Below, in pieces: positions 1 through 64,000 of a stretch of DNA of 64,000 bases. A model generated the notes under the pieces. The model was not told the origin of the DNA. It worked only from the letters and a program-made list of their open reading frames with translations, and searched no databases. How positions within the stretch are numbered: position 1 is the stretch's first letter; each line of letters begins with the position of its first letter. Source of the stretch: Tubiluchus corallicola (lineage: Eukaryota; Animalia; Priapulida); NCBI GenBank assembly GCA_030141605.1, contig JAQGDQ010001048.1, positions 3,787-67,786 of the forward strand, written 5' to 3'. The position numbers and the translations under genes were made by a program.

Positions 1-751
1 AGAACGCATTTGCATACACTTAACAATGCCTCGCCGCTCACACTACTGTAATAGTAACAGTTTTAACAGCTAGCTAGAATCTTACCTAGTTCATTTTTTC
101 TTGGTCTCAAGCAAGATCCTGCCAGTGAATCACCATATGCACTCTATGCAGATTAATACATAGTTACGAAAAATCCGTGTAAAACAACTGAAGTTACTGA
201 ACCGATGTGGTAGACAGCTTTGCTTTACCGACATGTCACGTGATGATTGCAGTTAACACACGTTGCTCTAGTACACTTAAATTTTGGCTTACGGCAAGTG
301 CGTGTGTGCAAAACGAAACCGAGAAAAGGCTTAATATAGGCGAAAATGATGGATGGAGGAAAAAAGACTCATAATCACTTAAACAGATTGTTCATGCTAG
401 CACTTACAACATAACAGGACACAATAAAAGTTTTAACGACGCGCGCGCATTGAACGTTTCGAATTCGATTAAGATTTTTAATTCAAGAATTTTTTATCTA
501 AAATTATGGATTCAAATTATTCACTTCTCTAACAACGTCTTTCATCACCAAAACGCTTGAAGCATCAAAGCAATCAAGACAATCTAGCGCAAATTCTATG
601 TATAATTTTAAACAAATTATTAGTGTCTTTATTACACACAACAAAATCAAGTAATATGCACAATCTTTGCGAGACCGCTTTTTATTTCGTGTTCAAAACT
701 AAAATGTTCAAATCGAATTCATTTTCACGCTCACCCCCTGAATGTTTACAA

Positions 752-2800
752 CATCGTTCATTCCGCTATCTCGTGCATCGTTCATTTCACTATCTCGTCC
801 ATCGTTCATTTCACTATCTCGTGCATCGTTCATTCCACTATCTCGTGCATCGTTCATTCTACTATCTCGTGCATCGTTCATTCCACTATCTCGTGCATCA
901 TTCATTCCACTATCTCATGCATCGTTCGTGCATCATTCATTCCACTATCTCGTGCATTGTTCGTGCATCATTCATTCCACTATCTCGTCCATCGTTCATT
1001 CCACTATCTCGTGCATTGTTCGTGCATCATTCATTCCACTATCTCGTGCATTGTTCATTTCACTATCTCGTCCATCGTTCATTCCACTATCTCGTGCATC
1101 GTTCATTCCACTATCTCGTGCATCGTTCATTCCACTATCTCTTCCATCGTTCATTCCACTATCTCGTGCATCGTTCGTCCATCGTTCATTCCACTATCTC
1201 GTCCATCGTTCATTCCGCTATCTCTTCCATCGTTCATTCCACTATCTCGTGCATCGTTCATTCTACTATCTCGTGCATCGTTCATTCCACTATCTCGTGC
1301 ATCATTCATTCCACTATCTCGTGCATCGTTCATTCCACTATCTCGTGCATCGTTCATTCCGCTATCTCGTGCATTGTTCATTCCACTATCTCGTGCATCG
1401 TTCATTCCACTATCTCGTGCATCGTTCATTCCACTATCTCGTGCATCGTTCATTCCACTATCTCGTGCATCGTTCATTCTACTATCTCGTGCATCGTTCA
1501 TTCCACTATCTCGTGCATCGTTCATTCCGCTATCTCGTGCATCGTTCATTCCGCTATCTCGTGCATTGTTCATTCCACTATCTCGTGCATTGTTCATTCC
1601 GCTATCTCGTGCATTGTTCATTCCGCTATCTCGTGCATCGTTCATTCCGCTATCTCGTGCATCGTTCATTCCGCTATCTCGTGCATTGTTCATTCCACTA
1701 TCTCGTGCATCGTTCATTCCACTATCTCGTGCACCGTTCATTCCACTATCTCGTGCATTGTTCATTTCACTATCTCGTCCATCGTTCATTCCACTATCTC
1801 GTGCATCGTTCGTGCATCATTCATTCCACTATCTCGTGCATTGTTCATTTCACTATCTCGTCCATCGTTCATTCCACTATCTCGTGCATCGTTCATTCCA
1901 CTATCTCGTGCATCGTTCATTCCACTATCTCGTGCATTGTTCATTCCGCTATCTCGTCCATCGTTCATTCCACTATCTCGTGCATCGTTCATTCCACTAT
2001 CTCGTGCATCGTTCATTCCATTATCTCGTGCATCGTTCATTCCACTATCTCTTCCATCGTTCATTCCACTATCTCGTGCATCGTTCATTCCACTATCTCG
2101 TGCATCGTTCATTCCACTATCTCTTCCATCGTTCATTCCACTATCTCGTGCATCGTTCATTCCACTATCTCGTGCATCGTTCATTCCACTATCTCGTGCA
2201 TCGTTCATTCCATTATCTCGTGCATCGTTCATTCCACTATCTCTTCCATCGTTCATTCCACTATCTCGTGCATCGTTCATTCCACTATCTCGTGCATCGT
2301 TCATTCCACTATCTCGTGCATCGTTCATTCCATTATCTCGTGCATCGTTCATTCCACTATCTCGTGCATCGTTCATTCCATTATCTCGTGCATCGTTCAT
2401 TCCACTATCTCGTGCATCGTTCATTCCACTATCTCGTGCATCGTTCATTCCACTATCTCGTGCATCGTTCATTCCATTATCTCGTGCATCGTTCATTCCA
2501 CTATCTCTTCCATCGTTCATTCCACTATCTCGTGCATCGTTCATTCCACTATCTCGTGCATCGTTCATTCCACTATCTCTTCCATCGTTCATTCCACTAT
2601 CTCGTGCATCGTTCATTCCACTATCTCGTGCATCGTTCATTCCACTATCTCGTGCATCGTTCATTCCATTATCTCGTGCATCGTTCATTCCGCTATCTCG
2701 TGCATCGTTCATTCCACTATCTCGTGCATCGTTCATTCCACTATCTCTTCCATCGTTCATTCCACTATCTCGTACATCGTTCATTCCACTATCTCGTGAA
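752..2800. repeat. 24-bp tandem satellite, ~85 copies
   Basis: Unit CATCGTTCATTCCACTATCTCGTG with recurring variants. It explains the long HRSFHYLV / SFIPLSRA / MNDARDSG ORFs. Confidence 0.97.
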
Positions 2801-3806
2801 CATTCGTGATCGAACAGCAATTTGCAAGGTTGCTTTTTAAACTAGGCAGCACAGACTTGACTTAGAGATTGCTTAATAACTGTTCAGCCATTTCTAATTT
2901 TGCCTCATTTTCCCCTTACCTGAACGAAATCATAACGAATTCAACAGAAGTCCTCAAAACTCTAGGTGAATTTTTCAAAATTAGATTTATTAAAGCATTC
3001 CTGAAGCAAACATTTTTAGAGTTTGGCACTTTGCCAGCTAGGATATAACACTGAGTGACAGGAATATTTAATATAACTGTGACAGGGGTGGAACCTTACT
3101 CATTATCAAGGCTAATCCCTGAGAGGAGCAACTGCACTGGCAGAAGTGACTTAGCCATGAAAGAGCGCAGCTTCAATTAAGCAAACAGCCCGACTCAATA
3201 TGACGAATGAAACTTTCCACAATGAGTAATGAAGCCAGCTAATTACTGACCAGCCTTAATGTTGCCTAATTTTGGTCGCAGAGTGGACCCCGTGACCACT
3301 CAGCTTACCACCCCCCACCGTACAGTACTACCCTAACTAAGGAATTAATGGTCGCTTGCGAATTCTAATTTTATAGAGTTTTAGTGCCAAAGTCAGCAAT
3401 GACATAACATTTTTAGTAACTCTTGTACAACAAACCACTAAACCAGAATTTATAACGTCAACACTAAAGCGGAACACTAGATACATACTAATCAAACACG
3501 TAATCTTACATCACTATTAAATTAAACTTTTGCATACTTACTCTTTATCAATATCTGAAGTGCTTGAATACTAGGAGGTCCCATTCCGGAATTATACGGT
3601 ATGACTGTCGTCAAGTACTGCAAAAAGAAAATCAAGCTCATGTTGTACTATTTGCACACAAATTTTGCATTTAATAACACACCAAAGAACTTTAATTGGA
3701 CTGTATTGCCACCCATCTTGTTAGCTAGTCTGTTATACACCGTGTATGAGTAGCATGCCTAATCTGCTAATGACACTACAGTAATAGCATAGTGCAATAA
3801 TGACCA

Positions 3807-4140
3807 TTGTTGGCATCCTTCTGTCTCGGAAGACAATGGAGTGTGCGCCAAGAGAGTCAGTTATTGATCGCATTGATGGAGCTGCAGCGTCGACTGTGGC
3901 TGAGCAGTCCGGTCCGTGAACCACTGGAATGGCCGCTCCAGGGCGCATGCCTGGGCAAGGTGTATGGAGATCCTGAGTAGCCCAGACAACAGGAACCCCC
4001 TCTCTTCCTTGCTGGTGTAGTCTAAAGGAAAGCGGAGCGATACGTTTGGCACCAGGTTGGCTGTAGGAGATGCCGGAGTCAGTGAGCATGCTGCACTGGT
4101 CCGCCTTCAAGGCTCCACTCCACCTGTATGTCAGCGTGCT
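3807..4140 (-). mobile_element. Related non-autonomous RTE-type element / SINE body without the 5S head
   Basis: Shares GCTCACTGACTCCGGCA...CTCAGGATCTCCATACACCTTGCCCAGG...CACAGTCGACGCTGCAGC...GAGACAGAAGGATGCCAAC with 38772-39010, but diverges upstream. Confidence 0.75.
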
Positions 4141-4289
4141 GAAGACATTTGATTAGAGTCAATTGCTAACAGTTTTTCTATACTTTTACATTGGAGTGAC
4201 CTGTACTGGACGTTTTTGAGACAATTAGGTGATTGATTCTACATTACTGTGAGTCTAATACAGGCGCCTGTATGGCACCTACTGTATTA

Positions 4290-4475
4290 GCTTAGTATTG
4301 GTAAATGCAGACAATCAGCAAATTCGGACCGACGTCTTCCCACTTCTATCCAGCAAACAGAGATATGAGTGTACTAACGAAACCGACAGTAAAGTATGAA
4401 AAAATTTTGCGCTCCCAGGGATTCGAACCTGGGCCTTCTATTGTCCGGAAGCTACGCTAACCACTACAACGTCAT
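4290..4475 (-). mobile_element. tRNA-derived SINE fragment
   Basis: Minus strand reads GTAGTGGTTAGCGTAGC...CCCAGGTTCGAATCCCTGGG (Pol III A and B boxes) with no intact cloverleaf. The 3' limit is approximate. Confidence 0.55.
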
Positions 4476-4888
4476 TCCATGGTGTTCTAATTTATTACAT
4501 TCCACGTCGCTTCCCATCATTATTTTGGACATCCCAAGAATCGTACACTCGAACATAATTCTGAACAGGAGAACAACTGGTCGAAAAAAGTTGCAGATGT
4601 TTGTGTCAGGTCTGAATGAAGCCACGTCTTCGCTTAAGTGGGTGCTGGCTTCATTTTGGGAAGCTGTTTTTCCCACCACCAATCAATAATTCTCTACATT
4701 TTCCTTGCTAATGTTCTACATAAATCAAACGTAGGACAACTCTGCGGGTTCGTTTCCGGGGGCAGGAAAACTTTTACATTTTTCTCGGCGAGTTTACTGA
4801 TTGTGTTTAAACGCACCAGTCAACAGAAAGCATAAATTTAACTTAATGTATAACTACAAATTACAGCCTTCCAACTTTTAAGCTAAAT

Positions 4889-5314
4889 CAGGGTTCCCAC
4901 AGAGTTTTAAAATAAATTTCCTGACTTTTCACTGACCAAATATCGATTTTTCGTGTCTAAGATGAGTAGAAATTGCATTACCAAATATTGCATTACCAGT
5001 ATACATATGCAAACATTTTTGAACATGTACTGATATATAATGTGTCGGTCAATCATTATTTTTGGAACAGAAATCGAAACTGGGAGACTGCCATAGCAAA
5101 ATTTTATTCGAACACGAATCGCTGAAAAATGCGTTTGGAAAAATATCGATTCACTGTGAATATTTTTGCAACCCTTTCCAATTTTCCTGACTTTTTACCT
5201 CATTTTCATCATTTTCCCTGACTGTTTACCAAATTAACTTTATCCCTGACTTTTCCAGGGACTTTCCAGGATAGCCTGTATTTTCCAGGATTTTCCCTGA
5301 CCGTGGAGACCCTG
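4889..5314. mobile_element. Degenerate hAT-like MITE
   Basis: CAGGGTTCCCAC ... GTGGAGACCCTG termini, internal TTTCCCTGAC repeats, imperfect TSD (GCTAAAT / GCTAAT). Confidence 0.6.
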
Positions 5315-5377
5315 GCTAATGATTAACAACCCTCCCGCCACTCAGACTTCCTCCTCTGATTATTCAAAGCAACCTAC

Positions 5378-5616
5378 CGAGCGTCCTTCTCCACTTTTCT
5401 CCTTCTTCTTCTTGTTCTTCTTCTCCATCTGCAGCTGCCTGCGTTTATTCTGGATGCTTAGCAACAGCGAGATGAAGTGATTCTTTAACTCCTTCTCGTA
5501 CTCCAGCTCGTCCCGTAAAGCCAACTCTCTGACTAGCGTCTCCGAGTGCTCCTTTATATTGCACTCCATCTCCTCGTAGATGCGAGTCAAATCGCTCACA
5601 GATGACTCTTCCAGTT
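5378..5616 (-). CDS. unc-76: FEZ/UNC-76 coding exon 5 (coiled coil)
   Basis: TTTCAG acceptor; LEESSVSDLTRIYEEMECNIKEHSETLVRELALRDELEYEKELKNHFISLLLSIQNKRR is the conserved FEZ coiled coil; GTAGGT donor at 5377. The terminal exon(s) were not found in the window. Confidence 0.93.
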
Positions 5617-6497
5617 CTGAAATGCAGATATCATGTAAAACCATAGATAAAATTAAAAAAGCTGTCAATGTCGCACATTTAATTCGCAATTCTTAATTTA
5701 AAGTACTACAATAATAATTTAATATGTGCTGCTACCTACATTTAAAATTATTTATTATTGAACTTAATCAAGTTCAATCCAATGCCAGCCAAACGTGTAA
5801 GTATTAAATAAGTGCAGCATCCCTACTTCGTGGAAATTCACTTATCCCGGGTGGGCCTGGAGTGGAACAGCCGCAATAAGTGAGGGAACACTGTACAGGT
5901 TGAGTACAAATTGACTCTAATTAAACCACTTTAGCATGCTGAATTACAAGCTACACACGTGTCATTACGTGCTGCTTGGATTCGAATTCGAAATACTGAA
6001 ATTCCATTTGATTCGAATTCGAAAGTCACAAATTCGACTCTAATTCGATTTCTTGCAGAGAATGCTCGCCCCTAGTCAATGATACTGTAACCTGCAAAAA
6101 CTGACAGACCAAATTGCAGGTCATAGATTTACTATGATACGACAGCAGCTGCCATTAGAACGAATCTATCCACAATAACCATGGAAACCACAAGGGCAGG
6201 AAAATAATTAAATTTAATCGACTGGCGTCATGGGGAAGCTGAATGTCGCGTGCAGAACCTCTTGAAATCTGAGCAAAAACACTAAACAAACATGCGACGG
6301 ACGAGGAGAGACACCATTGTAAATGATTTCAGTATGGCGTCATACAAATAAACTTGAATTGAGTTCTACGACTGCAGTAAATTCGGGAAAATGCGAGATT
6401 TTTGAGGGAGCAGTTACGTCAATAATTTGGCTATTCGCTTCTTTATGGAAAATGAATGAAGCGTGAAACTGAAAGCCTCCGTAGCCTCTGTGGAGAT

Positions 6498-6855
6498 TAG
6501 GGGTGAGCATTCTCTACCAAAAAGCGAATTCGAATCGACCCGAACTTCAGTGTTTCGAATTGGAATTGAGATTGAACGATTTGGAACAAGTTTTCGAACC
6601 ACCAGTAAAAATTAGTCTTACAAAGATCATGCATATCACTAGATTTTTTCTGCAGTAAAAGGACTAGCAATTTTTTTTAAAGTTGTGTGCAGAAATCACA
6701 GCTAAATTATGCTAATTGCATGATGTTTCAATCGTTTTAATGAGCAGGAACATATGTGATTGAAGTGCTGAATTAGTCGAATCTATATTCGAACTAAAAA
6801 ACTCGTTCGAATTCGATTCGAATGTTCGAACTCGAACGTTCGATGCTCACCCCTA
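6498..6855. mobile_element. hAT-type MITE
   Basis: Perfect 13-bp TIR TAGGGGTGAGCAT and 8-bp TSD GTGGAGAT (6490-6497, 6856-6863), with many internal TTCGAA motifs. Related fragments near 450-740, 5975-6075 and 20330-20416. Confidence 0.88.
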
Positions 6856-7586
6856 GTGGAGATGCAAAAATGTGATTGTTCAAAAACCATGTTAAACGAC
6901 GTTAAGCTAGCTGAACTATGTACACCGTTACTGAAAGTGCATGATAAACCATAGATGCAATAAAAATTAATGTTAAATTGTTTATCATCTTTAACTCCTT
7001 CAGGAATGCACCATTCAAAATAGGTGTGATAAGACCAATTACTTTTCTGTTATTGTATATGCACAGTAAAATGCTCCATTAAAAATAGAAAAATCTTATT
7101 TTCAAACATTTTGTTGCCTATATTTCATAAATAAAATTAAACGTGATTTTGCTCAAGTAAATTCAAACATGGTTCGATATTTCGGTTAATTGGGCCCGAA
7201 AATCCTAAAACTTCACAGTCGTCAGCACGAAGGTGTGCCACATTGCCGGTAAGAGTGCATCAGAAGCTGTTATGTAAACGACATTTTCGCTTTATTTGAA
7301 CTAAATTAGCCAAAATTTTGGACTGGTTTTTCACATCTAGGAAAAAATTGGATAATTAGGTAAATGCTAGTAAAACCTAGGAAAATGCTACGGAAAAGTT
7401 ATCCGAATTTCGGCTACGAAAGTAAATAAATTTCACCGAAACCGAAACTTAACCGAAAGTGCAATTATCGGCAAACCGGAACGAACTTTGGTTTCGGTCA
7501 CATCCCTGGTAATGTTGCAGCTTGTGTACTCCACTTTACTTCCAAATGAGCATTTCACACTTAAGTGACCCCCTATGCAGTCAATA

Positions 7587-8032
7587 AGTCTTTTCACAGT
7601 TTTTTGGTGTTGCTGCAGGTCAAAGGTTAAGTGTACCAGCAAAGTGTCTTAAACTACACACGTCACGTGACATGTGGGTAAATGATGATAACGATAAATC
7701 TTTTATTATGCCTCTATTTGCAGACTCAAAACATATGTATTAATGCGAGCAAAGCAAAGTCATCTGCTGCATCGGTTCAGTGACTTCATTTGTTTTACCT
7801 GCACGTTACTTAACTATGCGTTAGTCTGTGCATAGAGTGATTTACTAGCAGGACCTTGTTTGTGAACAAGAAAAATGAACTAGGTAAGGTTCTAGCTAGC
7901 TGTTGAAACTGTTACTATTACAGCAGCATGGACTGCGAGGCATTGTCAAGTGTACACAAATGCGCCGTTTGGTACACTTGAACGTTTGACCTTTTCACGA
8001 TCATCATCAATCGCTGGAACTGTGAAAAGGCT
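7587..8032. mobile_element. MITE family A, full-length copy (~445 bp)
   Basis: TIR AGYCTTTTCACAGTT plus an inverted subterminal GGTCAAAGGTTAAGTGTAC and an internal GAACTAGGTAAGG core. Other copies at 1-331, 26584-26965, 31673-32025, 45150-45450 and 53046-53345. Confidence 0.75.
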
Positions 8033-9892
8033 CATTGTTACCTACAGAATTACCAAGCGCAGCTTTTACTCTCGTGTACAACAGTAATTTCTGCAGAGTG
8101 GCTATCACGGTCTATTTATCTGTCTCAGTAATTTCTTTCCTTGCCATAAATGAAAGCACTATTTTTACTCTCATGAATAACAGTAATTTGTGAGTAGTAG
8201 GGCATCCCGGACTACTTTACCCGCCTCGTTAATTTTCTTTTCTCGCCGTAAATGAATCCATCAAGTGGAACTCGAATCCATTAAGTGGAGCTCGGATCTA
8301 TTCACTGTTTAATATTGACCTGCTCCTGCTACTGCCGGCAAACAGGACTCTGATTACTCACCGGGCTTAGTGTCCATGAGAATCTACAGAATGTAACACT
8401 CAGCATCGCAGGTATTGATCTGCAACTTCCTCATCCTCACAGCATCCCTGACATCCGGTGTATGAATCACTAGTACCAATTACACGGCAAATATCGACCC
8501 GAGGGTTACAATGAGGGGCAAAGAGTTAAGTGACAATGGTTTGCAAATTGATGCACTTTGCATACATCAAGTGGAGATATCAATTCCGATGCCTCGCACT
8601 AGTGAATCTGCATAGAAAATGGACGGGCGACTAAAGAAATTTCAGAATTTTTGTTCTCGACAAACTGAAATGTGCAAATTTTAATGCATCAATTAAATAA
8701 GTCTTCAAAATTATCAGATTCTGACAGTTTGATTCAGTTCCCTATTTGAAAGTTCATTTAAATTTCTGTTTGGCTAGCTCACTTTTCACTTCATTTAATA
8801 CGTTTTTTATTATTTTTTATTTAATATTATTGTTATTATTTTGCATGTTTTCTCATTTTGAGTTATACATGGACGATATGACAGCTTGAATTTTGATCAT
8901 TTTTATATTCATTTGTACCACATTATTTGGCTTTTACTTACCATTGCTTTTTCTTCATCATTTTCCTGTATGTTTAGATATTTTTGATTGCATTTTCATC
9001 CTTCAGTTATTTAAAGTTGATTAGTGAATTTTAAACAGATCAAGTTGCTAAGTAAAATAGTAATAATGTAATTTCACTACTATTCATGAGTGAAATAGCT
9101 ACAGTGTCATCCCAATAATCACATACATCCATTGAAGGATGGCTTGACTAGTTGACCTTCTTGGTCTTTCGCCATCCTATTTCCATTGTGATAATGAAAT
9201 ACGTTTACTTGCCTCAGTTATATCATGAATATGGAAATAAATGCACGTTTTGAATTGAAATTGAATTGAATTGACAAAATTTAAAACGTTAATGATATTA
9301 ATTTAACATTTGTCTTTGTTCTTACGTTCAGCCCGATCAGGCCACTGCAGGCAAATAATACAAATACTGCGATCATTTTTACAAGGTTTGTATGGACAGA
9401 GCAACTAATATACAAAATGTCCATTTTCTCTGCCTTTCTTAAATTCACATCACAGCAGGAGTTTAATCAATTTTTCATACAACAGTAGAACTATGACACT
9501 ACAAGCGGAACTCACAGTTCCTGCAAAAAAAGCTGGATGCATATATAATTATTACATTAATTTTTGGATAAATCCATAGCTATTCTCTTTACTGCATTGG
9601 CAAATTCAAAATCTACACAAGTAAAATTTAGCACGGTGCTTTGTTAGCTTGCCTCATTTCTACTATAGATTAAGAATTTTTCAATTTTCTCTAATAGGTG
9701 TCACTGTTAAATTAATGTCGTATTCACGCATCAGTTTTTACCTTTTTTGATGCGGGTAATTTTGTGCGGTTAATAAAGATAAACGAGATGCTTGTCGCCG
9801 GGGAAAAGTGAAAGCGCACAAACCCGGAAGCAGCAAATTGTTATAAAGTGAGTTGGAAGCGGTGTGACTCAGTAGATGAGTGTCATAACTTA

Positions 9893-10695
9893 CCCATTTG
9901 GGATTGATGCTTTCAAACGCTATTGGAAAAGCAATTTTTCACTGTCTACTGATGCAATGCGTTATATTGTATTGGATAAAATAATATTGTGATTCTTGAT
10001 TTTAACTATTTATGTCCTAGTGTCTTCTTACTTTAAACTAATTAGTATTATTAAGCATTAAAGGAAAGAACGACAGTGTGTTGGGTTTATTTTACTGTTA
10101 TCACTTAAACTGTTTGTGGTGTATTAAAGGAAAGAACGAGTCACTCAGTATGTTGTGTTTATTTTACTGTTATCAGTTAAACTCTTTGTGGTGTGCTAAA
10201 GAAAAGAACGAGTCACTCAGTATGTTGTGTTTATTTTACTGTTATCAACTTAAACTGTTTGTGGTGTGCTAAAGAAAAGAACGAGTCACTCAGTGTGTTG
10301 GGTTTATTTTACTGTTATCAGTTAAACTGTTTGTGGTGTGCTAAAGGAAAGAACGAGTCACTCAGTATGTTGGGTTTATTTTACTGTTATCAAAACTCCT
10401 CTCCAGAATGATGGTCAATTTTACAGCAGTTTTTGAACATCTTCTATTGTTTTAAACTTATTTAAAGGAAAGAACAATTCACTCAGTACTGTTATCACTT
10501 AAACTTAGAAAAATATATAAAGAAATTTGCAAAGAACTGCCCGTAAAGGATAAATTTAAAATAAACTACCCCTGAATAGAAATTTTCAGTTTCAGCCATT
10601 CACTTGAAAATTATGACGTAACTGGGAGACTTCGTGGCTTTTCGTAAGCGCGTCGTGGCTTTCCGTAAACACGCGCTGCTTAAACTAATTTAAAC
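9893..10695. repeat. Composite repeat with ~68-bp tandem units (locus 1)
   Basis: Unit AAAGGAAAGAACGAGTCACTCAGTATGTTGGGTTTATTTTACTGTTATCAGTTAAACTGTTTGTGGTGTGCT, ~5 copies; flanking modules shared with 14521-15340. Confidence 0.85.
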
Positions 10696-11059
10696 CATGG
10701 GGGTAAAATGGCCAACGGTCAAGTCTTACACAAACCAGATCGTGGTGGCAGAATGGCAATGGTGGAAATCTCAAGTTTTCCACACACGAGACCATAGTAA
10801 CCAGGCCATTCTCACTCGAAGCCTCCCTCAAAGTCAAATCATGGAGGCCCAAAACTAATACTGCAAGGACATATTATTATCCTCTTGAAAACTGTAGGCA
10901 AGTCAGGCCATGGTGACACGTTTGCAAAGGTAATAACGAGTTTGCAGATCAATAATCATCATCAATTCCACTGCAGCTGCATGTCTCTAGTAGTACTAGG
11001 TTAATTTAGCAGGTCAGTAAAGCACAGTAAATCAATGAGTCATCAAAATGTCACCCAGT

Positions 11060-11620
11060 AGCAGCTGCACTTGTTTACAGGGTACATGATGTTCTGAAAA
11101 TAATGCACATCACTGCACAGCTGCACTTGTTTGCAGGGTACATGATGCTCAGAAAATAATGCACGTCACTGCACAGATGCACTTGTTTGCAGGTGCATGA
11201 TGTTCAGAAAAAAATGCACGTCACTGCACAGATGCACTTGTTTGCAGGTGCATGATGTTCAGAAAAAAATGCACGTCACTGCACAGATGCACTTGTTTGC
11301 AGGTGCATGATGTTCAGAAAAAAATGCACGTCACTGCACAGCTGCACTTGTTTGCAGGGTACATGATGTTCAGAAAAAAATGCACATCACTGCACAGCTG
11401 CACTTGTTTGCAGGGTACATGATGTTCTGAAAATAATGCACGTCACTGCACAGCTGCACTTGTTTGCAGGGTACATGATGTTCAGAAAATAATGCACGTC
11501 ACTGCACAGATGCACTTGTTTGCAGGTGCATGATGTTCAGAAAAAAATGCACGTCACTGCACAGCTGCACTTGTTTGCAGGGTACATGATGTTCAGAAAA
11601 AAATGCACGTCACTGCATGA
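11060..11620. repeat. ~60-bp minisatellite, ~9 copies
   Basis: Unit GCACGTCACTGCACAGCTGCACTTGTTTGCAGGGTACATGATGTTCAGAAAAAAAT. Confidence 0.92.
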
Positions 11621-11936
11621 CAATGAAGCATTCTTTGGTTTAACAATGAAAATGATTAAATTAAATTCCAATGGTACAGGGTGTTGCAAAAATATTGCAC
11701 CACATCACTCACATCACTCAATTACACATATCTCATTCACAAACATGTAATATTAACACACAGATGAGTAAAAAAGTATTAGTTTATTTGATATCTTCCC
11801 AACCACTTAGTCATCATTTTGAATGTGCAAGGCAGCAAGTGATTTGTCTCTATTCAGCCCCTCATTAAGGGCTTATTTTTGGGATGACTGTGAAAATTGA
11901 ATTCAACTGAATGTTATGGAGTGGAGTGCTGTGAGT

Positions 11937-12094
11937 GCTTTATGTCTCCTCTTGAGCTCGACCGCTACCACCAAGTTTCCGATGATCTCACAGAGCTGCC
12001 ACCGTAATGCGAGGACCGGAAGCAGTGGCGTGCGGGATACTACCTATGCTGGCCTGCCTCCACCTGGTGGGGGCAGTAAGTAAGCAAGTAAGTA
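11937..12094 (+). mobile_element. 5'-truncated RTE-like LINE 3' end
   Basis: EDRKQWR motif, (TAAG)n tail, 12-bp target-site duplication AGTGCTGTGAGT (11925-11936 and 12095-12106). Confidence 0.65.
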
Positions 12095-12637
12095 AGTGCT
12101 GTGAGTATAGTTTGCAAGCTGGTTCAGTGTAAAGTTACCACAGATGTAATTTTCTGAAAGAGCCAGGGTCATGCACTTGTTGACAAGATGGCAAAGTTCA
12201 ACGTTAGTTTAGCAATGATGGTTAGCACATGGATGGAGAAGTGAATGAAGAAACTGGGTGATTTGACCTTCCGTACTACTTTGGCTGTACGCCACTCTGA
12301 GAGACGACATAAATGTATCCGATGCCTCTGCCGGGTAACTATGTCACGGTTCAAGATTATTTATTTCACATCAAGGCAAATACAAAATTAATACATTAAA
12401 GAAACTAAAAAGCTTCCAATAATGCAATGGTTGACAAAGTACATCGTAAGAAGCAAATTTTGAAAAAATGATCAGCTACCCACCTAAATGATTTGTGTTG
12501 CAGAGCATTAAAGAAGCCAAGCTTGTAGAAATGCTTTGACTATGAAATTTCAAGTAACAGGCTTACATACATTTGAATAAAAAAATGAAAGGAAAAGATG
12601 CGAAGAAGATGCAAGTGAGGATGAGATTTGGAGCAGA

Positions 12638-12920
12638 CGGTTTAGTCTAGTGGGACTGATTTCCGTCGGGGAGGTCGTGAGTTCAAACCAGCGGCCGGGT
12701 CATACCAAAGACTTTAAAAATGGTACCTGCTTTGCCCTGCCTGATGCGTGGTATTTAGGGAAAAAGTGGGGTAATAATAGTCTCTGTTTTGTAGTTGTAG
12801 GTTGTTATTTACAGTCAGCGATAATAGCTCTTTGAGCTAATGTTAATTGTTGACCCAAAAGCCGACTTTAAATCTGATTATTATTATAATTATAATTATT
12901 ATTATTATTATTATTATTAA
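12638..12920 (+). mobile_element. tRNA-derived SINE with conserved core and (ATT)n tail
   Basis: A-box-like TAGTCTAGTGG, B-box-like GAGTTCAAACC, then CCGGGTCATACCAAAGACTTTAAAAATGGTACC (resembles the Meta-SINE core from memory; unverified), ending in (ATT)n. Confidence 0.6.
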
Positions 12921-14520
12921 TATGAGAATGAATGATGATGGATGAAAGTTGACGCATGATGAAATGGAAATAGAGACAATTATGCAAAATCAGTAAAGTG
13001 AAAATTCATCTTAAATTACTGTTGGTGATTAACAAGCTAGAGTCTGGTACTGCCACAAGTATTCACAATCTCAGAGAAGAATTTAGATGCCGCCAAAATC
13101 AGAAAGAATGGTCCACAGGGAACACAAGTTTGTTTAAAGACCTCGTCATACTAAATATTGCAAACATGGCCGTCGAAAAAACTATGCAAAGACAGGGAGA
13201 CTAAATCGGATGTCAGTGTCAACACAAATCGTGCACGCTCACATGTGAACCAACCATTAGCACCATAATCACGGGCAGTTAAAACGTTACAGATTAGCGC
13301 ACATCCTGCCAGCTATAGCCGCACTTAATGACGCAGTCATAGTGAATTATTAATGAAAGTTTGCATTGCCACGGCAAATATCTGGGTGCCAAACTGCTTA
13401 ATATTAATGCTCTTCAGGCATTTATAAATAATGTGTGCACGTATGACGACTAAATGTGCAATTATAATGCTCGCAAAGCATGTCACAACATCCTCTTTCT
13501 AGCATCGACGTTGAAATTTTTTTCTATAAGTAATTTAGAGCACAGGATTTGATGGCCATTAAAGCTGTTACCCCGCTATAATTTATGGACTTGCTACGCT
13601 GAATACTAGTAGTGCTATAAAACAACGTAAATCACACAGAAATGCTGAAATTACACAAAGAAACTTTGAACTTTCAAAAAAAGTAGAAGGGATGTGTTTT
13701 CTACGGTACACTTGCACTTCAAAAAGAAATCTTTGCATCTTATTAAGGACAAAAATGCTCGCGCATGAATGGAAAGTTTGTAATTTTGAAAAGAAATTCT
13801 ATAATTTTGAAGAAATACCTCTCACTTTCAAAGAAAATTTTCTGCATAATAAAGTTTGTGCTTGTAGTCTGCATTTTGAAAAATAATTTTTTTGTTTCGA
13901 ACAAAAAGTTTTGAATTTTTAAAAAGAAACCACACTTTTGAAGGCACTAGTATTTCAGAAACAACTTTTGCACATCTGACAAAACTATGTACTACAAAAA
14001 AATATAAAAAGGAAGATTTTTTGCCCTTAAAAAGAAACGTTTTGATTTGCATGAAAATTTTGCAACTTATGAAAAAACATAAAAAATTCGCAACTTATGA
14101 AAAAAACATAAAAAATTCGCAACTTATGAAAAAACATTGCACTATTAATCAGACAGCGCCGATGAAAAAACGTTTATTTCGAGAATACTGCACTTCTGGA
14201 ACTTTGCACTTCGAAGGGAGACTTGCACGCTTACAGAAAGGAGACAAGCCAAGGCGACTAAACACTGCAATACAATTTACAGCTAATTCATGAATTCATC
14301 ATGTTAAAATACATTGGGGAAAATAACGTCCGTATTGATCGTACAGCTCAAATTAAATATTCACAATTGCACGTAATTTGCCAGGCTGGTGTGCTCTTGT
14401 GTAACACACTAAACAGATTAGCAAGAATCGATGCGGATCTAAATAATTAACTTGCAATCTATTTTCACTTCCTCTTCCATTATAAAACCGATCGATTTAA
14501 AAGACAAAATATTTCCACAC

Positions 14521-15340
14521 CTCTCCAGATTGATGGTCAATTTTACAACAGTTTTTGAACATCTTCTATTGCTTTAAACTTATCTAAAGGAAACAACAAT
14601 TCACTCAGTACTGTTATCACTTAAACTTAGAAAAATATAATGAAAAAAATGGGATCGATACCCATTTGGGATCGATGCTTTCAAATGCTATTGGAAAAGC
14701 AATTTTTCACTATCCACTGATGCATTGATATTGTATTGGATAAAATAATATTGTGATTCTTGATTTCAACTATTTTTGTCTTCTTACTTTTACACTTATT
14801 AGTATTAGTAAGCATTAAAGAAAAGAACAAGTCACTCAGTATGTTGGGTTTATTTTACTCTTATCACTTAAACTGTTTGTGGTATGCTAAAGGAAAGAAC
14901 AAGTCACTCAGTGTGCTGGGTTTATTTTACTGTTATCACTTAAACTGTTTGTGGTGTGTTAAAGGAAAGAAGGAGTCACTCAGTGTGTTGGGTTTATTTT
15001 ACTGTTATCACTTAACTGTTTGTGGTGTGCTAAAGGAACGAACAATTCGCTCAGTATGTTGGGTTTATTTTACTGTTATCAGTTAAACTGTTTGTGGTGT
15101 GCTAAAGGAAAGAACAAGTCACTCAGCATGTTGGGTTTATTTCACTGCTATCAGTTAAACTTAGAAAAATATAACAAAGAAATTTACAAAGAACTGCCTA
15201 TAAAGCATAAATTTAAAATATACTATCTCTGCATAGAAATATTCAGGCGCGATGGCAGCCTCCATTCACTTGAAAATCGTGATGTAACTCGGGGATTTCA
15301 TGACTTGTCGTAAGTGCACGCTGTTTAAACTAATTTAAAT
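14521..15340. repeat. Composite repeat with ~68-bp tandem units (locus 2)
   Basis: Same unit and flanking modules as 9893-10695, in a different order. Confidence 0.85.
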
Positions 15341-16079
15341 TTCTGCAGCTTACATAACGTGTGTGAAAAATATCACTATCTAATTTGACGTCTTAACCAT
15401 TACTGCTTCAATTGTAATATTAGTAGAAAAATTCGAGTATAAAAAATAAGCTTTAAAGAAAGACATACATACTACCCCATTTTCAAGTCGGTAAAAGTAT
15501 CCAATTTAACACAAATTAATACTGTAAAAGTGTTTCTGATAGTTAAATAATAGATCAAAACCTTAATTAACAAGTTGTCAAACATCACAAACTAACATGT
15601 CTGAAAGGAGAGGCAGAACAACTGTTTTTTTAGCAATGTGTTTCTGAAATGCAGGTGCTAGTGCCCGTCTAACTAGCGAATGACAAAAAGCATGTAACAG
15701 CAAAGAACTAGTGGCGTGAACGTGAAACTGTGTTTGTGTGGTAATAATTGTTTCACGTAAGTCATTTTTGAAAAGAGTAGATTGTTTTGACCTACAGTTT
15801 AAGATTGGGTCCAGTTTTGCTTTAAACGAGTTTTATTTTATAGGTTTGGAATTTACATAACAGTCCAACAAAAGTGCTGTTGTCGTTTGCATGCTTATAG
15901 ATACTTATTTTTGTTTACGATAACCACGTTATGAAAAGCCTTCGCATCCAAGCACTGTCGACAGGGCGATAAGTTAATGAAAAAAGGTAGTCCCATATTG
16001 CTTGATTTCACCGCAATGGCGGCCATGTTTCAAATCAGGATCTATATGAGATTTAGCAAAGAAGAAGGATTGAAGTGAG

Positions 16080-16330
16080 GTAGTGTCGTCTTACATGGAC
16101 TGGACAAGTCATCAGATTACCACAGGACTCCCCACTTACTACAGCATTACATCAAGCACTAATACCCGTGAAGAAACCAAAACGAGGACAGCTGATCATG
16201 CATTTAGATGTTCTCAAGAAAGACTTATTAAAAATGATGTGAATACTTGGCATGAGGCAGCAGATCAGGAAACGTGGTATCAAATTATGAGTGTCGGTGT
16301 GTTGCATAACGGAAGTAACCAAAGATGATG
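16080..16330 (+). mobile_element. Decayed RTE-like LINE fragment
   Basis: RRLTWTGQVIRL-like and AADQETW motifs with frameshifts. Confidence 0.4.
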
Positions 16331-16796
16331 GTTAAGTTTATCGTGCAATTTTTAAGCTCCTTTTCCGAATTATAAGTACAAATGCGATCGATGCCCGTCA
16401 GCAGTTAAAAAAAGAATCGATGATAGAAAATAAAAACCCAAATCGATTATAACTGATTAATTCAATTAATCAGTTTCACCACTAACTGTGCTGTTTGCGA
16501 TATTGATCAAAAAAGCTTACATATTAAGCGAATTCAATTAACCAAATTTTTTTCAAACTCGGTTTATTTCACCGACAAACAAACAAACTACAATAATGCA
16601 ACTTATACATGTACAACTCTTTTGTATAAATGAAAAAACAATTTTTGACTCTCTAAGAATACTTTATTAAAGTGTTGAAGTTTGCTGCATGGTAGCCACG
16701 AAGGGAACCTTGTCAAGCCACCACAAAATGTGAAACAAAGAATGAAGAATGAAGAAAATGAAAGAAGAGGAGAATAAAGAAGAAAACAAAACTTAC

Positions 16797-16884
16797 TGTG
16801 CTCCAACTCGGCCCTGTTCTTGGCAAGAAATCTTCCACTTTGGGGTCTGTCAAACGGGGAAGACAACTCGGAGGTTGGACTATC
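16797..16884 (-). CDS. unc-76: FEZ/UNC-76 coding exon 4 (variable linker)
   Basis: TTACAG acceptor, DSPTSELSSPFDRPQSGRFLAKNRAELEH, GTAAGT donor. 88 nt, phase 0 to 1, exactly the phase needed to join exon 3 to exon 5. Confidence 0.75.
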
Positions 16885-18049
16885 CTGTAAAAGTATGTAT
16901 AAAAAAGTTAGAAGGAATTCAAAAAAACAAACAGATTCATAAACTATACACACAAAAATAAGTTAGAGATGAACCAGATCCGCTTTTGCCGGTTCCAGAA
17001 TGAATCCGGTTCCGTATGTGCCAGATATGGTGCCGGATCTAGAAATTAATGTAAACGATATTTCATTTGGTTTGCCTTTTGCTCATGTGGTGGCATCGCC
17101 TGTCAATTTCCAAGGTCATTGATTAAGTTTAAGTGGAATCACTGTAAACGTTAATGTAACGTAATTTTGAAAACTTGATCAGCACTTGGTTTAAACTAAA
17201 GAGAAATTCCAAATTGTGCTTTTACTGGGTGGAAGTGAACAGCTCTAAACTTCAAGCAGACATGTTTACAGCAATAGTGCTATCTTTACACTATTTGCTT
17301 CAATGACCCACAGCACGAAGGTTGCTGGTATTGCTTGCACAAGCACGGCAGCAGAAAAACTCAGTGATACTTTCGTAAATTCCTGAACATTTTAATAGAA
17401 ATCATTCAATTCTTTTAAAAAACTAACCCTTTCACTACGGAAGGCGGCACACTGCTGCCTACTTTTTTCTCGTAAGGGAGGCAAGGCGGAAGACTGGCAC
17501 CCCAACTCAGTTACCCAGGTCTGTTTATTTCACTGCTAGTTCAGAAAAGCTTGTGATTGTGATTGTTCGCAACATGTAACGCTAACCAGCCAATTAGCGT
17601 CTGAAGCCAGGTGCATTTCACAAAACTGTACCGTAGAGTACGTTTTCGTGCAAAATTGCTTGTTGATAGTTGGTGAAGCCTGTTTAATCACTTGTTCTGC
17701 ATTCTTTTAAAATAATTGTGTATTATGAATCAGCAATATGTGACTTTTGCAAAAATTGGCTTCTAAATATAAGCATGTGCTTGTTTGAGTGGGTGTGCGC
17801 GCATGCATGAGTGCATATATGTGTGCATGAATATAACTAAAATTAATATTCAATATTACTGTTTAATAACAAACTCTACATTGTCTTCACATTTTTAAGC
17901 TCTGGTCTAGAATGTATTTCCCAACTCTTAGGTTTTCAATTTTCCTCTTAAGACAACGAAGCTTAAACGAAGGCAGTGCAGTAAACTGGATTTTTATAAA
18001 CATTTTAACTACTGGATACAGTAATGTCTCCATGACTAATACCTTAAAC

Positions 18050-18483
18050 CAAGGGTGTGCAAACTGCGGCCCTCGGGCCACTTGAGGCCTACTGAGAGAT
18101 CTTGTGCGGCCGCAAAGAGGTTTGTCAACGTAATGAAAGTATGGCCCACGCGATCCAGCTGAAGTCCATGCCAATATCGCAAAGATAGTGTGGGTAGTTT
18201 TTTTCCTCTAGATCGGATGGCATTAACCCTTATAAGACCGTTGTCACTTAATGTCACTGTCGGACACGACGAAATATATGGTTTTAATATAAATTTTAAT
18301 AACTTCTAAAATAGTTTCTTGAGTGTAGTTAGTGCAGTAGTAATGATGTGCGCAAATCGGATGCAAAAAAAATTGTTATTGGGTCCTACTGTACTTGGCT
18401 CCTTGACCAAACTGCATGTAGCCCACAGGAATTGCGGGAAAGCTTAATGTGACCCGACTAGTCAGATAATTTGCACACCCCTG
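18050..18483. mobile_element. hAT (Charlie-like) MITE
   Basis: TIRs CAAGGGTGTGCAAA / TTTGCACACCCCTG and a perfect 8-bp TSD CCTTAAAC. Confidence 0.85.
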
Positions 18484-18603
18484 CCTTAAACCATCAAGGC
18501 ACTGACTCACCTAAAGTAATGGCTTATTTCCTTTGGATAAACACGGATATCAACAACATGGATTTAAGAAACGTCAGTGAAAATCCTAAACGTGCTCAAT
18601 CTA

Positions 18604-19108
18604 CAGGGATGAGAATGACAAATTGCAAACAACTCTGAAAGAGGCCGGGGTTTTGCGGCCTGGGGTTGAGGGGCAAAGCCCCCTTGAAGCCAGTAACAAA
18701 TTGCAATTTTATGACCATAGAGAGCCCCTAAGTGGACCTAATATCAGTTACCTTGTTTCATGCATAATTTAAAATACCCAACTATCAAGGATACATGATA
18801 CCTAATTGTCTCAAAAAAGGCCTAAGTACTGGCCGCTCCTATGCAAAAGTATATTAACTGTCTGCAATTGATTCAAACAACTCTGCACAATTGATTCTAT
18901 ATTTTCATACATAGAGATATACACGTGTTTACACTGATGTACGTGATGTAAACAAAGTGACGGCCTGCCAACTAGCAGTCAACTTGTGAAATAATGTACT
19001 GGGTCCGTAAAAATTTTCTCAACGAATTTACGCGATTTACAAAAATGGCACTGCTGGTCTTCCATAAAACTCAGAATTCCGCATATCCGCGGAATTTTCT
19101 CATCCTTG
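18604..19108. mobile_element. TIR element with a 6-bp flanking duplication
   Basis: CAGGGATGAGAA ... TTCTCATCCTTG, flanked by AATCTA on both sides. Confidence 0.6.
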
Positions 19109-19135
19109 AATCTACCTGTTCAGGTATTTGCTCAC

Positions 19136-19282
19136 CTGTAATAATTCATCAATTTCCTCAATGACGTCTTCGGCAGACACGACCGGTTCTTGCGGCACTG
19201 ATGATACAATGAGTGAATGCATGTCAAAAGCCTGCGCCAAGTCCTCGTCGTCCGACAAGTCCAAATTGTCATTTGCATTTTC
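19136..19282 (-). CDS. unc-76: FEZ/UNC-76 coding exon 3
   Basis: Not in the ORF track; read manually as ENANDNLDLSDDEDLAQAFDMHSLIVSSVPQEPVVSAEDVIEEIDELLQ (FEZ 'DMHSLI...AE.VIEEI' motif). CTAG acceptor, GTGAGC donor, 147 nt, phase 0 to 0. Confidence 0.92.
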
Positions 19283-19329
19283 CTAGACAAAAAGAAACAA
19301 TGATATAAAACATTGAACTAACTGCTTCG

Positions 19330-19520
19330 CGTTTAGTCATTATCCATTACTAAACAATGGATATCCATTGTTTAGTCATTATCTGTAGTTTAGCCATTAT
19401 CCATTACTAAACAATGGATATCCATTGTTTAGTCATTATCCGTTGCTTAGTCATTATCCATTGTTTAGTTATTATCCATTACTAAACAATGGATGTCCAT
19501 TGTTTAGTCATTATCCATCA
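19330..19520. repeat. Short palindromic tandem repeat
   Basis: Repeated TAGTCATTATCCATT units with a recurring palindrome CTAAACAATGGATATCCATTGTTTAG. Confidence 0.8.
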
Positions 19521-20544
19521 CTACCAGTCTGCACACCTGCTGCGAAAAAAGTCAAAAGGTACGGAAGCTGTGCACAGCATGAACATTGAAACAAAGCACC
19601 AGGTGTCCAAATCACAAATTATCACCAAAGAGAGACCCACTCGGGCAGCGGTTGGCTCATTCTAGGGCAGCGGTTGGCTTATTCTAAGTCACATTCTAAG
19701 GCTTTTCTAAACTCGATTGAAATCTGTGACATTTGGTCAAACTTCGAAATACAGTTCAGACATATAACAATATTCGATTTAAACGAAACAGCTGTAGTAA
19801 TCGATATTTGCGTGAGTAACAACGAGATACTAGCATATACAGTTTATATAGATACGTCAATATTGTTTTATTCTACACACAGAATATACGTTCATCAGGC
19901 CGACGATAAAAATATTTCAGTTTCCGTCTAATCGCTCGAGCAATATTTTTTTATCGCATACCCGCATATTTTTTTATTGCACGTTTTTTATACTTTCATA
20001 TATTTACTTAACATATAACAGCATTTTTTAATTTAAAACGTAAATCGCAATAATTATTATAACATCGTTCTTTCGAGGAATGCAGGAGGCGGCCATTTTT
20101 TTCACGGCTAACTCTCGGCCAGGGTTGCCAGACATACAAAATGGTATTTATAAATATTAAGGTGGACTGTGGGGCCTCGGTCAGAGAACTTTACAATAGT
20201 CAGATGACATGTATAGAAGAACGCTTCGATAAAACAGTAGGCAGCGCGGGACCGGATCGCGGCAGAGAAATCACGGCTCAATTTTGCTAACTGTATGACG
20301 TTCCAAACGTTTTTAATGTGGTTGAAATTCTGGATCGTTCGAATCAACAATCTTAGGTTCAAATCGAATACGAACTAGAAAAACTCGTTCAAACTCGAAC
20401 GTTCAATGCTCACCCTTCGAAGACTCAATGTTCCTAATGCACAGAAGCCATTCATAATTAACGTATCAGGACTCGTTATTTTTTCAAATACTTCATAATT
20501 AATATGCAATGAATGAATTCATAAACAACTTGATGATAAGTTAG

Positions 20545-21335
20545 TCTTTACACGTTACCAGTACACTCGTATCTCGGTTTGCCTGACAAAAGCGAGGAGA
20601 ATCGCATGAGAATCGAATTTTCTCAGCTAAACTACGACCTTTTCTCTAAAGGCTGTAAAGATAATAACAGTCATCCAATATTGCCGAATTGTAACTGTGG
20701 ATTTCGATTTGCGTCTGTTGAACACTTTTTGTTGCACTGCCCATTGTATCAACAAACTAGGGTTGTTATGTTTGATAAACTAAATGAAACGCTTCTGCCC
20801 GTAAACCTTAATATAGCTGCCTTAGGAAACAATGATCTGTTGAAGTTGTTATTATTCGGAAAAGATTAATTTAACTATGTCGCTAACTGTAAAATATTCC
20901 AATGTATACATAACTTTATATTACGTACTAAACGCTTCCAGTAGTTTCTATTTGATATAAAATGCATCAGTGTTAAATAATCGTACATTAATATTTTCTA
21001 ACCGTCATTTTCTACTAATGCCTAATGTAATCTTGTAGTAAAACTTGTCAGCTTGTGTAGTTATGGTCAATTCTTACTGTAAATGTTACTAATGTCTAAT
21101 GTAATCTTGTAGTAAAACTTGTCAGCTTGTGTAGTTATAGTCAATTCTTACTGTAAATGTTACTAATGTCTAATGTAATCTTGTAGTAAAACTTGTCAGC
21201 TTGTGTAGTTATAGTCTATTCTTACTGTAAATGTTCTTGTAAATAGTGTATAAAGTCTGTTGTGAAGATCCTAAATCATGTTATTCAAACTGTCTGATCC
21301 AATCCTATAATAAATTACGTTTAAACTAAAACTAA
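20545..21335 (+). mobile_element. Decayed non-LTR retrotransposon 3' end (CR1-group-like)
   Basis: RMRIEFSQLNYDLF...CNCG...SVEHFLLHCPLY...LLLFG, continuing after a stop into NCKIFQCIHNFILRTKRF (CCHC C-terminus of LINE ORF2). The 3' UTR contains a ~74-bp x3 tandem repeat and AATAAA. Confidence 0.7.
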
Positions 21336-21666
21336 ATACAGTAGGCATGGTGTATCAAACTCACAGTAATGTAGAAACAATCACTCAATTGTCTCAAAAA
21401 CGTCTAGTACGGGCCGCTCGTGACATACAAGCTACACACGTGTCATTATATGCTGCTTGGTTGCACTGATGTGACGATGTAAACAAAGTGACGTCCTGCC
21501 AACTAGCGGTCAGCTTGCGAAAAAACGGACTGTGTCCGTAATATGTGGGACTTTTAACAATCCAGATGTCCGATATCCGTAAAAGCAAGGTCAGGCAAAT
21601 CGAGATACGAGCATTATGGGAGATTGGTATAACATTTGTAAAGCAGAGAAAAAATGTGCTAAGTAC

Positions 21667-21775
21667 CTTTCGCTCGGACAAGTTCAAGGAAGGCATGTGC
21701 AACTGTCGAGCGTACGTTTTTGACCAGTCGATAGGAAGAATGTTACCATAGTTACCAGTGATTGTCCACCACATT
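21667..21775 (-). CDS. unc-76: FEZ/UNC-76 coding exon 2
   Basis: TTCAG acceptor; (Q)MWWTITGNYGNILPIDWSKTYARQLHMPSLNLSERK is a conserved FEZ motif; GTACTT donor; 109 nt, phase 2 to 0, in frame with its neighbours. Confidence 0.93.
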
Positions 21776-22677
21776 CTGAAAGCAAAACACATGCTGTTTA
21801 CCTATAGTAGCCACTTTATAATTATTGGATAACTGATTGCATCTTAAAAGTGATAAAGCTAAACATTTTTTATAATTATATTATACAAAATTATATTGTA
21901 TAATTTTGTATATTGTATTGTATTTATATTGTATATTTTATTAATCATGTTTTATTGTAACACTATAAAGAGATAAATAAATTGAAATTGAATTGAATTC
22001 TGTAAATTATTTTATGTACATTTATTAGGCTAATGTTTAATAAAATACGGTAACCCATGGAACCTCCCCCGGGAAACCAAACTAAGCTATCACACCCTAC
22101 GTTGAAAACTCTTCAAAATGATGAGTAACACCCGTCTCTCTCCTTCCTGTTAGAACTTCAGTTCGCAGTTTTGAAGGTTTTGCAGAGAAACAGGCAAAGA
22201 TGCCATGGATGTTTAGGTTTTTCGTCCGTCGTTTCTCTACACAACACGAATTGGAAAATGGGAGACAAGAGACTTTTTTTGATATCACTTTTTCCAGTAC
22301 TAGTTTAGAAAATGACGCATTATATAAATAAGCATGCCTGGGGGAATTACTGATAGTAGGAGTATTAGATAAATATTCATCGTCTACTAAAGAAAAACAG
22401 TAGTTTAAGGAAGTATGTAATCATATTCTTGGAGTTACATTAGTATAACTGATAAAGCTACAGTATAGAAAACCAAACTAGTATTTGTTTAATTTTACAC
22501 TTAATACCAACTCGAAGTTGGCCTATTAGTCATATAATTATTGGCCGCTGATAAAATTTACTGGTATTAGGTAGCTAATCTCAGTCGTAAACTTACTGTA
22601 CTTAAACTAGTTAATTGTGAAGTATCAATGCAGGGAACTGACAGAATCAATGGACCCTAATTCAAAGTTATACTTAC

Positions 22678-23018
22678 TGGCAGTCGTTCATTATTTCCTC
22701 TTGTGTTCTCACTTGCACAGGGGCAATTTTATCCGTCTTCTCTTCGTAGTTCTTGAAACATTTTGTAATTTTTTCGTCGAAGCAGTTAACCAAGTCCTCA
22801 AGCGAGCCAGAAAATTCGCTGAAATTGTCCACTAATAAATTCTCTGTAGAATCACGAGCCGACACTTGACTTTTTGATTTCACCGATTCTTGGTGCAATT
22901 TATTCGAATTCTGAAAATCCTCTGAACTTTGAAACTCGTTGAAGTCGATCCATTCCTCAGCATCAAATTTGGCCAAAGGAGCTTCGAACTTCAACTCCGC
23001 CATCTTTGCTTCCCTCAT
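22678..23018 (-). CDS. unc-76: FEZ/UNC-76 family protein, first coding exon
   Basis: Translation MREAKMAELKFEAPLAKF...SGSLEDLVNCFDEKITKCFKNYEEKTDKIAPVQVRTQEEIMNDC matches the conserved N-terminus of UNC-76/FEZ1/FEZ2. ATG at 23018, GTAAGT donor at 22677 (phase 2), upstream TTTTTGCAG acceptor ending at 23116. Confidence 0.93.
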
Positions 23019-25060
23019 TGTGTCTGGCGCGAAGTAAACAAGCAGTAGAGCAGATTGATTGATGATTCACGAACAATTTCTCTATCGCCCGCTAGAGACC
23101 GCCACGTACTTATACCTGCAAAAATTGTCTAGTAAAAACTAATCATAAGCCTGGATCTTCTATGGGGTGTTACATTATCAAGTTATATAACCTTATGCTG
23201 AAAGACACCTTGCAAAATAATGATGCCAGCCAATTTGAGCTGAAGCAGTGTAAGTTTTTATTAACTAACACTGATTGATTATCTCTGTAAAGTTTTTATC
23301 AGTGATTATCAATGTTTTAATGACAAATAAAGATTATTATATGCAATAGTGGAGCCATTGAGAACCTAAAATTGAAATTGAGTTCAAAATTAATTATAGT
23401 AGGGAAGACTCGTACGTCTCAGACAGCTTACAATCTGGTGGACGGTCGCTAAATTCGAGCCCCTATTCAAAAACTTTGTGAGTGAATCAAACTCATTGGC
23501 CTGGAAATTCATCCTAAATCGTTCCTGTCGCGACGCATAGGTCGTGAGTTCAATTCTAGGTTTTGTAGTTATTTTTCATTTTTATATTTTGATTAACATT
23601 ACAGTTTTGTTGCTTCAAAATTTTCTTTTACTTTAAATATATTTAGTTTGCTTAATATTTCCTGTTGCTCATAAATAATCTGTACATGTCGATCTGTAGG
23701 TCTTACATCACCTGGCTTGATCACCTGACCTGATATGCATCAGCTGTTAACTGGCTTCTTTGTAAAGTTTATATAAGCTATGAGGTTCTGACTATTTGAC
23801 ACGTGTCAGTTTGATAGTCCACATGTACCTGTCGGAAAATCCGCTTTAAACCAAACCTGGCTTCTTTGGTGGCCTTACAATATTATTTAGATCGTATGCT
23901 TCGTTCATGCATGTGTAACCATGCGTTTAGTTAACCTTGACTAGAAAAAGGAAGTGTCACCTCTGATCGGTGACCACTTATCAGCAGGTACCACAAAGGG
24001 TGGTCCCTTTTTTTCTTGTTTTTTATGCAGGCCTGTATGTGAGATTACTCATTTAAAGTGCTGTGAATTATGTGATTATTTTTGCTATGATTTGTAACTT
24101 AATTTGAAATGTAAAGTGTAACAGTTAAATTTAAATTTTGTTAATAAAGTGCATTATTAGCGTGGCCACAATTTTTACAAATCGTTATATTTCTCTAATG
24201 ACTATTTTTGACTGGATTATTTTCACGGCACATTTAATGCAAAATCACAGGTAAGAGCAAATCAATCAATACCCACTAAGGTTTAAGCGTAATGCAACCT
24301 TTCTGACTGTAATAAGTTAATAGTGCACGATCAGGACAGGCTCTCTCCCTCTCTATAAAGCTATTTGGCATCAAATTCAATTTTTTTTATAGTAGCTTTT
24401 TGCTTATAATGTTTTTTTTGTGATATCTATTATGTTTTTTCCTGTGCAGTAATTGTGATAAAATCGTGTATATGTTTAGTTATTGTGAAGTGAAATCATA
24501 AAAGTTAAGTGACATTATTGTGACAATAAAGATTTTGTTAGCCATGGCTTATATATTAAATTATCTTCAATTTTAATTTTGTTTTTACTCATTGCTGAGA
24601 TTAAATCTGCTGAAACATTAAAATGATAAATTATGCAGGTTAAATACACACAATGAACTACTACATTCTGCTAAGCGTTATGCATGGTTTATTCTGAAAT
24701 ATAAAAACAGTTTAATAAGGTTTACATGTTCTCTTTTTCTTTATGTTCCTAGATTAATCCGGACATTGTCGTCATTATCCCACCTTCAGTCCTTCCTAAT
24801 AGCTCTCCCACCTTTCTATATTTTCTGCCTTCAAAATTAGAAACGTCAAAACTGTAATTAATTTTAATACGGCATTTTCATCTCAAGAAAGACCAAAAAC
24901 ACTTAAAAATGTAGCTAAAACGCCCGTGTAATTTTAGACATGGCAAATAATCTGTTCGCATCGACAGCTTTACAAAAATCACAAAACTTTGTGAGAGCAA
25001 AGGTTACTTGAATAAGTACAGTCATTAATTAAAAACTAAAAAATGCATGATACGACTCAC

Positions 25061-25130
25061 CTAGCAGCCAGCACACAGCCTAGTGTCTTGTGCTCATTTT
25101 CAACCTTCTCAGTAGCTACCTAGATGGCGA
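25061..25130 (-). other. Candidate non-coding first exon of the FEZ/UNC-76 gene
   Basis: Strong minus-strand donor (AG|GTGAGT at 25060) upstream of the acceptor at 23116. The 5' end of the exon is a guess. Confidence 0.4.
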
Positions 25131-25982
25131 ATGCAGAAAGAACAGGGCTGTAAATTCTTCTGGCTAGATGGTTTATGTCCGCTGGAGGTTTACGTTAACT
25201 CCTCGAGTATCTCTTAACGTACTGATTAAACTACAACATCGTGGCGGCTATGTAACTACAAAGTGACCATCGAGGGTTAAGAAAATTACGGATATTTTAT
25301 AACTCCTGTAGGAGCTCACGTGAAAAGCTACCCGACTCAGACCTTGTAGAGATCAATAGTATAAAATGTCAGACAATAGACAACTAGCAATGCAAACCCA
25401 AGTGCATAAAGGTGAAATTATGAAAGAATGAACGCATGATCAAACGAACGAAAGGATAAGTGAATAACGAGTAGTCTAAGACTTAGTAAAATAATTTCAT
25501 AACAACAAAAAGAAAGTTTATCTTGTACTGCTTAAAGGGAAAATCGACAATACTTTGTTATCAGATTTTTATTTCAGTTCTTGTTTCAGTTTTTATTTCA
25601 GTTCAGTTTTATTTCAGTTATTTTCAGTTTGATTTTTTTTATTATGCACTTATTATTACTGTGTATATTATTATAATTGTACTAACACGTTATAAGCATA
25701 TCAATTTAATGTCATTCGTAACAAGTAAATTAACATATTCGTAAAATTGTACTAACACGTTATAAGCATATCAATTTAATGTCATTCGTAACAATTAAAT
25801 CTTTATTATAAGCAGTACTAACACTAATACACTGTAGCATAGCGCCTATAAAAAATGTTTATCACTAACCAAAGGGCAGCTGACTAGATGACCAATTGGT
25901 CTTTCGGTGCCCTTTCTTCACATTTTTGTTTCCAAATTAATTGTCTTATAACTGTGCGTGTGTTACAAGATAAATAAAAAAG

Positions 25983-25983
<1 letters not shown>

Positions 25984-26030
<47 letters not shown>

Positions 26031-26136
26031 GTTATTATTATTGTTATTGTTATTATTATTGTTATTGTTATTGTTATTGTTATTGTTATTGTTATTGTTA
26101 TTGTTATTGTTATTGCTATTGTTATTGTTATTGTTA

Positions 26137-26205
<69 letters not shown>

Positions 26206-26456
26206 TTATTGTTATTGTTATTGTTATTATTATTATTATTATTATTGTTATTGTTATTGTTATTGTTATTGTTATTGTTATTGTTATTGTTATTGTTATT
26301 GTTATTGTTATTTTTATTGTTATTGTTATTGTTATTGTTATTGTTATTGTTATTGTTATTTTTATTGTTATTGTTATTGTTATTGTTATTGTTATTGTTA
26401 TTGTTATTGTTATTGTTATTGTTATTGTTATTGTTATTGTTATTATTATTATTATT
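25984..26456. repeat. (TTA)n/(TTATTG)n microsatellite
   Basis: Seen directly; the poly-N, poly-L and YC ORFs are artefacts. Confidence 0.97.
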
Positions 26457-27409
26457 TAATTTCTTCAAAGACAGTTTAAAATTGTATGTCCTAATATTGT
26501 CAGTCAAACATTTTTAATTACTTATTTAATAGTCGTTTATCACCGGTTTAAATTAATAAGCTAATGATTTTTGCGGTGTAATCAGCCTATTCACAGTTTC
26601 GTTGTACGCACGCGCTGTTGCTGTAGGTCAAAGGTTAAGGTCGTCTTACTACAACCGTCACGTTACATATGTGTAAATCATGATGATGATAAATCTTTTT
26701 ACACCTCTATTTGCAGGCTGAATACATCAGTATTAATGTAGGTACAGCAAAGTCGTCTGTCACATCATTTCAGTAACTTCAGTTCTTTTACGTGTGCTTT
26801 ACTTATTTATGCATTCATCTGCGAGTAGAGTGATTTAGAAAGATTTTGCTTAGAAACGAAAGAAATGAACTAGGTAAGGTTCTGCCTAGCTGTTAAAACT
26901 GTTACTATTTCAACAGCATGGGCTGTAATGCGTTGTGAAGTGTACACAAATGTGCTGTCTGATGCAGTTGCACCAGGTGCAACTAGAACGTTTTTTCCAC
27001 ATGCTGTTTCGTCAAAATTTCGAAAAAAATCACTGATAATATTTGTTATTATAGTGTTTCAAGGGAGTGGTAAAGTACGTTATAATTGCTGTGGAATGTA
27101 TAAAAGTTAAATAACTGTTATATTATATGAAAATATAATGGTAAATAACCAAATTTAATATTAAGTAAGTAAGTAGGTAGGTAGGTAGGTAGGTAGGTAG
27201 GTAGGTAGGTAGGTAAGTAAGTAAAGTAAGTAAAAGTAAGTAAGTAAAAGTAAAAGTCGCCACGGACTCCATTAAGCCAAATTCTTTCAGCTCAGGTTAA
27301 TTTTGCTCTCGTAGTTAACAACGCACTTTCATAATACCGCCGCTAGATGCCGCCACAATGTAATTAGTGAAATGAATTTTAGGAGCTAGTGTATAGTTGG
27401 GGTTTTAAC

Positions 27410-28080
27410 AATTACTCAGGAAAAGCAGATCGACACATTTTATGGAAATCTTCTAAGGAAAGTTTTAAAGATAAGATGGCCATACATAATCAAAAATGAA
27501 GATTTATTCACTAGGACGAAAGAAATTTCTTGCAATTCAAAAAAGTAAAGATCCGAATATGAAGATGGCTAGAGCATCTTCCAAGAATTTCAAATGAAGC
27601 ACTAGCAAGAATCACCTTAAAGAAAGCCTTAAAACCTTGCAAGAAAACCGCCTAGTAAACCTAAAACAACTTGGATGGCTAAGATGGATAAGTAAGTTTA
27701 AAGGAAGACAGGATGATTTTTTATATACCATATCATTTTCAAGTCCGATAAAAAGTATACATTTTAACACGATTACTACTGCAAAAGCGTTTCTGATAAT
27801 TAAATAATAGATTAAAAAGTTAATTTACAGCGGGCGAGACCAACTATTGATGACATCACAAAATAACATAATTTTCAACAGCAAAAATATTTCACGAGCG
27901 TGTTGCACGTGTTTGTTAAAGCGAAAATTGAAGTACAGCGCTACTGTAAGATATTCAGTGTGCTGTACTAGAATTAGGCAAGTAGAAGAACTTACCCTGT
28001 TAGCTACAGATAGAAGTGGGTGGAATACTCTAATAAATGTTGATGCTTCAATGCCTACAATACGTGGAATGAGACTTCGA
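27410..28080 (+). mobile_element. Decayed RTE-like LINE interrupted by a DNA element at 27702-27975
   Basis: Frameshifted KVLKIRWP...NEDLFTRT / RWLEHLPR...ARITL / KPKTTW motifs (27410-27695) resume after the insertion with LATDRSGW. Confidence 0.6.
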
Positions 28081-28131
28081 CGAAAGTACTAGTAGATAGA
28101 AGAAACACTGGCTTAGTGAGTTACTAATATA

Positions 28132-28720
28132 CAGGGTGTCTACAAAGTCTCTTTACAGTTTTACAAATTTATTACAAAGGCAGTTGACACGATTTGTTAA
28201 CTAGATTTATTCAAACGTAATTGGTTGTTGTCAAAGTTTTTTTGAACTCATTTAATACACCTCTATATGGGTACCATTAGTTGCACGAAGCACATCAAGA
28301 CGGTACTTGATTTCTTGCCATGTTCGCTGTAGCGTAGCCTCATCAATGGTGGCGATGGCATCAGAAATCCCTCCTTCAAGTCAGTAATGTCCCATATCTT
28401 TGTTCGATACACGATGTCTTTCACATAACCCCATGGATCTCTTCCACACTTAGTTCTGTAGTTTTGCTGAGTCTGCACGTACGATTTTGTCTCAATAAAC
28501 CACGATACACACTGTGCCTTCTCATGAGGGGTACGCATTTTTGGGGTTTCAGTTAACAATACCCTTCTACCAACAGGAGACCTACATAAAACGCAAAATT
28601 TCAATGTGATCTCAAACTTAAATAAAAACCGTTAAAAACAAAACAAATCTGTGAAGATATCTTGTCAACTGCCTTTGTAATAAATTTTTGAAATTGTAAA
28701 GAAACTTTATAGACACCCTG
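28132..28720 (-). mobile_element. Internally deleted Tc1/mariner-superfamily transposon
   Basis: ~60-bp imperfect TIRs beginning CAGGGTGTCTA, TA target-site duplication on both sides. Transposase N-terminus (MRTPHEKAQCVSWFIETKS) is fused directly to the C-terminal WGYVKDIVY region; the catalytic core is missing. Confidence 0.85.
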
Positions 28721-29914
28721 TATTGCTGTTAGTATACTTTTTTTGATACAACTAGTTTGTCTAGAAGTTTCTTATGAGTCTGTAATTTATTTGCATAATC
28801 AATTTCTCTCGTTTCTCGACACTAAAATGAGAAATACGTCACTTCGTCTGAATGTGTCTCTTAATTGGGAACAAATCAAGCTAATTTGTTTCGCTTGCAA
28901 AATTATTGAAGGTTAGACGCTATCTAAACTCTTACTAATTGCAGAACAGCTGCTAATTGGATAAGTTCTTATTTGTATTAAATTATTTGCTTTACTAAGT
29001 TGTTGGTTGAAAACTTGTACATGATTTTAGTCCGCTAGGCAGCGCTGCTACTGTTGTTATAAAAATGGAAAATTATTAGAAAAATGACGAACTAAAATTT
29101 AAAATTTCAATTTTTACATTATTATAATTATGAAAATATTATGTATACGCAAAATATTATACTGAGTGTTGTACAATAGCACTGTACTTGAATTTTCTCA
29201 TTCGCAAACATGTGCAACACGCTCATTGAAAATTATGTTCGTTTGTGACGTTATCACTAGCTGGGCTCGTCCGCCGTTAATTAAGTTTTCAATCTAAAGT
29301 CTATTAGAACTTTTACTTTAAAAGTATGGCAGCAGCTGAAGTCGCTGCTATACTGATAGATTGTGTTTTTTTTATTTTTTTGACAAAATTTTAATGTGTG
29401 AGTTTATGAAAACGTTATTTCTACAATCGATCTGAGATTCGATACTTGGACCTATTGTCGTGGTTGCTTGTATCAATGACCGACGGTATCGCCATCTGCT
29501 GACTTCACTGCAAAACTAGTGGAAGCCAGAGACTCTTTAACATATGCACCGAAGGCTAGCTGAATTAATTGAAATTACATTTATTATTCTTAAATTACAA
29601 AAACCACAGCACAGATCTAAATATGAAATCAGATAACCCTATAGGAGCCGTCAGACATGTTTTTCTACGAGTTGGACATTAACATATTTACAGGTGTGTT
29701 TTTCAGTGGTACAGCAACGATTCATAAAGGTTTTAAATAACTAAATGGCTTCATTTATAATGACTAAGAAAGGGAGGAGCTTCATGTAAGTGTAGGAGAA
29801 ATGTTTCTGTAATTATGAAGGGGAAAACTAAATAAAAATGTCAGTTAAATTGTATCAGTGAACGACTGTAACACGAGTTCAACTTTTCAAGTCTAAATCA
29901 TTTTACCAATCAGC

Positions 29915-30162
29915 AGCGTCTTTGTTACCTAGGAAGTGCAAGGCGATACAGCATCTTGGTTACCTAGGAAGTGCAAGGCGATACAGCGTCTTGGTTACCT
30001 AAAAAGTGCAAGGCGATACAGCATCTTGGTACCTAGGAAGTGCAAGGCGATACAGCGTCTTGGTTACCTAGGAAGTGCAAGGCGATACAGCGTCTTGGTT
30101 ACCTAGGAAGTGCAAGGCGATACAGCATCTTGGTTACCTAGGAAATGCAAGGCGATACAGCA
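29915..30162. repeat. ~35-bp minisatellite, ~7 copies
   Basis: Unit GCGTCTTGGTTACCTAGGAAGTGCAAGGCGATACA. Confidence 0.92.
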
Positions 30163-30765
30163 ACCTCAATAACGTAATGGAGACAAATTTGTCAACTGCA
30201 AGAAATCTACACCAAACTCTATCTAGGCTCAAATAATTTGTACCAAATTGGCTTAGTTTTTTCCACTCAGAGTAATAAATACGAAAGATTAGGTATCATA
30301 GTGTCATAGTGAAGCAATTTCTGTAATTGTGAGCAATTGTAATGGAAGAATTTGTGATGTAGTTGTGACTGCAATGTTACTACCTATCAGACTTCTTGCA
30401 GAATCTTTTTACTATTTTCGCCCCCATCGAGCCGATTGGCATTATAAAGACGACACAGAAGCGAATAGATTTCACTTTGAAGCATATGCAAGCGATGTTT
30501 TCTATCTATCCTATTTGCAAACAGTGCCCATTGTCTACAGGCAGCGTCTACACTGATCCGTCTAGGCGATCCGGTTCTTTAGTAGATCCAGCATTTGTGA
30601 AATGTAACGAAGTGCATCGTAAGAAACGGAAATAACTGCGGATGTGACAAAATTGCGTTCAGTTTCCTTTTCCGTCTTGATCGAGGAATTCCAGGAAGCT
30701 TTAAACAATGGAGTAGATAATGGACAAACCTCTTTGCTGTAACTGTATTTAACATTATATTATAA

Positions 30766-31307
30766 CATGGGTTCCCAACCTCAAGGTAGCGGCCCCTGTC
30801 GGGCTAATCCACAAACTATTTTTTTAAAAAATGCTGTTTCCATGAAAATATGCAAGTATTTCTTGTTTTCTTAGTCTCTCATTACGTAATTTTATTCTGG
30901 AAAGTGAAACTGGGTTTTCGCGCTCTAAATGTGGTATATCACTGCCTGATTTTCCGGGAAAATGAAAATGCGCGTTGTTCTGTACAGTGTACACTGTCCG
31001 AAAGCCGTCGCTATTCATTTTACGTCGGATCTTCTTAGATGCCTATCGCATTGCGTTACTGGTCCCAGAAAAACAGGCACAACCATCACATGAATGGATT
31101 AATGAATCATTCATTGCTCAATAATTTGTTGAACAGTAAATCACTCATTGCTCAATAATTTGTTGAACAGTAAGTTAAAATTAATAAATGCGAACGATAA
31201 TGATGTGTAAGTAATAGTATAATATGTGATTATGTTCTTCGTGGGGTCGCGATATGATGCAGGGTTCTAGAAAGGGGTCGCCATCATCAGAAGGTTGAGA
31301 ACCATTG
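30766..31307. mobile_element. Degenerate hAT (Charlie-like) MITE just downstream of the ALP stop codon
   Basis: CATGGGTTCCCAACCT ... AGGTTGAGAACCATTG termini, GGGGTCGC subterminal motifs, TSD 6/8 (TATTATAA / TTTTATGA). Confidence 0.65.
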
Positions 31308-31401
31308 TTTTATGACAATTTCATTGTCTACACAAGTTAATGACTCTGATGCAAACTTTTCACTAAGATCGAGTGGGTTGGTTACTCTCTAACGTAACAT
31401 C

Positions 31402-31606
31402 TCATTTTCCCCATAAGCTGATGACCTTGCGAATGCATTTGCAATTTTGTCCCCACAAGTTACATTTGCAAGTGTTTCCATAACAGCAGTCATCTACGCT
31501 GATGCTGCACCTGTCCATGCGTCGTTTGCACCTGTATTTTCGCTCTCTAACGTAGTACCGACTGTATTTACGAGGTTTGTAGTAAGAGGGCGTGTAAGAT
31601 CGTCTC
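31402..31606 (-). CDS. ALP: Agatoxin-like peptide precursor, mature cystine-knot exon
   Basis: TTCTTCTTACAG acceptor; RRSYTPSYYKPRKYSRYYVRERKYRCKRRMDRCSISVDDCCYGNTCKCNLWGQNCKCIRKVISLWGK-stop. Cys spacing C-6-C-6-CC-4-C-1-C-6-C-1-C and the CxCNLWGxNCxC...WGK end are those of U8-agatoxin-Ao1a-like / ALP peptides. Confidence 0.9.
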
Positions 31607-31672
31607 CTGTAAGAAGAAAATGAGACATTTTTTAGAAATGAGATGCACTTACGTTGATGTAAGCTTGTAATA

Positions 31673-32025
31673 AACCTTTTCACAGTTGCAGTGATTGATG
31701 ATGATCGTGAAGTGGTCAAAGGTTAAGTGTACCAGACAACGTATTTTTGTACGCTTGACAACGCCTCCCAGCCCATGCCATTGTAATAGTAACAATTTTA
31801 ACAGCTAGCTAGAACCTTTCCTAGCTCATTTTTTCTTGCTGCCAAGTAAGGTCTTGCTAGTAAATCACTCTGCGCACAAACTAATGCATAATTAAGTAAG
31901 TAAAACAACTAAAGCTGATGCATCAGACGGCTTTGTTTTACCCATAAGTCACGTAACATGTTGCTGTTATACACTTAACCTTTGAACTAAAAAAATTGCG
32001 CATGCGCACAACGAAACTGTTTGAG
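31673..32025. mobile_element. MITE family A copy in the last ALP intron
   Basis: ACCTTTTCACAGTT start, GCTAGCTAGAACCTTTCCTAG core, TACACTTAACCTTTGA subterminal motif; ~65 bp from the acceptor at 31607. Confidence 0.7.
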
Positions 32026-33320
32026 GGGCGTCACATAAAAAATTCTTATTCTCCACGGAAAATGTGTATAACTTAAAAAGTTCCACATAACAAAAAGAGT
32101 GCAAACTATTACACAACAAACAGTTGCGCAGCCCGCTTGAATATAAGCGCTACGCAAACATACGTAATTAATAATGACAACGTAGAAAATAGGTTAATAT
32201 TGTTTCTAATACACCACAAGTAATTGTCCAAGCTGCTCACTACATAAACAATCAAAAATTTCCAATTTGGGCGGGACTAAACTATCAACCTACTGCATCG
32301 TAAAGAGATGCGCCTCCGATTCTAAACTTCTACCATATCTAGCAGTTGGCAGACGTAGGGCTGTGAGAGAGGAATATAGCAGTTTCTGTATTCTTCCCGT
32401 TAAAAAACCTTGTATTCACGTGCACTGATAGTTCAGTGAGGTGACATTTTGAAGCGGAAACGTCTCAAATTAGTCGAGTGTTCTGTACAGGAAACATGTC
32501 ATAATTCTGGGATTTTGTTTCTTTTTTATTTCTTAGTAGCGAGCAACGACGTGAGTGAACAGGAAAGAGAATTAAAAGCACGAGAGAAAGAGAATGACTC
32601 GACGAAGCACAAGTAAACCCTCCACTTACACAAAGCTTAAAACATCGTCTTGAAATTTTACAACACTTAAGTATTGACTTTTTGCATGCAGGGCTTGCAT
32701 CGGCAGTAACACTGTATAAATCTTGTAAATTTATACGGATGACCGTTAGACGCAGCCATTTTGACAATGAGTCATTTGAAACAAGTTTAGATAAAACTGA
32801 GTAAAGTTTGAAAAAAATCAGAGCATTCGTAATGCGTGTTACTAACTAAATAAGGTTTTAATAATTGTATCTTGGCAGTAAGATTAAAAATATTTTTTTG
32901 GTTAGTGAGTGGCGCACCCTGGAAGGTGAGTCAGCGACATTTTACTAATTGGCACGAACATTTTAAATTATTTCTAGTTACATAACTCTTTCTAACAGGT
33001 AAGCGAAAAGCTAAGTAATATAACTGCATGGAAAGTTTTTCGGGACATAATTTAACATTCCTTTCTTCCTTTGATTTACGTTGTGCGTATATGACGTCAT
33101 GTAATGGCGCCGTCGGAACAGTATTGCGGGAAACTTAAAATGAAAACAAACAAAAAATCCTTTCAACGCGAGCACGGTATATGCATAAAAAAGCTGTAAT
33201 GTAGTATAATTTTTTAAGGCGATTTTTGTGAAACCTACTTCAGGTGCCCCTTTTCTTGTCCTTAATGTTTTTGAATATCAATAAATCAATTTTGAATGTT
33301 GATAAATGAATTTTTAATAT

Positions 33321-33669
33321 TGTTACGGAGGCACCTGTGTCGGGTCAGGTGTAGGGCCCTCTACACGCCCTGCTTCCAGATCAGCAGCGACTCACCCCTT
33401 TCTTGTAGGTCCAGACGTCTTGTTTGGGCCTACACGTGGTGTGAGAAGCCAGCTGACCTGGAATGCCAGTATAAAAGCGTGTAGAGGTCACTACAACCTT
33501 GATTTCTGACACAGGTGTTCCTCGGGTGTAGTGCTGTTACTGAGTTAGTTAGTTATTTTTTTGTGCACGTGTATTTTGTTCCCTATTTTTATTAGTGCTG
33601 TTAATAAACTCCGTACAGTGTAGTTTTTGTGTATTTTATTTTATGAGAGTTAAATGACATGCTATAACA
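33321..33669 (+). mobile_element. Possible solo LTR
   Basis: TGTTA...TAACA termini, internal TATAAAA (~33470) and AATAAA (~33603), GC-richer than the flanks. No clean TSD. Confidence 0.45.
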
Positions 33670-34467
33670 GGTATATGGTACTAGTTTACAGGCATTAACT
33701 TAGTTAATTAGCATAACATTTGTAATTAACATTAACATTTGTAATTAAGTATCGGTTACACAACGATAGTAAAATGGATCTTCATGATGCACAATATCAA
33801 GACCGCCATGCCATCTTGGAGTTCGACCCCCTGAGTCGAATTCAGTCCAATATTAATAAATCAATTTTGACTTATTCATATTTTGACGTTGACTTATTGA
33901 CAAATGATGATATAAGAATCATGCATATATTTATATTAATAAATCATTTATCAATATTCAAATTTGGTTATTAATATAATATAAATGATTTATTAGTATT
34001 AGAAAAACATAAAATTATGTTTTGACGTTCCGTTAAGAAGAATAAAAGAAACTTGAGAAAAACATTAAAGTATAACGAGAAAAAACTCAGGAAAAGTGCA
34101 AGAAAAAGCAAAAGAAAGGGAAAGTAAGAAACGAGAAGGTGGAAAAGATTGTAGAAAGCAAGAAAAAGAGAGGCACAAGCAAAAAAAGGCAAGGGGAAAG
34201 AGAAAAAGGAGAAAAGAAGAAAGAGGAAAGGACGAAAGAGGCAAGAAAAAAAGAAAACAAAGCAAGGAAAGAAAATGATTGCATAAACAAATCAAGAATT
34301 TAAGAAAGAAAGAGTTAATAAACATCAATAAAGAAAAAAGGAAAAGAGCAAAGAAAAAAACAAGGTGGAAAAACTAAAAAAAGAAGAAAGAAAGTAAAAA
34401 GTTATGAAAAAGGGAAGGAGAACAAGAAAAGCAAGAGCAGGAAATGAGTGAACAAGACAAATCAAGT

Positions 34468-34772
34468 TGATAATGACGATGATAATAATGACGATGATGA
34501 CGATGACGATGGTTCCGAAGATGATCATGACTATGATGATGATAATGACAAAGACGGTGATGATGGTGATGATGATAATTATGATGACGATGACGATGAT
34601 GATAATGACAAAGGTGGTGATGATGACGGTGATGATGGTGATGATGATGATTATGATGACGATGCGATGATGATGATGACGATGATGATGATGATGACGA
34701 TGACAATGATGATGACGATGATGATGATAACGACGACGACGATGATGATGATGATGATGACGATGATGATGA
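34468..34772. repeat. Degenerate (GAT)n tract preceded by A/G-rich low-complexity DNA (34060-34460)
   Basis: Seen directly. Ends in a GATGAT-CATCAT orientation flip at ~34773. Confidence 0.9.
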
Positions 34773-35669
34773 TCATCATAATCAAAAATCTTTATTTTAT
34801 ACATAATAAGAAGATGAAAGACATAATGCATAAAGTTTTTTTGATGAAATCTTCATTGTTTTATAGTAGATGGCGCGTCAATCACTGCTTGTCACAAACC
34901 TGCAGGTTTACCTATTGGTTTTTGCGCTGATTGTTGAAATGCGCTGCAGAGTTTTCACAAAATCTTGCTTCTGCTTTAGCGTTGGAGGCTGCAGAGTAAA
35001 CACTTTTTCAACAAAAAAATTGTGACTGTAAATTGTCCGCAAGGGTTTTACGAAATGCGAGTATTAACACACTAGAGAGCTTTCCGAATTTCTGATTTAC
35101 TCATAAAAACTTTCTGATGTTCGAATTTACGTGTTTATTATTGCCATAAGGCTGCCGACTTGGCAAAATTCCAAGCGATCCTGCTTATACCTCTGAAAAG
35201 TGCGTCTCTGACGTTAAATTGTAGTAATTTTCTGACTATTTTTCTTCGTCTCTGGCAGATGAGATCTATCACCGACCGTAAGTGAAATGGAAAAAATTTG
35301 AGCTAAAGAAAAGAAGCGAGGAACTATAATATAGCTCCTCGGGTGAAAGGGAAAAGCTAAAATTGTGCAAATGCCGCGACTTTATGCAGTGATTATTGAA
35401 CTTAGAACCTAATATGAATTTTCAGAATTGGCCCCCTAGTGGTAAAAATATGAATTATCTTTTGTGTGCAGTTGATTTTGCTTCACTGCATCGCTACTGG
35501 TACGTAAACAAAAACTGATTCATGATTTGATTCTATTTTCTATGAAATTGCAACGAAATTATAAAATCTCATTATTGTTGACAGGTAAGTTGGATCATAA
35601 ATACGATAATAAGCTTACTTACTCAGATACAGCATACAAATCACTATACCTTGCAGGCAACACGATGAT

Positions 35670-35758
<89 letters not shown>

Positions 35759-35948
35759 GGTGATGAAGGTGATAATGATGACGATGATGACAATGACGAA
35801 GACAGTGACGATGACGACGATGTTGTTGATGACGACGACGACGACGACGACGACTATGATGGTGATGATGATGGTGATGGTGATGGTGATGACGGTGACG
35901 ATGACAATGACGAAGACAGTGACGACGATGACGACGACGACTATGATG

Positions 35949-36009
<61 letters not shown>

Positions 36010-36281
36010 CGATGGCGGTGACGATGACAATGACGATGACAATGATGATGATGAAGCGGATGACGATGACGACGGCGACGATGATGATGATGATGGTGGT
36101 GGTGGTGGTGGTGGTGGTGATGATGATGATGACGATGGGGATTATACATTTATATATATATATATATATAACAACATATATATATAGTTGTTATCATGAA
36201 CCACGTTATCGTCGCCATCATCATCATGATCACTAATGTTGTCATTAAGAACAAAAAAACGTATAAATCAGTCACACTTAC

Positions 36282-36336
36282 TTTGGCGTATTATGTAAAA
36301 AGGCCTGAAGCGCCGTGTCTTCGTCATAAAGAACAT
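36282..36336 (-). CDS. ALP: Agatoxin-like peptide precursor, acidic propeptide exon
   Basis: CTTTTTCAG acceptor and GTAAGT donor. 55 nt, phase 1 to 2, encoding (D)VLYDEDTALQAFLHNTP(K). It bridges the phases of the other two exons and creates a KRR cleavage site. Confidence 0.78.
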
Positions 36337-36894
36337 CTGAAAAAGAAAAATTCGTGTCAGAAGCACCTGTTACAAAAATCTGCAGTATAAACTCATTAAG
36401 ATGCACGAAACAGCGAGAACAACTGTAGCAGGAGCAGCAACGACAACAATGAACTGCATTTGTGAAAACTTACTGCAAGAAAAACAATAACAAAAAGGCA
36501 CGCACAATAACAGCAACAACGACAACTACAGCGCCAAGACAACAAAAATAAAAGCAACTGCGTCAATGACAGCGGCTGGCACAGTAACAGCGACGGCGAC
36601 AGAAGCAATAACACACAGTCACTTCCGTCACTGACTGCAACACTCAAAAAATCAATAACTCAATAGCACATTGGTTTCAATGACTAACAACTACAAAATC
36701 TCAGCTCTTCACAAAGAAGCCAGTTGAGGAAAGGAGTCAGTTTCAAAATGCAATTTGATTGTCTAGTCGCCAGAGTGACAAAAGACTTGAAAATGAAAAC
36801 AGTTCAATATCCTGCAAACTTCAGCTAACATCGCCAAATAAAGACAGAGAATTGTTTTTCTGAATGTTTCTGCGAGCTCTAATCCAATGCTGGC

Positions 36895-37352
36895 CATCGT
36901 CGTCGTCGTTAGCGCTGTTGCTGTCGTCGTTGTTGTTGTTGCCACTGTTATTGTTGTTGTTGTCATTGGAGGTGGCGGTAGTGGTAGTCCTGGTGGCGGT
37001 GGTGGTGGTGTTGGTGGTGGTGGTGGTGGTGCTACTGCTGCTGCTGTTGCGGTTGAAGTTGTTGTTGTTGTCATCGGCGGCGGCGGTGGCGGTAGTGGTA
37101 GTCCTGGTGGTGGTGGTTGTGGTGTTGGTAGTGGTGGTGATGATGGTGGTGCTGGTGTTGGTGGTGGTGGTGCTACTGCTGCTGCTGTTGCGGTTGAAGT
37201 TGTTGTTGTTCTCATCGGCGGCGGCGGTGGCAGTAGTGGTAGTCCTGGTGGTGGTGGTTGTGGTGTTGGTAGTGGTGGTGATGATGGTGGTGCTGGTGTT
37301 GGTGGTGGTGGTGCTACTGCTGCTGCTGTTGCGGTTGAAGTTGTTGTTGTTT

Positions 37353-37426
<74 letters not shown>

Positions 37427-38145
37427 TGCTGCTGCTGCTACTTGCTGCTGCTGCTGCTTGCTGCTGTTGTTGTTGTTGTTGTTGTTGCTGTTGCAACTGC
37501 TGCTGTTGTCGTCTGTAAGCGTTGCCTATTGCTGCTGCTGTTGCGGTTGCTGTTGTTGTTGTTGTTGCAATTGCTGCAGGTTTTGTTGTCATCACTGATG
37601 CAGTCATTTACTTCCAGCTGACCCTAGTTCATGAATCAACATGAAATCTAATCCTCAGAAAGGAACTCGTGTTGCTGTTGTTGCTGTTGCTTGCTGCTGT
37701 TGTTGTTGTTGTTGTTGCTGCTGCTGCTGCTGTTGTCGTTTGTAAGCGTTGCTACTGCTGCAGGTTTTGTTGTCATCACTGATGCATTCATGACTCTAGT
37801 ATACGAATCAACATGAAATCTAATCTTCAGAAAGGAACTCATGTTGCTGCTGCTGCTGTTGTTGTTGTTGCTGCTGTTGTCGTTTGTAAGCGTTGCTACT
37901 GTTGCAGGTTTTGTTGTCATCACTGATGCATTCATGACTCTAGTATACGAATCAACATAAAATCTAATCTTCAGAAAGGAACTCATGTTGCTGCTGCTAC
38001 TGCTGCTGTTGTTGTTGTTGTTGCTGCTGTTGTCGTTTGTAAGCGTTGCTACTGCTGCAGGTTTTGTTATCATCACTGATGCATTCATGACTCTAGTATA
38101 CGAATCAACATGAAATCTAATCTTCAGAAAGGAACTCATGTTGCC
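36895..38145. repeat. GGT/GCT/GTT low-complexity block followed by ~150-bp compound tandem units
   Basis: A constant ~110-bp core (GTCGTTTGTAAGCGTTGC...CAGAAAGGAACTCATG) separated by variable (GCT/GTT)n. Mirror at 60170-61600. Confidence 0.88.
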
Positions 38146-38510
38146 ATAAATTACTTGTATAAATATGAGGCACCAGTTCATCCCACTCAGAGTAATCGTT
38201 AAACAGATAATTCCTGTAAGAAACTCTCCACAAAAGATTGAACTTTTCAGTATTGATTCCACGCCAGTTAAACCATTTAGCAACCTGCCCCTCAAAGTCT
38301 TCCCAACTCCAGCGCAAATAAATTCAATCAGAACTTGACAAGTCTCTGATTGATTGTTCTGAAATCCCGCGGGAAAGTTCCCGGTAAGGATGGATCAGTT
38401 TCAGTTCTGATGTTATTACTCGGTTATTGTTGGTTCAAAGAAATCATTAAACCTGGAATATTTTGAAATTTGATTGAAATGTTCGTTTGTTTTTTTAGTT
38501 GCTTGGTAGA

Positions 38511-38630
38511 GACTACGGCCAAATCACGTTAAAAACACCGGTTCTCGTCTGATCACCGAAGTTAAGCAACGTAGAGCTTGGTTAGTACTTGGATGGGTGA
38601 CCGCCCAGGAATACCAGGTGCTGTAGGCTT
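38511..38630 (+). rRNA. 5S rRNA-like sequence (SINE head, probably not a functional rRNA gene)
   Basis: GACTACGGCC...CCGGTTCTCGTCTGATCACCGAAGTTAAGCAACG...TTAGTACTTGGATGGGTGACCGCC..GGAATACC.GGTGCTGTAGGCTT follows the animal 5S consensus, including boxes A and C. Confidence 0.85.
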
Positions 38631-39016
38631 GCGGGATGCCCACACTGTATTTCGACACTAGGCGGAGGAGCTGCACAAGCAGCCAACGGCTAGAGGGCGG
38701 AGGAGGTCAAGTGACCCAACGGCCATGTGTAGAAGAGGAAACCTTCCAAATCAGGAGTGGAGCCCCGAGTTGCTCACTGACTCCGGCAGCTCCTGCAGCC
38801 AACGTATCGCTCCACTTTCCTTTGGACTACACCAGGAAGGAAGAGAGGGGGTTCCTGTTGTCTGGGCAACTCAGGATCTCCATACACCTTGCCCAGGTTC
38901 AAGGATTGCACTGCTCAGCCACAGTCGACGCTGCAGCTCCATCACTGTGATCAATAACTTACTCTCTTGGCGCACACTCCATTGTCTTCCGAGACAGAAG
39001 GATGCCAACCAACCAA
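38511..39016 (+). mobile_element. 5S-rRNA-derived SINE (SINE3-type) with RTE-like body and tail
   Basis: 38511-38630 is a full-length 120-nt 5S rRNA-like sequence ending TT-G (no T-run terminator). The 3' part encodes RIALLSHSRRC (RTE-clade ORF C-terminus) and ends GAGACAGAAGGATGC(CAAC)n. Flanked by CTTGGTAG / CTTGGCAG. Confidence 0.8.
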
Positions 39017-41265
39017 CTTGGCAGTTAAAGGAAAGACCAAGTCGTTTGAAAAGTTGGACTTTTTCAACTTGGTGAAAAATGTTAGAAGGATTTAGTAATA
39101 AAAGTGTGATAATTGCATCTAGTAGTGCAAATAGAAAAATCACTTTAAATTCGCGATCATTTCACGCTTATGCTGTCCCATTTTGAACGCTAATTCTTCC
39201 ACCAATGACGTCATTCACGACTGAACAAAAGCAGAGCTCACTGTCAAATTTCTCCAGAAATAAAACAAGTTTTTACAAAAAATAGATAGCTAATTTTGTG
39301 ATATTTCGCATGAACATTACGTAAGCTACAGAATTTTTCATCTTTACACTTATGAACAGTCAATATGTTCACCAGTAACGTCATAATCTTCAAGTAAATG
39401 GCAGCTACCACCACGCCTGAAAACGTCTATACAGAGATAGTGTAAATTAACATTATTTTTTTGTAAATTTCATTGTTACATTTTTTAAGTTTAAATGATA
39501 ACGGTAAATAAACCCATCATGCTGACTGAAAGACTTGACCTTTCCTTTTAATTTTGTACTTAATTTTTTTTATTCACCGCCATCCAGTGTTTGTGTCCAT
39601 CACGCAACAGTTAGACAGCCTTAACGTAAACGGTGCGGCGGGACCGCAACTTATAAAATTATCACGAGTAAGCCGTGAAAAATGAAAACTAGTTACAATG
39701 TTAATAATTCTAAATTCTAGATTCTACCAAGCCGATGTGTGATATTTTATGTTTCCATAGCAACCACGCGATAATTTTTTTTAATTCTTCATAAAAAGAA
39801 CAATATCTGTTTCAAAAATATTTCATTACATTTCAATTTTGATAAATTCTTATTAGGAAAATGCAACGTTTCAGCTGCAAACTAGCACTCGTCGCCGGGA
39901 TTTATATAAAGAATGATCTAAAATGTTATGTTAAGATTAAACTAAAGCCTTAGCTAAATATATTGCTTATTAATGACATTCTGAGGGTTAAAGACAATCG
40001 TTTATTTGGCAAAGATTATTGTAATTTTATGTGTAACCCTGATTTCTCTTTAATGAATCATAATGCAAAGACTTGGGCAAAGAAAAGTTAAGCCCCACCC
40101 ATCATTCCTGTCGACGAATCAGGATTAAAATAATTTAATGACGTCGTTGTTGACGTCAGGCGTTTATGCTTCCTGAAATTGTTTACTTTATGCCGATGAC
40201 GTTGATCTTCTACATAAAATCCTGGGTAAAAACGCCATTTTAAACAGCTGCTTAGTCGAAATTGTAGCAAAGTTTGCCAGACTTAATCTGTTTGCAAAGA
40301 AACGCCTTTCACTCGTAATTTCTATTAAAATTTTCATAAGAAGTGCAGACAAACTGGACAGATATCAGAATTACTGTCAACGTCGAAGAAAAAATGGTTG
40401 CCATTGGCAACACAACATTTAGCAGAGATATTGGTTAGATCAATATACAATCATCTACCGATTTTTCTTTAGCTTCAACGTTTTTTTTTGATACCTATTT
40501 TATAGATATTGTACTACAGGGCTGTGGTGAAATGAAATGTAATGCTGGCAGGGGAATGCAGTAGACTTCTCAGGTGTGCGTGTGAGCGTGGCTTTATCTA
40601 GCACAGACACGTATTCTGACCTTGTATTAGTCAAAGCCACTAGTCACGTGCACACCTGAGCTTATAAAAAGGGAAGGTCTGCTGTAGATCCTTGTCAGTG
40701 GTCGTGTCTTTCATTGCAGCTCTGTTCACATTTCACAGGCTTTGCCGCAAACGCCGTTCTTCTAGGTAAACTGTTTGTTCCTTATTGGGGGTGTGATATG
40801 TAGAATAAAATTGTCATTTCGACTCTATTGTTCGGGTTTGTTTTGGGTTTGGTGTTGAAGGACTTAATTGGGACTTGCCGCACGGTGTGGGCTGCGGTGC
40901 CATCCGTCCTGCCTCCGTTAAAGCGGACAGCAGTCCAATATACATAATTATATTTCTGAAAGATGATGTTAATGTAGTAGCTGCATTGAATGACCAACAT
41001 GGTGACTGTAGTGAAGTAATAAAACAGACGCAAAACAACTTTATCCAGAAAAATGGGCGAATTTTCCATTAGCGTTACTGCCACCCCATATAATGTTTCT
41101 GTTTGATCAGTGTGAGTTGTCATCGAACCATGCAAAAAATCGAAGTTACCGAACCAATAACGATAATTAGAATTTTCAAGATATCGAAGCTGATATATTT
41201 CTCTCTCTCACTCTGTCTCTCACATTCTCTCTCTTTCTCTCACTCTCCCGCCATAACCCCTGTCT

Positions 41266-41448
<183 letters not shown>

Positions 41449-42049
41449 ATTTCTCGTTCTTTCTTTCTCTTCCTCCCTCTCCCCTGTCTCTTCTCTCCCG
41501 CTGCACACTGTCTCGATCTGTTCTCATTTCTTTCCCTTTTTCATTCTTCCTCTATCTTTGTAATTTTAATTAGTAATTTACACTGTGTCTAGAATCACCT
41601 TATTTTATTATTTTATTAGAAAATTTGTAAAATTTATACTTATGCTGATCTTGTACCTGCAAATAGAGGTCTTATTAATAAAGATTTTAAATAAATAAAT
41701 AAAATAAAATCCCTTCTCTCCCTTTTTCTCCTTCTCCCCTGTCGTGTTGTCTCTCTTTCCCTCACCCCATTCCTCACTGTATTCTACACATCGAGCTGCA
41801 TTTCTAACAACATCTAAATTCTTTCTCCCTCCACATCTTCAACTCTAATTAAAAGGAAATGACCTCCTCCTGAGAACTAAATGACTCATCACAAGACGCA
41901 GGGTGAAGGTTATAACTCTTAACTACAACTAATCTAGCTCAGGAAATTAAAAGGTTAATGAAAGTTGATCTTTTGTTTTACATAGCTTCCAAACCACTTA
42001 CGAACCTCCTGCAGTAGCTCAGATCAATATCAAAGTCGCCTGTCAAGGC

Positions 42050-42612
42050 CCTATTTTGAGACACAGTTCAGTTTGGAGTCTCATATTGTCCCACAGTTGC
42101 CATAGTAATAACACGCGTAGGATGCATGAATAAGGGTGATGGTATTAACAATGTAGGACCGAAGAAAGATCCTTGCAGCATCCCGTAATCCCTATTTTGA
42201 GACACCGTTCAGTTTGGAGTCTCATATTGTCCCACAGTTGCTATAGTAATAACACGCGTAGGATGCATGAATAACGGTGATGGTATTAACAATGTAGGAC
42301 CAAAGAAAGATCCTTGCAGCATCCCGTAAACCCTATTTTGAGACACAGTTCAGTTTGGAGTCTCATATTGTCCCACAGTTGCCATAGTAATAACACGCGT
42401 AGGATGCATGAATAAGGGTGATGGTATTAACAATGTAGGACCGAAGAAAGATCCTTGCAGCATCCCGTAATCCCTATTTTGAGACACCGTTCAGTTTGGA
42501 GTCTCATATTGTCCCACAGTTGCTATAGTAATAACACGCGTAGGATGCATGAATAACGGTGATGGTATTAACAATGTAGGACCAAAGATAGATCCTTGCA
42601 GCATCCCGTAAT
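42050..42612. repeat. 140-bp tandem repeat, 4 copies (3 in the mirror at 55878-56300)
   Basis: Unit CCCTATTTTGAGACAC...GATCCTTGCAGCATCCCGTAAT. Confidence 0.9.
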
Positions 42613-43639
42613 CCACATGCAGTTTTATCAATAGTAACTTTCTTTTGATCATTTTCCCTACAAGGTGCTGCTTCATCCACACTGGATAATTAACGACTGC
42701 GCAAGAATACTAATAGAAGTGCGGAACTATCACTGATGCTTATATAATTAATAATTTGTGCAATTTGCAACGAGCACTGCAGTATGGAGGGTGCGTTTGT
42801 AATGTTTATTAAACAACCCACAGAGAGAAAAAGTCTTGAAATTACGTTGCCCATTTACCACCTCTCTGGAACTTCAAAAAATTCACCCCCTTTTCAATTA
42901 AGTTGATCAATACAGTACCTCCTTTGAACAAAATTAGAAAAAAATACTTTAATGGCTTTAATGTCTTCCTGTTTTAGGACTCCTGGAACCAACAATCGGT
43001 CATTTCTGTAATTAGCAGTCCATCAAATTTACAGGAGTGTGTTTATAGGAACACCAGGAGCCTGGGTATTGAACCCGGTATACTTCTCTCTTAAAAGGAA
43101 CTGAAAGAGCTATAAAACTGCGCGTTTCTACTTTATATGTCTAGTTTAAGTTTTGCAGTATTCTGACAAAAATACTACCCCCAGACCGGTTTTTTGCATT
43201 TTACCTTTTACCATACGCATCCCAGTAAACCTTTTATATGACTTTTCTAAATATGTTTTGTGCACAAAATACTTATTTATTTATTTATTTATTTTAGGCG
43301 CATTGTCTCACCACGAAATAAAAGTAAAAATGCAATATGTCGATTTTTTAACATAGTCGAAACTTCGCTTGTCTATACATTATACATTATACATTATACA
43401 TTATACATTATACATTATTAATGTCTGTACATTAATTACTCCATCTAAAAGAAAAAGTAGTAGACAATAAATTCAAAATAACAATGACAATAACAATGGT
43501 GGTCAGCATAACCACAAATTATGCTGTTGCTGTTTACTAATGAAACACGTTTAACAAAAGTGATTTACGAATTATGGTGGGGGTAATATTTTACCCCCCC
43601 CCCCCGGTTACCAAATATGCACTTTAACATATTGAAATT

Positions 43640-44179
43640 AAACATGCCATTTATTCAAAAATGACTTCCATGAAAGAATTATTACCACACAAACATAATT
43701 TCACGTTCGCGCCACTAGTTCTTCACTGTTACATGTTTCGCCATTCGTTAGTTAGACGGGCACTAGCGCGTGCATTTCGGAAACAAATTGCACAAAATTG
43801 CACCTCTCAGTTCAGATATGTTAGTTTGTGACGAACTACATACATTCGACAGCTCATGCGTGAACACAGCAGTAAATTTGAAATTTGAATTTTTATCTTA
43901 AAACTTGCCTAGTTTTAGTACAGCACTGAATACCTTACAGTAACACTGTACTTCAATTCTCGCTTCCACAAACACGTGCAACATGCTCGTGGAATATTTT
44001 TGATGTTGAAAATTATGTTAGTTTGTGACGTTATCAATAGTTGGGCTCGCCGCCGTTAATAAATTTTTAAACCATTATTTAATTATGAGAAACACATTTG
44101 CAGTATTATTTGAGTTAAAGGTATACTTTTTATCGAACTTGAAAATGAATTAGTATACGAAAAATCATCCTGCCTCCCT
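43640..44179 (-). mobile_element. Dispersed repeat family B (TTAA-AGG terminus, Kolobok-like by inference)
   Basis: Shares sequence with 27702-27975, 29140-29300, 15580-15775 and the mirror copy 54312-54850. One end reads TTAA|AGG at 27698 and 54308. Confidence 0.5.
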
Positions 44180-45451
44180 TTAAAGGATAAGAAACGCTCT
44201 TTATTAACAATATTTATTAATAATTAATAATAATATTATTAACGTCCTGATATTTAATATCATTTGTTAAACGTAAAGTCATCTGTAAATGGTACTATTC
44301 AAGCAGGAATCCAACACACAGGACTCACTTAATGAACATAGACGTGGCAAGACCGAAACCCAACTCAGTTGTCACGGAACTCGGCGTTGCCTAATTTTTG
44401 ACAGCAAACACACATCGTGACACTTTACCAAACGATTTTCCACATTTATGGCTCAGAACTGTTCAGTAAATCAGGAAAAGTCCTGGAAATCTGCACAAGA
44501 CACGCAAGAACTTCTACACTGTAGTTCGTATTCGAGTCATGATCTTCTACTTCAATAAAATTAAGTGGAACTATTTATACCAATCTCATCTGGTATTAGT
44601 CACTCAGTGTGACTTTCTAAATTAAGAAATCAGCTACTCAGTGAATTAGTTAGTTGAGTTATGTCATCACAACAGTGTTAGCGCCAATGCATTTGCATGG
44701 CTTCATTGCATTAGCTACAATTCTTGCACATGGCTTCAATGGTTTCAGCAAAAAAAAACAACATATTTGATTAACGAGAAATTTCTGTATAAACGAACAT
44801 ATGAAGTACTAAATTCAACACAAGAGCACAAACTGTAACTAAATCTTCAATCAATCGATGAATCGGTCAGTTACTTAGTCAGTGAGTCAGCTAGTCAGTC
44901 AAACAGTTAGTCAGTCAGTCAGTTATTCAGTCATTTAGTTTTGAATGTGAGATAAAAAAGCTAAATTTAAAAATTCAAATAAAGTCATTTAACTGGTTAG
45001 TTAGTTAATCAGTCCGTCCGTCCATTAATCAATTGGTGCAAAAACTGTAAGCCAAAACTGTAACTGTATTTGAAACAATGTTTACTGGGGCCCTTCATTA
45101 CCTGTTTTGTAACATCAGAGAAGAAGAAAATTGGCAGATTTCACAATTTGGCTATAACGCATGCGCAGTTACTGTAGGTGAAAGGTTAAGTGTAACACAG
45201 CAAAGTGTCTTAAACTACAATCGTCACGTGACATGTGGGTAAATAATGATGATGATAAATCCTTTATTACGCCTCTATTGCAGGCTCAATACCGATGGGT
45301 ATTGGTGTGGGTAAAGCAAAGCCGCCTGCTGCACCGGTTCAGTAACTTCTGTCGTTTTAAATAGTCTTTAAGCATTATGCATTAGTTGTAGAGTGATTTA
45401 CAAGTAGGATCTTGCCTGGGAACAAGAAAAAATGAACTAGGTAAGATTTAC

Positions 45452-45548
45452 CTGACAAATCTTCATCATTGTCAAGTGTGTAAGAAAAGGTATCTCCTAG
45501 TAGAACCACCAGCATCACTGTGAAGACTGCAACCTGCCCAGGAGACAT
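45452..45548 (-). CDS. ALP: Agatoxin-like peptide precursor, signal-peptide exon
   Basis: TTTTTTCCAG acceptor (exon starts 45556), ATG at 45548. MSPGQVAVFTVMLVVLLGDTFSYTLDNDEDLS has a hydrophobic core followed by acidic residues. CAG|GTAAAT donor, 97 coding nt, phase 1. Confidence 0.78.
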
Positions 45549-46194
45549 CGTGGACACTGGAAAAAAGTAGATAAGATGCTAATTAAATTGTTGGTGCTCG
45601 ACGCTGTGCTTGGCCGACCTAAAATGTTTCTCCAAGCAACAGTACAGCAGTTTTAGACTAGTTAAGGCTGTAATTATCACTGTCGGCTGTTATTGCTGTC
45701 GCTGCTGCTACTAGTGATGATGATGATGTTGCTTCTGCTGCTATCATTACTGTTATAGTAATTATTATTGTTGTTGTTGTTGTTGTTGTTGTCGCTGCTG
45801 CTACTAATGGTGTTGATGGTGATGACGAAGACGGCGACGACGAGAATAAAGGCACAGCACTTTGACCGCAATTACGGTGTCAGAAATCAGTAAAAGTCAG
45901 AAAAAAGTAAAAAATCAAGCCTGTATGCGAACCTACAACCCACGAGACAGAGATGAACAAACAATTGTTCATGTACATTTTTATGTTATTTACGTGCTTT
46001 TTTACTTTTTAGTATTTCTTTATCTGACGTTTGTCCTAAATAATATAATGTAATGTAATGTAATGTAGTGTAACGTAATGTAATTTAATGTAATGTAATG
46101 TACTGTAGTGTAATGTAATGTAATGTAATGTAAAATAACACATTGTAAATCCACTATAAATAAATAAAGTTTAAACTAACTAAAATAATCTAGC

Positions 46195-46838
46195 ATAACG
46201 TAACGTAAAATAACATAGCATAACATAAAGTAAAATAACATAACATAACATAACATAACATAACATAACATAACATAACATAACATAACATAACATAACA
46301 TAACATAACATAACATAACATAACATAACATAACATAACATAACATAACATAACATAACATAACATAACATAACATAACATAACATAACATAACATAACA
46401 TAACATAACATAACATAACATAACATAACATAACATAACATAACATAACATAACATAACTTAACATCATAACGTAACTTAACATGACATACGTAACGTGA
46501 CATAAAATAACGTAACATAACGTAAAATAACATAACATGACATCACATAACATAACGTAAAATAACATAACATGACATGACATGACATGACATAACATGA
46601 CATGACATGACATAACATAACTTGACATCATAACGTAGTATAACGTAACTTAACATAACATAACGTAACGTAACATAACATGACACAACACAACATAACA
46701 TAACATAACATAACATAACATAACATAACATAACATAACATAACATAACATAACATAACATAACATAACGTAACTTAACATAACGTAACTTAACGTAAAA
46801 TAACATAACATAACATAACGTAACGTAACATAACATAA
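46195..46838. repeat. (TAACA)n pentanucleotide array
   Basis: Seen directly. An opposite-orientation (TGTTA)n array lies at 51944-52300. Confidence 0.96.
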
Positions 46839-47261
46839 TAATGTAATAAATGTAGATGCATCCGAAGACTATAGCTGTAGGTGAGAATTTCTGATAAAGA
46901 CATTATAATTATAACACAATAAAATGGCTTCTATACATTGCAAACTAAATAACATTGCATATTCTCAATATGTATTCGTTTAGTGAATCATCTCCCTAGA
47001 TCACAGTTGCACAATTAAGAACCTACGCCCAACACTGCGAGTCAATTAAGCAAGCCTACGCCGTGATAATTATGCACCTCTACTAACCGCATGTTTTCAA
47101 GTCTATTATGTTGCATTCGAGCATTCAGTGAGAGCACTGGATGTCTTCCCACGAACGATCAAAAGCAAAAGAAGCCAGCGCTCTAAACTGAATCTCTCGT
47201 TTCGTCAAGACAAAAAGAAGCCACAAAGAATTTGACGCGAAAAATTATAAATTAATGAGCG

Positions 47262-49743
47262 TTTGTACGTCTCTGGTGAATACAGACAGTTGAGATGAGA
47301 CGCCTTGTATTTCATGTGGGATGTAAAACAGACAGGAGAAACTTGTACGTCTCTGGTGAATACAGACAGCTTGGATGAGATGCCTTGTATTTCATGTGGG
47401 ATGCAAAACAGACAGGAGAAACTTGTACGTCTCTGGTGAATGCAGACAGTTGAGATGAGATGCCTTGTATTTCATGTGGGATGTAAAACAGACAGGAGAA
47501 ACTTGTACGTCTCTGGTGAATACAGACAGCTTGGATGAGATGCCTTGTATTTCATGTGGGATGCAAAACAGACAGGAGAAACTTGTACGTCTCTGGTGAA
47601 TACAGACAGCTGAGATGAGATGCCTTGTATTTCATGTGGGATGCAAAACAGACAGGAGAAACTTGTACGTCTCTGGTGAATGCAGACAGTTGAGATGAGA
47701 CGCCTTGTATTTCATGTGGGATGCAAAACAGACAGGAGAAACTTGTACGTCTCTGGTGAATACAGACAGCTTAGATGAGAGGCCTTGTATTTCATGTGGG
47801 ATGCAAAACAGACAGGAGAAACTTGTACGTCTCTGGTGAATGCAGACAGTTGAGATGAGACGCCTTGTATTTCATGTGGGATGCAAAACAGACAGGAGAA
47901 ACTTGTACGTCTCTGGTGAATACAGACAGTTGAGATGAGATGCCTTGTATTTCATGTGGGATGCAAAACAGACAGGAGAAACTTGTACGTCTCTGGTGAA
48001 TACAGACAGTTGAGATGAGATGCCTTGTATTTCATGTGGGATGCAAAACAGACAGGAGAAACCTGTACGTCTCTGGTGAATACAGACAGCTTGGATGAGA
48101 TGCCTTGTATTTCATGTGGGATGCAAAACAGACAGGAGAAACTTGTACGTCTCTGGTGAATACAGACAGTTGGATGAGATGCCTTGTATTTCATGTGGGA
48201 TGCAAAACAGACAGGAGAAACTTGTACGTCTCTGGTGAATACAGACAGTTGAGATGAGATGCCTTGTATTTCATGTGGGATGTAAAACAGACAGGAGAAA
48301 CTTGTACGTCTCTGGTGAATACAGACAGCTTGGATGAGATGCCTTGTATTTCATGTGGGATGCAAAATAGACAGGAGAAACTTGTACGTCTCTGGTGAAT
48401 ACAGACAGCTTAGATGAGATGCCTTGTATTTCATGTGGGATGCAAAACAGACAGGAGAAACTTGTACGTCTCTGGTGAATACAGACAGTTGAGATGAGAC
48501 GCCTTGTATTTCATGTGGGATGCAAAACAGACAGGAGAAACTTGTACGTCTCTGGTGAATGCAGACAGTTGAGATGAGATGCCTTGTATTTCATGTGGGA
48601 TGCAAAACAGACAGGAGAAACTTGTACGTCTCTGGTGAATACAAACAGTTGAGATGAGATGCCTTGTATTTCATGTGGGATGCAAAACAGACAGGAGAAA
48701 CTTGTACGTCTCTGGTGAATACAGACAGCTTAGATGAGATGCCTTGTATTTCATGTGGGATGCAAAACAGACAAGAGAAACTTGTACGTCTCTGGTGAAT
48801 ACAGACAGTTGAAATGAGATGCCTTGTATTTCATGTGGGATGCAAAACAGACAGGAGAAACTTGTACGTCTCTGGTGAATGCAGACAGCTTAGATGAGAT
48901 GCCTTGTATTTCTTGTGGGATGCAAAACAGACAGGAGAAACTTGTACGTCTCTGGTGAATACAGACAGTTGAGATGAGACGCCTTGTATTTCATGTGGGA
49001 TGCAAAACAGACAGGAGAAACTTGTACGTCTCTGGTGAATACAGACAGCTTAGATGAGAGGCCTTGTATTTCATGTGGGATGCAAAACAGACAGGAGAAA
49101 CTTGTACGTCTCTGGTGAATACAGACAGTTGAGATGAGATGCCTTGTATTTCATGTGAGATGCAAAACAGACAGGAGAAACTTGTACGTCTCTGGTGAAT
49201 ACAGACAGTTGAGATGAGATGCCTTGTATTTCATGTGGGATGCAAAACAGACAGGAGAAACTTGTACGTCTCTGGTGAATACAGACAGCTTAGATGAGAG
49301 GCCTTGTATTTCATGTGAGATGCAAAACAGACAGGAGAAACTTGTACGTCTCTGGTGAATACAGACAGCTTAGATGAGATGCCTTGTATTTCATGTGGGA
49401 TGCAAAACAGACAGGAGAAACTTGTACGTCTCTGGTGAATACAGACAGTTGAGATGAGATGCCTTGTATTTCATGTGGGATGCAAAACAGACAGGAGAAA
49501 CTTGTACGTCTCTGGTGAATACAGACAGCTTAGATGAGATGCCTTGTATTTCATGTGGGATGCAAAACAGACAGGAGAAACTTGTACGTCTCTGGTGAAT
49601 ACAGACAGCTTGGATGAGATGCCTTGTATTTCATGTGGGATGCAAAACAGACAGGAGAAACTTGTACGTCTCTGGTGAATACAGACAGCTTAGATGAGAT
49701 GCCTTGTATTTCATGTGGGATGCAAAACAGACAGGAGAAACTT
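47262..49743. repeat. 80-bp tandem satellite, ~31 copies
   Basis: Unit ACTTGTACGTCTCTGGTGAATACAGACAGTTGAGATGAGATGCCTTGTATTTCATGTGGGATGCAAAACAGACAGGAGAA, highly homogeneous. Confidence 0.97.
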
Positions 49744-49832
49744 CACTGAAACGGTTTCTTTCATTTGTTTTGCTTTATGGCATTGATTTGGTGTGTGTTT
49801 ACTTTAAAGGAAAGATCAAGCCTTCTAGGAAG

Positions 49833-50054
49833 TTACTACTGCTGTTACTACTGCTGTTACTGCTATTACTGCTGCTACTGCTGTTGCTGCTGTTATTGCT
49901 GTTGCTACTGCTGCTACTGCTGCTGCTGTTGCTGTTACTGCTACTGCTGTTGCTGCTGTTACTGCTACTGCTGCTTCTGCTGCTTCTGCTGCTGTTGCTG
50001 TTGCTGCTGCTGCTGCTGCTGCTGTTGCTGTTGCTGCTGTTGCTGTTACTGCTA

Positions 50055-50146
<92 letters not shown>

Positions 50147-50384
50147 ACTGCGGCTGCTACTGTTGCTGCTGCTGCTACTGTTGCTACTGCTGCTGCTGTT
50201 GCTGCTCTTACTGCTACTGCTATTGCTTTTACTGCTACTGCTGCTTCTGCTGCTGTTGCTGTTACTGCTACTGCTGCTGCTGTTGCTGCTACTGTTGCTA
50301 CTGCTGCTGCTGTTGCTGCTCTTACTGCTACTGCTATTGCTTTTGCTGCTGCTGCTGCTGTTACTGCTACTGCTACTGCTACTG

Positions 50385-50439
<55 letters not shown>

Positions 50440-50492
50440 TACTGTTAGTGCTGCTGCTGCTGTTACTGCGGCTGCTGCTCCTGTTCCTGCTG
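49833..50492. repeat. Interrupted (CTG/CTA/TTG)n tract
   Basis: Seen directly; the poly-L, poly-S and poly-C ORFs are artefacts. Confidence 0.95.
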
Positions 50493-50794
50493 TATTTTCG
50501 ATTCTCCAATTACGACAAATGTTGAACTAACCTATTCGATTGAGCAAGATAATAAATCTTCTTAAGTAAACCGTATCAACGTGAAGAGACTATTATGTTC
50601 AGAGCTTAGACAGCATAGCAGTACGCACGTCCCATCTCATGTTTAGTAATTGCCTTAACGCATATAGACAAGCTCTCTGTAATTATACGGATGTGGAGTC
50701 CAATCATGTCAATTGATTTTGTCAGATGAATTAATTCAATAACAAACAGTGAACAGGCAGTGAAAGTTTGTCTGTTATCAGCTAATATAAACTG

Positions 50795-51048
50795 TCTTTG
50801 TTTCTGTTTCTACACATTTGCATATTTAAATTTTCTTCACATGGCGATCGAGTCGAGGTTTTCTAGAGGTCGCAGAGTGTTGCTGTTGTTGATGTTGATG
50901 ATGATGATGATGATGATGATGATGACGTTGTTGTTGCTGCTGCTGCTGTTTCTGTTTCTATTTCTACACATTTGCATATTTAAATTTTCTTCACGTGGCG
51001 ATCGAGGTTTTCTAGATAGTCGTTGTAACTGCTGCTGAGGTTGCAGAG

Positions 51049-51112
<64 letters not shown>

Positions 51113-51222
51113 GCTGCTGCTGCTGCTGTTTCTGTTTCTACACATTTGCATATTTAAATTTTCTTCACGTGGCGATCGAGGTTTTCTAGATAGTCGTTGT
51201 AACTGCTGCTGAAGTTGCAGAG

Positions 51223-51253
<31 letters not shown>

Positions 51254-51423
51254 GCTGTTGCTGTTGCTGTTGTTGCTGTTGCTGTTGTTGTTGCTGTTGT
51301 TGTTGTTGCTGCTGCGGTTGCTGTTTCTGTTTCTGTTTCTACACATTTGCATATTTAAATTTTCTTCACGTGGCGAGCGAGGTTTTCTAGATAGTCGTTG
51401 TAACTGCTGCTGAGGTTGCAGAG

Positions 51424-51460
<37 letters not shown>

Positions 51461-51480
51461 GCTGTTGCTGTTGTTGCTGC

Positions 51481-51562
<82 letters not shown>

Positions 51563-51883
51563 GCTGTTGCTGTTGCTGTTGCTGTTGTTGCTGTTGTTGT
51601 TGCTGTTGTTGTTGTTGCTGCTGCGGTTGCTGTTTCTGTTTCTGTTTCTACACATTTGCATATTTAAATTTTCTTCACATGGCGATCGAGTCGAGGTTTT
51701 CTAGAGGTCGCAGAGTGTTGCTGTTGTTGATGTTGATGATGATGATGATGATGATGATGACGTTGTTGTTGCTGCTGCTGCTGTTTCTGTTTCTATTTCT
51801 ACACATTTGCATATTTAAATTTTCTTCACGTGGCGATCGAGGTTTTCTAGATAGTCGTTGTAACTGCTGCTGAGGTTGCAGAG

Positions 51884-51943
<60 letters not shown>
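50795..51943. repeat. Compound tandem repeat: constant ~80-95-bp core plus variable (GTT/GAT/GCT)n, 6 units
   Basis: Core TTTCTACACATTTGCATATTTAAATTTTCTTCAC(A/G)TGGCGA...GGTTTTCTAGA at ~50805, 50960, 51135, 51336, 51645 and 51795. Confidence 0.9.
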
Positions 51944-51944
<1 letters not shown>

Positions 51945-52947
51945 ATGTTATGTTATGTTATGTTATGTTATGTTATGTTGTGTTGTGTTATGTTGTACTG
52001 TGCTGTGCTGTGCTGTGCTATGCTATGCTATGCTATGTTACGTTATGTTATTTTATGTTATGTTATGTTACGTTATGTTATGTTATGTTATGTTATGTTA
52101 CGTTATGTTATGTTATGTTATGTTATGTTATGTTATGTTATGTTATGTTATGTTATGTTATGTTATGTTATGTTATGTTATGTTATGTTATGTTATGTTA
52201 TGTTATGTTATGTTATGTTATGTTATGTTATGTTATGTTATGTTATGTTATGTTATGTTATTTTACTTTATGTTATGCTATGTTATTTTACGTTACGTTA
52301 TGCTAGATTATTTTAGTTAGTTTAAACTTTATTTATTTATAGTGGATTTACAATGTGTTATTTTACATTACATTACATTACATTACACTACAGTACATTA
52401 CATTACATTAAATTACATTACGTTACACTACATTACATTACATTACATTATATTATTTAGGACAAACGTCAGATAAAGAAATACTAAAAAGTAAAAAAGC
52501 ACGTAAATAACATAAAAATGTACATGAACAATTGTTTGTTCATCTCTGTCTCGTGGGTTGTAGGTTCGCATACAGGCTTGATTTTTTACTTTTTTCTGAC
52601 TTTTACTGATTTCTGACACCGTAATAGCGGTCAAAGTGCTGTGCCTTTATTCTCGTCGTCGCCGTCTTCGTCATCACCATCAACACCATTAGTAGCAGCA
52701 GCGACAACAACAACAACAACAACAACAATAATAATTACTATAACAGTAATGATAGCAGCAGAAGCAACATCATCATCATCACTAGTAGCAGCAGCGACAG
52801 CAATAACAGCCGACAGTGATAATTACAGCCTTAACTAGTCTAAAACTGCTGTACTGTTGCTTGGAGAAACATTTTAGGTCGGCCAAGCACAGCGTCGAGC
52901 ACCAACAATTTAATTAGCATCTTATCTACTTTTTTCCAGTGTCCACG

Positions 52948-53044
52948 ATGTCTCCTGGGCAGGTTGCAGTCTTCACAGTGATGCTGGTGGTTCTACTAGG
53001 AGATACCTTTTCTTACACACTTGACAATGATGAAGATTTGTCAG
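52948..53044 (+). pseudogene. Inverted duplicate of the ALP signal-peptide exon
   Basis: Reverse-complement copy of 45452-45548 with intact splice sites. No plus-strand cystine-knot exon follows within the window. Confidence 0.7.
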
Positions 53045-56000
53045 GTAAATCTTACCTAGTTCATTTTTTCTTGTTCCCAGGCAAGATCCTACTTGTAAAT
53101 CACTCTACAACTAATGCATAATGCTTAAAGACTATTTAAAACGACAGAAGTTACTGAACCGGTGCAGCAGGCGGCTTTGCTTTACCCACACCAATACCCA
53201 TCGGTATTGAGCCTGCAATAGAGGCGTAATAAAGGATTTATCATCATCATTATTTACCCACATGTCACGTGACGATTGTAGTTTAAGACACTTTGCTGTG
53301 TTACACTTAACCTTTCACCTACAGTAACTGCGCATGCGTTATAGCCAAATTGTGAAATCTGCCAATTTTCTTCTTCTCTGATGTTACAAAACAGGTAATG
53401 AAGGGCCCCAGTAAACATTGTTTCAAATACAGTTACAGTTTTGGCTTACAGTTTTTGCACCAATTGATTAATGGACGGACGGACTGATTAACTAACTAAC
53501 CAGTTAAATGACTTTATTTGAATTTTTAAATTTAGCTTTTTTATCTCACATTCAAAACTAAATGACTGAATAACTGACTGACTGACTAACTGTTTGACTG
53601 ACTAGCTGACTCACTGACTAAGTAACTGACCGATTCATCGATTGATTGAAGATTTAGTTACAGTTTGTGCTCTTGTGTTGAATTTAGTACTTCATATGTT
53701 CGTTTATACTGAAATTTCTCGTTAATCAAATATGTTTTTTTGCTGAAACCTTTGAAGCCATGTGCAAGAATTGTAGCTAATGCAATGAAGCCATGCAAAT
53801 GCATTGGCGCTAACACTGTTGTGATGACATAACTCAACTAACTAATTCACTGAGTAGCTGATTTCTTAATTTAGAAAGTCACACTGAGTGACTAATACCA
53901 GATGAGATTGGTATAAATAGTTCCACTTAATTTTATTGAAGTAGAAGATCATGACTCGAATACGAACTACAGTGTAGAAGTTCTTGCGTGTCTTGTGCAG
54001 ATTTCTGGGACTTTTCCTGATTTACTGAACAGTTCTGAGCCATAAATGTGGAAAATCGTTTGGTAAAGTGTCACGATGTGTGTTTACTGACAAAAATTAG
54101 GCAACGCCGAGTTCCGTGACAACTGAGTTGGGTTTCGGTCTTGCCACGTCTATGTTCATTAAGTGAGTCCTGTGTGTTGGATTCCTGCTTGAATAGTACC
54201 ATTTACAGATGACTTTACGTTTAACAAATGATATTAAATATCAGGACGTTAATAATATTATTATTAATTATTAATAAATATTGTTAATAAAGAGCGTTTC
54301 TTATCCTTTAAAGGGAGGCAGGATGATTTTTCGTATACTAATTCATTTTCAAGTTCGATAAAAAGTATACCTTTAACTCAAATAATACTGCAAATGTGTT
54401 TCTCATAATTAAATAATAGTTTAAAAATTTATTAACGGCGGCGAGCCCAACTATTGATAACGTCACAAACTAACATAATTTTCAACATCAAAAATATTCC
54501 ACGAGCATGTTGCACGTGTTTGTGGAAGCGAGAATTGAAGTACAGTGTTACTGTAAGGTATTCAGTGCTGTACTAAAACTAGGCAAGTTTTAAGATAAAA
54601 ATTCAAATTTCAAATTTACTGCTGTGTTCACGCATGAGCTGTCGAATGTATGTAGTTCGTCACAAACTAACATATCTGAACTGAGAGGTGCAATTTTGTG
54701 CAATTTGTTTCCGAAATGCACGCGCTAGTGCCCGTCTAACTAACGAATGGCGAAACATGTAACAGTGAAGAACTAGTGGCGCGAACGTGAAATTATGTTT
54801 GTGTGGTAATAATTCTTTCATGGAAGTCATTTTTGAATAAATGGCATGTTTAATTTCAATATGTTAAAGTGCATATTTGGTAACCGGGGGGGGGGGGTAA
54901 AATATTACCCCCACCATAATTCGTAAATCACTTTTGTTAAACGTGTTTCATTAGTAAACAGCAACAGCATAATTTGTGGTTATGCTGACCACCATTGTTA
55001 TTGTCATTGTTATTTTGAATTTATTGTCTACTACTTTTTCTTTTAGATGGAGTAATTAATGTACAGACATTAATAATGTATAATGTATAATGTATAATGT
55101 ATAATGTATAATGTATAGACAAGCGAAGTTTCGACTATGTTAAAAAATCGACATATTGCATTTTTACTTTTATTTCGTGGTGAGACAATGCGCCTAAAAT
55201 AAATAAATAAATAAATAAGTATTTTGTGCACAAAACATATTTAGAAAAGTCATATAAAAGGTTTACTGGGATGCGTATGGTAAAAGGTAAAATGCAAAAA
55301 ACCGGTCTGGGGGTAGTATTTTTGTCAGAATACTGCAAAACTTAAACTAGACATATAAAGTAGAAACGCGCAGTTTTATAGCTCTTTCGGTTCCTTTTAA
55401 GAGAGAAGTATACCGGGTTCAATACCCAGGCTCCTGGTGTTCCTATAAACACACTCCTGTAAATTTGATGGACTGCTAATTACAGAAATGACCGATTGTT
55501 GGTTCCAGGAGTCCTAAAACAGGAAGACATTAAAGCCATTAAAGTATTTTTTTCTAATTTTGTTCAAAGGAGGTACTGTATTGATCAACTTAATTGAAAA
55601 GGGGGTGAATTTTTTGAAGTTCCAGAGAGGTGGTAAATGGGCAACGTAATTTCAAGACTTTTTCTCTCTGTGGGTTGTTTAATAAACATTACAAACGCAC
55701 TCTCCATACTGCAGTGCTCGTTGCAAATTGCACAAATTATTAATTATATAAGCATCAGTGATAGTTCCGCACTTCTATTAGTATTCTTGCCCACTCGTTA
55801 ATTATCCAGTGTGGATGAAGCAGCACCTTGTAGGGAAAATGATCAAAAGAAAGTTACTATTGATAAAACTGCATGTGGATTACGGGATGCTGCAAGGATC
55901 TATCTTTGGTCCTACATTGTTAATACCATCACCGTTATTCATGCATCCTACGCGTGTTATTACTATAGCAACTGTGGGACAATATGAGACTCCAAACTGA

Positions 56001-56901
56001 ACGGTGTCTCAAAATAGGGATTACGGGATGCTGCAAGGATCTATCTTTGGTCCTACATTGTTAATACCATCACCGTTATTCATGCATCCTACGCGTGTTA
56101 TTACTATAGCAACTGTGGGACAATATGAGACTCCAAACTGAACGGTGTCTCAAAATAGGGATTACGGGATGCTGCAAGGATCTTTCTTCGGTCCTACATT
56201 GTTAATACCATCACCCTTATTCATGCATCCTACGCGTGTTATTACTATGGCAACTGTGGGACAATATGAGACTCCAAACTGAACTGTGTCTCAAAATAGG
56301 GCCTTGACAGGCGACTTTGATATTGATCTGAGCTACTGCAGGAGGTTCGTAAGTGGTTTGGAAGCTATGTAAAACAAAAGATCAACTTTCATTAACCTTT
56401 TAATTTCCTGAGCTAGATTAGTTGTAGTTAAGAGTTATAACCTTCACCCTGCGTCTTGTGATGAGTCATTTAGTTCTCAGGAGGAGGTCATTTCCTTTTA
56501 ATTAGAGTTGAAGATGTGGAGGGAGAAAGAATTTAGATGTTGTTAGAAATGCAGCTCGATGTGTAGAATACAGTGAGGAATGGGGTGAGGGAAAGAGAGA
56601 CAACACGACAGGGGAGAAGGAGAAAAAGGGAGAGAAGGGATTTTATTTTATTTATTTATTTAAAATCTTTATTAATAAGACCTCTATTTGCAGGTACAAG
56701 ATCAGCATAAGTATAAATTTTACAAATTTTCTAATAAAATAATAAAATAAGGTGATTCTAGACACAGTGTAAATTACTAATTAAAATTACAAAGATAGAG
56801 GAAGAATGAAAAAGGGAAAGAAATGAGAACAGATCGAGACAGTGTGCAGCGGGAGAGAAGAGACAGGGGAGAGGGAGGAAGAGAAAGAAAGAACGAGAAA
56901 T

Positions 56902-56939
<38 letters not shown>

Positions 56940-56960
56940 CTAGGGAGAGAGAGAGGGCCC

Positions 56961-57019
<59 letters not shown>

Positions 57020-59279
57020 AGACAGGGGTTATGGCGGGAGAGTGAGAGAAAGAGAGAGACTGTGAGAGACAGAGTGAGAGAGAGAAATATATCAGCTTCG
57101 ATATCTTGAAAATTCTAATTATCGTTATTGGTTCGGTAACTTCGATTTTTTGCATGGTTCGATGACAACTCACACTGATCAAACAGAAACATTATATGGG
57201 GTGGCAGTAACGCTAATGGAAAATTCGCCCATTTTTCTGGATAAAGTTGTTTTGCGTCTGTTTTATTACTTCACTACAGTCACCATGTGGGTCATTCAAT
57301 GCAGCTACTACATTAACATCTTCATTCAGAAATATAATTATGTATATTGGACTGCTGTCCGCTTTAACGGAGGCAGGACGGATGGCACCGCAGCCCACAC
57401 CGTGCGGCATGTCCCAATTAAGTCCTTCAACACCAAACCCAAAACAAAACCCGAACAATAGAGTCGAAATGACAATTTTATTCTACATATCACACCCCCA
57501 ATAAGGAACAAACAGCTTACCTAGAAGAACGGCGTTTGCGGCAAAGCCTGTGAAATGTGAACACAGCTGCAATGAAAGACACGACTACTGACAAGGATCT
57601 ACAGCAGACTTTCCCTTTTTATAAGCTCAGGTGTGCACGTGACTAGTGGCTTTTACAAGGTCAGAATACGTGTCTGTGCTAGATAAAGCCACGTTCACAC
57701 GCACACCTGAGAAGTCTACTGCATTCCCCTGCCAGCATTACATTTCATTTTGCCACACAGCCCTGTAGTACAATATCTATAAAATAGGTATCACAAAAAA
57801 AACGTTGAAGCTAAAGAAAAATCGGTAGATGACTGTATATTGATCTAACCAATATCTGTGCTAAATGTTGTGTTGACAATGGCAACCATTTTTTCTTCGA
57901 CCTATAACTGACGTTGACAGTAATTCTGAAAACTAACCAGTTTTTCTGCACTTCTTATGAAAATTTTAATAGAAATTACCAGTGAAAGGTGTTTCTTTGC
58001 AAACAGATTAAGTCTGGCAGACTTTGCTACAATTTCGACTAAGCAGCTCTTTAAAATGGCGTTTTTACCCAGGATTTTATATAGCAGATCAACGTCATCG
58101 GCATAAAGTAAACAATTTCAGGAAGCATAAACGCCTGACGTCAACAACGACGTCATTAAATTATTTTAATCCTGATTCGTTGACAGGAATGATGGGTGGG
58201 GCTTAACTTTTCTTTGCCCAAGTCTTTGCATTATGATTCATTAAAGAGAAATCAGGGTTACACATAAAATTACAATAATCTTTGCCAAATAAACGATTGT
58301 TTTTAACCCTCAGAATGTCATTAATAAGCAATATATTTGGCTAAGGCTTTAGTTTAATCTTAACATAACATTCTAAATCATTCTTTATATAAATCCCGGC
58401 GACGAGTGCTAGTTTGCAGCTGAAACGTTGCATTTTCCTGATAAGAATTTATCAAAATTGAAATGTAATGAAATATTTTTGAAACAGATATTGTTCTTTT
58501 TATGAAGAATTAAAAAAAATTATCGCGTGGTTGCTATGGAAACATAAAATATCACACATCGGCTTGGTAGAATCTAGAATTTAGAATTATTAACATTGTA
58601 ACTAGTTTTCATTTTTCTCGGCTTACTCGTGATAATTTTATAAGTTGCGGTCCCGCCGCACCGTTTACGTTAAGGCTGTCTAACTGTTGCGTGATGGACA
58701 CAAACACTGGATGGCGGTGAATAAAAAAAATTAAGTACAAAATTAAAAGGAAAGGTCAAGTCATTCAGTCAGCATGATGGGTCTATTTACCGTTATCATT
58801 TAAACTTAAAAAATGTAACAATGAAATTTACAAAAAAATAATGTTAATTTACACTATCTCTATATAGACGTTTTCAGGCGTGGTGGTAGCTGCCATTTAC
58901 TTGAAGATTATGACGTTACTGGTGAGCATATTGACTGTTCATAAGTGTAAAGATGAAAAATTCTGTAGCTTACGTAATGTTCATGCGAAATATCACAAAA
59001 TTAGCTATCTATTTTTTTGTGAAAACTTGTTTTATTTTTGAAGGAAATTGACAGTGAGCTCTGCTTTTGTTCAGTCGATGAATGACGTCATTGGTGGAAG
59101 AATTAGCGTTCAAAATGGGACAGCATAAGCGTGAAATGATCGCGAATTTAAAGTGATTTTTCTATTTGCACTACTAGATGCAATTATCACACTTTTATTA
59201 CTAAATCCTTCTAACATTTTTCACCAAGTTGAAAAAGTCCAACTTTTCAAATGACTTGGTCTTTCCTTTAACTACCAAG

Positions 59280-59802
59280 TTGGTTGGTTGGCATCCTTCT
59301 GTCTCGGAAGACAATGGAGTGTGCGCCAAGAGAGTAAGTTATTGATCACAGTGATGGAGCTGCAGCGTCGACTGTGGCTGAGCAGTGCGATCCTTGAACG
59401 TCTCCAGGGCGCACGCCTGGGCAAGGTGTATGGAGATCCTGAGTTGCCCAGACAACAGGAACCCCCTCTCTTCCTTCCTGGTGTAGTCCAAAGGAAAGTG
59501 GAGCGATACGTTGGCTGCAGGAGCTGCCAGAGTCAGTGAGCAACTCGGGGCTCGACTCCTGATTTGGAAGGTTTCCTCTTCTACACATGGCCGTTGGGTC
59601 ACTTGACCTCCTCCGCCCTCTAGCCGTTGGCTGCTTGTGCAGCTCCTCCGCCTAGTGTCGAAATACAGTGTGGGCATCCCGCAAGCCTACAGCACCTGGT
59701 ATTCCTGGGCGGTCACCCATCCAAGTACTAACCAAGCTCTACGTTGCTTAACTTCGGTGATCAGACGAGAACCGGTGTTTTTAACGTGATTTGGCCGTAG
59801 TC
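59280..59802 (-). mobile_element. Second copy of the 5S-derived SINE (in the inverted arm); 5S part 59683-59802
   Basis: Mirror of 38511-39016. Has a perfect CTTGGTAG target-site duplication (59272-59279 and 59804-59811) and 17 nt that the left copy lacks. Confidence 0.8.
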
Positions 59803-60436
59803 TCTACCAAGCAACTAAAAAAACAAACGAACATTTCAATCAAATTTCAAAATATTCCAGGTTTAATGATTTCTTTGAACCAACAATAACCGAGTAATAA
59901 CATCAGAACTGAAACTGATCCATCCTTACCGGGAACTTTCCCGCGGGATTTCAGAACAATCAATCAGAGACTTGTCAAGTTCTGATTGAATTTATTTGCG
60001 CTGGAGTTGGGAAGACTTTCAGGGGCAGGTTGCTAAATGGTTTAACTGACGTGGAATCAATACTGAAAAGTTCAATCTTTTGTGGAGAGTTTCTTACAGG
60101 AATTATCTGTTTAACGATTACTCTGAGTGGGATGAACTGGTGCCTCATATTTATCCAAGTAATTTATGGCAACACGAGTTCGTTTCTGAGGATTAGATTT
60201 CATGTTGATTCGTATACTAGAGTCATGAATGCATCAGTGATGATAACAAAACCTGCAGCAGTAGCAACGCTTACAAACGACAACAGCAGCAACAACAACA
60301 ACAACAGCAGCAGTAGCAGCAGCAACATGAGTTCCTTTCTGAAGATTAGATTTCATGTTGATTCGTATACTAGAGTCATGAATGCATCAGTGATGACAAC
60401 AAAACCTGCAGCAGTAGCAACGCTTACAAACGACAA

Positions 60437-60489
<53 letters not shown>

Positions 60490-61207
60490 ACATGAGTTCC
60501 ATTCTGAGGATTAGATTTCGTGTTGGTTCGTATACTAGAGTCATGAATGCATCAGTGATGACAACAAAACCTGCAGCAGTAGCAACGCTTACAAACGACA
60601 ACAGCAGCAACAACAACAACAACAGCAGCAGCAGCAACATGAGTTCCTTTCTGAAGATTAGATTTCATGTTGATTCGTATACTAGAGTCATGAATGCATC
60701 AGTGATGACAACAAAACCTGCAGCAGTAGCAACGCTTACAAACGACAACAGCAGCAACAACAACAACAGCAGCAGCAGCAGCAGCAGCAGCAACATGAGT
60801 TCCTTTCTGAAGATTAGATTTCATGTTGATTCGTATACTAGAGTCATGAATGCATCAGTGATGACAACAAAACCTGCAGCAGTAGCAACGCTTACAAACG
60901 ACAACAGCAGCAGCAGCAGCAACAACAACAACAACAACAGCAGCAAGCAACAGCAACAACAGCAACACGAGTTCCTTTCTGAGGATTAGATTTCATGTTG
61001 ATTCATGAACTAGGGTCAGCTGGAAGTAAATGACTGCATCAGTGATGACAACAAAACCTGCAGCAATTGCAACAACAACAACAACAGCAACCGCAACAGC
61101 AGCAGCAATAGGCAACGCTTACAGACGACAACAGCAGCAGTTGCAACAGCAACAACAACAACAACAACAACAGCAGCAAGCAGCAGCAGCAAGTAGCAGC
61201 AGCAGCA

Positions 61208-61280
<73 letters not shown>

Positions 61281-62159
61281 ACAACAACAACAACAACTTC
61301 AACCGCAACAGCAGCAGCAGTAGCACCACCACCACCAACACCAGCACCACCATCATCACCACCACTACCAACACCACAACCACCACCACCAGGACTACCA
61401 CTACCGCCACCGCCGCCGCCGATGACAACAACAACAACTTCAACCGCAACAGCAGCAGCAGTAGCACCACCACCACCACCACCAACACCACCACCACCGC
61501 CACCAGGACTACCACTACCGCCACCTCCAATGACAACAACAACAATAACAGTGGCAACAACAACAACGACGACAGCAACAGCGCTAACGACGACGACGAT
61601 GGCCAGCATTGGATTAGAGCTCGCAGAAACATTCAGAAAAACAATTCTCTGTCTTTATTTGGCGATGTTAGCTGAAGTTTGCAGGATATTGAACTGTTTT
61701 CATTTTCAAGTCTTTTGTCACTCTGGCGACTAGACAATCAAATTGCATTTTGAAACTGACTCCTTTCCTCAACTGGCTTCTTTGTGAAGAGCTGAGATTT
61801 TGTAGTTGTTAGTCATTGAAACCAATGTGCTATTGAGTTATTGATTTTTTGAGTGTTGCAGTCAGTGACGGAAGTGACTGTGTGTTATTGCTTCTGTCGC
61901 CGTCGCTGTTACTGTGCCAGCCGCTGTCATTGACGCAGTTGCTTTTATTTTTGTTGTCTTGGCGCTGTAGTTGTCGTTGTTGCTGTTATTGTGCGTGCCT
62001 TTTTGTTATTGTTTTTCTTGCTGTAAGTTTTCACAAATGCAGTTCATTGTTGTCGTTGCTGCTTCTGCTACAGTTGTTCTCGCTGTTTCGTGCATCTTAA
62101 TGAGTTTATACTGCAGATTTTTGTAACAGGTGCTTCTGACACGAATTTTTCTTTTTCAG

Positions 62160-62214
62160 ATGTTCTTTACGACGAAGACACGGCGCTTCAGGCCTTTTTA
62201 CATAATACGCCAAA
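62160..62214 (+). pseudogene. Inverted duplicate of the ALP propeptide exon
   Basis: Reverse-complement copy of 36282-36336 with intact AG/GT and one synonymous change (TAT to TAC, Tyr). Confidence 0.7.
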
Positions 62215-62486
62215 GTAAGTGTGACTGATTTATACGTTTTTTTGTTCTTAATGACAACATTAGTGATCATGATGATGATGGCGACGATAACGTGGTTCAT
62301 GATAACAACTATATATATATGTTGTTATATATATATATATATATAAATGTATAATCCCCATCGTCATCATCATCATCACCACCACCACCACCACCACCAC
62401 CATCATCATCATCATCGTCGCCGTCGTCATCGTCATCCGCTTCATCATCATCATTGTCATCGTCATTGTCATCGTCACCGCCATCG

Positions 62487-62547
<61 letters not shown>

Positions 62548-62737
62548 CATCATAGTCGTCGTCGTCATCGTCGTCACTGTCTTCGTCATTGTCATCGTCA
62601 CCGTCATCACCATCACCATCACCATCATCATCACCATCATAGTCGTCGTCGTCGTCGTCGTCGTCATCAACAACATCGTCGTCATCGTCACTGTCTTCGT
62701 CATTGTCATCATCGTCATCATTATCACCTTCATCACC

Positions 62738-62820
<83 letters not shown>

Positions 62821-62829
<9 letters not shown>

Positions 62830-63722
62830 AATCAAAAATCTTTATTTTATACATAATAAGAAGATGAAAGACATAATGTCATAAAGTTTTTTTGATGAAA
62901 TCTTCATTGTTTTATAGTAGATGGCGCGTCAATCACTGCTTGTCACAAACCTGCAGGTTTACCTATTGGTTTTTGCGCTGATTGTTGAAATGCGCTGCAG
63001 AGTTTTCACAAAATCTTGCTTCTGCTTTAGCGTGGGAGGCTGCAGAGTAAACACTTTTTCAACAAAAAAATTGTGACTGTAAATTGTCCGCAAGGGTTTT
63101 ACGAAATGCGAGTATTAACACACTAGAGAGCTTTCCGAATTTCTGATTTACTCATAAAAACTTTCTGATGTTCGAATTTACGTGTTTATTATTGCCATAA
63201 GGCTGCCGACTTGGCAAAATTCCAAGCGATCCTGCTTATACCTCTGAAAAGTGCGTCTCTGACGTTAAATTGTAGTAATTTTCTGACTATTTTTCTTCGT
63301 CTCTGGCAGATGAGATCTATCACCGACCGTAAGTGAAATGGAAAAAATATGAGCTAAAGAAAAGAAGCGAGGAACTATAATATAGCTCCTCGGGTGAAAG
63401 GGAAAAGCTAAAATTGTGCAAATGCCGCGACTTTATGCAGTGATTATTGAACTTAGAACCTAATATGAATTTTCAGAATTGGCCCCCTAGTGGTAAAAAT
63501 ATGAATTATCTTTTGTGTGCACAGTTGATTTTGCTTCACTGCATCGCTACTGGTACGTAAACAAAAACTGATTCATGATTTGATTCTATTTTCTATGAAA
63601 TTGCAACGAAATTATAAAATCTCATTATTGTTGACAGGTAAGTTGGATCATAAATACGATAATAAGCTTACTTACTCAGATACAGCATACAAATCACTAT
63701 ACCTTGCAGGCAACACGATGAT

Positions 63723-63811
<89 letters not shown>

Positions 63812-64000
63812 GGTGATGAAGGTGATAATGATGACGATGATGACAATGACGAAGACAGTGACGATGACGACGATGTTGTTGATGACGACGACGACGACGA
63901 CGACGACTATGATGGTGATGATGATGGTGATGGTGATGGTGATGACGGTGACGATGACAATGACGAAGACAGTGACGACGATGACGACGACGACTATGAT
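62821..64000 (+). repeat. Direct copy of 34773-~35950 (segment A plus the start of a third copy of B)
   Basis: CATCATAATCAAAAATCTTTATTTTATAC... through the GAT tract matches 34773 onward with about four visible differences in ~900 bp; runs off the window end. Confidence 0.95.

What the first reader, a model, noticed from the sequence alone, without database searches (positions are those of the whole stretch)
31402..45556. Hidden three-exon agatoxin-like (cystine-knot) peptide precursor
Seen: three small exons spread over 14 kb splice with matching phases (97+55+205 nt) to MSPGQVAVFTVMLVVLLGDTFSYTLDNDEDLSDVLYDEDTALQAFLHNTP-KRR-SYTPSYYKPRKYSRYYVRERKYRCKRRMDRCSISVDDCCYGNTCKCNLWGQNCKCIRKVISLW-GK (118 aa). 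Established: this Cys spacing and the CxCNLWGxNCxC..WG end define ALP / U8-agatoxin-like peptides, which are neuroendocrine in many arthropods and related to venom ICK toxins; Gly-Lys signals amidation. Inference: loops 1-2 and the tail differ strongly from the usual CxRRGGxCDxRPxDCC..QRMGLFQKW pattern, so this may be a diverged paralogue such as a venom or defence peptide.
Basis: partly seen in the sequence, partly recalled or inferred. Interest (0 to 1): 0.8.

Follow-up and report, generated by a model that had tools for sequence, protein, structure and literature searches.

The report
Agatoxin-like neuropeptide gene in priapulid-like worm
Three small exons spell a cysteine-knot peptide precursor with the exon layout of the known agatoxin-like/CCWamide neuropeptide family; the host is likely a penis worm rather than an arthropod, so this is likely an ordinary nerve-signalling peptide and not a venom.

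Summary
The three exons are real: 97+55+205 nt on the minus strand, all GT-AG, intron phases 1 and 2. That layout, with the second intron inside a basic codon of the cleavage site, is the published signature of the ALP/CCWamide family (Thiel 2021). The neighbouring FEZ/UNC-76 gene groups with Priapulus caudatus (100/99), so the host is likely a priapulid, not an arthropod. Nothing found points to venom. One-to-one orthology with the Priapulus gene is not shown: the cores share 11 of 24 non-Cys positions and trees of 45 columns are unstable. Splicing and tissue could not be tested. Verdict: new member of a known family, low to modest interest.

The parts
45452..45556 (-). Exon 1: 8 nt of 5' UTR after an acceptor, ATG at 45548, predicted signal peptide (about 22 aa) and start of the acidic propeptide; phase-1 donor
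   Evidence: best 11-residue hydropathy 3.1; homologues 2.6-3.5; SignalP not run
36282..36336 (-). Exon 2 (55 nt): acidic propeptide, ends inside the Lys codon of the KRR cleavage site; phase-2 donor
31402..31606 (-). Exon 3 (205 nt): rest of cleavage site, 23-aa Tyr-rich basic spacer, 8-Cys domain (Cys1 codon at 31530, Cys8 at 31437), Trp-Gly-Lys-stop amidation signal
30891..30896 (-). Candidate poly(A) signal AATAAA about 500 nt after the stop
   Evidence: inference only
52948..53044 (+). Second copy of exon 1, identical, same splice sites, in the inverted arm
62160..62214 (+). Second copy of exon 2, one synonymous change, same splice sites; no exon 3 follows it in the window
51941..62833 (.). 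Inverted copy of 46552-35664; starts at a (TGT)n to (TGTTA)n microsatellite junction
62813..64000 (.). Direct copy of 34763-35947 running off the window end; junction in a (CAT)n/(GAT)n array
3543..23018 (-). Neighbouring FEZ/UNC-76 gene (at least five coding exons), used to place the host

Best explanation
The three exons encode a precursor with the layout of the agatoxin-like peptide (ALP)/CCWamide family, and it is likely the ordinary neuropeptide of that family in a priapulid or close scalidophoran relative. Shown from sequence: hydrophobic N-terminus in exon 1, acidic propeptide over exons 1-2, a KRR site split by a phase-2 intron, a basic Tyr-rich spacer, eight Cys spaced 6-6-0-4-1-6-1 and a Trp-Gly-Lys end. 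Inferred from family knowledge: the precursor would enter the secretory pathway of neurons, prohormone convertases would cut at KRR (and possibly again at the RxxR just before Cys1), carboxypeptidase and PAM would leave a Trp-amide, and four disulfides would fold a cystine knot. The released peptide would act as a neuromodulator or neurohormone on a receptor that is unknown for the whole family. Its distance from the arthropod consensus would reflect lineage, not a change of role.
For: Intron phases 1 and 2, with the second inside a basic codon, match the splice patterns of Centruroides ALP-1, Crassostrea, Lottia, Phoronis and Notospermus CCWa1 in the Thiel 2021 supplement (PMC8557429). FEZ tree: window sister to Priapulus caudatus, 100/99, among 33 rows; Priapulus is also the top FEZ hit. 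The Priapulus protein XP_014664846.1, annotated U8-agatoxin-Ao1a-like, is 57% identical over 35 aa, shares all 12 residues from Cys5 to Cys8 and also lacks the arthropod loops 1-2 and tail. WGQNCKC is in 3 of 102 homologues: Priapulus, Ramazzottius, Dreissena. Lineus CCWamides carry a Tyr-rich spacer closed by basic residues. In four trees the window peptide paired with non-arthropod rows, never inside an arthropod group. Family members are seen in nervous tissue: CCWamide mRNA broadly in Berghia ganglia (10.1101/2023.06.22.546160, passages), ALP by mass spectrometry in beetle neuropeptidomes (PMC9552230, passages).
Against: Window and Priapulus cores share only 11 of 24 non-Cys positions, against 15-20 among spider, horseshoe crab, crayfish, ant and millipede ALPs. 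No tree made the two sisters; the AU test does not reject the pairing (p 0.436) but does not reject pairing with a spider ALP either (p 0.145), and long branches meet. The FEZ tree held only one scalidophoran, so kinorhynch or loriciferan hosts were not tested. The 23-aa spacer is longer than in the Priapulus protein. Expression site is untested.
Confidence: 0.72

Rival explanations
1. It is a second, diverged ALP/CCWamide paralogue that is still a neuropeptide; the true orthologue of the Priapulus gene lies elsewhere in the genome.
For: Low core identity to the Priapulus peptide (11 of 24) and no sister placement. The family has several paralogues in nemerteans and Centruroides (PMC8557429) and is reported expanded in copepods and barnacles (PMC13760995, passages).
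Against: Only one Priapulus protein appeared among the named rows of the two searches that returned hits (20 of the 55 hits were looked up by name). Only one such Cys pattern lies in the window. The Cys5-Cys8 stretch is identical to Priapulus.
Confidence: 0.15
2. It is a secreted defence, antimicrobial or prey-subduing peptide recruited from ALP, acting on ion channels or membranes like spider knottins.
For: Cationic (net +5 from Cys1, +7 in the spacer). Pfam Toxin_9. Weak sequence and fold matches to omega-agatoxins and Tbo-IT2. Recruitment of ALP into venom is described for spiders (PMC8557429, PMC13311285).
Against: These matches are a family trait: E 0.01-0.03 for solved toxins, none at E<=0.001 by Foldseek, while ALP-type precursors fill the search. 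No array of diverged mature exons in the window. The host groups with Priapulus; no title among the 9 papers listed for priapulid+venom+toxin concerns a priapulid venom (listing only); that priapulids lack a known venom system is recalled.
Confidence: 0.07
3. The gene as modelled is not expressed: the repeat structure over exons 1-2 is real and has disrupted it, or the region is misassembled and the true spacing differs.
For: Exons 1-2 sit in a direct-inverted-direct repeat. No strong donor for the implied upstream exon in the 1609 non-tandem bases of 45557-51940, so the promoter may lie beyond the inverted copy.
Against: All exons are intact with canonical sites; the two copies differ in the exons by one synonymous base. 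Either direct copy of exons 1-2 would give the same protein with exon 3 (inference).
Confidence: 0.06

Closest known systems
Priapulus caudatus U8-agatoxin-Ao1a-like (XP_014664846.1; P0155)
   Same: Short precursor, acidic propeptide with a similar D/T-A-L-Q motif before the dibasic site, same Cys spacing, identical Cys5-Cys8 stretch, Gly after an aromatic or aliphatic end.
   Different: Loops 1-3 and tail differ (11 of 24 non-Cys core positions shared); 102 vs 118 aa; short spacer instead of a 23-aa Tyr-rich one; ends in Ile-Gly rather than Trp-Gly-Lys.
Arthropod agatoxin-like peptides (ALP; e.g. Centruroides XP_023230485.1, Uloborus, Homarus, Tribolium)
   Same: Three coding exons, phases 1 and 2, split basic site, Cys spacing 6-6-0-4-1-6-1, NLWG loop, Trp-Gly-Lys end.
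   Different: 8-10 of 24 non-Cys core positions shared with the named arthropod rows; tail one residue shorter; QNCKC in place of the usual [TS]NCRC.
Spiralian CCWamides (Dreissena P0223, Crassostrea, Lineus, Lottia, Phoronis)
   Same: Same intron phases, AL[DEQ] motif in the middle exon, aromatic/basic spacer before Cys1, NLWGQNC[KR]C, LW-G end.
   Different: CCWamides have a longer loop 2 and a shorter tail; the window peptide has the 6-residue loop 2 of ecdysozoan ALPs.
Spider venom knottins (omega-agatoxin IVA/IVB, Tbo-IT2, Pfam Toxin_9 PF02819)
   Same: 8-Cys knot framework; predicted fold matches knottins (Tbo-IT2 rmsd 1.1 over 33 columns).
   Different: Weak scores only; venom-gland expression and channel activity define them and are untested here; the host is likely not an arachnid.

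Membership tests
ALP/CCWamide (Thiel 2021) | Signal peptide encoded in the first coding exon | tested here: met
   Hydropathy scan only; SignalP not available
ALP/CCWamide (Thiel 2021) | Three coding exons, mature peptide in the last; introns of phase 1 then 2 | tested here: met
   Genomic splice sites against published splice patterns
ALP/CCWamide (Thiel 2021) | Cleavage site interrupted by an intron between bases 2 and 3 of a basic codon | tested here: met
   Lys codon split AA/G, followed by Arg-Arg
ALP/CCWamide (Thiel 2021) | Eight Cys with an aromatic residue between Cys6 and Cys7 | tested here: met
   Spacing 6-6-0-4-1-6-1 in 97 of 99 rows that fit an 8-Cys pattern, window included; 4 of 103 rows did not fit; Trp present
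ALP/CCWamide (Thiel 2021) | C-terminal amidated aromatic residue | tested here: met
   Trp-Gly-Lys-stop in sequence; the amide itself needs mass spectrometry
ALP/CCWamide (Thiel 2021) | Expression in neurons or neuroendocrine tissue | not testable with these tools
   No usable RNA for this gene
One-to-one orthologue of Priapulus XP_014664846 | Sister placement in a tree and single copy | tested here: inconclusive
   Unstable 45-column trees, AU p 0.436; no whole genome held
Inhibitor cystine knot fold | Knotted disulfides around a beta hairpin | tested here: inconclusive
   AlphaFold2 pLDDT 78-88 over residues 31-60, strands 44-47 and 56-59; Foldseek top rows are mostly knottins, none at E<=0.001; disulfide pairing not read out
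Venom agatoxins / venom ICK toxins | Made in a venom gland of a venomous animal and active on prey ion channels | not testable with these tools
   Host groups with Priapulus; no expression or activity data
Venom agatoxins / venom ICK toxins | Multigene expansion of diverged mature domains | tested here: inconclusive
   One mature exon in 64 kb; the repeat covers exons 1-2 only; genome not held

The most novel reading that the evidence does not exclude
A fast-evolving ALP paralogue in a priapulid has left the nervous system and is secreted from introvert or pharyngeal glands as a cationic knottin against prey or microbes: an independent recruitment of ALP into a toxin outside arthropods, at a locus being reshaped by an inverted triplication.
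Probability: 0.06. Interest if true: 0.7.

Novelty: new member of a known kind. Interest (0 to 1): 0.24.

Why it matters
It adds a scalidophoran-type member, with full gene structure, to a protostome-wide peptide family whose receptor and function are unknown (PMC8557429 section 9; PMC13311285 passages). It combines the ecdysozoan Cys spacing with spiralian-type features (WGQNCKC, Tyr-rich spacer, LW-amide), which helps separate the ancestral core from arthropod-specific loops and supports the view that spider agatoxins came from a neuropeptide. The apparent fast change between two likely priapulid peptides, against strong conservation in arthropods, is a small open point. It does not by itself make the receptor question testable.

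Tried and rejected
No whole genome is held, so no paralogue search or synteny test was possible. Sequencing runs: no RNA holder listed; one run, X1, came by species label only. Its contigs did not cover exon 3 and touched only repeats nearby; on the FEZ control one contig skipped the first intron (CT..AC, 29 letters on the short side, under the tool's 31-letter bar) at about 95-97% identity. Neither is used as evidence on expression. Word-index search with exon 3 alone found no candidate; the Atlas gave only sub-0.9 leads, best a Tbo-IT2-like Toxin_9 cluster at 0.84. BLASTP of exon 2 against the Priapulus precursor: no alignment. Peptide trees: partner changed between tardigrade and Dreissena as rows were dropped, bootstraps unsettled; not used to claim orthology. 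Christie 2020 (PMC7747469) not held; Sturm 2016 seen only as cited by others. Xibalbin paper passages (PMC11288129) added nothing. Earlier scan notes: none on this family or near this window, none by sequence; three notes on duplicated exons elsewhere in the genome did not bear on it. Rejected: arthropod host; a second complete gene copy in the window (no second exon 3); a simple in-place inversion of the 0.9-kb piece at the right junction (the direct copy continues into the next array).
Full report
Observation. The gene is on the minus strand. Exon 1 codes from the ATG at 45548 to 45452 (97 nt) and is followed by GTAAAT; a pyrimidine tract and CAG end 8 nt above the ATG, which is where the finding's 45556 comes from and implies an untranslated exon further up. 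Exon 2 is 36336-36282 (55 nt) and exon 3 is 31606-31402 (205 nt). Together they give 118 codons and a stop, across introns of 9115 and 4675 nt. Intron 1 is phase 1, inside an Asp codon; intron 2 is phase 2, inside the Lys codon of KRR. Exon 2 is the only open phase-1-to-2 piece among 10 strong acceptors and 20 strong donors in the interval. Its stretch ranked first of 679 against three non-arthropod pro-regions (clearly for Dreissena, by one point for Priapulus, tied for Ramazzottius) and 51st and 204th against two arthropod ones. Splicing in RNA was not shown.

Family. Exon 3 hits Pfam Toxin_9 above its cut-off and 55 proteins in the 1.84-billion library, which read as ALP-type precursors; I looked up names for 20 of the 55. 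Thiel et al. 2021 (PMC8557429; I read passages, all of section 9, and supplement passages plus part 10 of 387) define ALP/CCWamide precursors by a signal peptide in exon 1, the mature peptide in the last of usually three exons, a cleavage site split by a phase-2 intron inside a basic codon, eight Cys with an aromatic residue between Cys6 and Cys7, and an amidated aromatic end. The window gene meets each of these at sequence level, and its phase-1 first intron also matches the patterns seen for Centruroides ALP-1, Crassostrea, Lottia, Phoronis and Notospermus. The Cys spacing 6-6-0-4-1-6-1 is shared by 97 of 99 rows that fit an 8-Cys pattern (window included; 4 of 103 rows did not fit and many rows are near-duplicates). 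An AlphaFold2 model has pLDDT 78-88 over residues 31-60 with a beta hairpin; Foldseek's top rows are mostly knottins, but none reaches E 0.001.

Host. The next gene downstream, 8.4 kb away on the same strand, is FEZ/UNC-76. Its best hit is Priapulus caudatus, with 68, 86 and 79% identity in the three blocks that the partial Priapulus protein covers, against 66, 78 and 59% for the next row; in a 33-row tree built from a hand-picked 32 of the 120 listed hits the two are sisters at 100/99. The host is therefore likely a priapulid other than P. caudatus, or another scalidophoran; no kinorhynch or loriciferan was in the tree. This changes the baseline against which divergence must be judged.

Divergence. 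P. caudatus has a protein annotated U8-agatoxin-Ao1a-like (XP_014664846.1). It is 57% identical over 35 residues, identical from Cys5 to Cys8, and like the window peptide lacks the arthropod loops and tail. WGQNCKC occurs in 3 of 102 homologues, those of Priapulus, the tardigrade Ramazzottius and the mussel Dreissena; many of the other rows are unnamed. Lineus CCWamides have a Tyr-rich spacer between two basic sites, and several spiralian peptides end in LW-G. So much of what looks odd beside insects is the non-arthropod state. Against simple orthology: window and Priapulus share only 11 of 24 non-Cys core positions, while spider, horseshoe crab, crayfish, ant and millipede ALPs share 15-20 (barnacle and copepod rows 10-15). 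Four trees on 45 columns paired the window peptide with the tardigrade or Dreissena, never inside an arthropod group and never directly with Priapulus, and long branches meet. The AU test rejects neither a Priapulus pairing (p 0.436) nor a spider pairing (p 0.145). Orthology is likely but not shown.

Mechanism. Shown: the order of parts in the precursor. Inferred from established neuropeptide processing: signal cleavage after about residue 22 (hydropathy; several unnamed homologues start the propeptide with the same YTLD), convertase cleavage at KRR, an optional second cut at the RxxR before Cys1 that would release the 23-residue spacer with 7 Tyr, trimming of Lys and conversion of Gly to an amide on Trp, and four disulfides. 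Beetles make long and short ALP splice forms and ALP is found by mass spectrometry (PMC9552230, passages); CCWamide is broadly expressed in Berghia neurons (10.1101/2023.06.22.546160, passages). No receptor is known for the family (PMC8557429 section 9; PMC13311285 passages). I put 0.72 on the ordinary neuropeptide of this lineage, 0.15 on a neuropeptide paralogue, 0.07 on a defence or venom role and 0.06 on a non-expressed or misassembled model.

Self-comparison shows 34763-46552, then a 5.4-kb repeat-rich middle, then an inverted copy of 46552-35664 at 51941-62833, then a direct copy starting again from 34763 at 62813 and running off the window. Both junctions lie in microsatellites. The inverted arm has exon 1 unchanged and exon 2 with one synonymous base, splice sites intact, but no exon 3. 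The arms differ by 0.37%, 1.32% and 0.33% outside tandem repeats in three blocks, the direct copy by 0.22%, and several minisatellites differ in unit number, so they are not an exact fold-back of one molecule. A real inverted triplication and a join of two haplotypes both fit; the window has no N gap. I cannot decide between them. The mature-peptide exon is outside the repeat, so this is not a toxin-like expansion.

Novelty. The family, its gene structure and its presence in non-venomous protostomes are published, and a Priapulus member is annotated in NCBI. The NP-HMMer preprint (10.1101/2024.07.20.604414; parts 1-2 of 3 read) shows an agatoxin alignment among peptides found in Priapulida and Rotifera; its table and figures are images and its supplements are closed, so I could not see which taxon it came from. 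Searches for priapul+agatoxin (2 papers), CCWamide (8) and priapulid+venom+toxin (9, listing only) showed nothing on this gene or on a priapulid venom. Verdict: a well-spotted, real gene, a new member of a known family; interest 0.24.

Noticed in passing
window 34763-64000: Direct-inverted-direct repeat of about 11 kb covering exons 1-2, with both junctions in microsatellites; arms 0.2-1.3% different; real inverted triplication or assembly artefact.
   Followed up: partly
window 3543-23018, minus strand: FEZ/UNC-76 gene, at least five coding exons, closest to Priapulus caudatus; one contig of run X1 skips its first intron, with 29 letters on the short side.
   Followed up: partly
window 45546-45570, minus strand: Strong acceptor 8 nt above the ATG implies a non-coding first exon; no strong donor in the non-tandem bases of 45557-51940, so it may lie beyond the window.
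   Followed up: partly
window 31669-31974, 7609-8036, 26643-26969, 45168-45448, 53048-53328, 3-259: A dispersed repeat family of about 250-300 nt (70-80% alike) with copies next to exon 3's acceptor and exon 1's donor; run X1 holds many similar pieces.
   Followed up: no
window 3809-4050, about 38630-39075, 59287-59515: A second dispersed repeat with open frames of 100-140 aa, 90% alike between the FEZ end and the peptide gene's intron 1.
   Followed up: no
window 752-2798, 47263-49743, 42049-42614, 37691-38144: Large minisatellites: 24-nt unit x84, 80-nt unit x31, 141-nt unit x4, about 150-nt unit x3; about a quarter of the window is tandem repeat.
   Followed up: no
proteins P0122 and P0123: Unnamed ALP precursors with two 8-Cys domains in tandem, an arrangement not mentioned in the ALP/CCWamide text I read.
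   Followed up: no
PMC8557429 supplement part 10: Lineus and Cerebratulus transcripts share the same N-terminal part but end in different CCWamide domains, which suggests alternative last exons; no second last exon was found in this window.
   Followed up: partly
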